The notes under the pieces were generated by a model. It was not told where the DNA came from and did no database searches. It saw only the letters and a list, made by a program, of their open reading frames with translations. This document shows positions 1 through 64,000 of a stretch of 64,000 bases of DNA, one piece after another; position 1 is the stretch's first letter, and each line of letters begins with the position of its first letter. The translations under genes were made by a program, and so were the position numbers. Source of the stretch: Alphaproteobacteria bacterium (lineage in GTDB: Bacteria; Pseudomonadota; Alphaproteobacteria; Bin95); the NCBI GenBank assembly GCA_964291285.2, contig OZ219785.1, positions 896,001 to 960,000 of the forward strand, in the 5' to 3' direction.

Positions 1-526
1 CCGCATCCTCGGCATGTGCTCGCTGCTGCTGATCGCCGGCATCGACACGACCTGGAGCGCGATCTCCTCCTCGCTCTACCATTTTGCGACCCATCCTGAG
101 GACCAGGCGCGGCTTCGCGCGGAGCCCGAGCTGCTGCCGACGGCGGTGGAGGAGCTGCTGCGCTTCTACTCGCCCGTCACCATGGGCCGCATCGTGACCG
201 AGCCGGTCGAGATCGACGGGGCGCGGATGCAGGAGGGCGACAGGGTGCTGCTCAACTTCCCCGGCGCCAACCGCGACCCGGAGGCGTTCGAGCGCGCCGA
301 CGAGGTGGTGCTGGACCGCGCGCGCAACCGCCACATGGCCTTCGGCCTCGGCATCCACCGCTGCGCCGGCTCCAACCTCGCCCGCATGGAAATGCAGGTG
401 GCGCTCCGCACCTGGTTCGACCGCATCGGCGCGTTCGAACTGGAGGACGCCGAGGCGGTCACCTGGGCCGGCGGCCAGGTGCGCGGGCCGAGGAAAGTGC
501 CGGTTCGGTTCGAGGCGACGGGGTAG
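1..526 (+). CDS. Cytochrome P450 (5'-truncated by window edge)
   Basis: I-helix AGIDTT, EELLR (ExxR), heme-ligand motif HMAFGLGIHRCAG. Confidence 0.95.
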   Translation, partial: RILGMCSLLLIAGIDTTWSAISSSLYHFATHPEDQARLRAEPELLPTAVEELLRFYSPVTMGRIVTEPVEIDGARMQEGDRVLLNFPGANRDPEAFERADEVVLDRARNRHMAFGLGIHRCAGSNLARMEMQVALRTWFDRIGAFELEDAEAVTWAGGQVRGPRKVPVRFEATG

Positions 527-544
527 GCGGGCCGCCGCCGGCCC

Positions 545-573
545 TTGCCGCGCGCCGGCCGGGTTCCTATGCT
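545..573 (+). promoter_or_regulatory. Sigma70-like promoter, probably leaderless
   Basis: TTGCCG(545-550)-N17-TATGCT(568-573); ATG at 581 with no SD. Confidence 0.55.
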
Positions 574-580
574 GCGGGGC

Positions 581-1084
581 ATGACCGGGGCCATCGCCTT
601 CGACACCCACCGCTTCGTGAAGCGCCTGACGGAGGGCGGCTTCACCGAGAAGCAGGCCGAGACCCTGGCCGAAGAGCAGGTCGCCCTGCTCAACACCAAC
701 CTGGCGACCAAGGCCGACATCGCAGCGGCGCAGACCGACATCGCGGCAGTCGAGGCCGGGCTGAAGGCCGACCTCGCGGCAGTCGAGGCCGGGCTCAAGG
801 CCGATCTCGCAAATGTCGAGGCCGGGCTGAAGGCCGATCTCGCAAATGTCGAGGCCGGGCTCAAGGCCGATCTCGCGAAGGTCGAGGCCGGGCTCAAGGC
901 CGAGATCGCGAGGGTCGAAGGCGGACTCAAGACCGAGATCGCGAGGGTCGAAGGCGGGCTCAAGGCCGAGATCGCGAGGGTCGAAGGCAGCATCGAGGCT
1001 GTCAAGGCCGACCTTCTGAAATGGATGTTCGGCGCGCTGATCGCCCAGGGCGGGCTGATCGTCGCCCTGGTCAAGCTGCTGTAG
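581..1084 (+). CDS. DUF1640/CCDC90-like coiled-coil membrane-anchored protein
   Basis: N-terminal FDTHRFVKRL...GFTEKQAE head, LATKADI neck, 11-aa repeat stalk, C-terminal LLKWMFG...LVKLL anchor. Confidence 0.85.
   Translation: MTGAIAFDTHRFVKRLTEGGFTEKQAETLAEEQVALLNTNLATKADIAAAQTDIAAVEAGLKADLAAVEAGLKADLANVEAGLKADLANVEAGLKADLAKVEAGLKAEIARVEGGLKTEIARVEGGLKAEIARVEGSIEAVKADLLKWMFGALIAQGGLIVALVKLL
711..990 (+). repeat. 33-bp (11-aa) tandem repeats inside the DUF1640 gene
   Basis: About 8 copies of KA(D/E)(L/I)AxVE(A/G)GL, e.g. gtcgaggccgggct(g/c)aaggccga. Confidence 0.9.
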
Positions 1085-1156
1085 CACCGGTCGGGTTCCG
1101 GGAGGCCGCCGCGCCGGCCCTTGCCGCCTGCCGGCCGGATTCCTATGCTTCGGACT

Positions 1157-1350
1157 ATGACCGGGGCCGATATGGAGGCGCCGCGCGTCGATGTCACGGG
1201 AAACGCGGCCCGGCTCAGGGCCGAGTTTGCCGAGGTCGTGGGGGGATTGGGATCGTGCTCGCAAAGTTCAAGGCGGATTTCCTGAAATGCATGTTCGGCG
1301 CGATGATCGTCCAGACTGTGGCGATCGTCGCCCTGACTAAGCTGCTGTAG
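1157..1350 (+). pseudogene. Degenerate, internally deleted and frameshifted paralogue of the DUF1640 gene
   Basis: Same promoter (TTGCCG 1121-N17-TATGCT 1144) and same start ATGACCGGGGCC; C-terminus KADFLKCMFGAMI...LTKLL lies in another frame. Confidence 0.75.
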
Positions 1351-1378
1351 CGCCGGGCTTGAATTGCTGCGACCAGAG

Positions 1379-1708
1379 ATGGCTGACAGGTTCAAGAGGT
1401 CGGCAGCCGTGCCGTTCAATCACAACATGCTCCTCCGCTTGCCGAGCGTTGAGCATACCGTTTACCTGTTTTGGTCGACATCGAAGACCCGGGCGGTATA
1501 TGTGGGCAAGACGGACCGGCCTATACGCCACCGGATGCGGGAGCACTGGCGAGATAGCAGCAATCCGATACTGAAGACTTGGATCGATTGGGCTGCTGAC
1601 GACCTCCTGATGTGCTATATGGAGGTGCCGTGGCCCGATGTGGTCAAGGTGGAGCGTCGGATGATTCGGGCGCTCGATCCTATAGCAAACGACCAGTACA
1701 AACGCTGA
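1379..1708 (+). CDS. Small GIY-YIG nuclease-family protein
   Basis: TVYLF...VYVGKT..IRHRMREH, VERRMI...P.AN motif pattern. Confidence 0.75.
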   Translation: MADRFKRSAAVPFNHNMLLRLPSVEHTVYLFWSTSKTRAVYVGKTDRPIRHRMREHWRDSSNPILKTWIDWAADDLLMCYMEVPWPDVVKVERRMIRALDPIANDQYKR

Positions 1709-2575
1709 ACTGAGGGAATTGGTATGGCCAGCACACTTCCGGCGATGAAGGGCAGCATGGGTGGGACTGAGTACTATCTGATTTCATTGAAGGCCAGTGA
1801 ACTAGTAAATTTGGTCAAGCTGCCGAAGGATATGCCGGGTTGGGACAACCAAACAATCGAGGAAATTTACCAGCGGAATATCAACGAAACGAGGGTGAGA
1901 AATCAAATCGCTCCCTATTTGGCAAAAAACAAGGATACGCGCTTCTTTGGTGCATTGATTGTAGCCGCCTTTAATTTCGATGAGAATGTATATTTTACTC
2001 CTTTGCGGCAAATCGGCGCCGTTTCGGAAAACCGCTTGAGGCCGGAAGAAAAAGAGGCAGCCGACAAGATAGGTATATTGACGCTTGGAGGAGGAGTGAT
2101 GATGGTGCCATTGGATGGGCAGCATCGTTTGCGAGCGCTTGATTTCGCTATGCGCGGCAAAGACCATGCAAACAAAGATATCCCAGGGATCGATGTAGAC
2201 CCCGATCTGGCCAATGAAGACATTTCGGTTATCCTCGTCCCTTATGAGGCGCAAAAGGCGAGGAGGATATTTACCAGGGTAAACAGATATGCGCGACAGC
2301 CAACAGCCTCTGAAACCTATGTGACCGACGATGAGGATGTGTATGCGGTTTTAGCCCGCCGAGTAGCAAATCAGATTGGCGGGCGACTGGTAAAGTATAC
2401 AAGCCCAACCCTTACCCCTACAGACGAGGAATTTACGACACTTGCGATTTTACGTTCGTGTTGTCAGAACATTGTGAAGGCAAGCTTTCCCGATAAGCTT
2501 GTGGCTGCTGCTGAGGGATTGGATGAAGGGGCCGTCGATGCATGTACAAGGAAGGTGTTAGAAATCTGGAGAAGA

Positions 2576-3360
2576 TTAGGTCCTGTGGACGGATTTGATC
2601 AAGATGAAGGCAGCGGCGAGTGCGACGAAGGAGCTGAAGTTTGTGGCGGTCTTTTCGCAGCGCAGGGCGATGCGTTTGAAGCGTTTGAGCTTGCCGACGG
2701 CCTGTTCGATGCGCGCCCGTCCTCTGTAGAGCGCGCTTGCGAAGCGCTTTGGCCTGTTTTTGATGTTCTTCCGGTAGGGAATGACGGTCAGGGCGCCTCT
2801 TTTCCGGGCGAGTTGGCGGTTTCCGGCGCTGTCATAGCCCTTGTCGGCGACGATGGCGCGGGGCCGGACATCGGGGCCGATGTCCATCAGGGTCTCGAAA
2901 TGCGGACTGTCGGCTGCCTCGCCGCCGGTCAGGTCGAAGGCGATCGGCAGGCCGTCGAAATCGGTCTTCAGGTGGATTTTGGTGCTGAAACCGCCCCGCG
3001 AGCGTCCAAGCGCCTGACCCTGCTGCCCCCTTTTGCGCCGGCCGCCGATACATGCGCGCGGGTCACGGTCGAATCGAACATCTGAACCAGGTGCGCCGTG
3101 CTGCTCAAATCCGCCAGCGTGGCGAAAAAGTCCTCGAACACCCCTGAACGGCTCAGACGGTGAAAACGCCGCCATACCGTATTCCAGTGCCCGAACCGCT
3201 CCGGCAGCGCCCGCCAGGTGATGTTGTGAACCGCAAAGAAGTGCAGCGCCTCCAGAAACAGACGGTCGTCCTTCGCCTTCGCACCCCGCCTCGGAAGGCA
3301 AAGCCGGAAAACCTCCAGCGCAACCTCCCAGTCTCCATTCGTCATCTTCGTCGACATCAA
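2576..3360 (-). CDS. IS5 transposase in two frames (OrfA 2968-3360 and DDE OrfB), probable programmed frameshift
   Basis: WRALPERFGHWNTV (OrfA); GRSRGGFSTKIH, ADKGYDS, IEQAVGKLKRFKRIA (OrfB); slippery AAAAGGGGG at 3034-3026. Confidence 0.9.
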
Positions 3361-3453
3361 CGAAACCCCCGAATCGCCGACGCCTCATGATTCAGACAAA
3401 TCCTCGCACGGGAATCCCTGAACACGCTCCTGAGTCAATACGTCCACAGGGCC
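2579..3453 (-). mobile_element. IS5-family (IS427-like) insertion sequence, copy 1, 875 bp
   Basis: IRs GGTCCTGTGGACG / CGTCCACAGGGCC, TA duplicated at 2577-78 and 3454-55; same sequence as 40118-40992. Confidence 0.95.
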
Positions 3454-3775
3454 TAGTCACGAAGGTGGAGGTCTTTGCAGATTTAACTGCAGACATATCT
3501 GAAGCTGGAGATGGAAAGCGCAAGGATATTAGAAGAATCAATCTGTTGGGTAAGCCTGTGCCGCAGGAATGTCTTGTGTCGGCCTACTTGGCACTGGTAG
3601 ATGATCCGACCAACATGAGCTGGGAAGACGCTTGTCGAGCTCTGAATGCGCTGCCGTGGGAGATTAACGAACGGAATACGGGAGAGATTTGGCAGAATGT
3701 CCTTTGGACAGGGGGGATGGATGGGCGAATTATTACAAATTCGAAAAATCGCTCTATTTCGTCCCGTATGATTAG

Positions 3776-5725
3776 TTATATGGCGGGAGAAATTTTGACC
3801 GAGGAGCAGCAAGACGGATTGTTACAAGAATTCCGCACCTTGTTCCCGGAGGATGTGGCCGCAAGAAAGAGCTTGCCGGAGAAAGTCCAAATAGCAGAAC
3901 CGGAATAGACTAGTACGATTAGTAAGCGGTCACACAGGGCGCGAAAACGCCATAGTTTTGCCGCTGCAAGAGCAAAGGTTTCTGATCGGGCGTCTATATT
4001 GGCAGGGGACCATTCTCGGTATTTGGCCAAGTCTCTGGTTATACGGAATGGGCTATCCTCGAATACCGGTCGCTTGCTTTCGAAGGATGCGTTGAAGCGG
4101 CCACGAGAGTAACTGTCATTGTGACCGAGAAGGGTCAAGTTTCCGAGCCGTGGGATCCAATCACCCAGGTCCGGCCCGATGTCACCGAATTCCTGCCATC
4201 CGGACCAGTGTTGAGCAGATTGGGGCAGCACGTGTTCCACGCTGCATCCAGCGTAGCTGAGTGCAGTGGCGTCGCGTTGCTGTTGTCCGTTCACTCCAAA
4301 CAGCAATCTCTTGGCTCTGCGGCGGTCGGTCAGGCGCGCATTTTTCAGTCGGTCGATGAAGTTTGCATCGGACATGATCTGCGACGAGTCGCAAGCAGAG
4401 AGATCGTCGAGAACGTCTAGGTCCTCGGCGTCTGTGTGCCCGATACCTGCTGCAATTCGCTGGGCACAATTCGCCAAAGCCGGTTCCACGCGGGAAGGCT
4501 CGAATTTGCCTTCGACAAAGGTGGTTCTCATTATGAACGTGGTAAGGTCGGCTATCGCTCGATAGACTGCTATCGCGACGGGGCGCTGAGTGGCGCGTTG
4601 GTGTAAGGCGATGGAGGTGAAGCGTCGAAGAAGAGCGAACAGGAGGGGATAGGTAACGGAGTATCCCCGGAGCTCGTCAAGGAATACGGAGAGATTTCGC
4701 TTATTGCTGGTGGTGCGGGATGCTCTATTGAAGTCCAAAAGGAATTCAGGGTTTGGATTTGTGGAGAATATTGTTCGGAACAATTCGACATTCTTGAGAT
4801 CGGTAAGGTCGTTTACAAGGGCAAGCACATAGTTTTTGGCGTGCTGACCGGTGGTTCGGTTTGAGGACGCATGCAAGATTGCAACGCGAGCGTTTCTGTA
4901 GAATCTGGTTTTCTGTAAATATCCATACCGATTTTGGAGATAGCATCTGAAATAATCTTGAGCGCGTTTGGGACTTCTTAAGGCCGCGAGCGCATTTTCT
5001 ATGTTGTAGTGAACAGATTCATATTGTTGAGTATCGCTGCCTCTGGAAAAATACGAATATATATGATTACGGATCAAATCTATATCTTCGAGAGGTTTAC
5101 CACGAGCATTTAGGGCCTCGAAAACTGCATTGGCGTCTTCGGTGGCAGGTATATAGAGAATTGTTATCTCGACTTTTTGTGTCACGAAGTCGAAAAATGT
5201 TTCGAATTCGCCTTCCTTCAGCGTCAGCAGAAATGAAGTAATGTCAGACCATGCAGACACAAGCTTGCCATTTGTGCCGACCTCATGCCCTTGTATGATT
5301 TGATGAAAGCGGGATCGATCTGAACGAGGGGGCGTAAGCCTAGGGGTTTCATTTTCCAGATTGTCGGAGTCGATTTCACGGTATATCGGCACATCGAATA
5401 AAGTTTTAAGTGAAATATCTTTGCGTTTTCCGTCCAAGTGTGGAGGGGTCTCAAAATGTCTGGCAAAGGCCGCGAAAATAAGCGACAAGGTCATCAACCG
5501 TTGCTGCCCGTCGTTGATTTCCCAATAACCCCCTCGTTGAATGAGCATGATCGAACCGAGAAAATACGATGGGCGGCTTGCGTCATGCGCTTCTTTTATG
5601 TCGGTCAGAAGCTCGTGCACATGCTCTGCGGTCCAGTCGTAGAAGCGTTGATGCCAAGGAACCTGGAAGCGTCCCTTGGCAAGAAGGTCCGGTACGAGAA
5701 GGACCTCGGACGAAATGGAGGTCAT
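3776..5725 (-). CDS. DUF262 + DUF1524 (GmrSD/SspE-like) nuclease
   Basis: FQVPWHQRFYDW, YFLGSI, INDGQQRLMT, VFEALNARGKPL (DUF262); VEHVLPQ...LGNLTLL...FN (HNH-type DUF1524); ATG overlaps the dndC-like stop. Confidence 0.9.
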   Translation of the reverse strand: MTSISSEVLLVPDLLAKGRFQVPWHQRFYDWTAEHVHELLTDIKEAHDASRPSYFLGSIMLIQRGGYWEINDGQQRLMTLSLIFAAFARHFETPPHLDGKRKDISLKTLFDVPIYREIDSDNLENETPRLTPPRSDRSRFHQIIQGHEVGTNGKLVSAWSDITSFLLTLKEGEFETFFDFVTQKVEITILYIPATEDANAVFEALNARGKPLEDIDLIRNHIYSYFSRGSDTQQYESVHYNIENALAALRSPKRAQDYFRCYLQNRYGYLQKTRFYRNARVAILHASSNRTTGQHAKNYVLALVNDLTDLKNVELFRTIFSTNPNPEFLLDFNRASRTTSNKRNLSVFLDELRGYSVTYPLLFALLRRFTSIALHQRATQRPVAIAVYRAIADLTTFIMRTTFVEGKFEPSRVEPALANCAQRIAAGIGHTDAEDLDVLDDLSACDSSQIMSDANFIDRLKNARLTDRRRAKRLLFGVNGQQQRDATALSYAGCSVEHVLPQSAQHWSGWQEFGDIGPDLGDWIPRLGNLTLLGHNDSYSRGRFNASFESKRPVFEDSPFRITRDLAKYREWSPANIDARSETFALAAAKLWRFRALCDRLLIVLVYSGSAIWTFSGKLFLAATSSGNKVRNSCNNPSCCSSVKISPAI

Positions 5726-6888
5726 GCAGGAGCGGCTGCTGCAGTAAGAGCGAGGCGAGCGCGCTCGGCGGCTTCGTCGCGCCACCACACATCCCGGATG
5801 CTCTCGATTTCCGCCGGGAGAATCAGCGTTTCGCCGAGTGTCTCTTGCAAGGCCAGCAATTTGTCGAGGATTGTCTGGCGCACCTCAAGGCGGAACGGCC
5901 CCATCACATAAGAACCGTCCGCGCGGCGGCGGGGGTTGCCGTCGCGCCGCACGGGCAGACGGTTGCCGTCGTCCTCGCGGAGTTCCACGAGCCACTCGCG
6001 GAAATCGAGCAGGGATTCCATCGTCTCCGTCTCGGCATGACCGGAGTCTATCAGGCCTTGCAGACTGCGGTCCTTCTTGACCACGGTGCAGGTCCAGCAG
6101 CCGAAGCGGGGCGAGGAGGTGCCGCAGGATGGCGCATCCTCCTTCGTCATCACCAGGGGGCACTCGCCGCCGCCGGCCGAGCGGTAGAGCGCGATCAGCC
6201 GGCGGTGGCTGCCGCCCCAGGGCGGCCGGCGCTGCATGAGCACCATCCACACGTCCTCGTCGTCGAGATCGGCGAGCGGCGCGAACATCCGGCATTCCTC
6301 GATGGAGCCGTGCGGATTGAGCGCCGTCGCGGTGACCTCCCGGCGCTCCATGCTGCGCTGCCGGTTCTGCGATTCGCTGCGTCGCGTGCCGATCAGCAGC
6401 ACGGCCCCGCCGTGCCGGGCGACCACGCCGCGGATGAGGCGGTCGGTCGGCAGGATTTTCATGCGGTCGGTGCACCACCGGAAATTGCGGGTCGGCGGGA
6501 TATAGCCCCGCCCGATGACACTGACCCAGAATGTCTGGTCTATGGCCGGCGTCGTGATGCGGACTGTGAGCGGTATGTTGTCGGCTTCGGCGGCGGCGCG
6601 GATCGCGTCGGCGGAGTCCCGGAGATGCCGGATCACCAGGGGCGATTCGACCCGCGTATCGTTGCCCACCACGATGATGTCGCGCCGGGCCTGCTCCGGG
6701 GGAAGGGCCGCGACCGTCTCCCAGACCAGTTGCAACAGCAGGGTCGAATCCTTGCCGCCCGAATAAGCGACCAGCCATGGATGCGAATGTTCCCGGCAAT
6801 ATTCTTCCCGAAGCACGTCCCGGATGCGGTCCAGCCGCTCCGGCAAGCTGGCAAGGTCGTCCCGGAGTGCCGGGGAGGCCGCGCTCAT
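5722..6888 (-). CDS. dndC: DndC-like PAPS-reductase-family sulfurtransferase (DNA phosphorothioation)
   Basis: WLVAYSGGKDS PP-loop, NDTRVE, RWCTDRMKI, GTRRSES, ECP...SCG...RFGCWTCTVV Fe-S cysteines, GPF; ATGA overlap with the upstream desulfurase. Confidence 0.88.
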   Translation of the reverse strand: MSAASPALRDDLASLPERLDRIRDVLREEYCREHSHPWLVAYSGGKDSTLLLQLVWETVAALPPEQARRDIIVVGNDTRVESPLVIRHLRDSADAIRAAAEADNIPLTVRITTPAIDQTFWVSVIGRGYIPPTRNFRWCTDRMKILPTDRLIRGVVARHGGAVLLIGTRRSESQNRQRSMERREVTATALNPHGSIEECRMFAPLADLDDEDVWMVLMQRRPPWGGSHRRLIALYRSAGGGECPLVMTKEDAPSCGTSSPRFGCWTCTVVKKDRSLQGLIDSGHAETETMESLLDFREWLVELREDDGNRLPVRRDGNPRRRADGSYVMGPFRLEVRQTILDKLLALQETLGETLILPAEIESIRDVWWRDEAAERARLALTAAAAPA

Positions 6889-8069
6889 GCGGCGATGCTC
6901 CGCAGCACGGACACGGCTTCCGCAACCCGGCCGGCGGCAAGGTCGATCTCCGCCCCGGTCGTATAGCGTCCGAAGCTGAACCGCACCGAGGACAGCGCGG
7001 CCGTGGGGCTCATTCCCATGCCCAGCAGCACATGGGACGGCTCGACCGCTTCCGAAGTGCAGGCGGAGCCGGTCGCCAGGGCAACGCCGTCCAAAGCCAG
7101 CAGCAGCGACTCCGCCGCCACGCCGTCGAAACACATATTGAGGATGCCGGGCGCCCGGTCGACCGCGCCTGCATTGACCGCTGCGCCGGCAATCCCTTCC
7201 AGCTTCCGCAGCAGGCGCGCATCCAGCGCGGCGATCCGGCGCGAGTCGCATTCGAGGCGTTCGCGCACAAGGCGCGCGGCGGCGCCCATGCCCACGATCT
7301 GGTGCGTCGGCAGCGTGCCCGGCCGGAAGCCCCTCTCCTGCCCGCCGCCATGCGTCTGCGGGACGAGGGCCGGCAGCAGCCCGCGCCGGACATAGAGCGC
7401 GCCCACGCCCTTGGGGCCGTACATCTTGTGGCCGCTCAGCGAAAGCATGTCGCAACCGAGCCGGGACACGTCGAGCGGGAGGCGGGCGGCGCTCTGCACG
7501 GCGTCCACATGGAGCATCGCACCCGCCTTGCACACGACGCGAGAGACGGCCGGAATATCCGTGACTGCCCCGGTCTCGTTGTTGACATGCATGAGCGAGA
7601 CGAGGGCGGTGTCCGCGCGCAACACGGAAGCGACGGCATCCGGTCCGATCCGGCCTTCGGCGTCCGGCTGGACGGCGGTGACTTCGAAACCCGCCCCGGA
7701 GAGCCAGTGCGCGGTGTCGAGGACCGCCTTGTGCTCCAGTGCCGAGACCACGAGGTGGCGGCCCCGCGCCTGCCGGGAGAGCAGCAGGCCCTTGAGGGCG
7801 AGATTGATGGATTCGGTCGCCCCGGAGGTCCACAGGATTTCCCCGGCCCCGGCCCCGACCAGCGCGGCGACTTCCCGGCGAGCCGTCTCGACGGCTTCCA
7901 GTGCCGCATGGCCGAAACTGTGGGTGATCGAGGACGGGTTCCCGAATATGCCGTCCGCCGTGAGGCAGTCGGCCATCGCTTCCGCGACTTCCGGCGCAAC
8001 CGGCGTCGTTGCGGCGTAGTCCAGATAGACTCCGCCTGCCGGCTGTCCCCCGGTTTTCCGGCGCCCCAT
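6885..8069 (-). CDS. Cysteine desulfurase (IscS/DndA family)
   Basis: YLDYAATTP, SGATES, EHKAV, SGHKMYGPKG (PLP lysine), ATGSACTS (catalytic Cys). Confidence 0.95.
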   Translation of the reverse strand: MGRRKTGGQPAGGVYLDYAATTPVAPEVAEAMADCLTADGIFGNPSSITHSFGHAALEAVETARREVAALVGAGAGEILWTSGATESINLALKGLLLSRQARGRHLVVSALEHKAVLDTAHWLSGAGFEVTAVQPDAEGRIGPDAVASVLRADTALVSLMHVNNETGAVTDIPAVSRVVCKAGAMLHVDAVQSAARLPLDVSRLGCDMLSLSGHKMYGPKGVGALYVRRGLLPALVPQTHGGGQERGFRPGTLPTHQIVGMGAAARLVRERLECDSRRIAALDARLLRKLEGIAGAAVNAGAVDRAPGILNMCFDGVAAESLLLALDGVALATGSACTSEAVEPSHVLLGMGMSPTAALSSVRFSFGRYTTGAEIDLAAGRVAEAVSVLRSIAA

Positions 8070-8229
8070 GCTCTGTGGCCTTTCCGCGTCGGGATGTCCG
8101 CCACCGTTCCTGACGCTCTCCCGCCATTGTGGTCCGGCCCGGAATCGCCGGTCAAGCCCCCCCGACCCGCTTGACAATGTTCCCTCTATGTGCTTTTCCC
8201 GCGCCACCCAGGCAAGGAGGACGGCTACT

Positions 8230-8607
8230 ATGCCGCGTGCGTTTTCTCTCGACCTGCGCAAGCGGGTGGTCGAGGCGGTGGAGGCGGGGATGAGCCAGCG
8301 GGCGGCGGCGCGGCGGTTCGCCGTCGGCAAGTCCACCGTTGCGGAATGGCACAAGCTCCGGCGCGAGCGCGGCCACCTGCGCCCCGGAAAGCCCGGCGGC
8401 CCCCGTCCCTCGCCGGTCGAGGACGAGCGCTGCTTCCTGCTCGGCCTGCTGGAGGGCGACCCGAACCTCTCCATCGCGGAGTTGCGCGCGGCGCTGGCGG
8501 AACGGGGCGTGGTCGTGAGCATGACCGCCGTGCAGAAATTCCTCAAGCGCCACGGCGTCAAGCGCTGGCCGGGGCGCCGCCCGCTCAAGCCGCGGCGGCG
8601 GCGCTGA
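8230..8607 (+). CDS. Stand-alone IS630-transposase-type HTH protein (no DDE domain)
   Basis: MPRAFSLDLRKRVV...SQRAAARRFAV; second HTH PNLSIAELR...VS..AV.KFLKRHG; SD AGGAGG at 8215-8220. Confidence 0.8.
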   Translation: MPRAFSLDLRKRVVEAVEAGMSQRAAARRFAVGKSTVAEWHKLRRERGHLRPGKPGGPRPSPVEDERCFLLGLLEGDPNLSIAELRAALAERGVVVSMTAVQKFLKRHGVKRWPGRRPLKPRRRR

Positions 8608-8865
8608 ACCGGCCGGGCGGCCGGACTACAGGGGATCATTGCCAGGCCGGTTCCGGACGGCGGGCAAACGGAGGACGCACGTCTCCTGTCTGGCGGCCGA
8701 CACCGGCCTTCACCCTTCCGGTTCCTTCGAGAACGGCGCCCCGCCGCCGTCCTATGCCCAAGTCATGCCCCCGCTCTCCCGTTGCGGCAGGCCCCGTATA
8801 TGGGGCGGACGCGCGGGAATTCAAGCATCTGGAAGGAAATAAATCCAGATTCGTGCCCGCCCGCC

Positions 8866-9570
8866 TCAGCCGAGCGCCGTCAGCGCCGCTTCGCGGGTTT
8901 CGAAATAGTCGATGATCGACGTGAAGCCGCCCATGTCGATGACCGCAAGGCATTCCGGCGAGAGGGCGGCGAGGACCAGCCGCCCGCCCTTCTCGTTGCA
9001 CAGCTTGGCCGAGACCAGCAGGGCGCGCAGCCCGCTGCTGTCCACATAGCCCATGCCCCCGCAGTCCAGCACGACGCGGGTGCTGCCGCGCCCGACGGCG
9101 GCGAAGATCCGCTCCGTCAGTATCGGCGCGTTCCTGCCCTCCAGCCGCCCGTCCAGCGAGAGCAGCACCGCCCGCTCCAATTGGCGTTCCGCAACGGCGA
9201 ACCCGCGCCCCTCTTCCGCCTCCCGGGGGCTTTCGGCGGCGGGCGCGGCAAGCGCGTCCTCGACGGTCTCGGGGCAGTCGAGGACCATCAGCAGGCCGGT
9301 CGCGTCCAGGACCGCCCGGCATTCGGGCCGGAGCGCCGCGACGGCGAAATCGCAGCCGGTCTGGAGGCATGCCCTGGCGCCGAGCAGCAGGGCGCGCAAG
9401 CCGGCGCTGCTGACATAGGCGACCTCGCGGCAGTCCACCACCAGGCGGCCGGGGCCGGTCTTCGCGACGGCGGCGAGCCTGGCCTCCAGGTCGGGAGCCC
9501 CGATCGCGTCCAGACGCCCGGCCGGGGAGACGACAACCGCCGGGCCCTCGCTCCGCTCCTCGATTTTCAT
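8866..9570 (-). CDS. Tandem-STAS anti-sigma factor antagonist
   Basis: Two GRL(D/E)...V(V/L)DC..V/M.YV(S/D)S.GLRALL repeats. Confidence 0.9.
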   Translation of the reverse strand: MKIEERSEGPAVVVSPAGRLDAIGAPDLEARLAAVAKTGPGRLVVDCREVAYVSSAGLRALLLGARACLQTGCDFAVAALRPECRAVLDATGLLMVLDCPETVEDALAAPAAESPREAEEGRGFAVAERQLERAVLLSLDGRLEGRNAPILTERIFAAVGRGSTRVVLDCGGMGYVDSSGLRALLVSAKLCNEKGGRLVLAALSPECLAVIDMGGFTSIIDYFETREAALTALG

Positions 9571-9795
9571 CGCGCCGCGTCCGTCATCGCCGGCCCTTCG
9601 ATGCCTCCGGGATATGCACGGACTATACAGGGATATGCCGGAATTTACAGGGGTTCCGCTGCCGGGGAGCGGTTGCGGAAACGGAATTGCGGGTCCCTTT
9701 TCTAGCCTGCCGCCTTCGATGGCAGGCGTGCATCTCGACCCGGGCGCGCCGCTGTTGTAGCAATGCGGGATGCAGGCGACGGGAGAGCCGACGAC

Positions 9796-10410
9796 ATGGC
9801 CCCAGATACTGGCGACAGCGCCCCCCTGATCCGACCGAGCCGCGCACAGGCCGAAGAGGCGGTGCGCATCCTGCTGCGCTGGGCAGGCGACGACCCCTCG
9901 CGCGAGGGCCTGGTCGGCACGCCGGACCGGGTGCTCCGGGCCTATGGCGAATTCTTCGCGGGCTACAGCGAAGACCCGGTCGCCGTGCTGGAGCGCACCT
10001 TCGAGGAAACCGCCGACTATGACGAGATGATCGTGGTGCGCGACATCCGCCTGGAAAGCCATTGCGAGCACCATATCGTGCCGATCATCGGCAAGGCGCA
10101 TGTCGGCTACCTGCCGGCCGGGCGTGTGGTCGGCATCTCCAAGCTCGCGCGCGTGGTGGACATCTTCGCCAAGCGCCTGCAGATCCAGGAACGGCTCACC
10201 ACCGAGATCGCCGACGCCATCGACCGTGTGCTGAGGCCGCGCGGCGTGGCGGTGGTCGTCGAGGCCACGCATATGTGCATGTCGACGCGCGGCATCCACA
10301 AGACCGCGTCCTCCACCGTGACCAGCCGGATGCTGGGCAGCTTCCGCTCCGACCCGACGACGCGGCGCGAGTTCCTGACCATGATCGGCAGAGGTGGCGA
10401 TTCCGTCTGA
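9796..10410 (+). CDS. folE: GTP cyclohydrolase I
   Basis: [28 protein letters not shown]. Confidence 0.96.
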
Positions 10411-10454
10411 GCCGCGCTAACCTTCCCGGCGACAAACTGCCGGAGGGGAACGCG

Positions 10455-10979
10455 ATGACCTACACGCTTGACCAATTCGCCGCCGAATGCCGCGAGGCGC
10501 TGGCCGCCGACGGCGGACGGGCCGGCAGGGAGGGCGTGCTCGCCTGCGTGAAGAAGGCGCTGGCGAGCCCGGAGTTCCTGGAGACGCATCTCGGGCCGGA
10601 CGCGACCGCCGAGCGCGAGATCATCTACGAGGACCCGGATTACGGCTTCTGTATCTGCGCCCATGTCTACCAGGGGGCGCGGACGGGCGGGCCGCACGAC
10701 CACGGGCCGACATGGGCGATCTACGGCCAGGCCTTCGGCGAGACCGAGATGACCGACTGGCGCATCGTCCGGCCGCCGGAAGGGGAGAAGCCGGGCCGGG
10801 TCGCGCTCTCGCGCGTCTACACGATGAAGCCGGGCGACGCGCATCTCTACGATGTGGGCGACGTGCACGCGCCGCGGCGCATGTCGGCGACGCGCCTCAT
10901 CCGCATCGAGGGCTGCGACACCATGAAGGTGAAGCGCACGCCGCTGATGGCGGTGGAAGCAGCGGACGCCGCGCAATGA
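10455..10979 (+). CDS. Cysteine-dioxygenase-like cupin protein
   Basis: PHDHGPTWAIYG...GDVH metal-binding His pattern; SD GGAGGG. Confidence 0.75.
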   Translation: MTYTLDQFAAECREALAADGGRAGREGVLACVKKALASPEFLETHLGPDATAEREIIYEDPDYGFCICAHVYQGARTGGPHDHGPTWAIYGQAFGETEMTDWRIVRPPEGEKPGRVALSRVYTMKPGDAHLYDVGDVHAPRRMSATRLIRIEGCDTMKVKRTPLMAVEAADAAQ

Positions 10980-11863
10980 GTGTGCAGATCCGGCGCCTGA
11001 CGCCGGCCTTTGCGGGCGAGGTCTCCGGCGTCGACACCACCCGGCCGCTGCCGGCGGGCGTGGCGGCGGCGCTCGACGCGGGCATGGCGGAGCACGGCGT
11101 GCTGGTGTTCCCCGGCCAGGCGCTGACGGACGAGCAGCAGGCGGCGTTCTCGCAGAATTTCGGCCGGCTGGAGATGCCGTCCGCGGTGTCCAACATCACC
11201 AAGGAGCATGAGCGCCGGCTCGGCCCCGCCATGGCGGACGTGTCCAACCTGACGAAGGAGCACCGGCCCTTCGACCGCGAGGACCGGCGGCGCATGTTCA
11301 ATCTCGGCAACCGCCTCTGGCACTCGGATTCCTCCTTCCGGGCGGTGCCGGCGAAGCTCAGCCTTCTTTCCGGGCGTATCCTGCCGTCGAGCGGCGGCAA
11401 CACCGAGTTCGCCGACATGGCGGGGGCTTACGATGCGCTCGACGCGGCGATGAAGGCGCGGGTCGAGGACCTTGTCTGCGAGCACTCGCTGCTCTATTCG
11501 CGCGGCCGGCTGGGCTTCGAGGGCCTGACCGAGGAGGAGAAGGCCAATTTCCGCCCCGTGCGCCAGGCGCTGGTGCGCGTCCACCCGCAGAACGGGCGGA
11601 AGTCGCTGTACCTCTCCGCCCACGCCGGCAGGATCGTCGGCTGGCCGGTCCCCGAAGGCCGCCTCCTGCTGGAAGAGCTCACCGAGCACGCGACGCAGAG
11701 GCAGTTCGTCTATGCGCATGAATGGCGCGTGAACGACCTCGTGATCTGGGATAACCGGCGCACCATGCACCGCGCGCGCCCCTTCGACGATGTGAACGAG
11801 GTCCGCGACATGCGCCGCACCACCGTGGCCGGCGAGGAAATGACGGCCGCCCAGGCGGCCTGA
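10976..11863 (+). CDS. TauD/TfdA family Fe(II)/2-oxoglutarate dioxygenase
   Basis: WHSDSSF, GNTEFAD, WDNRRTMHR, RDMRRTT. Confidence 0.93.
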   Translation: MSVQIRRLTPAFAGEVSGVDTTRPLPAGVAAALDAGMAEHGVLVFPGQALTDEQQAAFSQNFGRLEMPSAVSNITKEHERRLGPAMADVSNLTKEHRPFDREDRRRMFNLGNRLWHSDSSFRAVPAKLSLLSGRILPSSGGNTEFADMAGAYDALDAAMKARVEDLVCEHSLLYSRGRLGFEGLTEEEKANFRPVRQALVRVHPQNGRKSLYLSAHAGRIVGWPVPEGRLLLEELTEHATQRQFVYAHEWRVNDLVIWDNRRTMHRARPFDDVNEVRDMRRTTVAGEEMTAAQAA

Positions 11864-11868
11864 GGACC

Positions 11869-13287
11869 GTGCCGGACAGCGGCGGCCCGGCCCCCAACCC
11901 GGCGGAACGGCTGGCGGCCTTTGCTGCGGCGTTGCGCGCGGAGGATGTGCCGGCGGCGGTCCGGGAGCGGGCACGGCATCTGATACTCGATGCGCTCGGC
12001 GTGGCCGCGGCCTCCAGCCGGCAGGAGTTCGCGCGCGTCATGCTGGAGGGCTTCCGGGCGACCGCCGGCGGGGGGGGGTCCGGCGTGGTGGCGATGGGCG
12101 CGCGGCTCTCGCTCCGCGATGCGGCCGCGCTCAATGCCGCGCTCATCCACGGCCTCGATTTCGACGACACCCATCCGGGCGCGGTGGTGCATTGCACGGC
12201 CGTTTCTCTGCCCGCCGCGCTGGCGCTGGGGGAAGAGCGCGACGCGGCCGGCGCGGAAATCCTCACCGCCTATATCGCCGCGATGGAATGCGCCGCGCGG
12301 ATCGGCCTTGCCGCCGATTACGGCTTCCACCGGCGCGGCTTCCACGCCACCGGGATCGCGGGACACTTTTCCTCCGCGCTCGCCGCCGGGCGGCTCATGG
12401 GCCTCGATGCGGCGGCGCTCGCCTCGGCGCAGGGCGTGTGCGTCTCGACGGCGGCGGCAAGCCGCGAGTTCTGGTCGGACGGCGCCTGGAACAAGCGCCT
12501 CCACCCCGGCTGGGCGGCGGAGGCCGGCATTACCGCGGCGGGCCTTGCCGGCGCCGGTTTCAAGGGCTGCGAGCGCCCCTATGACGGACGCTTCGGCCTC
12601 TTCCGGATGCTGATGGGCGCCGACGCGGACGGCGTCGATTACGCGCTTCTGGCCGGCGGGCTGGGAGAGCGCTGGGAGCTGCTCGAATCGGCCGTCAAGC
12701 CCTTCCCGACCTGCCATTACACCCATGCGATCATCGACAGCGCGATTGCGCTCCGCCGGGATCGCGGCCTCGGGCTCGATGACATCGCCCGCATTACGGT
12801 GCTGGTGCATGAGGACCTGATCGGAGCGCTGATGGAGCCGGAGGCGCTGAAACGCAGGCCGCCGGACGACTATGCGGCCCGCTTCAGCGCCCCCTGGGCG
12901 GCGGCCTGCGGGCTGGCGCTCGGAAGGCTCGGGCTCCGGGAACTGGAGCCGGAGGCGCTGCAAGACCCGCAAGTGCTGGCGCTGGCGGCGCGTGTCGAGT
13001 GCCGGCCCGATCCGGACTCGCTCTTCCCGCGCTGTTTCTCGGCAGGCGTCGAGGTCGAGACCCGGTCGGGCGCGCGCTTCAGGCACCATGAGCCGGTCAA
13101 TCGCGGCGCCGGCGACCGGGCGCTCGCCAATGCCGAGATCGTGGAGAAGTTCCACGCCAACGCCGCTCCGGCGCTGGGCGAAGCGCGCGCCGAAGCCATG
13201 GCCGCCCATGTGCTGGACATGGAGAAGCTGACGGGAAGGGAGTTGATGAGGGGGCTGATACCGGCGGCGCCGGGTAGCGGCTTATGA
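11869..13287 (+). CDS. MmgE/PrpD family protein
   Basis: HGLDFDDTH, GFHATG, KRLHPG, KPFPTCHYTH. Confidence 0.9.
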   Translation: MPDSGGPAPNPAERLAAFAAALRAEDVPAAVRERARHLILDALGVAAASSRQEFARVMLEGFRATAGGGGSGVVAMGARLSLRDAAALNAALIHGLDFDDTHPGAVVHCTAVSLPAALALGEERDAAGAEILTAYIAAMECAARIGLAADYGFHRRGFHATGIAGHFSSALAAGRLMGLDAAALASAQGVCVSTAAASREFWSDGAWNKRLHPGWAAEAGITAAGLAGAGFKGCERPYDGRFGLFRMLMGADADGVDYALLAGGLGERWELLESAVKPFPTCHYTHAIIDSAIALRRDRGLGLDDIARITVLVHEDLIGALMEPEALKRRPPDDYAARFSAPWAAACGLALGRLGLRELEPEALQDPQVLALAARVECRPDPDSLFPRCFSAGVEVETRSGARFRHHEPVNRGAGDRALANAEIVEKFHANAAPALGEARAEAMAAHVLDMEKLTGRELMRGLIPAAPGSGL

Positions 13288-13516
13288 GGGGCGCCGCGCT
13301 GCCGACGCGCCGTCCGGGACTGTTCGGCAACAGGACCCTAGCCAATGCGTTTCCGCCATGTTTCAATCCTGTAATGCGAAGCCGCGACGCAATCGAACCC
13401 ACAAAGGAAAACGGCGTCGCCATACCGGGAGCGGACGCGCCGCCGGCGATCGCAGCCTGAGGGGGCCGCAACACCTCGAACCGACAAGCAACAGGCGACC
13501 AGGGAGGAATAACGCC

Positions 13517-14701
13517 ATGACGCTTTCTCGACGCGATTTTCTGCGCATTTCCGCAGACTACGGGACCAAGGCGGCCGTCTTTGCCGCCGTTGCCGGAACG
13601 ACGTCCGCCACGCTCATCAGCCAGTTCGCTGCCAGGGACGCGCAGGCTGCCAAGAAGGCCAAATATACGATCCGCCACGGCGTCAGCGTGGTAAATCCGA
13701 AGAACGAAGAATTCCTGCAGACCCGCGCCTATGACTTCGCCAAATGGATCGAGGAAGGATCGGACGGCGAAATCGCCGTGCAGACCCTCGACAGCGGCCA
13801 GGCCTGCGCGGAAAACCAGTGCGTCGAGCGGGTCGGGGCCGGCGTGCTCGATATGGGCAATTCCTCGGCGCAGAATGCCGCCGCCATCATCTACCACGCG
13901 CAGGCGCTCGACTGGCCCTTCCTGTGGCGGGATCCGCAATCGCTTCTCAACCTGCTGCACGATCCGGCCATGAACCCGGTTTACCGGGATGTCTGGCGGG
14001 AAAAGTACGGCGTCGAGTTCCTCTATTGCACGAACGAGCTGCGCGACATCTTCATGGGGTTGAAATACAGCGACCTGCCGGAGGTCCGTCACCCGGACGG
14101 CCTGAAGGGCCGCAAGCTCCGGATCACCAACTCCACCATGATCCAGAATTTCGCCGAGTCGCTCGGCATGAGCCCGGTGCCGCTCGCCTGGACCGAGACG
14201 CTGGAAGGCATGAAGTCCGGCGTCGTCGATGGCATGGAGACCTGGGGCGGCGCGGCCGCGAGCTTCGGCATGACCAAGGTCACGGCTCAGGTGCTCGAGC
14301 TGGACTTCTGCCCCGGAACGGGCTCGTGTTTCATGAATTTGCGGGCGATGGAGCGCATGCCCGGGCGCCTGCAGGACGTGGTTCGCGAAGCCGCCCGCAG
14401 GGCGAGCGAAGAATCGTACCAAAATCTGCTGGTCGCCTTGAACACCGTCACCGGCGCCGGGCCGAACCCGACGCCGGAGAGCAACTATGTGCAGATGCAG
14501 GACACGATGCGCCATGTCCGCCTGACCGAGGACGAGATGGAGGCGTTCCGCGAGCGCGGCTCGGTCGAGCGCAACGGGCAGATCTACAGCGGGATCCGCA
14601 AGGAACTGGACAATCTGGCGGGCCTCGACGTGTTCGGCGCTATTGCCGAGTTCGAGAAGAAAGTCCGCGGCAAACCGCTGAATGCCCAGAAGTGGTGGTA
14701 G
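13517..14701 (+). CDS. TRAP transporter substrate-binding protein (Tat signal)
   Basis: SRRDFL twin-Arg; GLKGRKLRI, PVPLAWTE...SGVVDGME. Confidence 0.9.
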   Translation: MTLSRRDFLRISADYGTKAAVFAAVAGTTSATLISQFAARDAQAAKKAKYTIRHGVSVVNPKNEEFLQTRAYDFAKWIEEGSDGEIAVQTLDSGQACAENQCVERVGAGVLDMGNSSAQNAAAIIYHAQALDWPFLWRDPQSLLNLLHDPAMNPVYRDVWREKYGVEFLYCTNELRDIFMGLKYSDLPEVRHPDGLKGRKLRITNSTMIQNFAESLGMSPVPLAWTETLEGMKSGVVDGMETWGGAAASFGMTKVTAQVLELDFCPGTGSCFMNLRAMERMPGRLQDVVREAARRASEESYQNLLVALNTVTGAGPNPTPESNYVQMQDTMRHVRLTEDEMEAFRERGSVERNGQIYSGIRKELDNLAGLDVFGAIAEFEKKVRGKPLNAQKWW

Positions 14702-14714
14702 TCGCGTAGCCGGA

Positions 14715-14756
14715 CCCCGGAAGCCGCCAGGCTTCCGGGGGCTCTTTCATTCTTTT
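14715..14756 (+). terminator. Hairpin between dctP and dctQ (terminator or mRNA stabiliser)
   Basis: CCCCGGAAGCC-GCCA-GGCTTCCGGGG followed by a T-rich tract. Confidence 0.65.
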
Positions 14757-14809
14757 CCGGACGGAAATCCCGGACTGCCTGACGGCGTCCGGGAAAGCGG
14801 GTGTGTCTG

Positions 14810-15316
14810 ATGGGCCAGCGATTCGACGACCTGATTACCTGGATCGAAAAGGCGGTGATGCTGCTCGCCTATCTGACGATCATCCTGGTGGTGGGGCTGG
14901 AGACGATCCGGCGGATGATCACGGGCGAGCAGGCGGCCTGGGGGCCGGAGATCGCCATGGGCGCGTTCGTCTGGCTCTCGTGGTTCGCCATGTCCGCCGG
15001 CGTGCGCACCGGCGCGCATCTCTCTTTCACCACCGTGCGGGACCGCGTGCCCGACGGGATTCGCCGGGGTATGGAGGTCTTCGACTGCCTGCTCTGGTTC
15101 GTGCTGGGCGCTGTCGTCATCGTCGCCTCGTGGGATGTCGTGATGCTGAATGAGCGCTTCAACATCAAGATCTTCGGCACCGACATCCCGATCGCCGCGA
15201 TCTCCATCGCCGTGCCGCTCGGCTGGGGCTTCACCATGGTGCGGGTGTTCCAACAGCTGGTCCGGGTGTTGCAGGGCAAGACCGGCCCGCATATCGCGGC
15301 GGAGGAAATCCGATGA
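14810..15316 (+). CDS. TRAP small permease DctQ
   Basis: Four TM segments, W.PEI...FVWL...GAHL. Confidence 0.88.
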   Translation: MGQRFDDLITWIEKAVMLLAYLTIILVVGLETIRRMITGEQAAWGPEIAMGAFVWLSWFAMSAGVRTGAHLSFTTVRDRVPDGIRRGMEVFDCLLWFVLGAVVIVASWDVVMLNERFNIKIFGTDIPIAAISIAVPLGWGFTMVRVFQQLVRVLQGKTGPHIAAEEIR

Positions 15317-16656
15317 GCGAAGGCGATCTTTCGACCCTGCAACTCCTCGTCGATTGGCTCCGCGAGGTTCTGAACGTCTGGAACATCACCGCCATCGCCG
15401 TCCTGCTGTTCTTTCTCGGTACCCCCGTCGTGCTGGTGCTGGCTGCCTGGGTGGTGGCGTCCTCCTATTTCGTCGTGGAGTTCCCGTTGACCAATGTCGG
15501 CATCGCGGCAAACGACTCGATCAAGAACTTCATCTTCCTGGCCGTACCACTGTTCGTCATCACCGGCGACTTCCTGACGGAGGGCGGCATCAGCCGCAGG
15601 CTGATCGCGTTCTCGCGCTCCTGCGTTGGCTTCATGCATGGCGCCACGGCGGCGACGGCGATGTTCTCCTGCGGCCTGTTTGCGGCGATCTCCGGCTCCA
15701 ATGCCGCGACCGCGGCGACCATGGGGCGGCTGCTCGGGCCGGAAATGGTCGAGCGCGGCGTCAGCCCGGGCCTGTCGGGCGCGATCATTGCGGCGGGCGG
15801 CACCGTCGGCGTCATCATCCCGCCGAGCGTGATCTTCCTGATCTACGGCGTCACGATGGAGGTGCCGAGCGTCGACCTGTTTATCGGCGGCATGATTCCG
15901 GGCCTGTTGATGGTCATAGCGCTGATCGGCAGTGCGGTGGTACTGACCGGGAAGGTGGAGCGCGGGATCGGCCTGCGTAACCTGAGCCCCCGGCGGATCG
16001 TCGAATCGGCGTTGGCGGCCTGGGCGGGGTTCATCGCGATCGGGGTGATCTTTTTCGGCATTTACTGGGGCTATTTCAGCCCGACGGAGGCGGCCGGGGT
16101 CGTCGCCATCTACTGCTTCATCGTCGGCTCCGTGCCGTTTCTTGGGGGCCGGCTCCACCTGCGCCAGATACCGGGCATCATGCTGAACAGCGCGCGGCTG
16201 GCCGGTCTGCTGGTGCCGCTGGTGGTGTTTTCCATCCAGTTTCAACAGGTCTCCAGCGTTATGGGCCTGCCGGTGGCGATCCAGGACTTTCTGGGCGACC
16301 TCGGCGAGAACTACGGCTCGACGGTGCTGATCGCCGTCATGATGCTGTTGATCCTGCTCGTGGGCGCGATCACCGAATCGGTTGCCGTGGTCCTCATTCT
16401 CGGTCCCATCCTGGCGCCGGTGGCGGAGAGTATCGGCATCGATCCGGTCCATTGGGGCGTGGTCTTCGTCGTCGGCACCACGATCGGATTCATCACGCCG
16501 CCCTACGGCCTGAACCTGTTCGTGGTTTCGGGGGTCCTGAGGATCAACTACGACCTGATCATCCGGCAGATCTTCAAATTGCTGATCCCGCTGATGATCG
16601 TGTGGACCATCGTGACGGCGGTGCCCTGGTTGTCTCTGGTGCTGCTCGGCGGCTAG
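15313..16656 (+). CDS. TRAP large permease DctM
   Basis: LAVPLF, AISGSNAAT, GVIIPPS, FSPTEAA, GFITPPYGLNLF. Confidence 0.93.
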   Translation: MSEGDLSTLQLLVDWLREVLNVWNITAIAVLLFFLGTPVVLVLAAWVVASSYFVVEFPLTNVGIAANDSIKNFIFLAVPLFVITGDFLTEGGISRRLIAFSRSCVGFMHGATAATAMFSCGLFAAISGSNAATAATMGRLLGPEMVERGVSPGLSGAIIAAGGTVGVIIPPSVIFLIYGVTMEVPSVDLFIGGMIPGLLMVIALIGSAVVLTGKVERGIGLRNLSPRRIVESALAAWAGFIAIGVIFFGIYWGYFSPTEAAGVVAIYCFIVGSVPFLGGRLHLRQIPGIMLNSARLAGLLVPLVVFSIQFQQVSSVMGLPVAIQDFLGDLGENYGSTVLIAVMMLLILLVGAITESVAVVLILGPILAPVAESIGIDPVHWGVVFVVGTTIGFITPPYGLNLFVVSGVLRINYDLIIRQIFKLLIPLMIVWTIVTAVPWLSLVLLGG

Positions 16657-16665
16657 GAGGAACGA

Positions 16666-17034
16666 ATGAGCGAGCGCAAAGAAGCGACCGAAAAGCTGTT
16701 CAAGGCGTTCGTGAAAGGCTTCGCGAAGCACGACACGGCGCTGGTTGCGCCGACGCTGGCCGACGATTTCGTCTGGAGCCAGCCGACGGGCGAGAACTTT
16801 GTCGGCAAGGAGGCCGCCCTGCAGGCCATGGCCGACCGCTGGTCCGCGCCCGGCGGCGGACCGGTGTTCGGCAATGGCGGTTTCGAGGTGGTCGGCGACA
16901 CCGTGATCCAGACCTACGAGGTGACGGCCGACGCGCCGGACGGCGGCAAAAGGACCGTGCGCGGCATGGACATCTACAAGGTCCGCGACGGCCTGCTCAC
17001 ACGAAAGGACGCCTTCTGGAAGCAGCCGGGGTAG
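16666..17034 (+). CDS. SnoaL/NTF2-like protein
   Basis: 122 aa, LADDFVW, GMDIYKVRDG...KDAFWK. Confidence 0.8.
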   Translation: MSERKEATEKLFKAFVKGFAKHDTALVAPTLADDFVWSQPTGENFVGKEAALQAMADRWSAPGGGPVFGNGGFEVVGDTVIQTYEVTADAPDGGKRTVRGMDIYKVRDGLLTRKDAFWKQPG

Positions 17035-17155
17035 TGTTGCCGGCTCGTCGGCTCCCGGGCGGTTTTCGACAGTAATCCATGCCCCGGTTTGCGCCCGGCT
17101 CGCGGCGCCCGCTATTCTCGCCGCCCCGACCCGAAGATCCTGCAAGGCGGCCCCC

Positions 17156-17944
17156 ATGACCTCCGAGACGGCCCTCTACGAACGCGACGGCGCGATCGTC
17201 ATGATCACGCTCAACCGGCCCGAGAAGCTGAACGCCTTCGACGACGCGGCGGTGGAGGCGCTGTCGGAGGCGCTGGCCCGCTTCGACACCGACCCCGACG
17301 CCAATGTCGCGATCCTGCACGGGGCGGGGCGCGCCTTCTCCACCGGGGCGGATGTGCTGCGCCGGCAGCTGCGCCCCCGCGAGGAGCTGGAGCGCTTCGG
17401 CGGCCCGCAGGGGCGCGGGGCGGATTCCGGGCGCCTTTTCACCCACGCGGTCAACTGGAAGCCGGTGGTCGCCGCCGTGCATGGCTATGTCATGGGGCTC
17501 GCGGTCGGCATCGCGCTCGACTGTGACCTGCTGGTGGCCGAGGCCGGCACGCGCTTCCAGATCACCGAGACCTCGCGCGGCCTCGGCGGGTCGGTCTATT
17601 GGGGGCTGATGCGGCTGCGCGGGGCCGGCGCCTTCGGCGATGAGGTGGCGCTGACCGGACGATGGTTCACGGCCGAGGAGGCCGCGGCCGCCGGCGCGGT
17701 CAACCGCCTTGCGCCCGCTGGCGGCCATCTCGAGGCCGCCCGCGAGCTCGCGGAGACGCTGAACGCCAACCCGCCGCTCAGCGTGCGTTCGACCGTCCGG
17801 GCGCGCCGGCGCGAGATTGCGCGGGTGCGCTCCGAACTCTCCGCCGCCGCGCAGCCGGAACGGCTCTATCTGACCGAGGATTTCCACGAGGCGGCGCTCG
17901 CCTTCAAGGAGAAGCGCGCGCCCCGGCCGTTCAGGGGCCGTTGA
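17156..17944 (+). CDS. Enoyl-CoA hydratase/isomerase family protein
   Basis: TLNRPEKLNA, AFSTGAD, KPVVAAVHGY. Confidence 0.9.
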   Translation: MTSETALYERDGAIVMITLNRPEKLNAFDDAAVEALSEALARFDTDPDANVAILHGAGRAFSTGADVLRRQLRPREELERFGGPQGRGADSGRLFTHAVNWKPVVAAVHGYVMGLAVGIALDCDLLVAEAGTRFQITETSRGLGGSVYWGLMRLRGAGAFGDEVALTGRWFTAEEAAAAGAVNRLAPAGGHLEAARELAETLNANPPLSVRSTVRARRREIARVRSELSAAAQPERLYLTEDFHEAALAFKEKRAPRPFRGR

Positions 17945-18788
17945 GCGGGGCCAGCCCCTCCAGGACCGGGCGGAAGCCGACCAGGATGTGCTTCAGCCCG
18001 GCCGGGCGGCTGTGGCGGGCCGCCGGGCGGCAGACGCCGCAGCCGCTGTCGTCCCAGGACCCGCCTTTGACCAGGAAACGCCCGGGCCGGGCCTCGGTCG
18101 CGGTCCACTCGAAGACCTGGCCCGCGGCGTCCAGCAGGCCGAAGGGCGAGGCGCTGTCCGGGAACCGGCCGACAGGCAGCGTGTCGAACGGTCCGCCGTC
18201 ATGGCTGTTGAGGCGCCAGGGCGCGAATTCGTCGCCCCAGGGGAACCTGCGGCCATCCGTGCCGCGCGCCGCCTTCTCCCATTCCAGTTCGGTCGGCAGC
18301 CGCCAGACGCGCCCGGTGCGCGCTGAGAGCCACGCCGTATAGGCCCGCGCGTCCTCATGCGAGACCAGCACGACGGGGTGCGCCTTCCGGTCTTCCGGCG
18401 GGTAGCCGCCGATCCAGGCATGGCGGCGGGTGCGGGGATAGGGGTGGATCAGGCCGTAACCCTTCCAGGTCTCGGCATCGACATCGGGTGCCCCGCGCCC
18501 TGTCTCGGCGATGAAGGCCGCATATTGCGCATTGGTGACGGGCGTGCGGGCGATCCGGAAGCCCGGCAGGCTCAGCGTCCCGCGGTCGCGCTCGCCATCA
18601 TACCAGCCCTGCCGGCGGGTGACCGAATGGCCGTAGGCGGCTTCGTCCAGCCGGTAGGCGGCCTCGCGCTCTGCCGCATCGGAGCCGGCGATGAACGTTC
18701 CGGCCGGCACCGGGACCGTTTCCGGCAGGTCCGCGGCTGCCGTTCCGAAGGCCGCCAGAATCAGTGCTCCCGCTTGCACAACGCGCAT
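17931..18788 (-). CDS. Secreted FGE-sulfatase (SUMF1/EgtB/PvdO) domain protein
   Basis: Signal peptide; PVTNAQY, HPVV.VS..DA, RLPTELEWEKAARG, FPWG, GLLDAAGQVFEW, KGGSW, GFR. Confidence 0.9.
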   Translation of the reverse strand: MRVVQAGALILAAFGTAAADLPETVPVPAGTFIAGSDAAEREAAYRLDEAAYGHSVTRRQGWYDGERDRGTLSLPGFRIARTPVTNAQYAAFIAETGRGAPDVDAETWKGYGLIHPYPRTRRHAWIGGYPPEDRKAHPVVLVSHEDARAYTAWLSARTGRVWRLPTELEWEKAARGTDGRRFPWGDEFAPWRLNSHDGGPFDTLPVGRFPDSASPFGLLDAAGQVFEWTATEARPGRFLVKGGSWDDSGCGVCRPAARHSRPAGLKHILVGFRPVLEGLAPLNGP

Positions 18789-18965
18789 CTATCCGCCCTT
18801 TCCGATGGTCAGGCGAACCTTCCTGCGCGCCGCGCGCAAGGCCCGCTCACGCAGTTGTGACCCGATTCGTCCATTTTTCCGGTCTCCATATCGGTTAGCA
18901 TGATGGCAGGCGATTTTCGGATCGTCCGGCGCGTTATCGGGAAAACCAAGAATGGGAGAACTGCC

Positions 18966-19301
18966 ATGAAATCCTATAAGGCCCGCCTGCTTTCCACGGC
19001 GGTCATCGGCGTTGGCATGGCTGTCGGCGCCGTCGGCGCGGCAAGCCTCGCCGGCACCGCCTACGCCACCTGCAAGCCCGCGGCCGCGGCCTGCAAGGCC
19101 TGCGGCGCGTGCAATCCCTGCAAGCCGAAAAAGGCCTGCGGCGCATGCAACCCCTGCAAGCCCGCCTGCGGCGCGTGCAACCCGTGCAAGCCCGCCTGCG
19201 GCGCGTGCAACCCGTGCAAGCCCGCCTGTGGCGCGTGCAACCCCTGCAAGCCGAAAAAAGCGTGCGGCGCTTGCAATCCCTGCAAGCCCAAGAGCAACTA
19301 A
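18966..19301 (+). CDS. Secreted Cys-rich repeat peptide, ([10 protein letters not shown])x6
   Basis: Signal peptide ending AYA; 20 Cys in the mature part; synonymous variation between 30-bp repeats supports coding. Confidence 0.85.
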
Positions 19302-20820
19302 CCCGACTTCCGCAACTCGGGGGTCATGAGGATGCTAACTCATTGAATAGCCTTGATCGTCTCCCCGAGGGTCGGCACTACAAGGCGGCGAACGGAGAGG
19401 CGGCGCCGTGTGCCGTCAGGCGGAGATCCGGGGTGCGGGTTGCTGCGGCCAGGTCATGCCGAGCTGTTGCAGCAGTAGCTCGTGCTCCTTGTTCGGCCGG
19501 GTGTGGCGCGGCAGGACGAGGTGCCGGCCGTCGGTGGTTGGCAGATGGACGTCCACCATCTGGATGGTGGCGAAGGCCTCAAGGATGGCGCGTGGGGTGA
19601 GGCCCGGGGCGCGCGGCCGGGCGAGGTTCTTCAGGGTCACCAGCAGGCAGTAGGCGATGAACGAGACGAAGATATGCGCCTCGATGCGCTCTTGGCGCTG
19701 ATGGAAGATGGGGCGGATCGCGAGGTCGTGCTTGAGTTCCTTGAACGCCTGCTCGATCTCGACGAGCTGCATGTACAGATGCCACAGCGTGGCGGGGTCT
19801 TCGGCGACCATGTTGGATCGCAGCAGGTAACGGCCCTCGCGGCGGCGGACCTGGCGCAGCCGGTCGCGCTGCAGGCGGAATGAGAAGCCGTTGGCGGCGA
19901 GTTCGCTGTCGGTCCCGGGCACGGTGATGTCGACCAGGCTCCAGGCCCGGCCGGCCTCCTTCCTGGCGGCGCCGAGCTTGAGCAACAACTGATCCCGGCT
20001 GTTCGACTGCCCTTGCAACTCGGCCAATCGACGCCACAGCCTCTTCAGCCGGCGCCGGCGCATGCCGCGTTCCTTCACCTGCCGCCCCTCGCTGCGCACC
20101 AGGACGTAGAGCTCGCCATCCTCGACCAGAAGCTTGACAGTCACGGACTGGCGCACCTCCTGCCAGGGCAGGCCCAGGAACACCTTCTCGAGCCGCGTCA
20201 GCCGGCCCTTGGGCGTGCCCACCAGGTAGCGCACCGGCGCCTCGCCCTCGCGCATCGCGGCCAGCGTCTCCTCGGTGGGGATGCCGCGGTCCATGATCCA
20301 CACCCGCTCGGAGCGGCCATACTGATCCTCGATCTTCTTGAGGAACGCCGCCAGCGTGGTGTCGTCGGAGGTGTTGCCCGGCATCACCTCATAGGCCAGC
20401 GGAAAGCCCTGCGGCGTAACGATCAGGGCGATCACCACCTGCACGCAGTCGGGCCGCTTGTCCCGGCTGTAGCCGAAGCGGCGCTTGTCATCGAACGGCG
20501 GATCGCTCTCGAAGTAGGTCGAGGTCAGGTCGTAGAGCAGCACGTCGAAGCGCGCCTCGAACAGCGTCGCCCAGCGGTCGCGCAGAAACGAGAAGAAGCC
20601 CTGCTTGTGCGCCAGCAGCTTGTCGAGACAGCGATAGAGTGTGTCGTCGGCGATCGCCCGCTCGCCACCCAGAAGATCGCGAAGCGCGCTGTGCTCATAC
20701 CAGTGACGGTGAAGGCGCCACTCGCTGCCCGGGTCGATCAGCCGGTAGCAGACCTGGATCTTCAGGATGTCCAGCCACCGCGTGCCTTGCCGGCTCGCCG
20801 GCAGCCGCTCTTCCCAGAAG

Positions 20821-22272
20821 GGTCGTGCCCCCAGGCGTGGTGTAGGAGCTGGAGCCACCATCGGTAGCTGTGGGTAAGTGGCCCGCCGCCGCGACCGTCT
20901 GGAGTCTGGCGGCGGCGGGCCACTTATCCATAGCGGATGGCCATCGCGGTGCCGGTAGGGTTGGGCTTCCACAGTCCATCCGACCGGAGGAGTACCACGA
21001 TGACCACCACCGACATGATGACCCTGCGGGCGCTGTTGGAGAAGAGTTCCGACGCCGATCTGCTTCGCGAGATGATCGGGTTCACGGCCGCGCGTCTGAT
21101 GGCGCTTGAGGTTGAGGGCCTTGCGGGCGCCGGGCACGGCGAGCGTTCGCCGGACCGGATCACGCACCGCAACGGCTACCGCGACCGGGTCTGGGAGACG
21201 CGCGCCGGCACGGTCGAGCTGAAGATCCCGAAGCTGCGCAAGGGGAGCTACTTCCCGGGCTTCCTTGAGCCGCGGCGGATGGCGGAGAAGGCGCTGACGG
21301 CGGTGATCCAGGAGGCCTACATCAAGGGCGTATCCACCCGCTCGGTCGACGACCTGGTGCAGGCGATGGGCATGTCGGGCATCTCCAAGAGCCAGGTGTC
21401 CAGGCTGTGCGGCGAGATCGACGACAAGATCCGCGACTTCCTCGACCGGCCGCTGGAGGGCGACTGGCCGTATCTGTGGCTGGACGCGACCTATGTGAAG
21501 ATGCGCGAGGCCGGGCGCATCGTCTCGGTCGCGGTCACCATCGCGGTGGCGGTCAACGACCAGGGCCGGCGCGAGGTGCTCGGCATGGCGATCGGCGCGT
21601 CCGAGGCCGAGACCTTCTGGACCGACTTCCTGCGCTCGCTCGCCCGGCGCGGCCTGCGCGGCGTCAAGCTGGTGATCTCCGACGACCACAAGGGCCTGAA
21701 GGCCGCCGCGACCCGCATCCTCGGCGCCACATGGCAGAGATGCCGCGTGCATTTCATGCGCAACCTGCTCGCCCATGCCGGCAAGCAGGGCCGGCGCGTC
21801 GTCTCCGCCTTCGTCACCACCGCCTTCGCCCAGGAGGATGCAGACAGCGCCTCCGCCCAGTGGCGCCAGGTCGCCGACCAGCTCAGGCCCAAGGCGCCGA
21901 AGCTCGCCGCCATCATGGACGAGGCCGAGCACGATGTTCTCGCCTACATGACCTTCCCGGCCGCGCATCGCGCCAAGCTGCACTCCACAAACCCGCTCGA
22001 ACGCCTCCATGGCGAGATCAAGCGGCGCACCAACACCGTCGGCATCTTCCCCAACGAGAACGCCATCACCCGCCTGATCGGTGCCATCCTGCTCGAGCAG
22101 AACGACGAATGGGCCGTCCAGAGAGCCAGATACGTAACGCTGGAATCCATCGCTCCCGTGAGCGACAATGCAACCGTCAAGCTGCCCGCCGTGGCAGCCT
22201 GAGCCTACCGGCCCTACCCGCCGGACACCGCCACGGGCGCCAGGCTCTTACACCACGGCTCGGGACACGATC
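20821..22272 (+). mobile_element. IS256-family element, copy 1, 1452 bp
   Basis: Imperfect IRs GGTCGTGCCCCC.../...GGGACACGATC; 8-bp DR CCCAGAAG (20813-20, 22273-80). Confidence 0.95.
21000..22202 (+). CDS. IS256 (mutator-type) transposase
   Basis: [45 protein letters not shown]. Confidence 0.96.
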
Positions 22273-22792
22273 CCCAGAAGCGGTCCAGGTCCAGGCGGTC
22301 CCACAAGGACAGCGCCAGCCAGCACGCCCCCCACTGGCGCGGGTCGTGAAGCGCCACCTGCGAGAGGTCGATCTTCACCACTTCGCAAGTCAGCGCCGGC
22401 GCCTCCCGGTCCTCGGGAAACAGCGCCATCTGCCGTGATCGCGACTTGCCCTCCACCACCTCGATCGAGCGGCACCACGCCGCTCGCTGGCTGTCGTTGA
22501 TCTCCCCGAGATAGAGCACCTGACGCTGAACAACCCGACCGCCGTGGACCCGGACGTTCTCCACAACGCTCCAGTAGCGGTGCTCCTTGCCGTCCTTGAA
22601 GCGTCTCTTGCAGCGCACGAACATCAGCGCAGCGTCCGGATCTTCGCCAGCCCGATCAAGGGGGTAGGTCGGCACTACAAGCCGGTCCCGAGAGGTACTG
22701 CACCGAAATCCGACACTTCTCGCGCCGGAAAACCGTCAAATCAGTCGATTCTCAAGCCGAGTTGCGGAAGTCGGGCTAAGCCCTCATGGGCA

Positions 22793-22822
22793 GCGGCCGG
22801 CCTTCGGGCCGGCCGCGCTTTT
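22793..22822 (+). terminator. Rho-independent terminator
   Basis: GCGGCCGGCC-TTCG-GGCCGGCCGC then GCTTTT. Confidence 0.75.
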
Positions 22823-22857
22823 CCGGGACCGCGGCGCCGAAAGGCGCCGCACCCGTT

Positions 22858-23412
22858 TCAGGCGGCGTCGAGAGCCGCCTGCGCCTCCGGCTCCATGTCG
22901 AGCCGCAGGGCGTCGTTGAAGCGGTTGAACGCCCCGCAGAGCGCGATCCGCCAGGTCAGTTCGACGATCTGCTCCTCGCTGAAATGCGTTTTCAGCCGCT
23001 CGAAAATGCCGTCCCGCATTCTCCCCGCACTGTCGTTGACCTGGACGGCGTAATCGACCACCAGGCGGTCGATCTCGTCCAGTTCCGGATGGTTCGCCGG
23101 ATCTTCCAGCAGAGTGGCGACGCCGGCGGCGCTCATGCCCTCCACGGCCAGCATCGGCCCGTGATGGGCCACGCAATAGTCGCAGGCATTGCGCTGCGAG
23201 ACCGCGACCAGCGCCAGTTCCAGATAGCGCCGCGGGAGCACCGCCTCCCGCCTGAGCGCGGTCAGGAGCCCGAATGTGTGCTCCAGAATCGGCGGCCGCC
23301 GGCCGAGCGCGCCGACAAGGCTGGCGAAGGGACCGTAGGATACCGCGTCGTCCGCCAGCGGATGCAGGGCGGGCGGCAGGTCTTCGCGGGCGGCGTAGGC
23401 GATGCGGGCCAT
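22858..23412 (-). CDS. Carboxymuconolactone decarboxylase/AhpD family protein
   Basis: ELALVAVS..NACDYCVAHH; FSEEQIVEL...NRFNDAL. Confidence 0.9.
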   Translation of the reverse strand: MARIAYAAREDLPPALHPLADDAVSYGPFASLVGALGRRPPILEHTFGLLTALRREAVLPRRYLELALVAVSQRNACDYCVAHHGPMLAVEGMSAAGVATLLEDPANHPELDEIDRLVVDYAVQVNDSAGRMRDGIFERLKTHFSEEQIVELTWRIALCGAFNRFNDALRLDMEPEAQAALDAA

Positions 23413-23426
23413 GGGGGGAACCTCCG

Positions 23427-25520
23427 TCAGCCGATTTCGACGATGATGTTGCCATAGCCGTCCAGCCGGGCCGAATCCTGCGGCGGGACGAGGCAGGTGG
23501 CGTCGTATTCCTCGACGATGAGCGGACCCGGAACCGGGTCCGGGCCGAGGTCGCCGCGCGCGAGCACCGCGGCGTCCCGCCACCCGTGCTCGCGGCCGAA
23601 CCAGGCGCGGCGGCTGCCGGCCCCGCCCGAGGGCTCGGGCGGCGGCGGGGGCGGTGTGCTGTCATTCGAGAACCCGCGCCCGACCACCTGGACGGTCATC
23701 AGCTCCACGGGCTCCTCCGGCCCGGCGCGGTGGCCGTAGGTGCGCTCATGCTCGACGCCGAAGGCCTCCTCCAGCGCGGCAACCCACGCCGTGTCCACCG
23801 GCCCCGGCGGTGCCGCGACCTGCAGCTCGAAAATCTGGCCGTGATAGTGGAGTTGCGCGCTGCGCACGAGTGTGCGCCGTTCGGTCGGGATTCCGTCGGC
23901 CTCCAGCTGCGCGTTCGCCTCGGCCTCCAGCGCGGCCCATGCCGCTTCGAGCTCCGCCGGGTCGGCCCCGCTGAGGATGCGCCTGTGCGCATGGGAGTAG
24001 TGGTGCTCGACCTCGGCATGGAGCAGGCCGAAGGAGGAGAACAGGCCGGGCGAGGGCGGCACCAGCACCGTCCGGATCGCGAGTTCGCGCGCCATGCCGG
24101 CGGCGAAGAGCGGCCCGTTGCCGCCGAAGGCGAACAGGGCGTAGTCGCGCGGGTCGCGGCCCCGCTCGGAAGAGACGGCGCGAATGGCGCGGATCATGTT
24201 CGAGGCGGCGATGCGGTGGGCGCCGAGCGCGGCGTCTTCCGGCGCCAGGCCCATCGGCTGCGCCACGGAGCGCTCGAAGGCCTCGCGCGCCGCCTCGAAG
24301 TCGAGCTTCAGCGCGCCGCCGACGAGATGGCCCGGGTTGAGGTATCCGAGCAGCAGGTTGGCGTCGGTGAGCGTGGGTTCCGTGCCGCCCGCGCCGTAGC
24401 AGACGGGGCCCGGATCGGCGCCTGCGCTCTCCGGCCCTACCTGCAGGCCGCCCGCGGCGTCGAGGCGGAGCAGCGAGCCGCCGCCTGCGCCGACTTCCGC
24501 GAGGTCGATGGCCGGCGTCTTGACCACATAGCCCGCACCGGTCATCAGCCGGGAACCGGCGATCACACCGGCGCCGACGCTGAATTCGAGCGCGCGCGAA
24601 ACCGTGCCGCGCTCGACGATGGACGCCTTCGCCGTCGTGCCGCCCATGTCGAAGGTGAGGACATTGTCCAGGCCGGCGGATCTGGCCAGGGCCTGCGCGC
24701 CGATGACCCCGCCGGCAGGACCGGATTCGACGATATGCATGGGCAGGTTGCGCGCCGCCTGCGACGGCATCAGCCCGCCGCTCGACTGCATCAGCAACAG
24801 CGGCGCGCGCGTGCCGATATCGGCGAAGCCTTCCTCCAGCCCGGCCAGGTAACGCGAGACCACCGGCTTCAGGCAGGCGTTCACGACCGTGGTGGAGGTG
24901 CGCTCATATTCCTTCGCCTCGGGCAGCACGCGGTGGCTGATGCTGGTCTCGACATCCGGCGCGAGGCGCTCGACGATCCCGGCGACGGTTTCCTCATGCG
25001 CGGGGTTGGCGTAGCTGTGCAGCAGCGCTACGGCGATGGCCTCCACGCCTTCGTCGAGCAGCCGCCGGACGGCCGCCTCCGCCTCTTCCGGATCGAGCGG
25101 CGCCTGTGTCCTGCCGTCATGCGTCACGCGCTCGGCCACCGTGCGGCGCAGATAGCGCGGCACCAGCGGCGGCGGCTTCTGCCAGGCGATGTCGTAGAGG
25201 CGCGGCATGCGGAGATTGCGGATCTCCAGGATGTCGCGGAAGCCTTCGGTGGCGATCAGCCCGGTCTTTGCCCCCTTGCCTTCCAGGATGGCGTTGGAGG
25301 CGACCGTGGTGCCGTGGCGCAGCTCGGCGATGTCCTCGCCCGCGAACGCGCCCTCGGCGATCAGGCCGGCAAGCGCCTCGACGATCGCGCGGGCGTAATT
25401 GTCCACCGACGAGGAAACCTTGCGGGTGAGCAGCCGTCCGTCCCCGTCGAGGCAGACGATATCGGTGAAGGTGCCGCCGATGTCGATCCCGAGGCGCCAG
25501 CGGGCTTCAGCATGTTCCAT
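23427..25520 (-). CDS. Hydantoinase A/5-oxoprolinase family protein
   Basis: GIDIGGTFTD, HGTTVASNA, ESGPAGG, DMGGTT, GPESAGADPGP. Confidence 0.93.
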   Translation of the reverse strand: MEHAEARWRLGIDIGGTFTDIVCLDGDGRLLTRKVSSSVDNYARAIVEALAGLIAEGAFAGEDIAELRHGTTVASNAILEGKGAKTGLIATEGFRDILEIRNLRMPRLYDIAWQKPPPLVPRYLRRTVAERVTHDGRTQAPLDPEEAEAAVRRLLDEGVEAIAVALLHSYANPAHEETVAGIVERLAPDVETSISHRVLPEAKEYERTSTTVVNACLKPVVSRYLAGLEEGFADIGTRAPLLLMQSSGGLMPSQAARNLPMHIVESGPAGGVIGAQALARSAGLDNVLTFDMGGTTAKASIVERGTVSRALEFSVGAGVIAGSRLMTGAGYVVKTPAIDLAEVGAGGGSLLRLDAAGGLQVGPESAGADPGPVCYGAGGTEPTLTDANLLLGYLNPGHLVGGALKLDFEAAREAFERSVAQPMGLAPEDAALGAHRIAASNMIRAIRAVSSERGRDPRDYALFAFGGNGPLFAAGMARELAIRTVLVPPSPGLFSSFGLLHAEVEHHYSHAHRRILSGADPAELEAAWAALEAEANAQLEADGIPTERRTLVRSAQLHYHGQIFELQVAAPPGPVDTAWVAALEEAFGVEHERTYGHRAGPEEPVELMTVQVVGRGFSNDSTPPPPPPEPSGGAGSRRAWFGREHGWRDAAVLARGDLGPDPVPGPLIVEEYDATCLVPPQDSARLDGYGNIIVEIG

Positions 25521-26240
25521 GTGTCATCGCTCTTGTCCGGATTGGGCGGCGGTCCGCCCATGGCGCGGGACAAGGTAGCAACGGATATGGAGGCCGTCAC
25601 CATGACCGGCGGCCGGAGCCGGACTCTGCGGGCCGCGGTGCGTTATCCGCTTCGTTCGAGGGCCGTCTCGCGCACGATCTGCAGCAGGCGGCGGAACGGG
25701 GGCAGCTCCTCGGCGGAGCGGCGCACGACATAACCCGACCGGTAACGGGAAAGCCCGATCTCCGCCGGCAATGGTCGAATGAACTGTCCCGGGAGGCGTT
25801 CCAGAAAGGAAAACGGCAGCAGGGCGAGATAGGGACCGCCGTTCAGGACCGACAGGCAGGCGCTGCCGGTCTGGACGACGGTTTTCGCGCGGACATTCGT
25901 GGCCTGGTAGAGCTGGTCCAGAAGGGCAGCCAGCGAGGGCTCGCTGCAAAAGTCGATCCAGGGATAGCGGACGAGGTCTTCATTGGAGACGTCGCGGGAG
26001 AAGAGCGGGTGGTCGCGCCAGGCGGCGATGCCTGCGGTCACATCCAGAAAGCGCTCGCGTCTGAGCGATGCGTGCAGGATTTCACTGGTGTCGACACCGC
26101 CGCAATGCAGGTCGCTTTCGCCGTCGACGAGCAGCCGCAGCCCTTCATGGCGGCTGGCCATGTCGACCTTGACCTCGGTTCCCGGACAGTCCTCATGGAA
26201 GCGGGCCAGTGCTGCCGGCACGACCGTTTCGACCCATGTC

Positions 26241-27692
26241 GATCGTGCCCCCGCGGGTGGTGTAAGAGCCTGGCGTCCGTAGCGGTGTCCGGCGGGTAGG
26301 GCCGGAACGCTCAGGCTGCCACGGCGGGCAACTTGACGGTTGTATTGTCGCTCACGGGAGCGATGGATTCCAGCGTCATGTATCTGGCTCTCTGGACTGC
26401 CCATTCATCGTTCTGCTCGAGCAGGATTGCGCCGATCAGCCGGGTGATGGCGTCCTCGTTGGGGAAGATGCCGACGGTGTTTGTGCGCCGCTTGATCTCG
26501 CCGTGGAGGCGTTCGAGCGGGTTTGTCGAGTGCAGCTTGGCGCGGTGCGCGGCCGGGAAGGTCATGTAGGCGAGAACATCGTGCTCGGCCTCGTCCATGA
26601 TGGCGGCGAGCTTTGGCGCCTTGGGCCTGAGCTGGTCGGCGACCTGGCGCCACTGGGCGGAGGCGCTGTCTGCATCCTCCTGGGCGAAGGCGGTAGTGAC
26701 GAAGGCGGAGACGACGCGCCGGCCCTGCTTGCCGGCATGGGCGAGCAGGTTGCGCATGAAGTGGACGCGGCATCTCTGCCAGGTGGCGCCGAAGATGCGG
26801 GTGGCGGCGGCCTTCAGGCCCTTGTGGTCGTCGGAGATCACCAGCTTGACGCCGCGCAGGCCGCGGCGGGCGAGCGAGCGCAGGAAGTCGGTCCAGAAGG
26901 TCTCGGCCTCGGACGCGCCGATCGCCATGCCGAGCACCTCGCGCCGGCCCTGATCGTTGACCGCCACCGCGATGGTGACCGCGACCGAGACGACGCGCCC
27001 GGCCTCGCGCATCTTCACATAGGTCGCGTCAAGCCAGAGATACGGCCAGTCGCCCTCCAGCGGCCGGTCGAGGAAGTCGCGGATCTTGTCGTCGATCTCG
27101 CCGCACAGCCGCGACACCTGGCTCTTGGAGATGCCCGACATGCCCATCGCCTGCACCAGGTCGTCCACCGAGCGGGTCGATACGCCCTTGATGTAGGCCT
27201 CCTGGATCACCGCCGTCAGCGCCTTCTCCGCCATCCGCCGCGGTTCAAGGAAGCCCGGGAAGTAGCTCCCCTTGCGCAGCTTCGGGATCTTCAGTTCGAC
27301 CGTGCCGGCCCGCGTCTCCCAGACCCGGTCCCGGTAGCCGTTGCGCTGCGTGATCCGGTCCGGCGAGCGCTCGCCGTGCGCGGCGCCCGCAAGGCCCTCA
27401 ACCTCAAGCGCCATCAGACGCGCGGCCGTGAACCCGATCATCTCGCGAAGCAGGTCGGCGTCGGAACTCTTCTCCAACAGCGCCCGCAGGGTCATCATGT
27501 CGGTGGTGGTCATCGTGGTACTCCTCCGGTCAGGTGGACTGTGACAGCCCAACCCTAACCGGCACCGCGATGGCCTCCGCTGTGGGTAAGTGGCCCGCCG
27601 CCGCCTGACTCCAGACGGTCGCGGCGGCGGGCCACTTACCCACAGCTACCACCGGAAGCTTCAGCTCCTACACCACCCCTGGGGACACGACC
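26241..27692 (-). mobile_element. IS256-family element, copy 2 (isoform), 1452 bp
   Basis: IRs as in copy 1; 8-bp DR CCCATGTC (26233-40, 27693-700). Confidence 0.95.
26311..27513 (-). CDS. IS256 transposase
   Basis: Near-identical to 21000-22202 with a few substitutions. Confidence 0.96.
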
Positions 27693-28438
27693 CCCATGTC
27701 GGGCTGGCGGTAACGCGGAAGCTGCCGGTTCGCCCCGACCGGGCCGCGTCCAGAACCTCTTCGGCAGCCTCGATTTCCCGCAGAATGCGCCTTGCGAGGC
27801 CGCTGGCGGTATCGCCCAGCGCGGTCAGGCGCACGCCATGGGGCAGGCGTTCGAACAGCCGGCCCCCGAATTGGCGCTCAAGCCGGGCGATGACGCGGGT
27901 GAGCGCCGGTTGGGTGATCGCCAGCCTGTCGGCCGCCGTCGCGATCCTGCCCGCTTCAACGACTGCAAGGAACCGGACCAGATCGCTGCGTTTCTCGAAC
28001 ATGTTACGATTCAGCGAGTAACCCGGACGAACAAATTCGTAGAATGCGGAACATGTATTGCCTGACCATCCAGCATCGAACCCGCGCGCCGGTTTGCGGA
28101 CCAAAGAGCAGGCTTGTCGCCGGAAGCCCGATACGGCGCACACTTAAAACCGATTGAATAAAGGACTGAAAACCGAAATGTAAATGCCGGAACGGTAAAA
28201 GTCCATGCCGGAAGTGCATAGGCTGCAATCTGCCGTCGTTATGCTCCGGATTCGTTCATTCCTGATTTAAATCAGATCCCCCTGTCTGCCCTCGGGCGGG
28301 CCGGGGGTCCGGCATGCGCTCAAATGCCGCTGTTCAAGCTGCGCCCGCGGCAGGCCCGAAGAACGGATAGCGGCAATTCCTCGGTCCCGTCGCCGCTGCG
28401 TTCGGAAAGCCTGCGCCGCCGGGACGCCGCCTCCGGGG

Positions 28439-29200
28439 TCAGCCGCGCATGGAGTCGAAGCCCGCCCTGGCCGCCTGGAGGAGAAGGCTCGCATCGGTGC
28501 CGTAGCAGATGAAATCCACGCCCTCGCCGATCAGGCGCCGGCCGTCTTCCGGCGATCCAACCAGGCGGCCGATGCTCTTGCCGGCGCCGTGGGCCGCCGC
28601 GACGATACGCTCATGGGCGGCAACAAAGTCCGGGTGGTCGAACGCGCCCGGCACGCCCAGGCTGCAGCTCAGGTCGAAATGGCCGATCCAGAGCAGGTCC
28701 ACCTGGGGCAGGGCGGCGATGGCCTCGACGTTCTCGACGCCCTCCGCCGTCTCGATCAGCGGGATGCAGACGGTGCGGGCGTTGGCGGCGGCGAGCGCCT
28801 CTGCCGGCGGCCCGGCGGCATAGCGGTCGTGGGCGATGCCGAGCGCCACGCCGCGTACGCCGTCGGGCGGGTATTTCATGTAGCCCGCCAGCTCCCGCAC
28901 CTCCTCGGCCGACCCGGCCATCGGCAGCAGCAGCCCTTCCGCGCCGGCGTCGAGCGCGGTCGCGATGTCGGGGTAGGTCTTGCCCGCCCGGCGCACGAAA
29001 TGCGGCATGCCGGCGGCTTCCAGGTAGCGCAGGATGCGCTTCAGACCCTCGATGCCGATGCCGCTGTGCTCGCAATCGACGAAGACGAAATCCGCCCCCG
29101 CCGCCCGGTAGATATGGCCGATGCCGGGGCTCTCGAACTCCATGATGCAGGCGCCGAGCTTGACGCCCCGGTGCCCGGCCATTTCTTTCAGGCTCGCCAT
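28439..29200 (-). CDS. HpcH/HpaI aldolase family protein
   Basis: DFVFVDCEH, YPPDGVRG, IETAEGVENVEAI, IGHFDLS. Confidence 0.9.
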   Translation of the reverse strand: MASLKEMAGHRGVKLGACIMEFESPGIGHIYRAAGADFVFVDCEHSGIGIEGLKRILRYLEAAGMPHFVRRAGKTYPDIATALDAGAEGLLLPMAGSAEEVRELAGYMKYPPDGVRGVALGIAHDRYAAGPPAEALAAANARTVCIPLIETAEGVENVEAIAALPQVDLLWIGHFDLSCSLGVPGAFDHPDFVAAHERIVAAAHGAGKSIGRLVGSPEDGRRLIGEGVDFICYGTDASLLLQAARAGFDSMRG

Positions 29201-29274
29201 AGCGGCCCCCCATGTTGCAGGCTTGTGCGCTACGCTATCCCGGAAGCCGGGACGGGGGAAAGGCGGGAGAGGCC

Positions 29275-30024
29275 ATGACGGCGCGATACGACTTCACGAA
29301 CCAGACGGCCATAGTCACAGGCGGGGCGCGCGGCATCGGCCTTGCGATAGCGCACCGCCTGCATTGCGACGGCGCGGCTGTTGCGGTCTGGGACATGGAT
29401 GCGGCGGCGGGCGAGGCGGCCGCGGCCGGACTCGGCGGGCGGGCGGCCGCCTTCGCCGTCGATGTGACGGACTACGCCGCCGTCGAGGCCGCGCTCGCGG
29501 CGACGGAAGCCCGGCTCGGCCCGGTCTCGATCCTCTGCAACAATGCCGGCATCGCGGGGCCGGCCGGGCCCGCCTGGGACTATGCGCTCGAGGACTGGCA
29601 CGCCGTCATCGACCTGGACCTGAACGGCGTCTATTACGGCTGCCGCGCCGCCCTGCCGGGGATGATGCGACGCGGTTACGGGCGCATCGTCAACACCGCC
29701 TCCATCGCCGGCAAGGAGGGCAACGCCAACGCCGCCGCCTACAGCGCCGCCAAGGCGGCCGTCATCGGGCTCACCAAGTCGCTCGGCAAGGAGACGGTGG
29801 GAACCGGCGTGCTGGTCAATTGCGTCGCCCCGGCGGCGGTCGAAACGGACATCTTCAAGCAGATCACCGAGGCGCATATCGAGATGATGCGCTCCAAGAT
29901 CCCGATGGGCCGCTTCGGCACCGTCGAGGAGGTGGCCAACATCATCGCCTGGCTCTGCTCGTCGGAATGCAGCTTCCAGACCGGGGCCGTCTTCGACGTA
30001 TCCGGCGGCCGCGCGACCTATTAG
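29275..30024 (+). CDS. SDR family oxidoreductase
   Basis: TGGARGIG, NNAG, YSAAK. Confidence 0.93.
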   Translation: MTARYDFTNQTAIVTGGARGIGLAIAHRLHCDGAAVAVWDMDAAAGEAAAAGLGGRAAAFAVDVTDYAAVEAALAATEARLGPVSILCNNAGIAGPAGPAWDYALEDWHAVIDLDLNGVYYGCRAALPGMMRRGYGRIVNTASIAGKEGNANAAAYSAAKAAVIGLTKSLGKETVGTGVLVNCVAPAAVETDIFKQITEAHIEMMRSKIPMGRFGTVEEVANIIAWLCSSECSFQTGAVFDVSGGRATY

Positions 30025-30112
30025 AGCGCGCCCCGTCCAGGCTGAGACGGCAGGGATGGGCCCCGGATCGCAGTCCGGGGCGACGATAGCTGGGCCCGGA
30101 GCGAAATCCGGC

Positions 30113-30892
30113 TCAGCGGTGCTGCCAGACGGGCTCGCGCTTGGCGATGAAGGCATCGACGCCCTCTTCGGCGTCGCGCATCTCCATGTTCGCCGCGATG
30201 ACGCCGCTGGTGTAGTCGTAGGCCTCGTCGAGCTCCATTTCTAGCTGGCGGTAGAAGGCTTCCTTGCCGATCTTGACCACCGCGCCCGACTTGCCGGCGA
30301 TCTTCGCGGCAAGCGCCTGCGTCTCGGCCCTGAGTTCGGCGGCCGGCACCACCCGGTTGACGAGGCCGAAGCGCCGCGCCGTCCCGGCATCCATGAGGTC
30401 GCCGGTCAGCAGCATCTCCATGGCGTGCTTGCGCGATACCACACGGGAGAGCGCCACCATCGGCGTCGAGCAGAACAGGCCGATATTGACGCCGGGCGTG
30501 GCGAAGCGGGCGTCCTCGCTTGCAATGGCGAGGTCGCAGCTCGCGACCAGCTGGCAGCCGGCCGCGGTCGCGATGCCGTGGACGCTGGCGATCACGGGCT
30601 GGGGCTGGCGCACGATGCGCGTCATCAGCCGGCTGCATTCGGCGAACAGCAGGTCGTAGAAGGCGCGGTCGGGCCGCGCGCGGATTTCCTTCAGGTCGTG
30701 CCCGGCGCAGTAGCCGGGGCCGTTGGCGGCAATCACCACGGCGCGCACCGAGCGGTCCTCGCCGATCTCCTCCAGCGCCGAGGACAGCGCCGCGATCATC
30801 GGGCGGGACAGCGCATTGCGCTGCGCCGGCCGGTTCAGCGTCAGGGTGGCGACGGCGTCCGCATCGTCGCGCAACAGGATCGGCTCGCTCAT
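30113..30892 (-). CDS. Enoyl-CoA hydratase (ECHDC3-like)
   Basis: TLNRPAQRNAL, CAGHDLKE, ATAAGCQLVASCD, PGVNIGLFCSTP. Confidence 0.92.
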   Translation of the reverse strand: MSEPILLRDDADAVATLTLNRPAQRNALSRPMIAALSSALEEIGEDRSVRAVVIAANGPGYCAGHDLKEIRARPDRAFYDLLFAECSRLMTRIVRQPQPVIASVHGIATAAGCQLVASCDLAIASEDARFATPGVNIGLFCSTPMVALSRVVSRKHAMEMLLTGDLMDAGTARRFGLVNRVVPAAELRAETQALAAKIAGKSGAVVKIGKEAFYRQLEMELDEAYDYTSGVIAANMEMRDAEEGVDAFIAKREPVWQHR

Positions 30893-30929
30893 GGCTTCGG
30901 TCTCCCGGCGGCAAACGGGCCGCGGCTCG

Positions 30930-30957
30930 TTGACAGGCGCTCTGATGCCGCTATGTT
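30930..30957 (+). promoter_or_regulatory. Sigma70 promoter of rplM-rpsI
   Basis: TTGACA-N16-TATGTT, 35 bp upstream of the rplM ATG. Confidence 0.6.
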
Positions 30958-30991
30958 GCGCCGCCCAAGCCGCTCCAGGGAAGAGTGACGG

Positions 30992-31453
30992 ATGAACACA
31001 TACTCCGCCAGGCCGGCAGACGTCGAGCGGAAATGGTGGCTGATCGACGCCGACGGGCTGGTGCTCGGCCGCCTCGCCTCCATCGTCGCCATGCGGCTGC
31101 GCGGCAAGCACAAGGCGCTGTACACGCCGCATATCGACTGCGGCGACCATGTCGTCGTCGTCAACGCGGACAAGGTGGCGCTGACCGGCGCGAAGGAAGA
31201 CGACAAGGTCTATAACTGGCACACCGGCTATCCGGGCGGCATCCGCTCGCGGACGGTGCGCGAGCAGCGCGCCCGGCGCCCCGAGCAGATCGTCGTCAAG
31301 GCCGTCGAACGGATGCTGCCCAAGACGAAGCTCGGCCGGCAGGTCATCTCGAAGCTGCATGTCTATGCGGGCCCCGAGCACCGCCATGCCGGCCAGAAGC
31401 CCGCGCCGCTCGACATCGCCGCCATGAACCCCAAGAACGCCAGGAGGGCCTGA
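30992..31453 (+). CDS. rplM: 50S ribosomal protein L13
   Basis: IDA.G.VLGRLAS, GKHK..YTPH.DCGD, HTGYPGG. Confidence 0.98.
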
Positions 31454-31458
31454 AGGCC

Positions 31459-31953
31459 ATGGCCGAGGACACCCGCGCGCTCGCCGACCTGAAGCAGGTC
31501 CTCGAAGGCGAGGAGGCGCCCGAGCGCCCGGCCCCGGCCGCCCCCGCGGCGCCGGAGATCGACAATTTCGGGCGGGCCTACGCCACGGGCAAGCGCAAGG
31601 AGTCGGTGGCGCGCGTCTGGATCCGCCCCGGCGCCGGCCGGGTGACGGTGAACGGCAGGCCGGAGGACACCTATTTCCCGCGGCCGACCCACCGCATGCT
31701 GATCGCCCAGCCCTTCGTCGCGGTGAACCGCACGAACCAGTATGACGTTATCTGCACGGTGCGCGGCGGCGGCCAGTCCGGCCAGGCCGGCGCGGTGCGC
31801 CACGGCATCGCCAAGGCGCTCACCTGCTTCGAGCCGGGCTTGCGCCCGGCGCTCAAGCAGGGCGGGTTCCTGACCCGCGATGCGCGCCGCGTCGAGCGCA
31901 AGAAATACGGCAAGCCGAAGGCGCGGCGCAGCTTCCAGTTCTCGAAACGGTAG
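31459..31953 (+). CDS. rpsI: 30S ribosomal protein S9
   Basis: [37 protein letters not shown]. Confidence 0.98.
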
Positions 31954-32001
31954 CGCCATTCCGGCGCGGGGGTCCGCGCCAGAGGGAAGGGAGAGCGCCT
32001 C

Positions 32002-33051
32002 ATGCCCCAAATCGGAAACCGGGCCCGGGCGGCGATCCTGGGTGCGAGCGGCTATACCGGCGCGGAGTTGATCCGCCTGCTGGCCCGCCATCCGCATGTC
32101 GAGATTTGCACGCTCACCGCCGACCGGCGCGCGGGCGAGCCCTTCGGCGCGGTGTTCCCGCATCTGGCCGCGCTCGGCCTGCCGGACCTGGTGCGCATCG
32201 AGGACGTGGATTTCGGCGCCCATGACATCGTGTTCTGCTGCCTGCCGCACGGCACGACGCAGGAGACGGTGGCGGCGCTCCCGGACCATCTGAAGGTGGT
32301 GGACCTCTCGGCGGATTTCCGCCTCGCCGACATCGAAACCTACGCCGAGTGGTACGGCCATGCGCACCGGGCGCCCGAATTGCAGAAGAGCGCGGTTTAC
32401 GGGCTGACCGAACTCAAGCGCGCGCAAGTGGCGCGCGCGAGGCTGGTCGCCAATCCGGGCTGCTACCCGACGAGCGCGCAGCTCCCGCTGGTGCCGCTGA
32501 TCGAAGCGGGCGCGGTCGAGGCCCGCAACATCATCGTGGACGCCAAGTCCGGCGTCACCGGGGCCGGGCGGTCGTTGCGCGAGGACATCCTGTTCCCGGA
32601 AGTGCAGGACGGCATCCATGCCTACGGCATCGGCCGGCACCGCCATGCCCCCGAGATCGAGCAGGGGCTCGGCGAGGCGGCGGGGGCGCCCGTCACCGTC
32701 AGCTTCACCCCGCACCTGGCGCCCATGAACCGGGGCATCCTGTCCACCATCTATGTCGAGCTGGCCAATGGCGAGACGGCGGACGGGCTGCGCGAGCGGC
32801 TTGCCGCGCGCTATGCGGGCGAGCCCTTCGTGCATGTGCTGCCTTCCGGCGCCCCGGCGACGCGCCATGTGCGCGGCACCAACCGCTGCGATATCGGCGT
32901 GGCGGCGGACCGCGCGCCCGGCCGGGCGATCCTGGTCTCGGCCATCGACAACCTCGTCAAGGGCGCGTCCGGGCAGGCGGTGCAGAACATGAACGCCATG
33001 CAGGGCTGGGAGGAGACGACCGGGCTCGAGCTGGAAGCGATGTATCCGTGA
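32002..33051 (+). CDS. argC: N-acetyl-gamma-glutamyl-phosphate reductase
   Basis: GASGYTG, DLSADFRL, ANPGCYPT, DNLVKGASGQA. Confidence 0.97.
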   Translation: MPQIGNRARAAILGASGYTGAELIRLLARHPHVEICTLTADRRAGEPFGAVFPHLAALGLPDLVRIEDVDFGAHDIVFCCLPHGTTQETVAALPDHLKVVDLSADFRLADIETYAEWYGHAHRAPELQKSAVYGLTELKRAQVARARLVANPGCYPTSAQLPLVPLIEAGAVEARNIIVDAKSGVTGAGRSLREDILFPEVQDGIHAYGIGRHRHAPEIEQGLGEAAGAPVTVSFTPHLAPMNRGILSTIYVELANGETADGLRERLAARYAGEPFVHVLPSGAPATRHVRGTNRCDIGVAADRAPGRAILVSAIDNLVKGASGQAVQNMNAMQGWEETTGLELEAMYP

Positions 33052-33593
33052 GGGGGACGGTCCTGCCCTATCGGGGCATCTGGCCGGAGCTCGCGGACGA
33101 TGTCTTCGTGGCGCCCGGCGCCGTGGTGATCGGCGATGTGGAGATCGGGGCGGGGTCCAGCGTCTGGTACAACGTCGTGGTACGCGGCGATGTCGGCCGC
33201 ATCCGCATCGGCGCGGGCACGAACATCCAGGACGGGACGGTGGTGCATGTCACCGGCGGCGCCTTCGACACCGTGATCGGCGACGAGGTGCTGGTCGGCC
33301 ACCGCTGCATGATCCACGGCTGCCGGCTGGAGGACCGCGCCTTCATCGGCATGAACGCGACGGTGCTGGACGGCTGCACGGTCGAAGGCGACGCCATGCT
33401 GGCGGCCGGCTCCCTGCTCGCGCCCGGCAAGCGCATTCCGGCCGGGGAGCTCTGGGCCGGCACGCCCGCCAAGAAGATGCGCGACCTCGCCCCGGAAGCG
33501 CTCCAAGGCTTCCGCCGCCAGGTCGCCCACTACGCCTGGAACGCCCAGGTCCACATCGAATCGCTGAAGGACATCGGTCGGACCTGTCTTTGA
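33048..33593 (+). CDS. Gamma-carbonic anhydrase family (YrdA-like) protein
   Basis: Hexapeptide repeats, VRGDV..IRIG..TNIQD, GH..MIHGC; GTG start overlapping the argC stop. Confidence 0.9.
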   Translation: MRGTVLPYRGIWPELADDVFVAPGAVVIGDVEIGAGSSVWYNVVVRGDVGRIRIGAGTNIQDGTVVHVTGGAFDTVIGDEVLVGHRCMIHGCRLEDRAFIGMNATVLDGCTVEGDAMLAAGSLLAPGKRIPAGELWAGTPAKKMRDLAPEALQGFRRQVAHYAWNAQVHIESLKDIGRTCL

Positions 33594-33662
33594 CCGGGGC
33601 GGATGACGCGCCTTATCGTGTGCGGGACGAAATCCCCCGGACCGGAGGAAGAGAGGCCCCCC

Positions 33663-34358
33663 ATGCCCGTTACCACGCCTGAAGTGAAGGCCGCCCTGGA
33701 GACCATCTTCGCCGGGGATTCGGAGATCTACCGGGAACGCGGCTTCCAGCGCCGCATCGGCTACGGCACCCGGCCCGCGCTGCTGGTCATCGACATGGCC
33801 AATGCCTGGACCCGGCCGGACTACCCGTTCACCTGCGACAACATGGAGGAGATCATCCCCGCCAACCGGGCCCTGCTGGCGGCGGCGCGGGAGAAGCGGA
33901 TTCCCGTCGTCTTCACCTCCACCGCCTACCGCAATCCCGCGGGCCCCCACCCGGATACGGGCCTCTGGCACCTGAAGATCCCGACGGAAATCCTCTCGGA
34001 GGGCTCCGAAGCGACCGCCATCGACGACCGCCTCGCGCCCGAACCAGGCGAGCAGGTCATCCTCAAGAAGCGGGCCAGCGCCTTCCACGGCACCTGGCTC
34101 GCCGGCTACCTCCGCGCGCAGCGGGTGGACACGGTCATCGTCACCGGCGTGACCATGGCGGGCTGCGTGCGCCACAGCGTCGAGGACGCCATCGCCGACG
34201 GGTTCCGCCCCATCGTGGTGCGCGAGGCGGTCGGCGACCGGGTGCCGGGCGCGGTGGAGTGGAACCTGTTCGACATCGACGCCAAGTTCGGCGATGTGGA
34301 GCCGCTGGAGGCCGTGCTCGCCTATCTGAACGACCTGCCGGCGCTGGCCAACGACTAG
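33663..34358 (+). CDS. Isochorismatase/cysteine hydrolase family amidase
   Basis: PALLVID, KKRASAF, GVTMAGCVR. Confidence 0.9.
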   Translation: MPVTTPEVKAALETIFAGDSEIYRERGFQRRIGYGTRPALLVIDMANAWTRPDYPFTCDNMEEIIPANRALLAAAREKRIPVVFTSTAYRNPAGPHPDTGLWHLKIPTEILSEGSEATAIDDRLAPEPGEQVILKKRASAFHGTWLAGYLRAQRVDTVIVTGVTMAGCVRHSVEDAIADGFRPIVVREAVGDRVPGAVEWNLFDIDAKFGDVEPLEAVLAYLNDLPALAND

Positions 34359-34380
34359 GCCGGGCGGGCGAGGGGCTGCG

Positions 34381-35918
<1,538 letters not shown>

Positions 35919-35943
35919 TGCGCCCGGCGGAGGGCGGAGTGCG

Positions 35944-36450
35944 ATGAAGACGCTGCTGCTGCTCCGCCACGCCAAGGCGGGCATCGGCGCGCCGGACCGC
36001 GACCGGGGACTGACCGGAAGGGGCCGGCGCCAGTCCGCCGCGGCCGGGCGTTATCTCGCCGCCGAGGGCCTCCTGCCCGACTTCGTCATCTGCTCGGACG
36101 CAAGGCGCACGCGCGAGACGCTGGACGGGCTCGCGCTCGGGGACGGCCCGGCGGTGCAGTTCACGCCCGCGCTCTATGACGGCCATGTGCCGGAATTGCT
36201 GGACCTCGTTCGCGGGATCGAAGACGCCGGCGTCTCGCGGGTTCTGGTGGTCGGCCACAATCCGACGATCTCCGAGGCGGGCCGCTGGCTCGCGCGCGAG
36301 GGCGAACCGGCGGCGCTCTCCCGGCTCGGGCTCGGCATGCCGACCTCCGGGCTCGCCGTGCTGAAATTCGAGGCCGCGGACTGGAACGCGGTCGGCGCGG
36401 GCACGCTCACCCGGCTGCTGCGCCCGGCGGATTATCCCAGGGCGGATTGA
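35944..36450 (+). CDS. Histidine phosphatase (SixA-like)
   Basis: LLRHAK, S.A.RTRET, VGHNP. Confidence 0.88.
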   Translation: MKTLLLLRHAKAGIGAPDRDRGLTGRGRRQSAAAGRYLAAEGLLPDFVICSDARRTRETLDGLALGDGPAVQFTPALYDGHVPELLDLVRGIEDAGVSRVLVVGHNPTISEAGRWLAREGEPAALSRLGLGMPTSGLAVLKFEAADWNAVGAGTLTRLLRPADYPRAD

Positions 36451-36548
36451 GCCGGCGGTTCGGCGCGCCGCCGCCCCCGCCGCGGCCCCTATCGCGCCTC
36501 TCGGAAAGCCTCTAAGGTCGCTCTGCTGTAAACCGAGGGAGGCTCTAC

Positions 36549-37673
36549 ATGCTCATCCGCACTGCACTCACCGGCCTTGCCGCTGCGGCGCTTGCCACGG
36601 CCGGCATTCTGCCCGCCGCAGCGGCGCCGGATCCCGTCAAGATCCGCATCGCGTCCGACCACACGCCGCCGCCGCACCCGGCCGCGCTCGCGGAAATCCT
36701 GTTCCAGGAACGCCTGGCGGAGGAAATCCCGGGCTCCGAGGTGCTGCTCTTCCCGGCCAAGGCGCTCTATTCGGTGCCGGAAGCCGTCGAGGCGATGACC
36801 GAAGGCAATCTGGAGATGACCTGGGGCCAGTTCGGCAAGACCGCCCAGATCGATCCCTTCATGGCCGTGGTGGTGGGCCCGATGCTGCTGACCACGCCCG
36901 GGGCCATCGACGCCATTGAGGGCTTCGACACCTACAAGATGCTGGTGAAGCGCTTCGAGGAACTGCACGACATCAAGGTCTTCGGCCACGCCCATCTCAG
37001 CTTCTACATGGGCGCGGGCTCGGGCTCCCGCCTGCTGAAGCCGGAAGATTTCGCCGGGCGCAAGATCCGCTCCATGAGCCCGGTCGAGAACGCCGCGCTG
37101 TCGGCCTGGGGCGCGAACCCGACCACCATGGCCTTCGGCGACGTGCCGCCGGCGCTCGAAACCGGCGTCATCGACGGCCTGCTGACCAGCCTCGGCGGCT
37201 TCAACGTCGTCAAGGACCAGGCGCCCTTCTTCACCGTTGCCGGCATCAACGGCATCGTCGGCGACTATTACTGGATCGGCGCCAGCATGAGCTGGTGGAA
37301 CTCGCTCGATTCGGAGCAGCAGGCGATCATCGAGAGGCTGATCGTCGAGGAGATGCTGCCGTTCGCCAAGAAAGCCAACTGGTGCAACGACAAGCGCATG
37401 ATCGACAAATACGGCACCGAAGATCCGTCCAAGCCCGGCATCTACATCATGACCGCCGACGAGGCGGGCGTGCTGGCCGACGCGCTCGGCACGGGCACGG
37501 CGGACCACATCAAGAAGAGCACGCCGGGCGGCGCCGACGAGTGGGTGGACCGCTTCGCCGAGGAGGCGAAGATGGCGGTCGCGGACAACCCGATGGGCTC
37601 GCACTGGCTCGAGGACACCGACTGCTCCGAGATCGAGCCCTGGTTCGAGCGCTTCGCCAAGAAGAAGAAATAG
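36549..37673 (+). CDS. TRAP substrate-binding protein DctP
   Basis: Signal peptide; DFAGRKIR, MAFGDV..ALETGVIDG. Confidence 0.9.
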   Translation: MLIRTALTGLAAAALATAGILPAAAAPDPVKIRIASDHTPPPHPAALAEILFQERLAEEIPGSEVLLFPAKALYSVPEAVEAMTEGNLEMTWGQFGKTAQIDPFMAVVVGPMLLTTPGAIDAIEGFDTYKMLVKRFEELHDIKVFGHAHLSFYMGAGSGSRLLKPEDFAGRKIRSMSPVENAALSAWGANPTTMAFGDVPPALETGVIDGLLTSLGGFNVVKDQAPFFTVAGINGIVGDYYWIGASMSWWNSLDSEQQAIIERLIVEEMLPFAKKANWCNDKRMIDKYGTEDPSKPGIYIMTADEAGVLADALGTGTADHIKKSTPGGADEWVDRFAEEAKMAVADNPMGSHWLEDTDCSEIEPWFERFAKKKK

Positions 37674-37684
37674 CTGAACCGTCG

Positions 37685-37720
37685 CTGCGGGGGGCCGCCC
37701 GGGCCCCCCGCAGTCCCTTT
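37685..37720 (+). terminator. Hairpin after dctP
   Basis: CTGCGGGGGGCC...GGCCCCCCGCAG then CCCTTT. Confidence 0.6.
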
Positions 37721-37746
37721 GCCCGCGTGAGCTGGAGGCGGCCCGG

Positions 37747-38343
37747 ATGAACGGGAGTTCCCCCGAGACGACCGAGCCTGCCGGCGTCGAGCTGGCGATA
37801 GACCGCGCCTACCGCGCGCTGCATTTCCTGCTCGACAGGGTCGTGGCCCGCATAGCCGCCGTCATCCTGCTTTGCGGCACGCTGCTCGCCTGCATCGAGA
37901 TCGTGCGCCGCTACATCCTGGGGGTGGTGTTCGACTGGGGACAGGACGCGGTCACCTACGTCTCCATCGCGGCGGTCTTCATCTATTTCGCCGTCACGCA
38001 GGCCTCGCGCTCGCATCTGGCCGTGCTGGCGCTGCTGGACCTGCTGCGCAGCCGGGGCTATGTCCGCACCGTGCTGGCCATCCGGGTCTTCGTGTCCGGC
38101 GTCTCGCTCACCCTGTTCACGGCGCTGGCCTACTGGGGCCTGCCGGCAGTGGAACGCGCCGAACAGCTCGGCCGCACCACCCAGAGCATGGTGATCCTGA
38201 TCTGGCCGTTCCAGGCCTGCCTTGTCATCGCGTTTGCGCTGATGGCCCTCGTCACGCTCTTCCACCTCTACCAGGACGTGCAGGCGCTGCGCGGCAGGAC
38301 CGTGTTCCCCTGGGCCCCGGTCGAAGAAGGGATCGAGATCTGA
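37747..38343 (+). CDS. TRAP small permease DctQ
   Basis: Four TM segments; lies between dctP and dctM. Confidence 0.87.
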   Translation: MNGSSPETTEPAGVELAIDRAYRALHFLLDRVVARIAAVILLCGTLLACIEIVRRYILGVVFDWGQDAVTYVSIAAVFIYFAVTQASRSHLAVLALLDLLRSRGYVRTVLAIRVFVSGVSLTLFTALAYWGLPAVERAEQLGRTTQSMVILIWPFQACLVIAFALMALVTLFHLYQDVQALRGRTVFPWAPVEEGIEI

Positions 38344-38344
38344 C

Positions 38345-39628
38345 ATGGGCGCGCTCGGCACAGGCCTGATTACGCTGCTCGCGCTGGGCGCGCCCATCGG
38401 CGTGGCGCTCGGCGGGGCGGCGGTCGCCTTCATCCTCTACGACCCGGTGCTGTCGGCGAACACCGCCTTCCGCGCCTTCTTCAGCTTTGTCAACAAATAC
38501 ACCCTCATGGCGATCCCGTTCTTCATCTATGCGGGCTTCCTCATGGAGCGCACGGGGCTGATCTCCAAGCTGTTCAAGTTCGCCGACGCCATCATCGGCT
38601 GGCTGCCGGGCGGCTTCGCCTACGCCACCCTGATCGCGGCCGTGCTGTTCGGCGCCATTTCCGGCTCCAGCACCGCCATGGCGGCGGCGATGGGCGTCAT
38701 CGCCTATCCGGAGATGATCCGGCGCGGCTACCCCGTGTGGATGGCGGCGGGCGTCATCGCCTGCGGCGGCGGCATCGCCATCCTGATCCCGCCTTCGATC
38801 ACCCTCATCCTCTTCGGCATCATCACCGAGGAGTCGATCGTCAAGCTGTTCTTCGCCGGCTTCGTGCCCGGCATCATGCTGGCGATCTCGGATGCGGTCA
38901 TCATCGTCTTCATCGCCTGGAAGCTGAAGCTGCCCGCCGGCGAGTTCCGCTTCGACAACCTCTGGCATTCCACCGTCGAGGCGCTGCCGGCCATCCTGAT
39001 GCCGGTCTTCGTGCTGGGCGGGCTCTATGGCGGCGTGTTCACGCCGACGGAGGCGGGCGCGGCGTCCTGCGCCTATGCGCTGATCTACGGCCTGGCGGCC
39101 CGGCGCGGCGCGTTCCTGCGCGAACTGCTGCCGACGACCATGCGCGCGGCCAACCTCACCGCCATCGTCTTCTTCCTGCTGGGCTGCGTCGGCGTCTTCC
39201 AGTTCCTGCTCGCCAACAAGGGCTGGCCGCAGGATGTCGCCAACTGGGTGGGGATGCAGGGCCTCTCCGCCATGGGCTTCCTCATCGTGCTACTGGCCGT
39301 GCTGCTGGTCCTGTCCATGTTCCTGACGGGCGTGGCGATCCTGGCGCTGACGGTGCCGATCATCTATCCCGTCTCGCTGACGCTCGGGATCGACCCGATC
39401 CATCTCGGCATATTGTTCGCGCTGGCGGTGGAGATGGGTGGCGTGATCCCGCCGGTCGGCCTCAACCTGTTCGCTGTGAGCGGCACGACCGGGGTGCCGG
39501 TGACAAGGGTGATGAAGGGCGCGATCCCGTTCCTGTGTACGGACGGGATTGTACTCGTCCTCGTGCTGCTCTTCCCCATCCTCGCCCTCTGGCTCCCCAA
39601 CTCCATCGTCCAGTCCGTGTTCAACTAG
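38345..39628 (+). CDS. TRAP large permease DctM
   Basis: MAIPFF, AISGSSTA, ILIPPS, FTPTEAG, PPVGLNLF. Confidence 0.93.
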   Translation: MGALGTGLITLLALGAPIGVALGGAAVAFILYDPVLSANTAFRAFFSFVNKYTLMAIPFFIYAGFLMERTGLISKLFKFADAIIGWLPGGFAYATLIAAVLFGAISGSSTAMAAAMGVIAYPEMIRRGYPVWMAAGVIACGGGIAILIPPSITLILFGIITEESIVKLFFAGFVPGIMLAISDAVIIVFIAWKLKLPAGEFRFDNLWHSTVEALPAILMPVFVLGGLYGGVFTPTEAGAASCAYALIYGLAARRGAFLRELLPTTMRAANLTAIVFFLLGCVGVFQFLLANKGWPQDVANWVGMQGLSAMGFLIVLLAVLLVLSMFLTGVAILALTVPIIYPVSLTLGIDPIHLGILFALAVEMGGVIPPVGLNLFAVSGTTGVPVTRVMKGAIPFLCTDGIVLVLVLLFPILALWLPNSIVQSVFN

Positions 39629-39663
39629 CGCACGCGCTGCGCCCGAAGTCGGAGGGCCGCACC

Positions 39664-40104
39664 ATGTCCGGGCCCGGAAACGAAGCCTCCGCCACCCATC
39701 ACGCCCCCGTCGTGCGGCGGCCGGCGGACCATCCGGGGCACCGGGGCCGGTTCGCCAATGTGACGCGGATGGTCTTCCACCCGACGCCCGACAGCCCGAA
39801 CACGCCCAATGCCGGCCTCGTCACCTATGAGCCGGGGGCGGGCTTCCCGCTGCACAGGCACGATTTCGCCCAGCTCTGGTATGTGGCCGAGGGCGAGTGC
39901 CGCTTCGGCGACCGGACGCTCGCCGCCGGCGACATGGTCTATATGGAAGACCCGCATTTCGAGCACGAGATGCACACCGAGACGGGGTGCACCATCGTCT
40001 TCATGCAATATCCCGGCCCCACAACGGGCGCCCGCCCCGTCTATGAAGGCCGCTTCGACGGCAGGGAAGCCGCCGAGGGCAGGGAGCCAGACCTGGAGCG
40101 GTGA
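39664..40104 (+). CDS. Cupin domain protein
   Basis: FPLHRHDFAQLWYV.EG...GDMVY...HFEH. Confidence 0.85.
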   Translation: MSGPGNEASATHHAPVVRRPADHPGHRGRFANVTRMVFHPTPDSPNTPNAGLVTYEPGAGFPLHRHDFAQLWYVAEGECRFGDRTLAAGDMVYMEDPHFEHEMHTETGCTIVFMQYPGPTTGARPVYEGRFDGREAAEGREPDLER

Positions 40105-40117
40105 GAGGCTCTGCCTA

Positions 40118-40992
40118 GGTCCTGTGGACGGATTTGATCAAGATGAAGGCAGCGGCGAGTGCGACGAAGGAGCTGAAGTTTGTGGCGGTCTTTTCGCAGC
40201 GCAGGGCGATGCGTTTGAAGCGTTTGAGCTTGCCGACGGCCTGTTCGATGCGCGCCCGTCCTCTGTAGAGCGCGCTTGCGAAGCGCTTTGGCCTGTTTTT
40301 GATGTTCTTCCGGTAGGGAATGACGGTCAGGGCGCCTCTTTTCCGGGCGAGTTGGCGGTTTCCGGCGCTGTCATAGCCCTTGTCGGCGACGATGGCGCGG
40401 GGCCGGACATCGGGGCCGATGTCCATCAGGGTCTCGAAATGCGGACTGTCGGCTGCCTCGCCGCCGGTCAGGTCGAAGGCGATCGGCAGGCCGTCGAAAT
40501 CGGTCTTCAGGTGGATTTTGGTGCTGAAACCGCCCCGCGAGCGTCCAAGCGCCTGACCCTGCTGCCCCCTTTTGCGCCGGCCGCCGATACATGCGCGCGG
40601 GTCACGGTCGAATCGAACATCTGAACCAGGTGCGCCGTGCTGCTCAAATCCGCCAGCGTGGCGAAAAAGTCCTCGAACACCCCTGAACGGCTCAGACGGT
40701 GAAAACGCCGCCATACCGTATTCCAGTGCCCGAACCGCTCCGGCAGCGCCCGCCAGGTGATGTTGTGAACCGCAAAGAAGTGCAGCGCCTCCAGAAACAG
40801 ACGGTCGTCCTTCGCCTTCGCACCCCGCCTCGGAAGGCAAAGCCGGAAAACCTCCAGCGCAACCTCCCAGTCTCCATTCGTCATCTTCGTCGACATCAAC
40901 GAAACCCCCGAATCGCCGACGCCTCATGATTCAGACAAATCCTCGCACGGGAATCCCTGAACACGCTCCTGAGTCAATACGTCCACAGGGCC
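40118..40992 (-). mobile_element. IS5-family element, copy 2, 875 bp
   Basis: Same IRs and ORFs as 2579-3453; TA duplicated at 40116-17 and 40993-94. Confidence 0.95.
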
Positions 40993-41049
40993 TAATCCTG
41001 CTTCTTTGCCTTTACTACACTTCTAACCGCAGACAGAAACACTTGACTA

Positions 41050-42837
41050 ATGAATGAACTCCAGCATTTTGTCGAGGTCGACTTTCACCGCTTCAAATCG
41101 TTTCTCCGTTTCACGATCCGACTAAATCGCTTCAACATTCTGGTTGGGCCAAATAATGCCGGGAAATCCACTGTTCTGGCTGCTTTTCGAATTCTCGCAG
41201 CTGCGATGCGGAGAGCGAATACCCGTAAACCTCATCTAGTCGCCGGTCCTAATGGACCCACATACGGCTACTCCATTGATTTGCGATCAGCGTCTGTATC
41301 CGAAGAAAATCTGTTTTATAACTACAATGATTCCGAGCCCGCGATGGTCGTCTTTAAACTATCCAATCAAAATAGATTAGTTTTGTTTTTCCCGGAACAT
41401 GGCGCTTGTAATCTTTTTGCTGAATCTTCTAGATGGGCAGTTATGTCGCCAGCCGATTTTCGCAGGCATTTTAACTGTCCCATCGGCTTTGTTCCCATTC
41501 TAGGTCCGGTTGACCATGTTGAATACTTCCATGAAAAGGAGGCCGCTCGACTGGCCTTATTCTCATATGGAGCGGCTCGAAACTTTCGGAATATATGGTA
41601 CCACTATCCTGAAAAATTTGACTTATTTCGTACTTCTCTGAGCCAAACTTGGCCGGGGATGGATATTCAACTGCCGGAGATAGTTCCTCCCGCTTATCAA
41701 CGAAAACCGACTCTAACAATGTTTTGCCCAGAAGAACGAATTCCAAGAGAGATATCATGGAGTGGCTTTGGATTCCAAGTGTGGTGTCAAATGCTTACTC
41801 ATATGATTCAGTCAAACAATATGGCACTCTTTATGATCGATGAGCCTGATATATATCTACACTCAGATCTCCAACGGCAACTGTTGGGATTATTGCGTGA
41901 CTTGGGGCCAGATATATTGATAGCTACGCACTCAACGGAAATTATAACAGAAGCAGAGGCTGATGATATAATCTTGGTAGACAAGAAGCAAAAATTGGCT
42001 CGTAGAATCAAGAGCTCAAGTCAGCTAGGAGAGGTGTTCACGATTCTTGGGTCAACACTTAACCCAGTCTTGACTCAATTGGCTAAAACTAGGCGTGCAC
42101 TATTCGTGGAGGGCGGAGATTTTCATCTGGTTGGATTGTTCGCCAGGAAGCTGAAAACGCAAATAGTCGCCAATAGGAGTGAATTTGCCGTAGTGCCCGT
42201 TGGTGGATTCAATCCCGAACGAATTCGAAGCTTAAAGGAAGGAATGGAGGCAATGCTGGGCGGAAAAATATTGGCTGCGGCAATACTGGACGGAGATTTT
42301 CGGGGAGAGGAGGAGAAGCATAGAATTATCACTTCCTTGCAAAAATTTTGCGATTATGTGACTGTTCACAGGCGGAAGGAGATCGAGAATTTCTTGCTAG
42401 TACCATCAGCTTTAGATCGCGCTGCCGAACGAAGACTTAAGGATCGGAATCGGAGGACCGGGGAAAAGAGGCAATACTCATATATCGCAGAGTCAGTTCT
42501 TGAGGAATTTTGTGCCGACGCACGAAGTGGCGTCCTAGCGCAGCATATAGCCTTTCGGAAGAGACATGAAAGGGCCCTGTCATCGGGGCTCGATGAGGCG
42601 ACAGTTAATCAAAGAGTGCTGGAGGAGTTTGATGCATCTTGGGGGGAAATGAGTTCACGCTTGGAGGTGGTGCCGGGAAAGGAAGCATTGGCGCAATTTA
42701 ATCAACAATTGCAGGAAAGGTACGGCGTTAGCATAACCCCCACCGCGATCGTCGAGGCGGTGTTGACCGAGGAGGTTCCGCGGGAGATGCGGGAGTTGGT
42801 GTCGGGGTTGGCGATATTTGCGCAGCGGAGTGTGTAA
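41050..42837 (+). CDS. OLD-like ABC-ATPase + TOPRIM nuclease, putative defence gene
   Basis: Walker A GPNNAGKST, signature SGFG, Walker B MIDEPD.YLH, IATHS; TOPRIM FVEG..D, DGD, EIENFL; visibly low GC. Confidence 0.85.
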   Translation: MNELQHFVEVDFHRFKSFLRFTIRLNRFNILVGPNNAGKSTVLAAFRILAAAMRRANTRKPHLVAGPNGPTYGYSIDLRSASVSEENLFYNYNDSEPAMVVFKLSNQNRLVLFFPEHGACNLFAESSRWAVMSPADFRRHFNCPIGFVPILGPVDHVEYFHEKEAARLALFSYGAARNFRNIWYHYPEKFDLFRTSLSQTWPGMDIQLPEIVPPAYQRKPTLTMFCPEERIPREISWSGFGFQVWCQMLTHMIQSNNMALFMIDEPDIYLHSDLQRQLLGLLRDLGPDILIATHSTEIITEAEADDIILVDKKQKLARRIKSSSQLGEVFTILGSTLNPVLTQLAKTRRALFVEGGDFHLVGLFARKLKTQIVANRSEFAVVPVGGFNPERIRSLKEGMEAMLGGKILAAAILDGDFRGEEEKHRIITSLQKFCDYVTVHRRKEIENFLLVPSALDRAAERRLKDRNRRTGEKRQYSYIAESVLEEFCADARSGVLAQHIAFRKRHERALSSGLDEATVNQRVLEEFDASWGEMSSRLEVVPGKEALAQFNQQLQERYGVSITPTAIVEAVLTEEVPREMRELVSGLAIFAQRSV

Positions 42838-43094
42838 CCCAAAGGGACGACGACGAGGTCTACGGGGGTCAGGGTCGTAAATTGGTATCCGGGGCTCTCA
42901 GGAGGGAAACCTCGGGGATGGACGGGAATACCAAACCGGCTTGAAATGGAGATGCTTGTCGATTGCGGCACAAACTGCGTGTACAGAAGTAAAGAGAGTG
43001 GTCGCCTTCTGAAATCGGGCCGGCCGGTCTGCGGACTTGGCGGTCTGCGATGGCTACCGGCGGCCTGATGGCTGTCTGACACCAAACTCCCGGC

Positions 43095-43236
43095 CACGCC
43101 CTGTCGTCCGGCGGCCGACGGACTATCCAGGGCACCGGGGTCGGTTCGCCAATGTGGCGCGGATGGTCTTCCATCCGACGCCGGAGCACCCGAACACGCC
43201 GAAGGCCGGCCTCGTCACCTATGAGCCGGGGGCGGG
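43095..43236 (+). pseudogene. Diverged partial copy of the 5' part of the cupin gene
   Basis: About 90% identical by eye to 39700-39842 (PVVRRP...GLVTYEPGAG). Confidence 0.9.
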
Positions 43237-43683
43237 AGGCCGGTCCTTCCGGTTTCTGCGGAACTGAAAAAAATCTAATGAAATTGCTTTTTGTTCGCGT
43301 TTTGAGCTTGACATCTGGCGGATTGTGATATGATGGTCCCCAGGGAAGCGGACTCCGGAGCCGCTTCCCGGGCGTTGCGCGGCCGAGCGGCGCCGGTTTC
43401 TGAAAACATGTGAGAAGCCGACGGGAGGAGTGCGCCCTCTGCCTCGCGCGCGCAATCAGGCGCGCGAACCGCGCCGGCGCCGACACGCGCCCGGGCAGGC
43501 GCGGGCGCCCGCGCAGGATACGCGCGGAAACAGGGACCCGCTCCCGGTCGGAGCAAGGAGGAACGATGACGGCAACCGACCCCCAACTGGCGGCGATGCC
43601 GGCCGAAAGGCTCGCACCCGCCGCCGGCGCCGGCGGCGGCGGCCCGGCGGGTGGTAAAGCCACAGCCCGGGGCTTCTCTCCAC

Positions 43684-43827
43684 TCGTCACCCCGGACGGC
43701 GCGCCAGCGCCGATCCGGGGGCCAGCCTCGGTTCTCGCGGCGGCTCCGGCGGCTGAGCCTGCTCCCCACCGGCTGCGGCGGCATCGGGGGCCATGGATGG
43801 ACCCCGGGAACAAGTCCGGGGTGACGA
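43684..43827. repeat. REP-doublet-like palindromic element
   Basis: 14-bp terminal IR TCGTCACCCCGGAC/GTCCGGGGTGACGA, each end folding into its own hairpin. Confidence 0.7.
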
Positions 43828-43955
43828 AAGGGGCCCGATCCGGGGCGACGGACAAGGGCCGTGCAACTGCGCCAGCCCGCAGGCGGGAGGGGAGGGCAAT
43901 GAGCGGAGCGTTATGCCCGGATCGATCATGGAACATGCCCTATACGCATGCCGAA

Positions 43956-44035
43956 CATGACATCTCATGACATTCCATGACACATGGCGGGGGAAGCCGG
44001 GCGCGCCTCATGACGAAACATGACATATCATGACA
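43956..44035. repeat. Two triplets of CATGAC at exact 10-bp period
   Basis: CATGAC at 43956, 43966, 43976 and 44009, 44019, 44029. Confidence 0.85.
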
Positions 44036-44097
44036 TGTCCGCCGGACCCTCCGCCTCCGGGCAGCGGGCGCCCGGCCATGCCAGCGAAGGAGCGCGC

Positions 44098-44979
44098 ATG
44101 ACCCCGCCCCCGGAATTCGTTCATGCCGTCGCCGATCTCGGCGAGGTGACGATCCACTATGTCTCGGCCGGCGCGGACCCCGGGAGCGCGCCGCCCGTGG
44201 TGCTGCTGCACGGCTGGCCCGAGACCTGGTTCGAGTGGCGCCATGTCATGCCCCCGATCGCCGAACACCATCCGGTGATCGCGCCGGACCTGCGGGGCCT
44301 CGGCGACTCCTCGCGGCCCGCGGGCGGCTACGACAAGCGAACGGTCGCGGAGGACATATACCGGCTGCTCTCCGAGCGTCTCGGCCTCGGGCGCTGGCAC
44401 ATTGTCGGCCATGACTGGGGCGGCCCGACCGCCTTCGCGCTCGCCGCGAGGCGGCCGGAGGCCGCGGCGAGCCTGACGGTGATCGACGTGGTGATCCCCG
44501 GTGACGGCGGGGATTTCTCGCAGGCCGGGCGGCGCTGGCACCATGCCTTCCACCGCACCCCGGAGCTGCCGGAGGCGCTGGTGGGCGGGCGCGAGGACGT
44601 CTATCTCGGCTGGTTTTACCGGGCCTATTCCGCGCGGCCCGACGCCATAGACGCCGGGGCGCGGGCGGAATATCTGCGCACCTACAGCGACCCGGAGGCG
44701 CTCCGCGCGGGCTTCGCCTACTACCGCAACCTGCCGCAGGACGCGGCCGACAACGCCGCCCTGCTCGCGACCGGCTTCCGGCTGCCCATGCCGGTGCTCG
44801 CCATCGGCGGCGGCAGGACGGACGCCTTCGGGCGCGCCGGCGAGGTCGAGGCGTCGCTGCGCCGGGTGGCGACCGACGTGCGCGGCCTGGTCGCGGAGGA
44901 ATGCGGGCATTTCGTGCCGGAGGAGGACCCGGAGCTCACCGCCCGCGCCATCCTCGACCACATCGCGCGCTCGCCATGA
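44098..44979 (+). CDS. Alpha/beta hydrolase (epoxide-hydrolase-like)
   Basis: LLHGWP, PDLRGLGDS, GHDWGG, GHFVPEE. Confidence 0.92.
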   Translation: MTPPPEFVHAVADLGEVTIHYVSAGADPGSAPPVVLLHGWPETWFEWRHVMPPIAEHHPVIAPDLRGLGDSSRPAGGYDKRTVAEDIYRLLSERLGLGRWHIVGHDWGGPTAFALAARRPEAAASLTVIDVVIPGDGGDFSQAGRRWHHAFHRTPELPEALVGGREDVYLGWFYRAYSARPDAIDAGARAEYLRTYSDPEALRAGFAYYRNLPQDAADNAALLATGFRLPMPVLAIGGGRTDAFGRAGEVEASLRRVATDVRGLVAEECGHFVPEEDPELTARAILDHIARSP

Positions 44980-45578
44980 CCGGGCAGGCGGACGGCGTGT
45001 GGGTGTTCGGCTACGGCTCGCTCATCTGGCGGCCGGACATTCCGTTCCGCGAAAGGCGGGTGGCGCATGTGGAGGGCTGGACGCGCCGCTTCTGGCAGGG
45101 TTCGCACGACCATCGCGGGGTGGCGCATGCGCCCGGCCGGGTGGTGACGCTCGTGCCCGAGGCGGGGGCGCGCTGCGGGGGCATGGCCTATTTCGTCGAG
45201 GCGGCGGCGACCGGCCGGACCTGGGACGAGCTCGACTACCGGGAGAAGAACGGCTACCGGCGCGAGACCGTGCGGCTGGAATTCCGCGAGGGCGCGGCCG
45301 AGGGCGCGGTTTACGTGGCGCCGGTCGGCAACCATGCCTTCCTGGGCCCGGCGCCCTTTTCGGAGATGGCGGCGCAGATCCTGCGCTCGGCCGGCCCGAG
45401 CGGCACCAACATCGACTATCTCCGCAGGCTCGCGGGCGAATTGCGCCGGCTGGAGATAGACGACCCGCATGTCTTCGCGCTGGAGCGCCGGGTGGAAGAC
45501 CTCGCCCGGCGGGACGGGCCCGGCTGCGGGGCCGAACACGGGACAACGGGAGAAACGGGAGGCGATCATGTGCGATGA
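44976..45578 (+). CDS. ChaC-like gamma-glutamylcyclotransferase
   Basis: WVFGYGSLIW, HRG....PGRVVTL, LDYREK, GPSGTN.DY. Confidence 0.92.
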   Translation: MTGQADGVWVFGYGSLIWRPDIPFRERRVAHVEGWTRRFWQGSHDHRGVAHAPGRVVTLVPEAGARCGGMAYFVEAAATGRTWDELDYREKNGYRRETVRLEFREGAAEGAVYVAPVGNHAFLGPAPFSEMAAQILRSAGPSGTNIDYLRRLAGELRRLEIDDPHVFALERRVEDLARRDGPGCGAEHGTTGETGGDHVR

Positions 45579-46443
45579 GAGAACGGCCCGCGAGGCGGAG
45601 GAGCATCTGCGCCGGTCGGGACGCCTGACCCGGCGCGCCTTCGGGGCGCTTTCGGTCGGGGCGGGGATGGCGATGCTGCTGCCCCGGGCCGCGGACGCGC
45701 TGGAGGTGGCGGCGGCGGATGTCGAGGTGCCGACGCCCGACGGCATGGCGGACTGCCATTTCGTGCATCCCGCGTCCGGCGCCCATCCGGGCGTGCTGAT
45801 CTGGCCGGATGCGCTCGGGCTCAGGCCCGCCTTCCGGCAGATGGCGCGGCGGCTGGCCGAATCGGGCTATGCGGTGCTGGTCGTCAACCCCTATTACCGC
45901 GCCGAGCGGGCGCCGGTGGTGCCGGAGGGAGCCTCCTTCCGGGACGAGGCGGTGCGCAGCAAGGTCTTCCCGCTGATGCGCTCGCTCACCCCGGAGAGGA
46001 CGGTGGCGGACGCGGCGGCCTTCGTCGGCTTCCTCGACGGCCGGAAAGCGGTGGCGAAGGACCGCAGGATGGGGACGACGGGCTACTGCATGGGCGGCTC
46101 GATGACCATGCGCACCGCGGCCGCCTTCCCCGACCGGATCGGCGCCGGCGCCTCCTTCCATGGCGGCAGGCTCGTGACCGACAGGCCGGACAGCCCGCAC
46201 CTGCTCGTCGGCAGCATGCGCGCGCATTACCTGTTCGCCATCGCCGGGAACGACGACGCGAAGGACCCGGAGGCGAAGACCGCGCTCCGCCGGGCCTTCG
46301 ATGCGGCGGGCCTGCCGGCGGAGATCGAGGTCTATGCCGGCACCCTGCATGGCTGGTGCCCGCCGGATTCCGCCGTCTACGACGAAGCGCAGGCGGAGCG
46401 GGCCTGGAGCCGGATGCTGGCGCTGTTCGAGGCCGCGCTATAG
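45568..46443 (+). CDS. Dienelactone hydrolase family protein (Tat-like signal)
   Basis: TRRAF, GYCMGG, SFHGG, HGW. Confidence 0.9.
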   Translation: MCDERTAREAEEHLRRSGRLTRRAFGALSVGAGMAMLLPRAADALEVAAADVEVPTPDGMADCHFVHPASGAHPGVLIWPDALGLRPAFRQMARRLAESGYAVLVVNPYYRAERAPVVPEGASFRDEAVRSKVFPLMRSLTPERTVADAAAFVGFLDGRKAVAKDRRMGTTGYCMGGSMTMRTAAAFPDRIGAGASFHGGRLVTDRPDSPHLLVGSMRAHYLFAIAGNDDAKDPEAKTALRRAFDAAGLPAEIEVYAGTLHGWCPPDSAVYDEAQAERAWSRMLALFEAAL

Positions 46444-47949
46444 GGCGGCGCCGGCGTCCTCCGCCTCCGCCGACTGCGCCCTTTGGGCGAGAAGGGCGCG
46501 GTCCACCTTGTTGGTGCTGGCGAGCGGCAGTTCGGCGAGGAAATGCACCCGGCGGGGGTGCATGTAGGCGGGCGCCTCGGCCAGCGCATGGGCCTTGACG
46601 GCGTCGGCGTCGAGCCGCGCGCCCGGGCGGGCCGCCACGAAGGCGACCGGCATGTTGCCGCGCACCGGATCCGGCACCGGCACCAGGCAGGCCTGGGCGA
46701 TGTCGGGATGGCCCTCCAGCACCTTCTCGACCTCGGAGGGCCAGACATTCTCGCCGTTGACGGTGAACATGTCGTCCACGCGGCCGACGAAATAGTAGAA
46801 GCCGTCCTCGTCGCGGCGCATGACGTCGCCGGTGCGGTAGAAGCCGTCCGCGGTCACCGCCTCGGCGGTCTTCGCCGGCAGGTTGAGATAGCCCGGCATG
46901 TTGGCCGGGCAGCGCATCTGGAGCTCGCCCTCCCCGGCGTCGAGATCGCCGCCCGAGGCGAGGCGGACATCCACCCCGTCGAGGCGCGCGCCGAGCGCGA
47001 GGTCGGGCGTCGGCAGGCCGTCGGGGTGCGCGCCGAACACGACCGGGCCCGCCTCCGTGGTGCCGTAGGAATAGGCGATGCGGGCATTGGGGAAGGCGCG
47101 GCGGGTCTCGGCGAACAGCGCGGCCGTGGCGGGCGCCGAGCCCATCGTCACCACCTCGACGGAGGACAGGTCGAGCCGCGCGATCAGCTCCCGCTCCTGC
47201 ATCGCCAGCGCGATCATGGTCGGCACGGAGGTGAGCCAGGTGCAGCCGAAACGCGGCACCGCCTCCAGGTAGCGCGGGGCGGTGAACTGCCCGAGCAGCG
47301 CCATGCTCGCGTGGCCGGCGACAATGAACTTGGAGCTGGCGAGCGCGTTCATGTGGTAGAGGGGTGCGGCGACCAGGTAGCGGTGGCGGGCGATCTCCGG
47401 GTTCGCGCGGAAGCGCATCTCGAGCACCCAGAGATGGCCCGCATGGGTGAGCGGCACGCCCTTGGGCATGCCCGTCGAGCCCGAGGTGTAGAGGATCTGC
47501 GCGACCTCGCCGGAGTCGGGAACGACGGTCTCGAACGCGCCCGGATCGAGGAAGGCCTCGAAATCCGGGCCGAATTCGACTGCGGGCAGGCCGTCCGGCG
47601 CGCGGTCCCGGCAGGCCTCGTCCACGAATACCAGCCGGGAGCCGCTGTCCCGCAGCACATGGCCCACGGTCTCGTCGGGGAAGCGCCAGTTGACCGGCAC
47701 GGCGACCAGGCCCGCGCGCATGGCGCCGAAATAGACCGCGAGCCAGTCGGCGCTGTTGGCGGCGAAGATCGCGACGCGGTCGCCGCGTTCGAGCCCCCGG
47801 GCGAGCAGTGCGCGGGCGGCGGCGCGGATGCGCTCCTCGAGCCAGCGGTGGCTGCGCACGGGCGCGGCTTCCCAATCGGCCGCATCGATGATGGCGGGCC
47901 GGTCCGGGTCCCTGTTGCGGTCCGCGAGGTCGCCGAGATTGATGCGCAT
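46438..47949 (-). CDS. Acyl-CoA synthetase (class I adenylate-forming)
   Basis: YTSGSTGMPKG, YGTTEAG, YRTGD, GRVDDM, NKVDR. Confidence 0.93.
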   Translation of the reverse strand: MRINLGDLADRNRDPDRPAIIDAADWEAAPVRSHRWLEERIRAAARALLARGLERGDRVAIFAANSADWLAVYFGAMRAGLVAVPVNWRFPDETVGHVLRDSGSRLVFVDEACRDRAPDGLPAVEFGPDFEAFLDPGAFETVVPDSGEVAQILYTSGSTGMPKGVPLTHAGHLWVLEMRFRANPEIARHRYLVAAPLYHMNALASSKFIVAGHASMALLGQFTAPRYLEAVPRFGCTWLTSVPTMIALAMQERELIARLDLSSVEVVTMGSAPATAALFAETRRAFPNARIAYSYGTTEAGPVVFGAHPDGLPTPDLALGARLDGVDVRLASGGDLDAGEGELQMRCPANMPGYLNLPAKTAEAVTADGFYRTGDVMRRDEDGFYYFVGRVDDMFTVNGENVWPSEVEKVLEGHPDIAQACLVPVPDPVRGNMPVAFVAARPGARLDADAVKAHALAEAPAYMHPRRVHFLAELPLASTNKVDRALLAQRAQSAEAEDAGAAL

Positions 47950-48073
47950 GGATGCCTGCCCCCTTCCTGCCGGCGCGGGAGAATAGCCGCTGGCGGCGGG
48001 CCTGTCCCCGCCTGCGCAGGACTGCCGCACCCGCTGGCGCGCGCCCGGCCGCCTGTGCTATTCGCCTCGGCCC

Positions 48074-48499
48074 ATGACAGACGCGCTGCCGCTCACCGTC
48101 GCCGCCCTGCAGGCGAAGATCGACGCCTCGCCCTTCAATGCCGGCATGGGGATTACCGTCACCCACGCCGACGCGGAGGCGGAGGAGGTCACCATGCGCC
48201 TGGAGATGCGCCCGGAGTTCGAGCGCGCGCACGGCACGGGCCAGTATCACGGCGGCGTCATATCCGCCTTCATCGACACGGTCGGCGACTATGCGCTGGT
48301 GGTGAACCGGGGCGGCGGCGTGCCGACCATCAACTACCGCACCGACTTCCTGCGCCCGGCCTCGAACACCGCGCTCACCGGCAAGGCCAGGGTGCGCCGG
48401 GCGGGGCGGACGGTCGCGGTGGTCGATATCGACGTTTATGACGAGCAGGGCAGGTTGGTCGCGGTCGGCCGCGGCACCTACGGCACCCAGGTCGGATGA
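48074..48499 (+). CDS. PaaI family thioesterase
   Basis: [20 protein letters not shown]. Confidence 0.9.
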
Positions 48500-48510
48500 G
48501 GAAGCCTTCG

Positions 48511-49053
48511 ATGCTGAGACATGTCCTTTCCCTTTTCGCTTTCCTCGGAGCACTCATCGTGACGGACGCCCAGGCCCAGAATCCCAAGGTCTATTTCGAC
48601 ATTTCCATCGACGGCCAGCAGGCCGGCCGCATCGTGCTGGAGCTGCGCAAGGACGTGGTTCCGAAGACGGCGGAGAACTTCCGTGCGCTCGCGACCGGCG
48701 AGCCCGGCTTCGGCTATGCCGGCTCGCGCTTCCACCGCGTCATTCCCGACTTCATGATCCAGGGCGGGGATTTCACCCGCGGCGACGGGCGCGGCGGCCG
48801 GTCGATCTACGACGACCGGTTCGAGGACGAGAATTTCACCCTCATCCATGACCGGCCGGGCCTGCTCTCCATGGCCAATGCCGGGCCGAACACGAACGGC
48901 TCGCAATTCTTCATCACCACCGTGCCGACGCCCTGGCTCGACGGCAAGCATGTCGTCTTCGGCCATGTGGCGGACGGCATGGACGTGGTCCGCAAGATCG
49001 AGCAGGCCCCCAACAACGCCGCCGAGATTACCGCCTCGGGCGAGGTGGAATAG
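48511..49053 (+). CDS. Cyclophilin-type peptidyl-prolyl isomerase, secreted
   Basis: Signal peptide; [48 protein letters not shown]. Confidence 0.95.
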
Positions 49054-49066
49054 AGGCGCCGCGGCT

Positions 49067-50653
49067 TCAGGGGCCGAACACGACCTTCGGCAGCCAGGTG
49101 GTGAGTTCCGGAATGGCCGCGACCACGCCGAGCGCCAGCACCTGGATCGCGACGAAGGGGGCCACGCCCCTGTAGATCTGGACCGTCGTCACCTCGGGCG
49201 GCGCCACGCCGCGCAGGTAGAAGAGCGCGAAGCCGAAGGGCGGCGTCAGGAACGAGGTCTGCAGGTTGAGCGCGATCATGATCCCGAGCCAGACGGGATT
49301 GAGGTCCATCAGCAGCAGGATCGGCGCCACGATGGGCACGACGACGAAGGTGATCTCGATGAAGTCGAGCACGAAGCCGAGCAGGAACATCAGCGCCATG
49401 ACGAAGAACATCGCGCCGACCACGCCACCCGGCAGCGAGGTCAGGAAGCCGTGGACCAGGTCGTCGCCGCCGAGCCCCCGGAAGACGGAGGAGAACAGCT
49501 GCGCGCCGATGACGATGCCGAACACCATGGCGCTGACGCGCGTCGTGCTGCGCATGACCTCGTGCAGGCCGCCGCTGGTGTAAACGCGGGCAAGGCTGAC
49601 CCAGATGCCCCAGGCGAGCGCGATGCAGCAGAGCATAGCGACGGCGATGCCGACACCGTCCGCCGGGGGAATGTCGTCCCGCGACACCCGCAGATCCATG
49701 AAGCCGGTCAGGAACAGCACGACCACCAGCCCGATGGCGGCGGCATAGATCGGCCGGCCCTTCTCGGGGTCCAGCCTGAGCCCGCCCAGCAGCGTCGCGC
49801 CGATCGCGCCGACCGCCGCCGCTTCCGTCGGCGTCGCGATGCCGGCGAGGATGGAGCCCAGCACCGCGACGATCAGCACCACGGGCGCGACCAGCGCGCG
49901 GGCGACCTGCATGACGATCTCGCGGTCGGTCCGGCCCTGCACCAGTTCGTCGCGCGGGATCGGCGGCGAGGATTCGGGCCGGAGCCACGCGATGAACATC
50001 TGGTAGAGGATATACATGCCGACCAGGGCGAGGCCGGGGAGCAGCGCGCCCGCGAACAGGTCGCCGACCGACACGGGGTCCGGGGCGAAATTGCCGAGCT
50101 TGCGCTGCGCCTCCTGGTAGGCGTCCGAGATCTGGTCGCCCAGCACGACGAGGACGAGCGAGGGCGGGATGATCTGGCCGAGCGTGCCGGAGGCGCAGAT
50201 CGACCCGCAGGCGAGCGAGGCGCTGTAGCCGCGCCGGAGCATGGTTGGCAGCGAGAGCAGCCCCATGGTCACGACCGTCGCGCCGACGATGCCGGTCGAG
50301 GCCGCCAGCAGCGCACCGACCACGCAGACGGAAATGCCGAGGCCGCCGCGCATTGCGCCGAACAGCATGCCCATCGTGTCGAGCAGCTCCTCGGCGACCT
50401 TGGACCGCTCCAGCATGACGCCCATGAACACGAACAGCGGCACCGCGACCAGGATCTCGCTGATCATGGCGTTGCCGTACACGCGGTTCGGGAAGATGCC
50501 GAGGAACGCGAAGTCGAAGACGCCCAGAGCCGCGCTGATGCCGGCGAAGAGCAGTGCCACGCCCGCGAGCGTGAAGGCGACGGGGAAGCCCGCCATCAGG
50601 AAGCCGCACACGCTGACGAACATGAAGCAGACGAGATATTCGTTGATCGTCAT
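49067..50653 (-). CDS. TRAP large permease DctM
   Basis: AASTGIVGA, GTLGQIIPPS, TPTEAA, SFLTPPFG. Confidence 0.93.
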   Translation of the reverse strand: MTINEYLVCFMFVSVCGFLMAGFPVAFTLAGVALLFAGISAALGVFDFAFLGIFPNRVYGNAMISEILVAVPLFVFMGVMLERSKVAEELLDTMGMLFGAMRGGLGISVCVVGALLAASTGIVGATVVTMGLLSLPTMLRRGYSASLACGSICASGTLGQIIPPSLVLVVLGDQISDAYQEAQRKLGNFAPDPVSVGDLFAGALLPGLALVGMYILYQMFIAWLRPESSPPIPRDELVQGRTDREIVMQVARALVAPVVLIVAVLGSILAGIATPTEAAAVGAIGATLLGGLRLDPEKGRPIYAAAIGLVVVLFLTGFMDLRVSRDDIPPADGVGIAVAMLCCIALAWGIWVSLARVYTSGGLHEVMRSTTRVSAMVFGIVIGAQLFSSVFRGLGGDDLVHGFLTSLPGGVVGAMFFVMALMFLLGFVLDFIEITFVVVPIVAPILLLMDLNPVWLGIMIALNLQTSFLTPPFGFALFYLRGVAPPEVTTVQIYRGVAPFVAIQVLALGVVAAIPELTTWLPKVVFGP

Positions 50654-51204
50654 ACGCCGGGCCCCCGGTCTTCGGCGGCCGCACCGGCCGGGCGTTCGAG
50701 GCCGCGCATGACGAACAGCGCATGCACGAGCATGGAAAGCCCTTGCAGCGACAGCACGAACGGAAAGACGAGAAGCAGCGATTTCAGCAGCCAGAACGGC
50801 ATGAAGGTGCCTTCGGGCGAGCCTTCCAGCACGCGCACGGAGGCGCCGACATAGGTGAGGCCCTTCCAGGTCATGACGGCGCAGAGCGGCCACAGGAAGA
50901 CGAGCACGCCGATGAAGTCGATCAGCGCCTTGCGCTCCGGCGTGGCCGCTCCGTAGAAGATGTCCACCCGGACATGGCCGTCATGCAGCAGGGTGTAGCC
51001 GGCGCCGACCAGGAACAGGATCGAGTGCATGAACAGCACGGATTCCTGCATCGGGATGAAGCCGAGCCCGAACACGTAGCGCAGCAGGACGACGGCGAAC
51101 TGCATCAGCACCATGAAGAGGGCGAACCAGGACACGACCCGGCCCAGATGCTCGTTTGCGGTATCGATCGCCCGGACGAATTGCTTCAGTGCGCTCACCG
51201 GCAT
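50650..51204 (-). CDS. TRAP small permease DctQ
   Basis: YTLLHDGHVRVDIFY. Confidence 0.9.
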   Translation of the reverse strand: MPVSALKQFVRAIDTANEHLGRVVSWFALFMVLMQFAVVLLRYVFGLGFIPMQESVLFMHSILFLVGAGYTLLHDGHVRVDIFYGAATPERKALIDFIGVLVFLWPLCAVMTWKGLTYVGASVRVLEGSPEGTFMPFWLLKSLLLVFPFVLSLQGLSMLVHALFVMRGLERPAGAAAEDRGPGV

Positions 51205-52051
51205 TCCCCGCTGGCTTCAGGGCAAGAGCAGACGGCCCGCGCCGGGGTGGCGCGGGCGTCTCGCCCGGCGCATGACGGCCTTGTCGGCCGCCCGGCGCCT
51301 TAACCGTAGTTGAACGGCAGGACCCGCGCGTTCATGTAGCCCTGCTCGCCGATCTTGGCCCAGTCGATGGCCTGTTTGCGATAGGCGATGAAGCTGTCAT
51401 AGATGCGCTTGGTCATGTCGTCGGTGTTGCCGATGTCGCGCACGACCTCGCCGGCGACATTGCCGATGGCGATCAGCATGTCCTCCGGATACTGGTGCAA
51501 CTGCACGCCGTGCTCGCTGAGCAGCTTGTTCAGCGACCCGAGGTTGCGGGCGTTGAACTCGGCGAACTGGATGTAGGACTCCGCCTCGACCACCGTCGTC
51601 ACCAGGGCCTGTTCCTCGGCACTCAGGCTGTCCCACAGCGTCTTGTTCATCACCACGCTGGCGGAGGTGCCCGGCTCGTGGAAGCCCGGATAGAAGTAGT
51701 GCTTGGTGATCTTGTGGAAGCCGAAGGCGAGGTCGTGCCAGGGGCCGACCCATTCGGCGGCGTCGATGGCGCCCGACGCGAGCGACGGGTAGATCTCCGC
51801 CACCGGCAGGTTGACGACCGTGACGCCGAGCGCCCGCAGCACCTCGCCGCCGATGCCCGGCATGCGGAACTTGAGGCCCTTGAAGTCGTCCAGCTTCTGG
51901 ATCGGCTCGCGGTACCAGCCGCCCATCTGCGTGCCGGTGCTGGACCCCTGGAAGCCCTTGAGGTTGAACCCGGCCGCCAGCTCGTCCCAGAGCTCCTGCC
52001 CGCCGCCATATTTCATCCAGGCGGCGTGTTCGATGCCGGTCAGCCCGTAGG

Positions 52052-53267
52052 CAGGGCAATCGCTTTTGGGCCTGTCATGCGGCGGCCCGGATCAAGTTGA
52101 GGAGCAAGTCGTCATTCCAGGCTGCGCGTTTGAGTTTTCCGCGCATGGCGTCTTTTGTGGGTTCGCGGCGTGCGATGTTGAGGGCGAGGCGTCGGATCAG
52201 GGCGAGGTTTTCGGGTCCGTGGTCCTTGCGGTTTCGCTGTCGGTCCTCGTTCATGGTCACGTCGAGCACCCAGTGCAGGCAGTTTTCGATGGTCCAATGG
52301 GCGCGCGCGGCGTGCTGGAAGCGCTCGGGCGCGAGCGGCGCGCTCATGATGTAGTAGCGGGTTTCGGTTTTGGTGCTCCTTGCGGTTTCGCGCCTGGCCT
52401 GGATCTTGCCGATGGCGGCCAGCCCCGGCCAGTCATGGCGCTCGCGCAGCCATGCAATCTCGTGGCAGACCGAGGCGCGGCGCGTCTCGATGCGCCCGTG
52501 ATCGCCATCGACATGCTGACATGATTGGAGTTTGTCCGCCTGGGCGGGATCGTCCAGATACAGGCGCACATCCTCATACAGGCTGCCCTGATTGCCCTTG
52601 AGCGCCAGCACATAGTCCCCGCCCTTGGCGGTAACGGCCTCGGCCGTCGCCCGCTGGGTATGCATCGCGTCCGCCGTCACGATCCGGCCCTTGAGCGCCA
52701 GCATCTCCAGCAGCTTCGGCATCGCCGCAATCTCGTTGGACTTGTCATCGACCTTCACCTGGCCGAGCATCAGGCGGGTCCCGGCGGCGAAGGCCTGCAC
52801 CAGATGCACCGGCGAGCGCGCCGCGGCATCGGCGAAGGAACGCCGCAGCGACTTGCCGTCAACCGCGATCACATCGCCGTCCAGAACCGCCGCCCAGTCC
52901 TCCAGAAGCCGCAGCAGCACTTTCTGCAGGCTGTCGGGATCGAGGGCGTTGAACAGGTCCGAAAACGCATCGTGGCTCGGAATGCCGTGCTTCAACTCCA
53001 TGAAACGGCGCAGAAACCCTTCCTTCGCCCGACCGAAACGCTCCATGTCCGCGCATCCCTCCCCACCGCACAAGGTCGAGAGCAGCGCGATCATCAGCAT
53101 CTCGTGCAGAGAGTGGCGCGTCGCATTGCTGCGACGCGGATCCGTAACTCCTTCGAATACTGACGAAAACTCCTCCATCTCACACCCCAACTCACCAGAT
53201 ACGGAAACCGGAGTGTGAATCGAAAACGCAAACTCCTAAAAGCTAATCTTCAAAAGCGATTCCCCTG
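52052..53267 (-). mobile_element. ISAs1-family element, 1216 bp
   Basis: 17-bp IR CAGGG(C/G)AATCGCTTTTG; 9-bp DR GCCCGTAGG (52043-51, 53268-76). Confidence 0.95.
52075..53178 (-). CDS. ISAs1 transposase
   Basis: DPR, GIPSHD, IAVDGK, KSNEI, DAMHTQ, LKGNQ, HGRIETR, HWTIEN.LHW.LD. Confidence 0.96.
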   Translation of the reverse strand: MEEFSSVFEGVTDPRRSNATRHSLHEMLMIALLSTLCGGEGCADMERFGRAKEGFLRRFMELKHGIPSHDAFSDLFNALDPDSLQKVLLRLLEDWAAVLDGDVIAVDGKSLRRSFADAAARSPVHLVQAFAAGTRLMLGQVKVDDKSNEIAAMPKLLEMLALKGRIVTADAMHTQRATAEAVTAKGGDYVLALKGNQGSLYEDVRLYLDDPAQADKLQSCQHVDGDHGRIETRRASVCHEIAWLRERHDWPGLAAIGKIQARRETARSTKTETRYYIMSAPLAPERFQHAARAHWTIENCLHWVLDVTMNEDRQRNRKDHGPENLALIRRLALNIARREPTKDAMRGKLKRAAWNDDLLLNLIRAAA

Positions 53268-53848
53268 GCCCGTAGGGCACGGCGGTGAAGAAGTTGAAGC
53301 CCTTGTGCTTGCCCTGCCAGTAATATTCCGCCGAGTGATACATGTCGGCGTCGCCGGCGCTGACGGCGTCGAAGACGCCGAAGGCCGGCACCAGCTCGCC
53401 GCCGCCATAGACCTTGACGGAGATCTTGCCGCCGGACAGCTGCGTGATGCGCTGGGCGACCCGTTGCCCGGACGTGCCCAGTCCCGGCGAGTTGAGCGGC
53501 CAGGACATGGCCAGCTTCCATTCCTTGAGGCCCTGCGAGATGGCGGGCGCGGCCAGCGTCGATGCGGCGGCGGCGACACCGGCGGTCGCGGCGCCTTGAA
53601 CGAATTTACGGCGTTTCATGGAGTGTCCTCGCTGTTGCGCCGCAAGCCTACCCCGGCCGAGCCGCCCGTCTCCGCTGCCGGAGCGCTGGCGGACCCGCAC
53701 GGCTCGCAGCGTTCGGTTGGAAGAGCGTAGAGCACCGTCTGGGGGGAATCAATTGCAATGGGGCGCGCGCGGCCGGCCCGGAGGGGCCCCGCGCAGGCCA
53801 TGACATCGGTGAGAAATGCGGGCTAATCTGGCGGGGCGCGAAGGAGCC

Positions 53849-54949
53849 ATGCCGCCTATGTCCGCCCAAGCATCCGCCGAGACGGCCGCCGAGCCTGCGA
53901 TCACCACCACCGCCCGCGCCGCGCCGGTGCTCGACCAGCACCGCTTTCCCGAGGACCGGCTCGCCGGCTTCATGGCGCGCGAGGTCGAGGGCTTTGCGCC
54001 GCCGCTCCGGGTCTCGCAGTTCCGGGGCGGCATGTCGAACCCGACCTTCCTGCTGGAGGACGGCGGGGGCCGGCGCTACGTCATGCGCAAGAAGCCGCCC
54101 GGCAAGCTGCTGCCCTCGGCGCATGCGGTGGACCGGGAGTTCCGGATAATCTCGGCGCTTGCGGGGACGGACGTGCCGGTGGCGCGCGCGCTCGCGCTCT
54201 GCGAGGACGAGGCGGTGATCGGCCGGGCCTTCTACATCATGGAGCATGTCGAGGGCCGGGTGGCGCGCAACCTCATGCTGCCGGACCTGACCCCGGCCGA
54301 GCGCGCCGCCGCCTACGACGCCATGAACGCCGCGCTCGCCGCACTCCACAATGTCGATTTCCGCGCCGTCGGGCTGGAGGGCTACGGGCGCGAGGGCGGC
54401 TACATGGCCCGCCAGGTGCGCCGCTGGGGCGGCCAGTACGAGATGAGCAGGACCGACGAGATCCCGGAGATGGACAATCTCGCCGCCTGGCTCGGCGAGA
54501 ACATGCCGGCCGACGACGAAACCACGATCGTGCACGGCGACTACCGGCTGGAGAACATGATCCTCCACCCGGCGGAGCCGCGTGTGCTGGCGGTGGTGGA
54601 CTGGGAGCTCGGCACGCTCGGCAACCCGCTCTCGGACCTCGCCTACAACTGCCTGCCCTACCATTCGGGCGACGATGTGCGCGGCTTCCTCGGCGACATG
54701 GACCATGCCGAAACCGGCATCCCGTCCGAGGAGGACTATGTCGCCGCCTATTGCGCGCGCACGGGCCGCGGCGGCATCCCCGACTGGAGCTTCTACCTCG
54801 CCTTCTCCCTCTTCCGCCTCGCCGCCATCAGCCAGGGCGTCTACAAGCGCGGCCTCGACGGCAACGCCAGCTCCCCCGACGCCGTCCAACGCGGCGCCAA
54901 GGCCCGGCAGCTTGCGGAGACGGGTTGGGCGATTGCGCAGCGGGGGTAG
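53849..54949 (+). CDS. APH-like phosphotransferase (ACAD10/11 kinase-like)
   Basis: GGMSNPT, RKKPPG.LLPSAHAVDRE, HGDYRL.N, DWEL. Confidence 0.9.
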   Translation: MPPMSAQASAETAAEPAITTTARAAPVLDQHRFPEDRLAGFMAREVEGFAPPLRVSQFRGGMSNPTFLLEDGGGRRYVMRKKPPGKLLPSAHAVDREFRIISALAGTDVPVARALALCEDEAVIGRAFYIMEHVEGRVARNLMLPDLTPAERAAAYDAMNAALAALHNVDFRAVGLEGYGREGGYMARQVRRWGGQYEMSRTDEIPEMDNLAAWLGENMPADDETTIVHGDYRLENMILHPAEPRVLAVVDWELGTLGNPLSDLAYNCLPYHSGDDVRGFLGDMDHAETGIPSEEDYVAAYCARTGRGGIPDWSFYLAFSLFRLAAISQGVYKRGLDGNASSPDAVQRGAKARQLAETGWAIAQRG

Positions 54950-55196
54950 GGCGCGTACTAAGGAAGGCGGTGCCGGAGGTCAGACGCCCTACCCTCATGC
55001 CTTCGGGAGAGCGCGGAAACCGGCGCACCGCCCGGCACCTACATATCCTTCCGTTCGGTCCTCGACAGTCGCTGCTGCGCCGCGCGGAGATCGTGCGGCC
55101 TCGCCCCGTGCAGCGTGTTGAGGTAGGTTTCGGGACCGTCGTTTAACGTCCGCACGATGGTACGACAGAGGCCCGGTGCTCCACCCCCATATCTTC

Positions 55197-55219
55197 ATGC
55201 CCGGACTTATTCCGGGCAT
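55197..55219. repeat. Single REP-like palindrome
   Basis: ATGCCCGGA-CTTAT-TCCGGGCAT. Confidence 0.6.
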
Positions 55220-55269
55220 CTTCGTCGGAGCCTCCAACTACGGGTCATCGCCGCAATAGGAGTGCAAAT

Positions 55270-56232
55270 ATGACTGACGGAACCGCTCATGACTTACTTG
55301 AATGGATGCGACAACTTCAAGTCGACATGGCCATGCACTATGAACAGATTCGGAAGCGATCACGAGAAGACCCGGGCACAGCCGGAGACCAAGGGGAAGC
55401 CGATTGGGCCAAATTGCTGACCGAATGGTTGCCACCTACGCTGCAAGTCGTCACCAAAGGCCGGATAATCGGGCCTGACAATATTGTCGGCCCTCAAATA
55501 GATGTATTGGTGTTGAAGGACATATACCCCAAAGGAATGCTCAACAGAAAGCTCTATCTCTCCAGTGGGGTAGCGGCCGCATTCGAGTGCAAAACTACTT
55601 TGCGAACTCACCACATCTCAGAGGCGGTCGAGACCGCAGGAAAAATTAAGCAACTAAGCCAAAGACGAGGTGGGAGTCCTTACAACGAATTGCACACCCC
55701 CATCATCTATGGCCTGTTGGCCCATTCCCATAGCTGGGTGAAGGACAAGTCACAACCCGAGAAAACCGTCACCAGCAAGCTCTTGGAGGCAGACCGCCAG
55801 TTCGTCGCCCATCCGCGCAATTGCTTGGATCTATTATGTGTGTCTAATTTGGGTATGTGGGCAAGCTGGAAAACTACCTTCAACCCACCGTCCCTCTTTG
55901 CCACTTTAGCAGGGTATGGCGAGCACGGCGCTGCGACAAGCTCATACATGGCTTCTACCTGCCGACACAACAGCGCGAGTGACTCCTTTACTCCCATAGG
56001 TAGCTTGCTTGCCTACTTGTCCAGACGGCTTGCGTGGGAAATTCCCTCCTTACGCCAATTGGCAGATTATTACTACCAAGTCAGTCTAACCGGGGGAGGG
56101 ACAGTACACGAGCGCATATGGACGAGTTCGATATACAGTGATCCTGTCCGCCAACGGGTTGAACGGGGTCAAATGACTCCGGCAGGGCTTGGAGTGTGGG
56201 ATGAATGGAGTAACATGTTCTATTGTAGGTGA
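55270..56232 (+). CDS. DUF6602-like PD-(D/E)xK nuclease-fold protein
   Basis: GTAGDQGE..W..LL.EWLP, QIDVLV, AFECKTTL; low GC; last two codons and stop supplied by the IS21 end. Confidence 0.65.
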   Translation: MTDGTAHDLLEWMRQLQVDMAMHYEQIRKRSREDPGTAGDQGEADWAKLLTEWLPPTLQVVTKGRIIGPDNIVGPQIDVLVLKDIYPKGMLNRKLYLSSGVAAAFECKTTLRTHHISEAVETAGKIKQLSQRRGGSPYNELHTPIIYGLLAHSHSWVKDKSQPEKTVTSKLLEADRQFVAHPRNCLDLLCVSNLGMWASWKTTFNPPSLFATLAGYGEHGAATSSYMASTCRHNSASDSFTPIGSLLAYLSRRLAWEIPSLRQLADYYYQVSLTGGGTVHERIWTSSIYSDPVRQRVERGQMTPAGLGVWDEWSNMFYCR

Positions 56233-56604
56233 CGGTCGTAAAAGGCGCTTATTTGCTGGCGTTGCGCGTTTTTGCGGGGCGTGATGATCGCAGTGATTGT
56301 GGTGCGGCGGTGTTTGTGACGGGGGCCTGGGACGGAAGGAGGGCGTAGCCCGACTGGAGTCGCCGGCCCCCGTCGCGTTGATATTTTCGCCTGCCGAGGG
56401 GAGGGTGTCCTGGCGCTGTCGGCGGGGGTCGCCGGGCTGCGCGAGGGGGTAGACTGGGGCTGCTGAGAACGATGCGGCGCCGGCCCCGTTTGCTAGGTGG
56501 CAACGACCGGCGCCGCACCCCCCGAGCCATGCAAGGCACGGCCCGTATGCGCAGTATCGTAGGCGTTCGGGCGTGGGTCCACCCCGTTCTCATCGGTCTT
56601 TGCG

Positions 56605-57039
56605 ATGAGGAACGCCGCCCGCCTGTTCACCTGCGCTTCGTGCCATCGCCAGGTTGTGCTGTGCCGGCGGTGCGACCACGGCAACATCTACTGCTCGCGT
56701 CCGTGCAGCGGCCGGGCGCGGCGGCGCTCGCTGCGCCTTGCCGGGCGTCGCTACCAGAACAGCCGGCGGGGCCGTCACAAGCATGCCGAACGCCAGCGGC
56801 GCTACCGCGAGCGCCGTCGCGTCCGTGCGCCTGAGGAGGGGCGCCGTGCGCAGAAAGTGACGCATCACCCTTTGACCCGTTCACCGCGCCGTCCTGTTGT
56901 GGCGGGCATGCCGGCGGGGCGCTCGGGAAGGAGGCCCTTCGGACCCGACCGTCCCGCCGGAGTGTTCCGCTGCGATCACTGCGGGCGGTTCTGCGCCCGG
57001 GCGGTCTATCCGGGCCTGCGCCCGGCGCGAAGGGAGTGA
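56605..57039 (+). CDS. Cys-rich basic (putative Zn-binding) protein upstream of istA
   Basis: CASC...CRRC...YCSRPC...CDHC; stop 1 bp before the istA ATG. Confidence 0.7.
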   Translation: MRNAARLFTCASCHRQVVLCRRCDHGNIYCSRPCSGRARRRSLRLAGRRYQNSRRGRHKHAERQRRYRERRRVRAPEEGRRAQKVTHHPLTRSPRRPVVAGMPAGRSGRRPFGPDRPAGVFRCDHCGRFCARAVYPGLRPARRE

Positions 57040-57040
57040 G

Positions 57041-58546
57041 ATGGCGATCGACCAGCAGACCCGGGCCGAGATCCTGCGGCTGTATTTTGCCGAGAAGTGG
57101 CGGATCGGCACGATCGCGCGCCAGCTCGGCGTCCACCACGGCACGGTCGAGCGCGCGGTGGCGGCCGCCGGGGCGCCCACGCCTGAGAAGCGGCGCAGAT
57201 CTTCGATGATCGATCCGTTCCTGCCCTTCGTCCGCCAGACCCTGGCGGTCTGGCCGAAGTTGCCCTCCAGCCGGCTCTACCGGATGGCGGTCGAGCGCGG
57301 TTACCGGGGGTGCGAGAGCCACTTCCGGCGCATGATCGCGCCCGAGCGTCCGCGGCCGGTGGCCGAGGCCTATCTGCGCCTCAAGGCCCTGCCCGGCGAG
57401 CAGGCCCAGGTCGACTGGGCCCACTTCGGCAAGGTGAGGATCGGGCGTGCGGAGCGCCCGCTGATGGCCTTCGTGATGGTGCTCGGCCACTCGCGCCGCC
57501 TCTTCCTGCGCTTCTACCTCAACGCCGGGATGGACAACTTCCTGCGCGGCCATGTCGAGGCCTTCGAGGCTTGGCAGGGCGTGCCCCGCGAGCTCTGGTA
57601 CGACAATCTGAAGAGCGTCGTGCTGGAGCGGCGCGGCGACGCCATCCGCTTCAATCCCCGGCTTCTCGACTTCGCAGGCGCCTACCGCTTCCTGCCGAAG
57701 CCGGTCGCGGTCGCCCGAGGCAACGAGAAGGGCCGCGTCGAGCGGGCCATACGCTATGTGCGCGACAGCTTCTTCGCCGCCCGCGCCTGGCGTGACCTCG
57801 ACGATCTCAACGCCCAGGCCCGGGAGTGGTGCGAGGGCGTCGCCGCCGACCGCCCCTGGCCGGACGACCGCTCCCTCACCGTGAGCGAGGCCTTCGAGCG
57901 CGAGCGCGGCTCCCTGATGGCGCTGCCCGACGACCGTCCCCCCGTCGACGAGAGGGTCGAGGTCAGGATCGCCAAGACCCCCTATGCCAGGTTCGACCTC
58001 AATGACTACAGCGTCCCGCATACCCATGTCCGGCGCACCCTCACCGTGGCCGCGACGCTGGAAGAGGTGCGCATCCTCGACGGCATGGAGGTCATCGCCC
58101 GCCATCCGCGCAGCTTCGACAAGGCGGCCCGCATCGAGAACCCCGAACACATTGAGGAGCTGGTCAGGCGCAAGCGTCACGCCCGCAGCCTGCGCGGGCA
58201 GAGCCGGCTGCTCCAGGCCGCGCCCAACAGCGAGCGCCTGATCGCCGAGGCCGCCCCCCGCGGCGCTTATATCGGCGCCACCGTCGCCGCCCTGCTGCGC
58301 CTGCTCGACCAATACGGCGCCGCCGAGCTCGAAGCCGCCATCGACGAGGCCCTCGAACGCGGCGTCCCCCATCCCAATGCCGTGCGCCTCAGCCTCACAC
58401 GGCGGCGCGAACTGCAGGACAGGCCGCCGCCGATCCCCATCGACCTGCCCAGGGACCCGCGCGTGCGCGACATCGCCGTGCGCGATCACGATCTCGGCGG
58501 ATACGACGGGCTGGCCGGCTACCATGAAAAGGACAGCGAAGAATGA
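57041..58546 (+). CDS. istA: IS21 transposase IstA
   Basis: N-terminal HTH; PGEQAQVDW, GVP....YDN.K, EKGRVER. Confidence 0.95.
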   Translation: MAIDQQTRAEILRLYFAEKWRIGTIARQLGVHHGTVERAVAAAGAPTPEKRRRSSMIDPFLPFVRQTLAVWPKLPSSRLYRMAVERGYRGCESHFRRMIAPERPRPVAEAYLRLKALPGEQAQVDWAHFGKVRIGRAERPLMAFVMVLGHSRRLFLRFYLNAGMDNFLRGHVEAFEAWQGVPRELWYDNLKSVVLERRGDAIRFNPRLLDFAGAYRFLPKPVAVARGNEKGRVERAIRYVRDSFFAARAWRDLDDLNAQAREWCEGVAADRPWPDDRSLTVSEAFERERGSLMALPDDRPPVDERVEVRIAKTPYARFDLNDYSVPHTHVRRTLTVAATLEEVRILDGMEVIARHPRSFDKAARIENPEHIEELVRRKRHARSLRGQSRLLQAAPNSERLIAEAAPRGAYIGATVAALLRLLDQYGAAELEAAIDEALERGVPHPNAVRLSLTRRRELQDRPPPIPIDLPRDPRVRDIAVRDHDLGGYDGLAGYHEKDSEE

Positions 58547-59337
58547 CCGACACCCTCATGAACCGCGCCCGCGCGCTGGGCCTGCACGGCCTCCTCGCCC
58601 ATTGGGGCGAAGTCGCGGAGCGCGACTGGCTCGCCTCCCTGATCGCGTGGGAAGAAGATGAGAAGCGCGCCCGAAGCCTCAAACGCCGCCTCGCCGACGC
58701 CCGCCTCGGACAGTTCAAGCCGCTCGCAGACTTCGACTGGGACTGGCCAAGGCGCTGCGACCGCATGGCCGTCGAGGACCTCATGACCCTCGACTTCCTC
58801 AAGGAGGCCGCAAACCTCGTACTGGTCGGACCCAACGGCGTCGGAAAGTCCACCATCGCCGCCAATATCGCCCACCGCGCCGTCCTCGAAGGCCACATCG
58901 TGCGCTTCGCAACCGCCGCCAGCCTGCTCGGCGAACTCGCCGCCATCGACTCCGACACCCTGCTCCAGCGCAGGCTGCGCTTCTACGCCCGACAGCACCT
59001 GCTGGTCATCGACGAAGTCGGATATCTCTCCTACTCCAACCGCCACGCCGACCTGCTGTTCAACATCGTCTCAAGCCGCAGCCAGCAGAACTCAACCATA
59101 ATCACCACGAACCGCCCCTTCGCCGAGTGGAGCGAGGCCTTCCCAAACGCCGCCTGCCTGGTCGCCCTCGTCGACCGGCTCGTCCACAACGCCGAGATCG
59201 TCGCCATCGACGGCGACTCCTGGCGCCGCAAGGAAGCCGAGGAACGTCAGAAGCAGCGCAGCGCCGAACGCCGCCGCCGGCGCGGACCGAAAGCCGGGCA
59301 AAGCACTGGAAAGGCGAACCCGGTCCCGTCGCCATAG
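58543..59337 (+). CDS. istB: IS21 helper AAA+ ATPase IstB
   Basis: GPNGVGKS, LVIDEVGY, TTNRPF.EW, DRLVH. Confidence 0.95.
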   Translation: MTDTLMNRARALGLHGLLAHWGEVAERDWLASLIAWEEDEKRARSLKRRLADARLGQFKPLADFDWDWPRRCDRMAVEDLMTLDFLKEAANLVLVGPNGVGKSTIAANIAHRAVLEGHIVRFATAASLLGELAAIDSDTLLQRRLRFYARQHLLVIDEVGYLSYSNRHADLLFNIVSSRSQQNSTIITTNRPFAEWSEAFPNAACLVALVDRLVHNAEIVAIDGDSWRRKEAEERQKQRSAERRRRRGPKAGQSTGKANPVPSP

Positions 59338-59339
59338 CC

Positions 59340-60212
59340 ATGCATCCCTCCCGCCCCCGCGAGCGGCGGGTGCGGGCCGAGAGCCTGCGGGGCTATCCCC
59401 TCGAACCCGTCGCCCGAGCCCTCGGCTACCGCAGCGATCCCGACAATGCCGTGCGCTGGAGACGGCCAGGATCGGTCCTCTCCATCAACCGCTTCATGTT
59501 CTACGACCATCTGCGCGCAGAGGAGGGAGCCGGGGCTATCGAACTGGCGGTCCATGCGCTCGGATGCACCCCGCCGGACGCCATCGACTTCCTCGCCGAA
59601 CTGTCCGACCTCTCAATGCCCCCAGGCGGCCGCCGGCAGGCGCCGGCCAAGGACCCCCGCTGGCCCAACCTCCGGCGATACCTCGTCGAGCGGCGCGGCC
59701 TCGCGGACGCGCTCGTCACCCTGTGCCGCGACCTCGGCCTGGTCCATGCCGACCCTCACGGCAACCCCGTGTTCGTCCGCCGAAACGCCGCCGGCGAGGC
59801 TACCGGCATCGAAACCGTCACCGCTGACCGCAAAACGACCGCGGGCGGCGGCTTCTGGATGTCCTGGGAGACCGAATGGCCACACGCCGTCATCCTGGAC
59901 GGCAACGCCCTCGACGCACTCTCCATCCTCTCCCTCCACCTCGGCCCGGTAAAACGCACCGAATGCGCCACCGTCTCCACCGGCGCCGTCGCCACCAAAG
60001 TCCCCAAATGGATCGAGGCATGGAACCCGCGCCTCATCTTCTGTGCATACGACGCCACCACAAACGGCGATCACGCCGCAAGGCGCCTCGCCCGCAACGA
60101 CACCAGAATCGTCCGGCTGCGACCCGCACTCGACAACCGGGACTGGAACGACATGCTCATCCGCGACCGAGCCGGCGAACCAATCGAAACCGATGACCAA
60201 CAGATCAACTGA
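59340..60212 (+). CDS. DUF3991/TOPRIM primase-like passenger protein
   Basis: GAGAIEL..H.LG, YLVERRGL, GNPVF, ALDALS, AYD....GD.AA, DWNDML. Confidence 0.7.
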   Translation: MHPSRPRERRVRAESLRGYPLEPVARALGYRSDPDNAVRWRRPGSVLSINRFMFYDHLRAEEGAGAIELAVHALGCTPPDAIDFLAELSDLSMPPGGRRQAPAKDPRWPNLRRYLVERRGLADALVTLCRDLGLVHADPHGNPVFVRRNAAGEATGIETVTADRKTTAGGGFWMSWETEWPHAVILDGNALDALSILSLHLGPVKRTECATVSTGAVATKVPKWIEAWNPRLIFCAYDATTNGDHAARRLARNDTRIVRLRPALDNRDWNDMLIRDRAGEPIETDDQQIN

Positions 60213-60554
60213 AAAACCGCAACCGGCCGAAAAATGTCAGCGAATAGGCGCGCTCTGTAACCGTCGCTAACATCTATTAGTTGTAAGGAAAACAACATGG
60301 AGAAACAAATGGAACCCATGACGCTGGCGGCCTCCTCCGCCAAAGACAGGTAAATGCAGCCCGACGATCTGCGTTGATGAGGACTAAGTACCCAGTCGTC
60401 TTCGGATCCGGACCTTTTGAAACGGTGGCCACGACCGCGCCGAGCCCGTAGCGGGCGTGATGGAAGTCATGCTTCTCGACGAAAGCCGGGCCGAAGATCC
60501 GCGCCATGCACTACCCTCTTGCGGTCAGCGGCAACTCTGCCTCCGGCTCCCCGG

Positions 60555-61166
60555 TCATGGCAGGACGCCGATCAGGACGAGGGGGACGGCGGGGACGCCG
60601 CGTCCCTGCCTCAGCACGTTGAGCAGGTCGCGCTCATAGTAGGGCACGCCGCTCGACATCTCCTTTTCGAGCTCCTTCATGGGGAGAATTTCGATCCCCA
60701 CGTCGATTATGTCCGAGACATAGAAGCTCAGATGCTTCACGAACAGGTCATGCGCCACGAAGGCATACTTGCCGAACTGGACCTCGACGGCGACCCGTTC
60801 CTTCACGAAATCGGTCTGGTTGTAGGACATGATCGGCTCATGCCCGGCCGCCTCGATTGCAGCCTTCTGTTCGGCAGCGGGCAGGCCGTAGATGCCGCGC
60901 AACAGCCGCTCGTCGTCCGTAACCCAGAAGGTGTTGCGGCGCTCTTCCCAGCCGAGTGCCTCCAACCCGCGCTTGAACGCGGCGTTCATGTCCAGCGGCG
61001 AATAGAGCATCCGGCCGGGCATCGTCTTTTCTTTCGACACTTTCGTCTTGCAGGCCTGTGCATCCACGGCGGCGATAACGTTCTGGACCTCGCGCCAGAG
61101 CTTCCGCCGGTGGACCAGCAGATATTCTTCGCCGTTCAGGTGGGAGTATTTTGCGCCGATCCGCAT
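60555..61166 (-). CDS. BglII/BstYI-family type II restriction endonuclease
   Basis: YSHLNGEE, NQTDFVKERVAVEVQFGKY (D..E.Q catalytic pattern); start overlaps the MTase stop. Confidence 0.88.
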   Translation of the reverse strand: MRIGAKYSHLNGEEYLLVHRRKLWREVQNVIAAVDAQACKTKVSKEKTMPGRMLYSPLDMNAAFKRGLEALGWEERRNTFWVTDDERLLRGIYGLPAAEQKAAIEAAGHEPIMSYNQTDFVKERVAVEVQFGKYAFVAHDLFVKHLSFYVSDIIDVGIEILPMKELEKEMSSGVPYYERDLLNVLRQGRGVPAVPLVLIGVLP

Positions 61167-62005
61167 CAGTGCCCGCCGTTGGGCAAGGCCGGATCGTAGA
61201 TCGGCTTGCCCATCGGGCGCGTCCTCAGCGTTCCTTCCTGCAACCGGTCGATCCGGTCCCGCGCGATCTCGATATAGCGGGGCACGGTATCGCAGCCCCA
61301 CGCCGACCGCCCGTGCCTGAGCGCCGCGATGGCGGACGAGCCGACGCCGAGATAGGGGTCGAACACCGCATCGCCCTCATCCGTCATGGACAGCACCAGC
61401 CGCTCCACGAGCTCCACGGGGAACTGGCACGGGTGGACGGTCTTCTCCGGGTGGTTGTTCTTCACATTCGGGAACTGCCACACGTCGGAGGGGTTCTTGC
61501 CCTTCGGATTGCCCGACAACTCCCCGGCGCGCGGCCCCTTGAAGTGGCGCTTGCCGGGATATTTCGACGGCACCCGGATCGGGTCCAGATGCCAGGTGTA
61601 GTCGTCGCCTTTCGTCCACCAGTTGACGGTCTCGTACCGCCCGGACAGGCGCTTCGAGCAATGCAGCCCGTGTCCGAAATGCCAGACGATGCGGTTGCGC
61701 AGCTTCAACCCCTGTTCGGCGAACACCGGATAGAGGATCGAGTCGAGCGGGAAGATTTCGCCGCCCGCGACGCTGTTGCCGACCTGCCAGCAGATCGAGC
61801 CCCTGTCATCCAGAAGGCGAACGCATTCCGCGACCACGCGCCGCTGGCTCTCGACCCAGGCATCCAGCGACAGCCGCGCGCGCTCATACGACTTGCCGAG
61901 ATTGTAGGGCGGCGAAGTGACGATCAGCTTGAACGCGCCATCCCCGATGCCTTCCATGAAGTCGAGATTGTCCGCGCACTCAATGACGGCCCGCGCGCCC
62001 GTCAT
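61166..62005 (-). CDS. N4/N6 DNA methyltransferase (beta class)
   Basis: TSPPY precedes HPCQFP and VFDPYLGVGS. Confidence 0.93.
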   Translation of the reverse strand: MTGARAVIECADNLDFMEGIGDGAFKLIVTSPPYNLGKSYERARLSLDAWVESQRRVVAECVRLLDDRGSICWQVGNSVAGGEIFPLDSILYPVFAEQGLKLRNRIVWHFGHGLHCSKRLSGRYETVNWWTKGDDYTWHLDPIRVPSKYPGKRHFKGPRAGELSGNPKGKNPSDVWQFPNVKNNHPEKTVHPCQFPVELVERLVLSMTDEGDAVFDPYLGVGSSAIAALRHGRSAWGCDTVPRYIEIARDRIDRLQEGTLRTRPMGKPIYDPALPNGGH

Positions 62006-62175
62006 GCGCCTCGCGCTCCCGACGCCAAGCAGATCACGGTTTCCTCGCCCACATGATCATCAATGAAGGATTGCAGCGATTCGCCCTCCGGGGAAGCGGC
62101 GGCCTGTGCATGAATGCGATTTGCCGCGCGATCCGCGACGTGAGCCGTGACGCTTTCGCCTGATAGTCGGGCCAT
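62002..62175 (-). pseudogene. Short ORF resembling an IS1595 transposase fragment, coupled to the MTase
   Basis: DRAANRIHAQ...LQSFIDDHV..ETVI resembles the IS1595 DDE core preceding the YTD motif; ATGA overlap with the MTase. Confidence 0.5.
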
Positions 62176-62204
62176 GCCCTCTCTCATTCCGCCAATAGTT
62201 TTCG

Positions 62205-62219
62205 GAACTTAAAACGAAC
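62205..62219. promoter_or_regulatory. Alphaproteobacterial LexA (SOS) box
   Basis: GAAC-TTAAAAC-GAAC, 12 bp downstream of a minus-strand TTGACA (62237-62232). Confidence 0.65.
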
Positions 62220-62263
62220 ATATGAGGGGCATGTCAAGTCCGAAAATTCAAGCCTGCCGGCCG

Positions 62264-63457
62264 TCAGATCACGCCCTCCTCCCTGAGCCGCGCCGCGGTT
62301 TCGGCGTCGATGCCGCAATGCTCGGCGAGCACCTCGTCCGTGTGCTCGCTCAAGGTGGGCGGGCGGCGGATGTCGGCGGGGGAGTCGGAGAGCTTGATCG
62401 GGCAGCCGACGGTCTGGTAGGCGCCGCGGCCGGGGTAATCGACCTCCACGATCATCTCCCGCTCGCGCAGATGCGGGTCGGCCAGCACCTCGCCCGTGTC
62501 CTGGCAGGCCCCGCAGGGCACGCCGGCGGCGCCGAGCAGCTTCATCACCTCGAACTTGCTGCGCCGGCGGGTCCAGCTTTCGAGGAGCGCGTTGTATTCC
62601 TCGCGGTGCTCCCAGCGGCCCGCCGGCGTCTCGAAGCGCGGGTCGTCCAGTTCCGGAATGTCCACCACGCTGCGGAAGCCCTCATACATCTGCGGCTGGC
62701 AGAAGATATAGACATAGTCGTTCGGACCGCCGGGCGCGCAGGGATAGGTGGAGCCGGGCACGGTCTGGCCCAGCTGGTTGCCGCGCCGTGGCTGCACCAT
62801 GCCCTGGCGCTGGTGGTCCCGCAGGCTGACGCGCAATATGTTGACCACCGCCTCCTGCATCGCGACCTCGACCTTCTGGCCCTTGCCCGTCTGGTGGCGC
62901 TGCTGGAGCGCGGCCAGCAGGCCGATGGCGAGGTGCATGCCGGTGCCGGAATCGCCGATGGCGGGCCAGGTGTAGGTGGGCGGGTTCTCCGGGAAGCCGG
63001 TGACGCTCATCGCCCCGCCCATGGCCTGGGCGATGGGCTCGAAGGCCTTGTAGCCGGAGTTCGGCCCGTAGCTGCCGAAGCCCTTGATGGTGCCGTAGAT
63101 GAGGCGGGGATTGATCTCCGCCAGCACGTCGTAGCCGAGGCCGAGCCGGTCGAGCGCGCCCGGCGAGAAGTTCTCGACCAGCATGTCCACTTCCGCGATC
63201 AGCTTTTTGAACAGCGCCTTGCCGTCTTCGGTCTTCAGGTTGAGGGTCAGGCTCTTCTTGTTGGCGTTCAGCACCAGGAAGAACAGCCCGTCCTGGCCCG
63301 GAATGTCCGGCATCGCCCGGCGCGCGGCCTCGCCCCGGCCCGGCTCCTCCAGCTTGATGACCTCGGCGCCGAGCCAGGCCAGCACCTGCGTGCAGGCGGG
63401 GCCCGCCTGGTTGTGGGTCATGTCGATGATCCTGACGCCGTTCAGGGCCGCGCTCAT
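62264..63457 (-). CDS. CaiB/BaiF family III CoA-transferase (formyl-CoA transferase-like)
   Basis: QAGPACTQ.LAWLGA, NKKSLTLNLK, ENF.PG, GDSGTGMH. Confidence 0.92.
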   Translation of the reverse strand: MSAALNGVRIIDMTHNQAGPACTQVLAWLGAEVIKLEEPGRGEAARRAMPDIPGQDGLFFLVLNANKKSLTLNLKTEDGKALFKKLIAEVDMLVENFSPGALDRLGLGYDVLAEINPRLIYGTIKGFGSYGPNSGYKAFEPIAQAMGGAMSVTGFPENPPTYTWPAIGDSGTGMHLAIGLLAALQQRHQTGKGQKVEVAMQEAVVNILRVSLRDHQRQGMVQPRRGNQLGQTVPGSTYPCAPGGPNDYVYIFCQPQMYEGFRSVVDIPELDDPRFETPAGRWEHREEYNALLESWTRRRSKFEVMKLLGAAGVPCGACQDTGEVLADPHLREREMIVEVDYPGRGAYQTVGCPIKLSDSPADIRRPPTLSEHTDEVLAEHCGIDAETAARLREEGVI

Positions 63458-63508
63458 GGGGGGCCGCTCCTTCTTGTCCTCATTGCCGGGCCGGCTATGC
63501 TCGCCGCC

Positions 63509-64000
63509 ATGACGCAGCAAATTCCGGGGACGGTCAACGGGTCGGCCTTCGCCGTCGGCGGCTGGGAGGTCGATATCCTCGTCACCGGCTTTCCGGGCAA
63601 ATCCGTCCGCCACGGCTCGCTCGGCTGGAGCACCATCGCGCTCGTCCGGCGCGGCGGGAGGCTGGCGCTGGTGGACTGCGGCGCGTTCGGCCACCGCAAG
63701 CTGCTGATGGCGGAGCTCGAACGGCGCGGCCTCGGGCCTTCCGACATCACCGACCTGCTGCTGACCCACACCCATTACGACCATGCGGTCAACTGGGTGC
63801 TGTTCCCCAACGCGCGGGTGGCGGTGGGCGCGGTCGAGCTCGACTGGGCGCTCGGCGAGCCCTGGGGCCGGACGGTGGTGCCCGAGCTCTATGTGCGCGA
63901 GCTCGGCCTCTTCCCGAAGACGGAGCGGATCGCGGACGGCGGCGAGGTGTTCCCCGGCATCACCGCGCACCTGGCGCCGGGGCACACGCCGGGCTGCCTG
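63509..64000 (+). CDS. MBL-fold metallo-hydrolase (3'-truncated by window edge)
   Basis: Translated by hand: LVDCG, THTHYDH, APGHTPG. Confidence 0.88.
   Translation, partial: MTQQIPGTVNGSAFAVGGWEVDILVTGFPGKSVRHGSLGWSTIALVRRGGRLALVDCGAFGHRKLLMAELERRGLGPSDITDLLLTHTHYDHAVNWVLFPNARVAVGAVELDWALGEPWGRTVVPELYVRELGLFPKTERIADGGEVFPGITAHLAPGHTPGCL

Follow-up and report, generated by a model that had tools for sequence, protein, structure and literature searches.

A mobile gene module joining an IscS-type desulfurase and a short DndC to a DndI-like nuclease: a candidate phosphorothioation-type system independent of DndD and DndE

In the present study, we analysed a stretch of 64,000 nucleotides of an alphaproteobacterial contig (hereafter the window) and found, near its start, one copy of a genuine, mobile gene module that occurs across many bacterial phyla. 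The arrangement exceeds chance, since its gene order recurs in other genomes. We consider it probable that the locus is a copy of a horizontally mobile modification-restriction module of the phosphorothioation type that is independent of DndD and DndE, and, as judged from its genes, the module would most likely represent an undescribed subtype of DndD/E-independent phosphorothioation-restriction systems. Reviews state that phosphorothioate writing requires a sulfur transferase (of the PAPS-reductase type) together with an ATPase and a component that recognises DNA (PMC12707154). A module that spreads with the first only, with no recognisable counterpart of the other two, is therefore informative. 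The features of the locus are listed in the table.

Features of the locus in window coordinates
Feature	Position	Strand	Remarks
Accessory island	517..8854	.	bounded by comparison with empty sites in two same-genus genomes
Small GIY-YIG nuclease gene	1379..1708	+	109 aa from ATG 1379; PF01541
DGQHR (DndB-like) gene, 5' part	1724..2578	+	285 codons; IS cuts the gene here
IS5-family insertion sequence, 875 bp	2579..3453	-	inverted repeats; NF033580 transposase matches
DGQHR gene, 3' part	3456..3908	+	150 codons + stop
GmrSD/DndI-like nuclease, DUF262 NTPase + DUF1524 His-Me nuclease domains	3776..5725	-	649-aa ORF; PF03235, PF07510
Short DndC, PP-loop / Fe-S sulfurtransferase	5722..6888	-	388 aa; TIGR03183
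IscS/DndA/SspA-type cysteine desulfurase	6885..8069	-	394 aa; PF00266
IS630-type transposase N-terminal (HTH) fragment	8068..8607	+	NF033545; outside the system

The open reading frames and the family matches agreed on three co-directional minus-strand genes for the desulfurase, DndC and the DUF262/DUF1524 nuclease, and the two ATGA start/stop overlaps proposed in an earlier, sequence-only reading of the window were located at 6885-6888 and 5722-5725. The desulfurase gene begins at the ATG at 8069 and not at 8607, and the stretch up to 8607 is the plus-strand IS630-type fragment (NF033545, 55.2 bits over model positions 2-116 of 299). The GIY-YIG and DGQHR genes were found to converge on the minus-strand genes as had been described, but DGQHR is not the one intact gene assumed there, being split by the IS5-family element. 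In the two same-genus genomes with an empty site, window 1-516 and window 8855-13000 were separated by 11 bases (G007:C3) and 9 bases (G014:C65), respectively, and G011 carried the module at the identical insertion site.

The desulfurase matched Aminotran_5 (PF00266, 278 bits) and the PADLOC models of SspA (468.1 bits) and DndA (454.6 bits). It did not reach the NCBIfam equivalog cut-off of either IscS or DndA (376.7 against 480 for DndA), and the assignment is therefore at class level only. DndC reached 334.1 bits with TIGR03183 (cut-off 290.4), spanning model positions 7-364 of 447, and its PADLOC scores were 373 bits for DndC and 24 bits for SspD. In an alignment of 30 DndC sequences (A5), the SGGKDS motif at 43-48 and the residues C139, C199, C243, C255, C264 and C267 were invariant. 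The structure model of DndC had a mean pLDDT of 71.4 with low-confidence Fe-S loops, and a fold search with it returned generic PP-loop sulfur transferases only (NcsA, LarE and TtuA; top figures for NcsA 6scy, E 4.4e-5, TMq 0.31). Searching the PDB with the DndC sequence yielded zero matches, the A1 profile yielded only noise, and no entry named Tdp occurred among the sequence or fold matches. The idea that an inserted low-GC island had truncated DndC was rejected, because the 388-aa length is kept full-length in orthologues and because G011 and G060 show the same step in GC content where IscS-DndC gives way to the nuclease side. Both IscS and DndC of the present copy look intact.

The nuclease contained GmrSD_N (PF03235, DUF262, 101.7 bits) and GmrSD_C (PF07510, DUF1524, 63.8 bits), and the full-length PADLOC matches were HEC-06 (208 bits) and 'Orf5' (169 bits). 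It had been taken for an SspE-type protein. However, the SspE models covered residues 17-92 only (about 75 N-terminal residues; 49 bits with a profile of 766 positions), and the best solved relative was DndI (PDB 9JFL, E 8e-10), to which the nuclease is nearer. The DndI architecture was found in full, with an N-terminal DUF262 domain bearing DGQQR and a C-terminal DUF1524 His-Me nuclease domain. In alignment A3, D72-G-Q-Q-R76, E497 and N529 were invariant, and H498 and N545 were at least 90% conserved. Tyr25 of the hydrophobic phosphorothioate-sensing patch, reported as the sensing residue of DndI in PMC11662687, was not kept; the aligned residue is His25, preceded by Trp24, and W24-H25 was at least 90% conserved among 30 family members. 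Since the nuclease is nearest to DndI, and this DUF262/DUF1524 phosphorothioate-sensing effector is already known alongside Dnd writers (PMC11662687), the earlier label of a 'hybrid Dnd/Ssp' system is unnecessary. Complex prediction with DndC and GmrSD residues 1-600 gave a median of 0.59, against 0.00 for the best of three controls, with at least 93% contact agreement between runs and a partner pLDDT of at least 81. The pair thus passed the benchmark mark weakly; 58 of 80 solved complexes and 2 of 110 mismatched pairs had attained that mark, and scores of at most 0.60 comprised only 7 of the 80 solved complexes together with both passing mismatches; as our own alignments were used in the prediction, these counts hold only roughly. 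The predicted complex hints that DndC and GmrSD may dock physically.

To place the locus among its relatives, we surveyed the neighbourhoods of the best 80 of at least 586 DndC matches, with context groups defined by the same neighbours that were later counted. GmrSD directly followed DndC in 31 of the 34 closest loci (L017-L050, genome contigs), and the remaining three had an MTase-like::HNH protein, an HNH_4 protein and a contig end after DndC (one each). No DndD or DndE::HerA was found within 10 kb in any of the 34, and one or both occurred in 42 of the next 45 loci (L052-L096). The direct coupling of Dnd-type writer genes to a DUF262/DUF1524 nuclease that had been read from the window was thus borne out, and the arrangement is not a one-off. 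All five genes were retained in two same-genus species; a further family of the class also has the set, at 27-49% identity and with every gene in one direction. Many of the carriers, being MAGs from similar habitats, are not independent. In a DndC tree of 84 rows, one clade of 38 held 34 GmrSD-linked sequences and 4 without a call, and the other clade of 46 held 43 DndD-linked sequences and 3 without a call; the SH-aLRT support of the split was 100 on both sides. By eye, the DndC stop showed an A or G followed by TGA in 19 of 24 loci, and a 4-base in-frame overlap was confirmed by script in 10 of the 24. The carrier hosts belong to mesophilic, largely sponge-associated lineages.

Profile searches found no match to DndD, DndE, SspB or SspC in the window, as had been read from its sequence. 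Contig C3 of the same genome carries a DndC-DndD-DndE::HerA locus (L005) whose ATPase is DndD/PbeC-like (TIGR03185, 194.7 bits; PADLOC PbeC, 690 bits). The only DndD and DndE matches of the genome lie in this C3 locus, which is a system of its own. In all ten other carrier genomes, TIGR03185 gave no match above 26 bits for DndD. For DndE, TIGR03184 matched none of four carriers, with our own genome as positive control; PF08870 matched none of five carriers, and it carries little weight because it was silent even in the controls. These DndD/E absences were read with one profile model per family. In our own genome, SspB (PDLC02769) and SspC (PDLC02780) gave no match with one sub-model each, the control genomes being silent too.

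The GIY-YIG protein scored just above the PF01541 cut-off (23.1 against 22.6 bits), with an alternative TTG start at 1364, and Y41, R52 and E92, invariant in its family alignment (A4), were all present in the window copy. DGQHR reached 87.5 bits with TIGR03187 (cut-off 58.85) and 94.6 bits with PF14072; with the DndB equivalog TIGR03233 it reached 55.4 bits against a cut-off of 328, the gene being IS-disrupted here. Its 5' part stops at column 308 of alignment A2 and its 3' part resumes at 309 with no residue lost, and the target duplication of the element is TA at 2577-78 and 3454-55. The IS5 transposase lies in two frames (2968-3360 and 2576-3388; NF033580, 138.9 and 80.8 bits), and the element has 17 full-length genome copies at 99-100% identity, the window copy counted. 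In runs X2 and X3 of the same organism, the contigs run directly from 2576 into 3454, so that 877 bases are missing and DGQHR is uninterrupted. An intact DGQHR sequence gave nothing in the PDB at E up to 0.1. In addition, the nuclease ORF ends in a tail that is specific to the strain and about 50 codons long, which one extra base behind 3947 eliminates in the run X2 contig. Depth gaps across 3610-4302 were observed in the run X3 contig data. In the present copy, the DGQHR accessory has thus just been inactivated by the IS and the C-terminal tail of the nuclease is altered; with these two lesions, the system may have lost some or all of its activity here.

In the mechanism that we propose, the short DndC, a PP-loop enzyme of the Fe-S type, would receive sulfur from the IscS-type desulfurase and put it into the DNA backbone without an SMC-like ATPase or DndE. 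The effector would be the DndI-like GmrSD protein, which is translationally coupled and combines a DUF262 NTPase sensor with a His-Me nuclease; it would leave marked self DNA and nick unmarked invader DNA. The GIY-YIG/DGQHR pair would be a separate plug-in: a second effector, split into a ParB-like sensor and a nuclease, or else a regulator of the DndB-like kind that has a nuclease as partner. From these genes, we infer that the module would produce phosphorothioate, that this set of proteins would suffice for making it, and that the module would defend against phage.

A different assignment of the roles, which we regard as unlikely, would let a variable cassette replace DndD/DndE, the writer being DndC plus GIY-YIG nicking and a DGQHR ParB-like NTPase/DNA binder, or DndC plus an SNF2 helicase and ParB-type proteins. 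Among the best 80 of at least 586 matches surveyed, 17 of the 34 closest loci carry GIY-YIG and DGQHR, and 13 carry instead an SNF2 / ParB_N / ParB-HTH / 358-aa protein cassette, the last gene of which (L020:15870-16943) had no Pfam or PADLOC match. Both cassettes consist of a ParB-superfamily protein and an enzyme (GIY-YIG nuclease or SNF2 helicase), and the window cassette is a swapped allele relative to same-genus G005 (33-48% identity, compared with 90-96% in the three remaining genes), as expected of a specificity module. However, the same pair adjoins complete SspA-B-C-D operons, with an SspD-type neighbour in 34 of 80 metagenome loci and PADLOC scores beside it of 355 (SspB), 1267 (SspC) and 447 bits (SspD) at L100, and a distant GIY-YIG-like/DndB-like version comes after DndC-DndD-DndE::HerA (L173 and our own C3 locus). 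A 162-aa protein of C3 was dropped as a clear GIY-YIG protein, with no BLASTP match and 11 bits in a 21-sequence GIY-YIG profile, and stays a weak lead. At least one long locus (L042) consists of IscS-DndC-GmrSD only, and the sequenced strain tolerates an IS-disrupted DGQHR gene beside a nuclease with intact conserved domains. The pair is a portable accessory; because its metagenome copies mostly adjoin complete SspABCD operons, it is unlikely to replace DndD/E and so to be the cause of a 'minimal' writer.

Two further explanations were weighed. That the DndC-like enzyme makes no backbone phosphorothioate on self DNA, serving another thio-modification or a 'mark-and-kill' of invaders by GmrSD-type cutting, seems improbable to us. 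It would accord with the typically modification-dependent action of GmrSD-family enzymes (PMC4619093), the loss of the Tyr25 equivalent and the absence of recognisable targeting proteins of known writers. On the other hand, DndC lies above its curated equivalog cut-off with all conserved Cys and PP-loop residues kept, unrelated HNH proteins can fill the nuclease slot, which agrees with a general logic of 'writer plus restriction partner', and DndI, the nearest solved relative, acts on unmodified DNA (PMC11662687). Scarcely credible is the view that the locus is a remnant, with C3 supplying DndD and DndE::HerA to its DndC in trans. The ATPase and the fusion protein encoded there make cross-talk with the window DndC possible in this genome; however, C3 has a separate DndC, 51% identical and in the other tree clade, same-genus carriers G005 and G011 and eight other carriers are without DndD, and the conserved length speaks against a truncated gene. 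The remnant complemented in trans, an alternative of the sequence-only reading, therefore fails at the family level, given the wide recurrence and the ten carriers. The DndD/E-independent module is thus the reading that we prefer. A bolder form of it appears possible but doubtful: the IscS-fed short DndC would be a self-sufficient, sequence-selective phosphorothioate writer docked on the DndI-like nuclease, this two- or three-protein writer-reader complex would replace DndACDE plus DndFGH/DndI, with the DUF262 NTPase assuming the energy coupling of DndD, and GIY-YIG/DGQHR would be a universal split phosphorothioate-sensing nuclease for Dnd-type, Ssp-type and window-type writers.

The module would offer a simple test bed for a minimal writer and for the origin of site selection, and it reveals an 'effector slot' directly after dndC. 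The accessory common to Dnd-like and Ssp systems suggests that phosphorothioate-linked immunity has an exchangeable layer which has gone unrecognised, and the IS-disrupted and uninterrupted DGQHR genes in runs of the same organism form a near-isogenic natural pair with and without it.

Compared with IscS-DndBCDE-DndI of Salmonella enterica Cerro 87 (PMC11662687), the module shares the cysteine desulfurase, DndC, a DGQHR/DndB-type protein and a single-chain effector with DUF262 (DGQQR NTPase) and DUF1524 (His-Me). In contrast, it is without DndD and DndE, its DndC is short, its nuclease gene is joined into the writer operon via a 4-base overlap, the Tyr25 position is a conserved Trp-His, and its DGQHR protein, which scores far under the DndB equivalog cut-off, has a GIY-YIG partner. 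With SspABCD-SspE it has in common a desulfurase, a PAPS-reductase-type enzyme and a DUF262/DUF1524 effector, and window-type GIY-YIG/DGQHR pairs adjoin SspABCD operons in metagenomes; it differs in its DndC-type enzyme, in the absence of SspB or SspC matches from our own genome with the models tried, and in a nuclease without the full-length SspE architecture. TdpAB is a helicase-nuclease pair of thermophiles. TdpC alone suffices as phosphorothioate writer (PMC12914056), and this single-enzyme synthesis is what the module would demand of DndC; compared by description only, the module is set apart by its GmrSD/DndI-type partner and mesophilic hosts, to which it would carry the Tdp precedent. 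The DndC-DndD-DndE::HerA systems (C3, L052-L096) have the same short DndC architecture (47-55% identical) and are sometimes trailed by a distant GIY-YIG-like and DndB-like pair. Unlike the window module, they carry the SMC-like ATPase and DndE and no GmrSD beside DndC, and on the DndC tree they form the sister clade to the window type.

The three minus-strand open reading frames described in the earlier sequence-only reading, neighbours of which share ATGA overlaps (6885-6888 and 5722-5725), were present on contig C1 of the alphaproteobacterial genome G000 (6.1 Mb, approximately 70% G+C; window at G000:C1:896001-960000). The plausible start of the desulfurase was the ATG at 8069 (394 aa) and not 8607, and 8068-8607 was a transposase fragment on the opposite strand.

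Genes of the window module and of a separate Dnd-type locus on contig C3 of the same genome
Feature	Position	Strand	Evidence or context
GIY-YIG gene, 109 aa	1379-1708	plus	followed by DGQHR gene
DGQHR gene	from 1724	plus	directly after GIY-YIG gene
GmrSD_N + GmrSD_C (DUF262 + DUF1524) protein	3776-5725	minus	profile matches
DndC, 388 aa	5722-6888	minus	TIGR03183 334.1 bits (cut-off 290.4), model positions 7-364 of 447
IscS/DndA/SspA-type cysteine desulfurase	6885-8069	minus	first of three overlapping ORFs, 394 aa
IS630-type transposase fragment	8068-8607	plus	profile match
Short DndC, 415 aa	contig C3, L005 (whole locus 6255-14345)		lower-GC stretch
DndD/PbeC-like ATPase, 691 aa	L005		TIGR03185 194.7 bits; PADLOC PbeC 690 bits
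DndE::HerA/DUF87 fusion, 510 aa	L005		C3 locus
Weakly GIY-YIG-like protein, 162 aa	L005		21-sequence profile, 11 bits
DndB-like protein, 425 aa	L005		C3 locus

The SGGKDS motif of DndC (residues 43-48), together with C139, C199, C243, C255, C264 and C267, was invariant among 30 clade members (alignment A5). The predicted DndC structure (mean pLDDT 71.4, pTM 0.69, with low confidence in the Cys-rich loops) had a fold resembling the [4Fe-4S] PP-loop thiolases NcsA and TtuA, LarE and APS reductase. In the nuclease, D72-G-Q-Q-R76, E497 and N529 were invariant, and H498 and N545 were at least 90% conserved (30 members, alignment A3). Its best PADLOC models were HEC-06 (208 bits) and, over the full length, "Orf5" (169 bits); the match to SspE models was confined to residues 17-92. 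The GIY-YIG protein retained Y41, R52 and E92 as invariant residues (alignment A4). A complex prediction of DndC with nuclease residues 1-600 gave a median score of 0.59 and a best score of 0.00 among three controls, a result classed as "weak support". In the benchmark, 58 of 80 solved complexes and 2 of 110 mismatched pairs passed the threshold; only 7 of the 80 solved complexes and both passing mismatches scored 0.60 or less. These benchmark counts apply only approximately here, our own alignments having been the input. At least 93% of contacts agreed between the runs, with a partner pLDDT of at least 81.

The order iscS-dndC-DUF262, proposed in the sequence-only reading as a minimal or hybrid defence system, recurred in the genus, in the class and in many phyla. 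Full-length DndC orthologues (89-97% identical) were found in 2 of 16 other genus genomes, G005 and G011, where IscS-DndC-GmrSD faces GIY-YIG and an intact DGQHR; in a genome of another family of the class (G060), all five genes were co-directional at 27-49% identity. A DndC alignment scan of species-representative genomes gave at least 586 hits, of which we considered the best 80, with open reading frames searched by profile. In the 34 closest of these loci (L017-L050; DndC 58-89% identical), GmrSD directly followed DndC in 31 and IscS adjoined in 24, and neither DndD nor DndE::HerA was found within 10 kb in any of them. The position after dndC can hold nucleases other than GmrSD, namely a 588-aa SAM-methyltransferase-like::HNH_4 fusion (L022:11240-13006) and a 377-aa HNH_4 protein (L050:11134-12267); at L033 the contig edge follows DndC, and L051 is a 1.8-kb contig. 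Among the remaining 45 loci (L052-L096), 42 carried DndD and/or DndE::HerA in the order DndC-DndD-DndE::HerA seen on C3, and in the other three the contig breaks off within 330 bases downstream of DndC.

In a maximum-likelihood tree built by quick search from 84 DndC rows, the two classes separated with an SH-aLRT of 100 on both sides of the split. For the locus counts and the tree alike, the context groups were defined by the neighbours later counted, the loci are the best-scoring part of a longer list, and related loci are not independent samples. One clade held 38 rows (34 GmrSD-linked, 4 without a call) and the other 46 (43 DndD-linked, 3 without a call). Pseudomonadota, Acidobacteriota, Chloroflexota, Nitrospirota, Nitrospinota, Gemmatimonadota, Latescibacterota, Thermodesulfobacteriota and Binatota were intermixed in the GmrSD clade, which indicates that the module has spread horizontally. 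Many record titles named sponge-associated candidate taxa, and a 3.7-kb contig from a sponge-metagenome run (X4) was approximately 91% identical over GmrSD-DndC.

The reading best supported by these results, which we favour with moderate confidence, is that IscS and the short DndC form a DndD/E-independent phosphorothioation-type writer coupled directly to a DndI-like nuclease, and that the accessory cassettes are exchangeable. The analysis establishes the gene identities and motifs, the recurrence of the module, the two DndC clades, the lack of DndD/E in other carriers, the mobility of the GIY-YIG/DGQHR pair between systems and the polymorphic IS insertion. Phosphorothioate synthesis, the proteins and sites it would involve, and phage restriction by the module are inferred. 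The nearest solved structure to the nuclease is DndI (9JFL), whose Tyr25, the reported phosphorothioate sensor, aligns with His25 of the window protein; Trp24 precedes it, and family members conserve both residues. That the module uses another chemistry, or follows a mark-and-kill logic, appears quite improbable to us. The absence of DndD/E from the window locus stood, but dndD and dndE do exist elsewhere in G000, on C3. The C3 locus is a separate, complete Dnd-type system and not the missing half of the module, and its DndC is 51% identical to that of the window. In all ten other carriers searched (G005, G011, G060 and G061-G067), including G011 as a single 4.6-Mb contig, the DndD model TIGR03185 gave nothing above 26 bits, and matches of that size also occurred in 10 of 14 control genomes, which marks them as generic ATPase noise. 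The DndE model TIGR03184 matched nothing in 4 of 4 carriers but did match the C3 locus. With DndD absent from these ten carriers and DndE from the four, the remnant complemented in trans does not hold for the family, and for the window copy we regard complementation from C3 as very improbable. SspB and SspC were not found in G000 with one PADLOC model each, and these are weak negatives because the searches matched no control genome either.

The GIY-YIG/DGQHR cassette could alternatively be a part of the writer, an explanation that we consider unlikely. GIY-YIG and DGQHR followed GmrSD in 17 of the 34 close loci; in 13, a different cassette encoded an SNF2 helicase, one ParB_N and one ParB-HTH protein, and a 358-aa product that matched no family, and L042, with only IscS-DndC-GmrSD, had neither. 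Compared with G005, the window IscS, DndC and GmrSD residues 1-570 were 91%, 96% and 90% identical, whereas GIY-YIG and DGQHR were just 33-48% identical; DNA similarity to G005 and G011 stopped inside the nuclease 3' end, at 3976-4002. The window cassette is, by this comparison, a swapped allele, and the nearest sampled DGQHR 5' part was in a gammaproteobacterial MAG (L019, 72%). Scanning metagenomes with the DGQHR alignment yielded 80 loci (L097-L176), in 66 of which a GIY-YIG frame lay directly upstream; 12 of the other 14 contigs leave fewer than 420 bases upstream. DndC-GmrSD occurred in only two of the 80 (L097 and L145). The commonest neighbour clusters comprised 34, 23, 13 and 10 loci; the first three scored as SspD, SspC and SspB at L100 (447, 1267 and 355 bits, PADLOC), and the fourth matched the IscS profile. 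At L173, DndC-DndD-DndE::HerA was followed by a GIY-YIG-like frame (27 bits on the 21-sequence profile), with a DndB-like gene after it. The pair thus travels with two kinds of writer at the least, and probably with three, each of them complete in its absence, which argues against its replacing DndD/E; a role downstream of the mark, as a regulator or a split sensor-nuclease effector, would fit. We also observed that the metagenome pair usually follows sspA-sspB-sspC-sspD (e.g. L100:1177-9266), often with a 390-aa protein without a family match or an approximately 630-aa weakly methyltransferase-like protein, suggesting an undescribed set of Ssp-linked accessories or effectors.

The DGQHR gene does converge on the operon, as the sequence-only reading stated, but it is not intact. 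An 875-bp IS5-family element (2579-3453) with a TA duplication interrupts it, and the fragments meet at columns 308/309 with zero residues lost (alignment A2, 19 intact relatives). The element had 37 genome matches, 17 of them full-length at 99-100% identity (14 at 100%), including the window copy; another full-length copy lies in the window at approximately 40118-40992. The element is in expansion in this genome. Truncated copies and solo 110-bp ends were seen on all five contigs. One contig each from the public runs X2 and X3 joined 2576 to 3454, skipping 877 bases, exactly the element and one TA, so this allele is uninterrupted; their depths (294.9 and 155.1) were similar to those of the flanks. 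Both runs share the coded organism and study of run X1, whose contigs end at the element termini and which gives no independent support since it may be the assembly source. These run contigs show a recent or polymorphic insertion.

The X2 contig also had one extra base behind 3947; on frame reading, the nuclease would then stop about seven codons past that base, at approximately 600 aa, and the usual family length is 587-621 matched residues. The window frame instead continues for about 50 codons, antisense to the 3' end of DGQHR, and the conserved domains stop before the altered tail (Pfam to residue 584; W592 conserved). In the sequenced strain, the accessory has thus recently been inactivated and the nuclease has a changed tail. 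Elsewhere, DGQHR was independently disrupted in a Nitrospirales MAG (L046:13433-15989), where an insert of approximately 2.5 kb with genes for an IS1595-type transposase and a family-2 glycosyltransferase separates the initial few codons from the remainder. Module genes were split by an in-frame stop or frameshift at L014:12700-12702 (G011), in GmrSD of L018, L028 and L048, and in GIY-YIG of L038; such splits in MAGs may reflect genuine gene decay or errors in long-read assembly.

In genus genomes G007 and G014, sequences matching window 1-516 and 8855-13000 lie 11 bases (G007:C3:4066002-4066014) and 9 bases (G014:C65:28232-28242) apart, which makes 517-8854 an accessory island at a variable site. 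G011 carries the module at the same site, and G006 has approximately 6.5 kb between matching flanks, the only match identified being to window 8167 onward. The flanks thus appear to bound a variable integration site. At the left edge of the island (545-1350) are two neighbouring CCDC90-like (DUF1640-type) coiled-coil genes that contain internal repeats, and related copies are scattered elsewhere in genomes of the genus.

The established phosphorothioate systems are Dnd, Ssp, Tdp and BREX type 4, and tdpC alone suffices for phosphorothioate synthesis, according to PMC12914056. The neighbourhood survey described there was restricted to DndC/SspD genes with an adjacent P-loop NTPase, a condition that would leave out a module of the window type; a DUF262 neighbour is mentioned for one small cluster. 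PMC12707154 gives the core set as a sulfur transferase, an ATPase and a DNA-recognising protein, and PMC12839542 mentions DndC with GmrSD in a BREX context only. We found no published DndD/E-less DndC-GmrSD system in the literature reached, mostly open papers without supplements. DndI, a DUF262/DUF1524 protein, is described in PMC11662687 as working with IscS-DndBCDE, sensing phosphorothioate and being toxic without the mark. In sponge-associated Thaumarchaeota, PMC6790972 describes genes with weak similarity to dndA, dndB and dndC, the "dndB-like" ones bearing DUF262/DUF1524 domains, and these are possibly the same trio.
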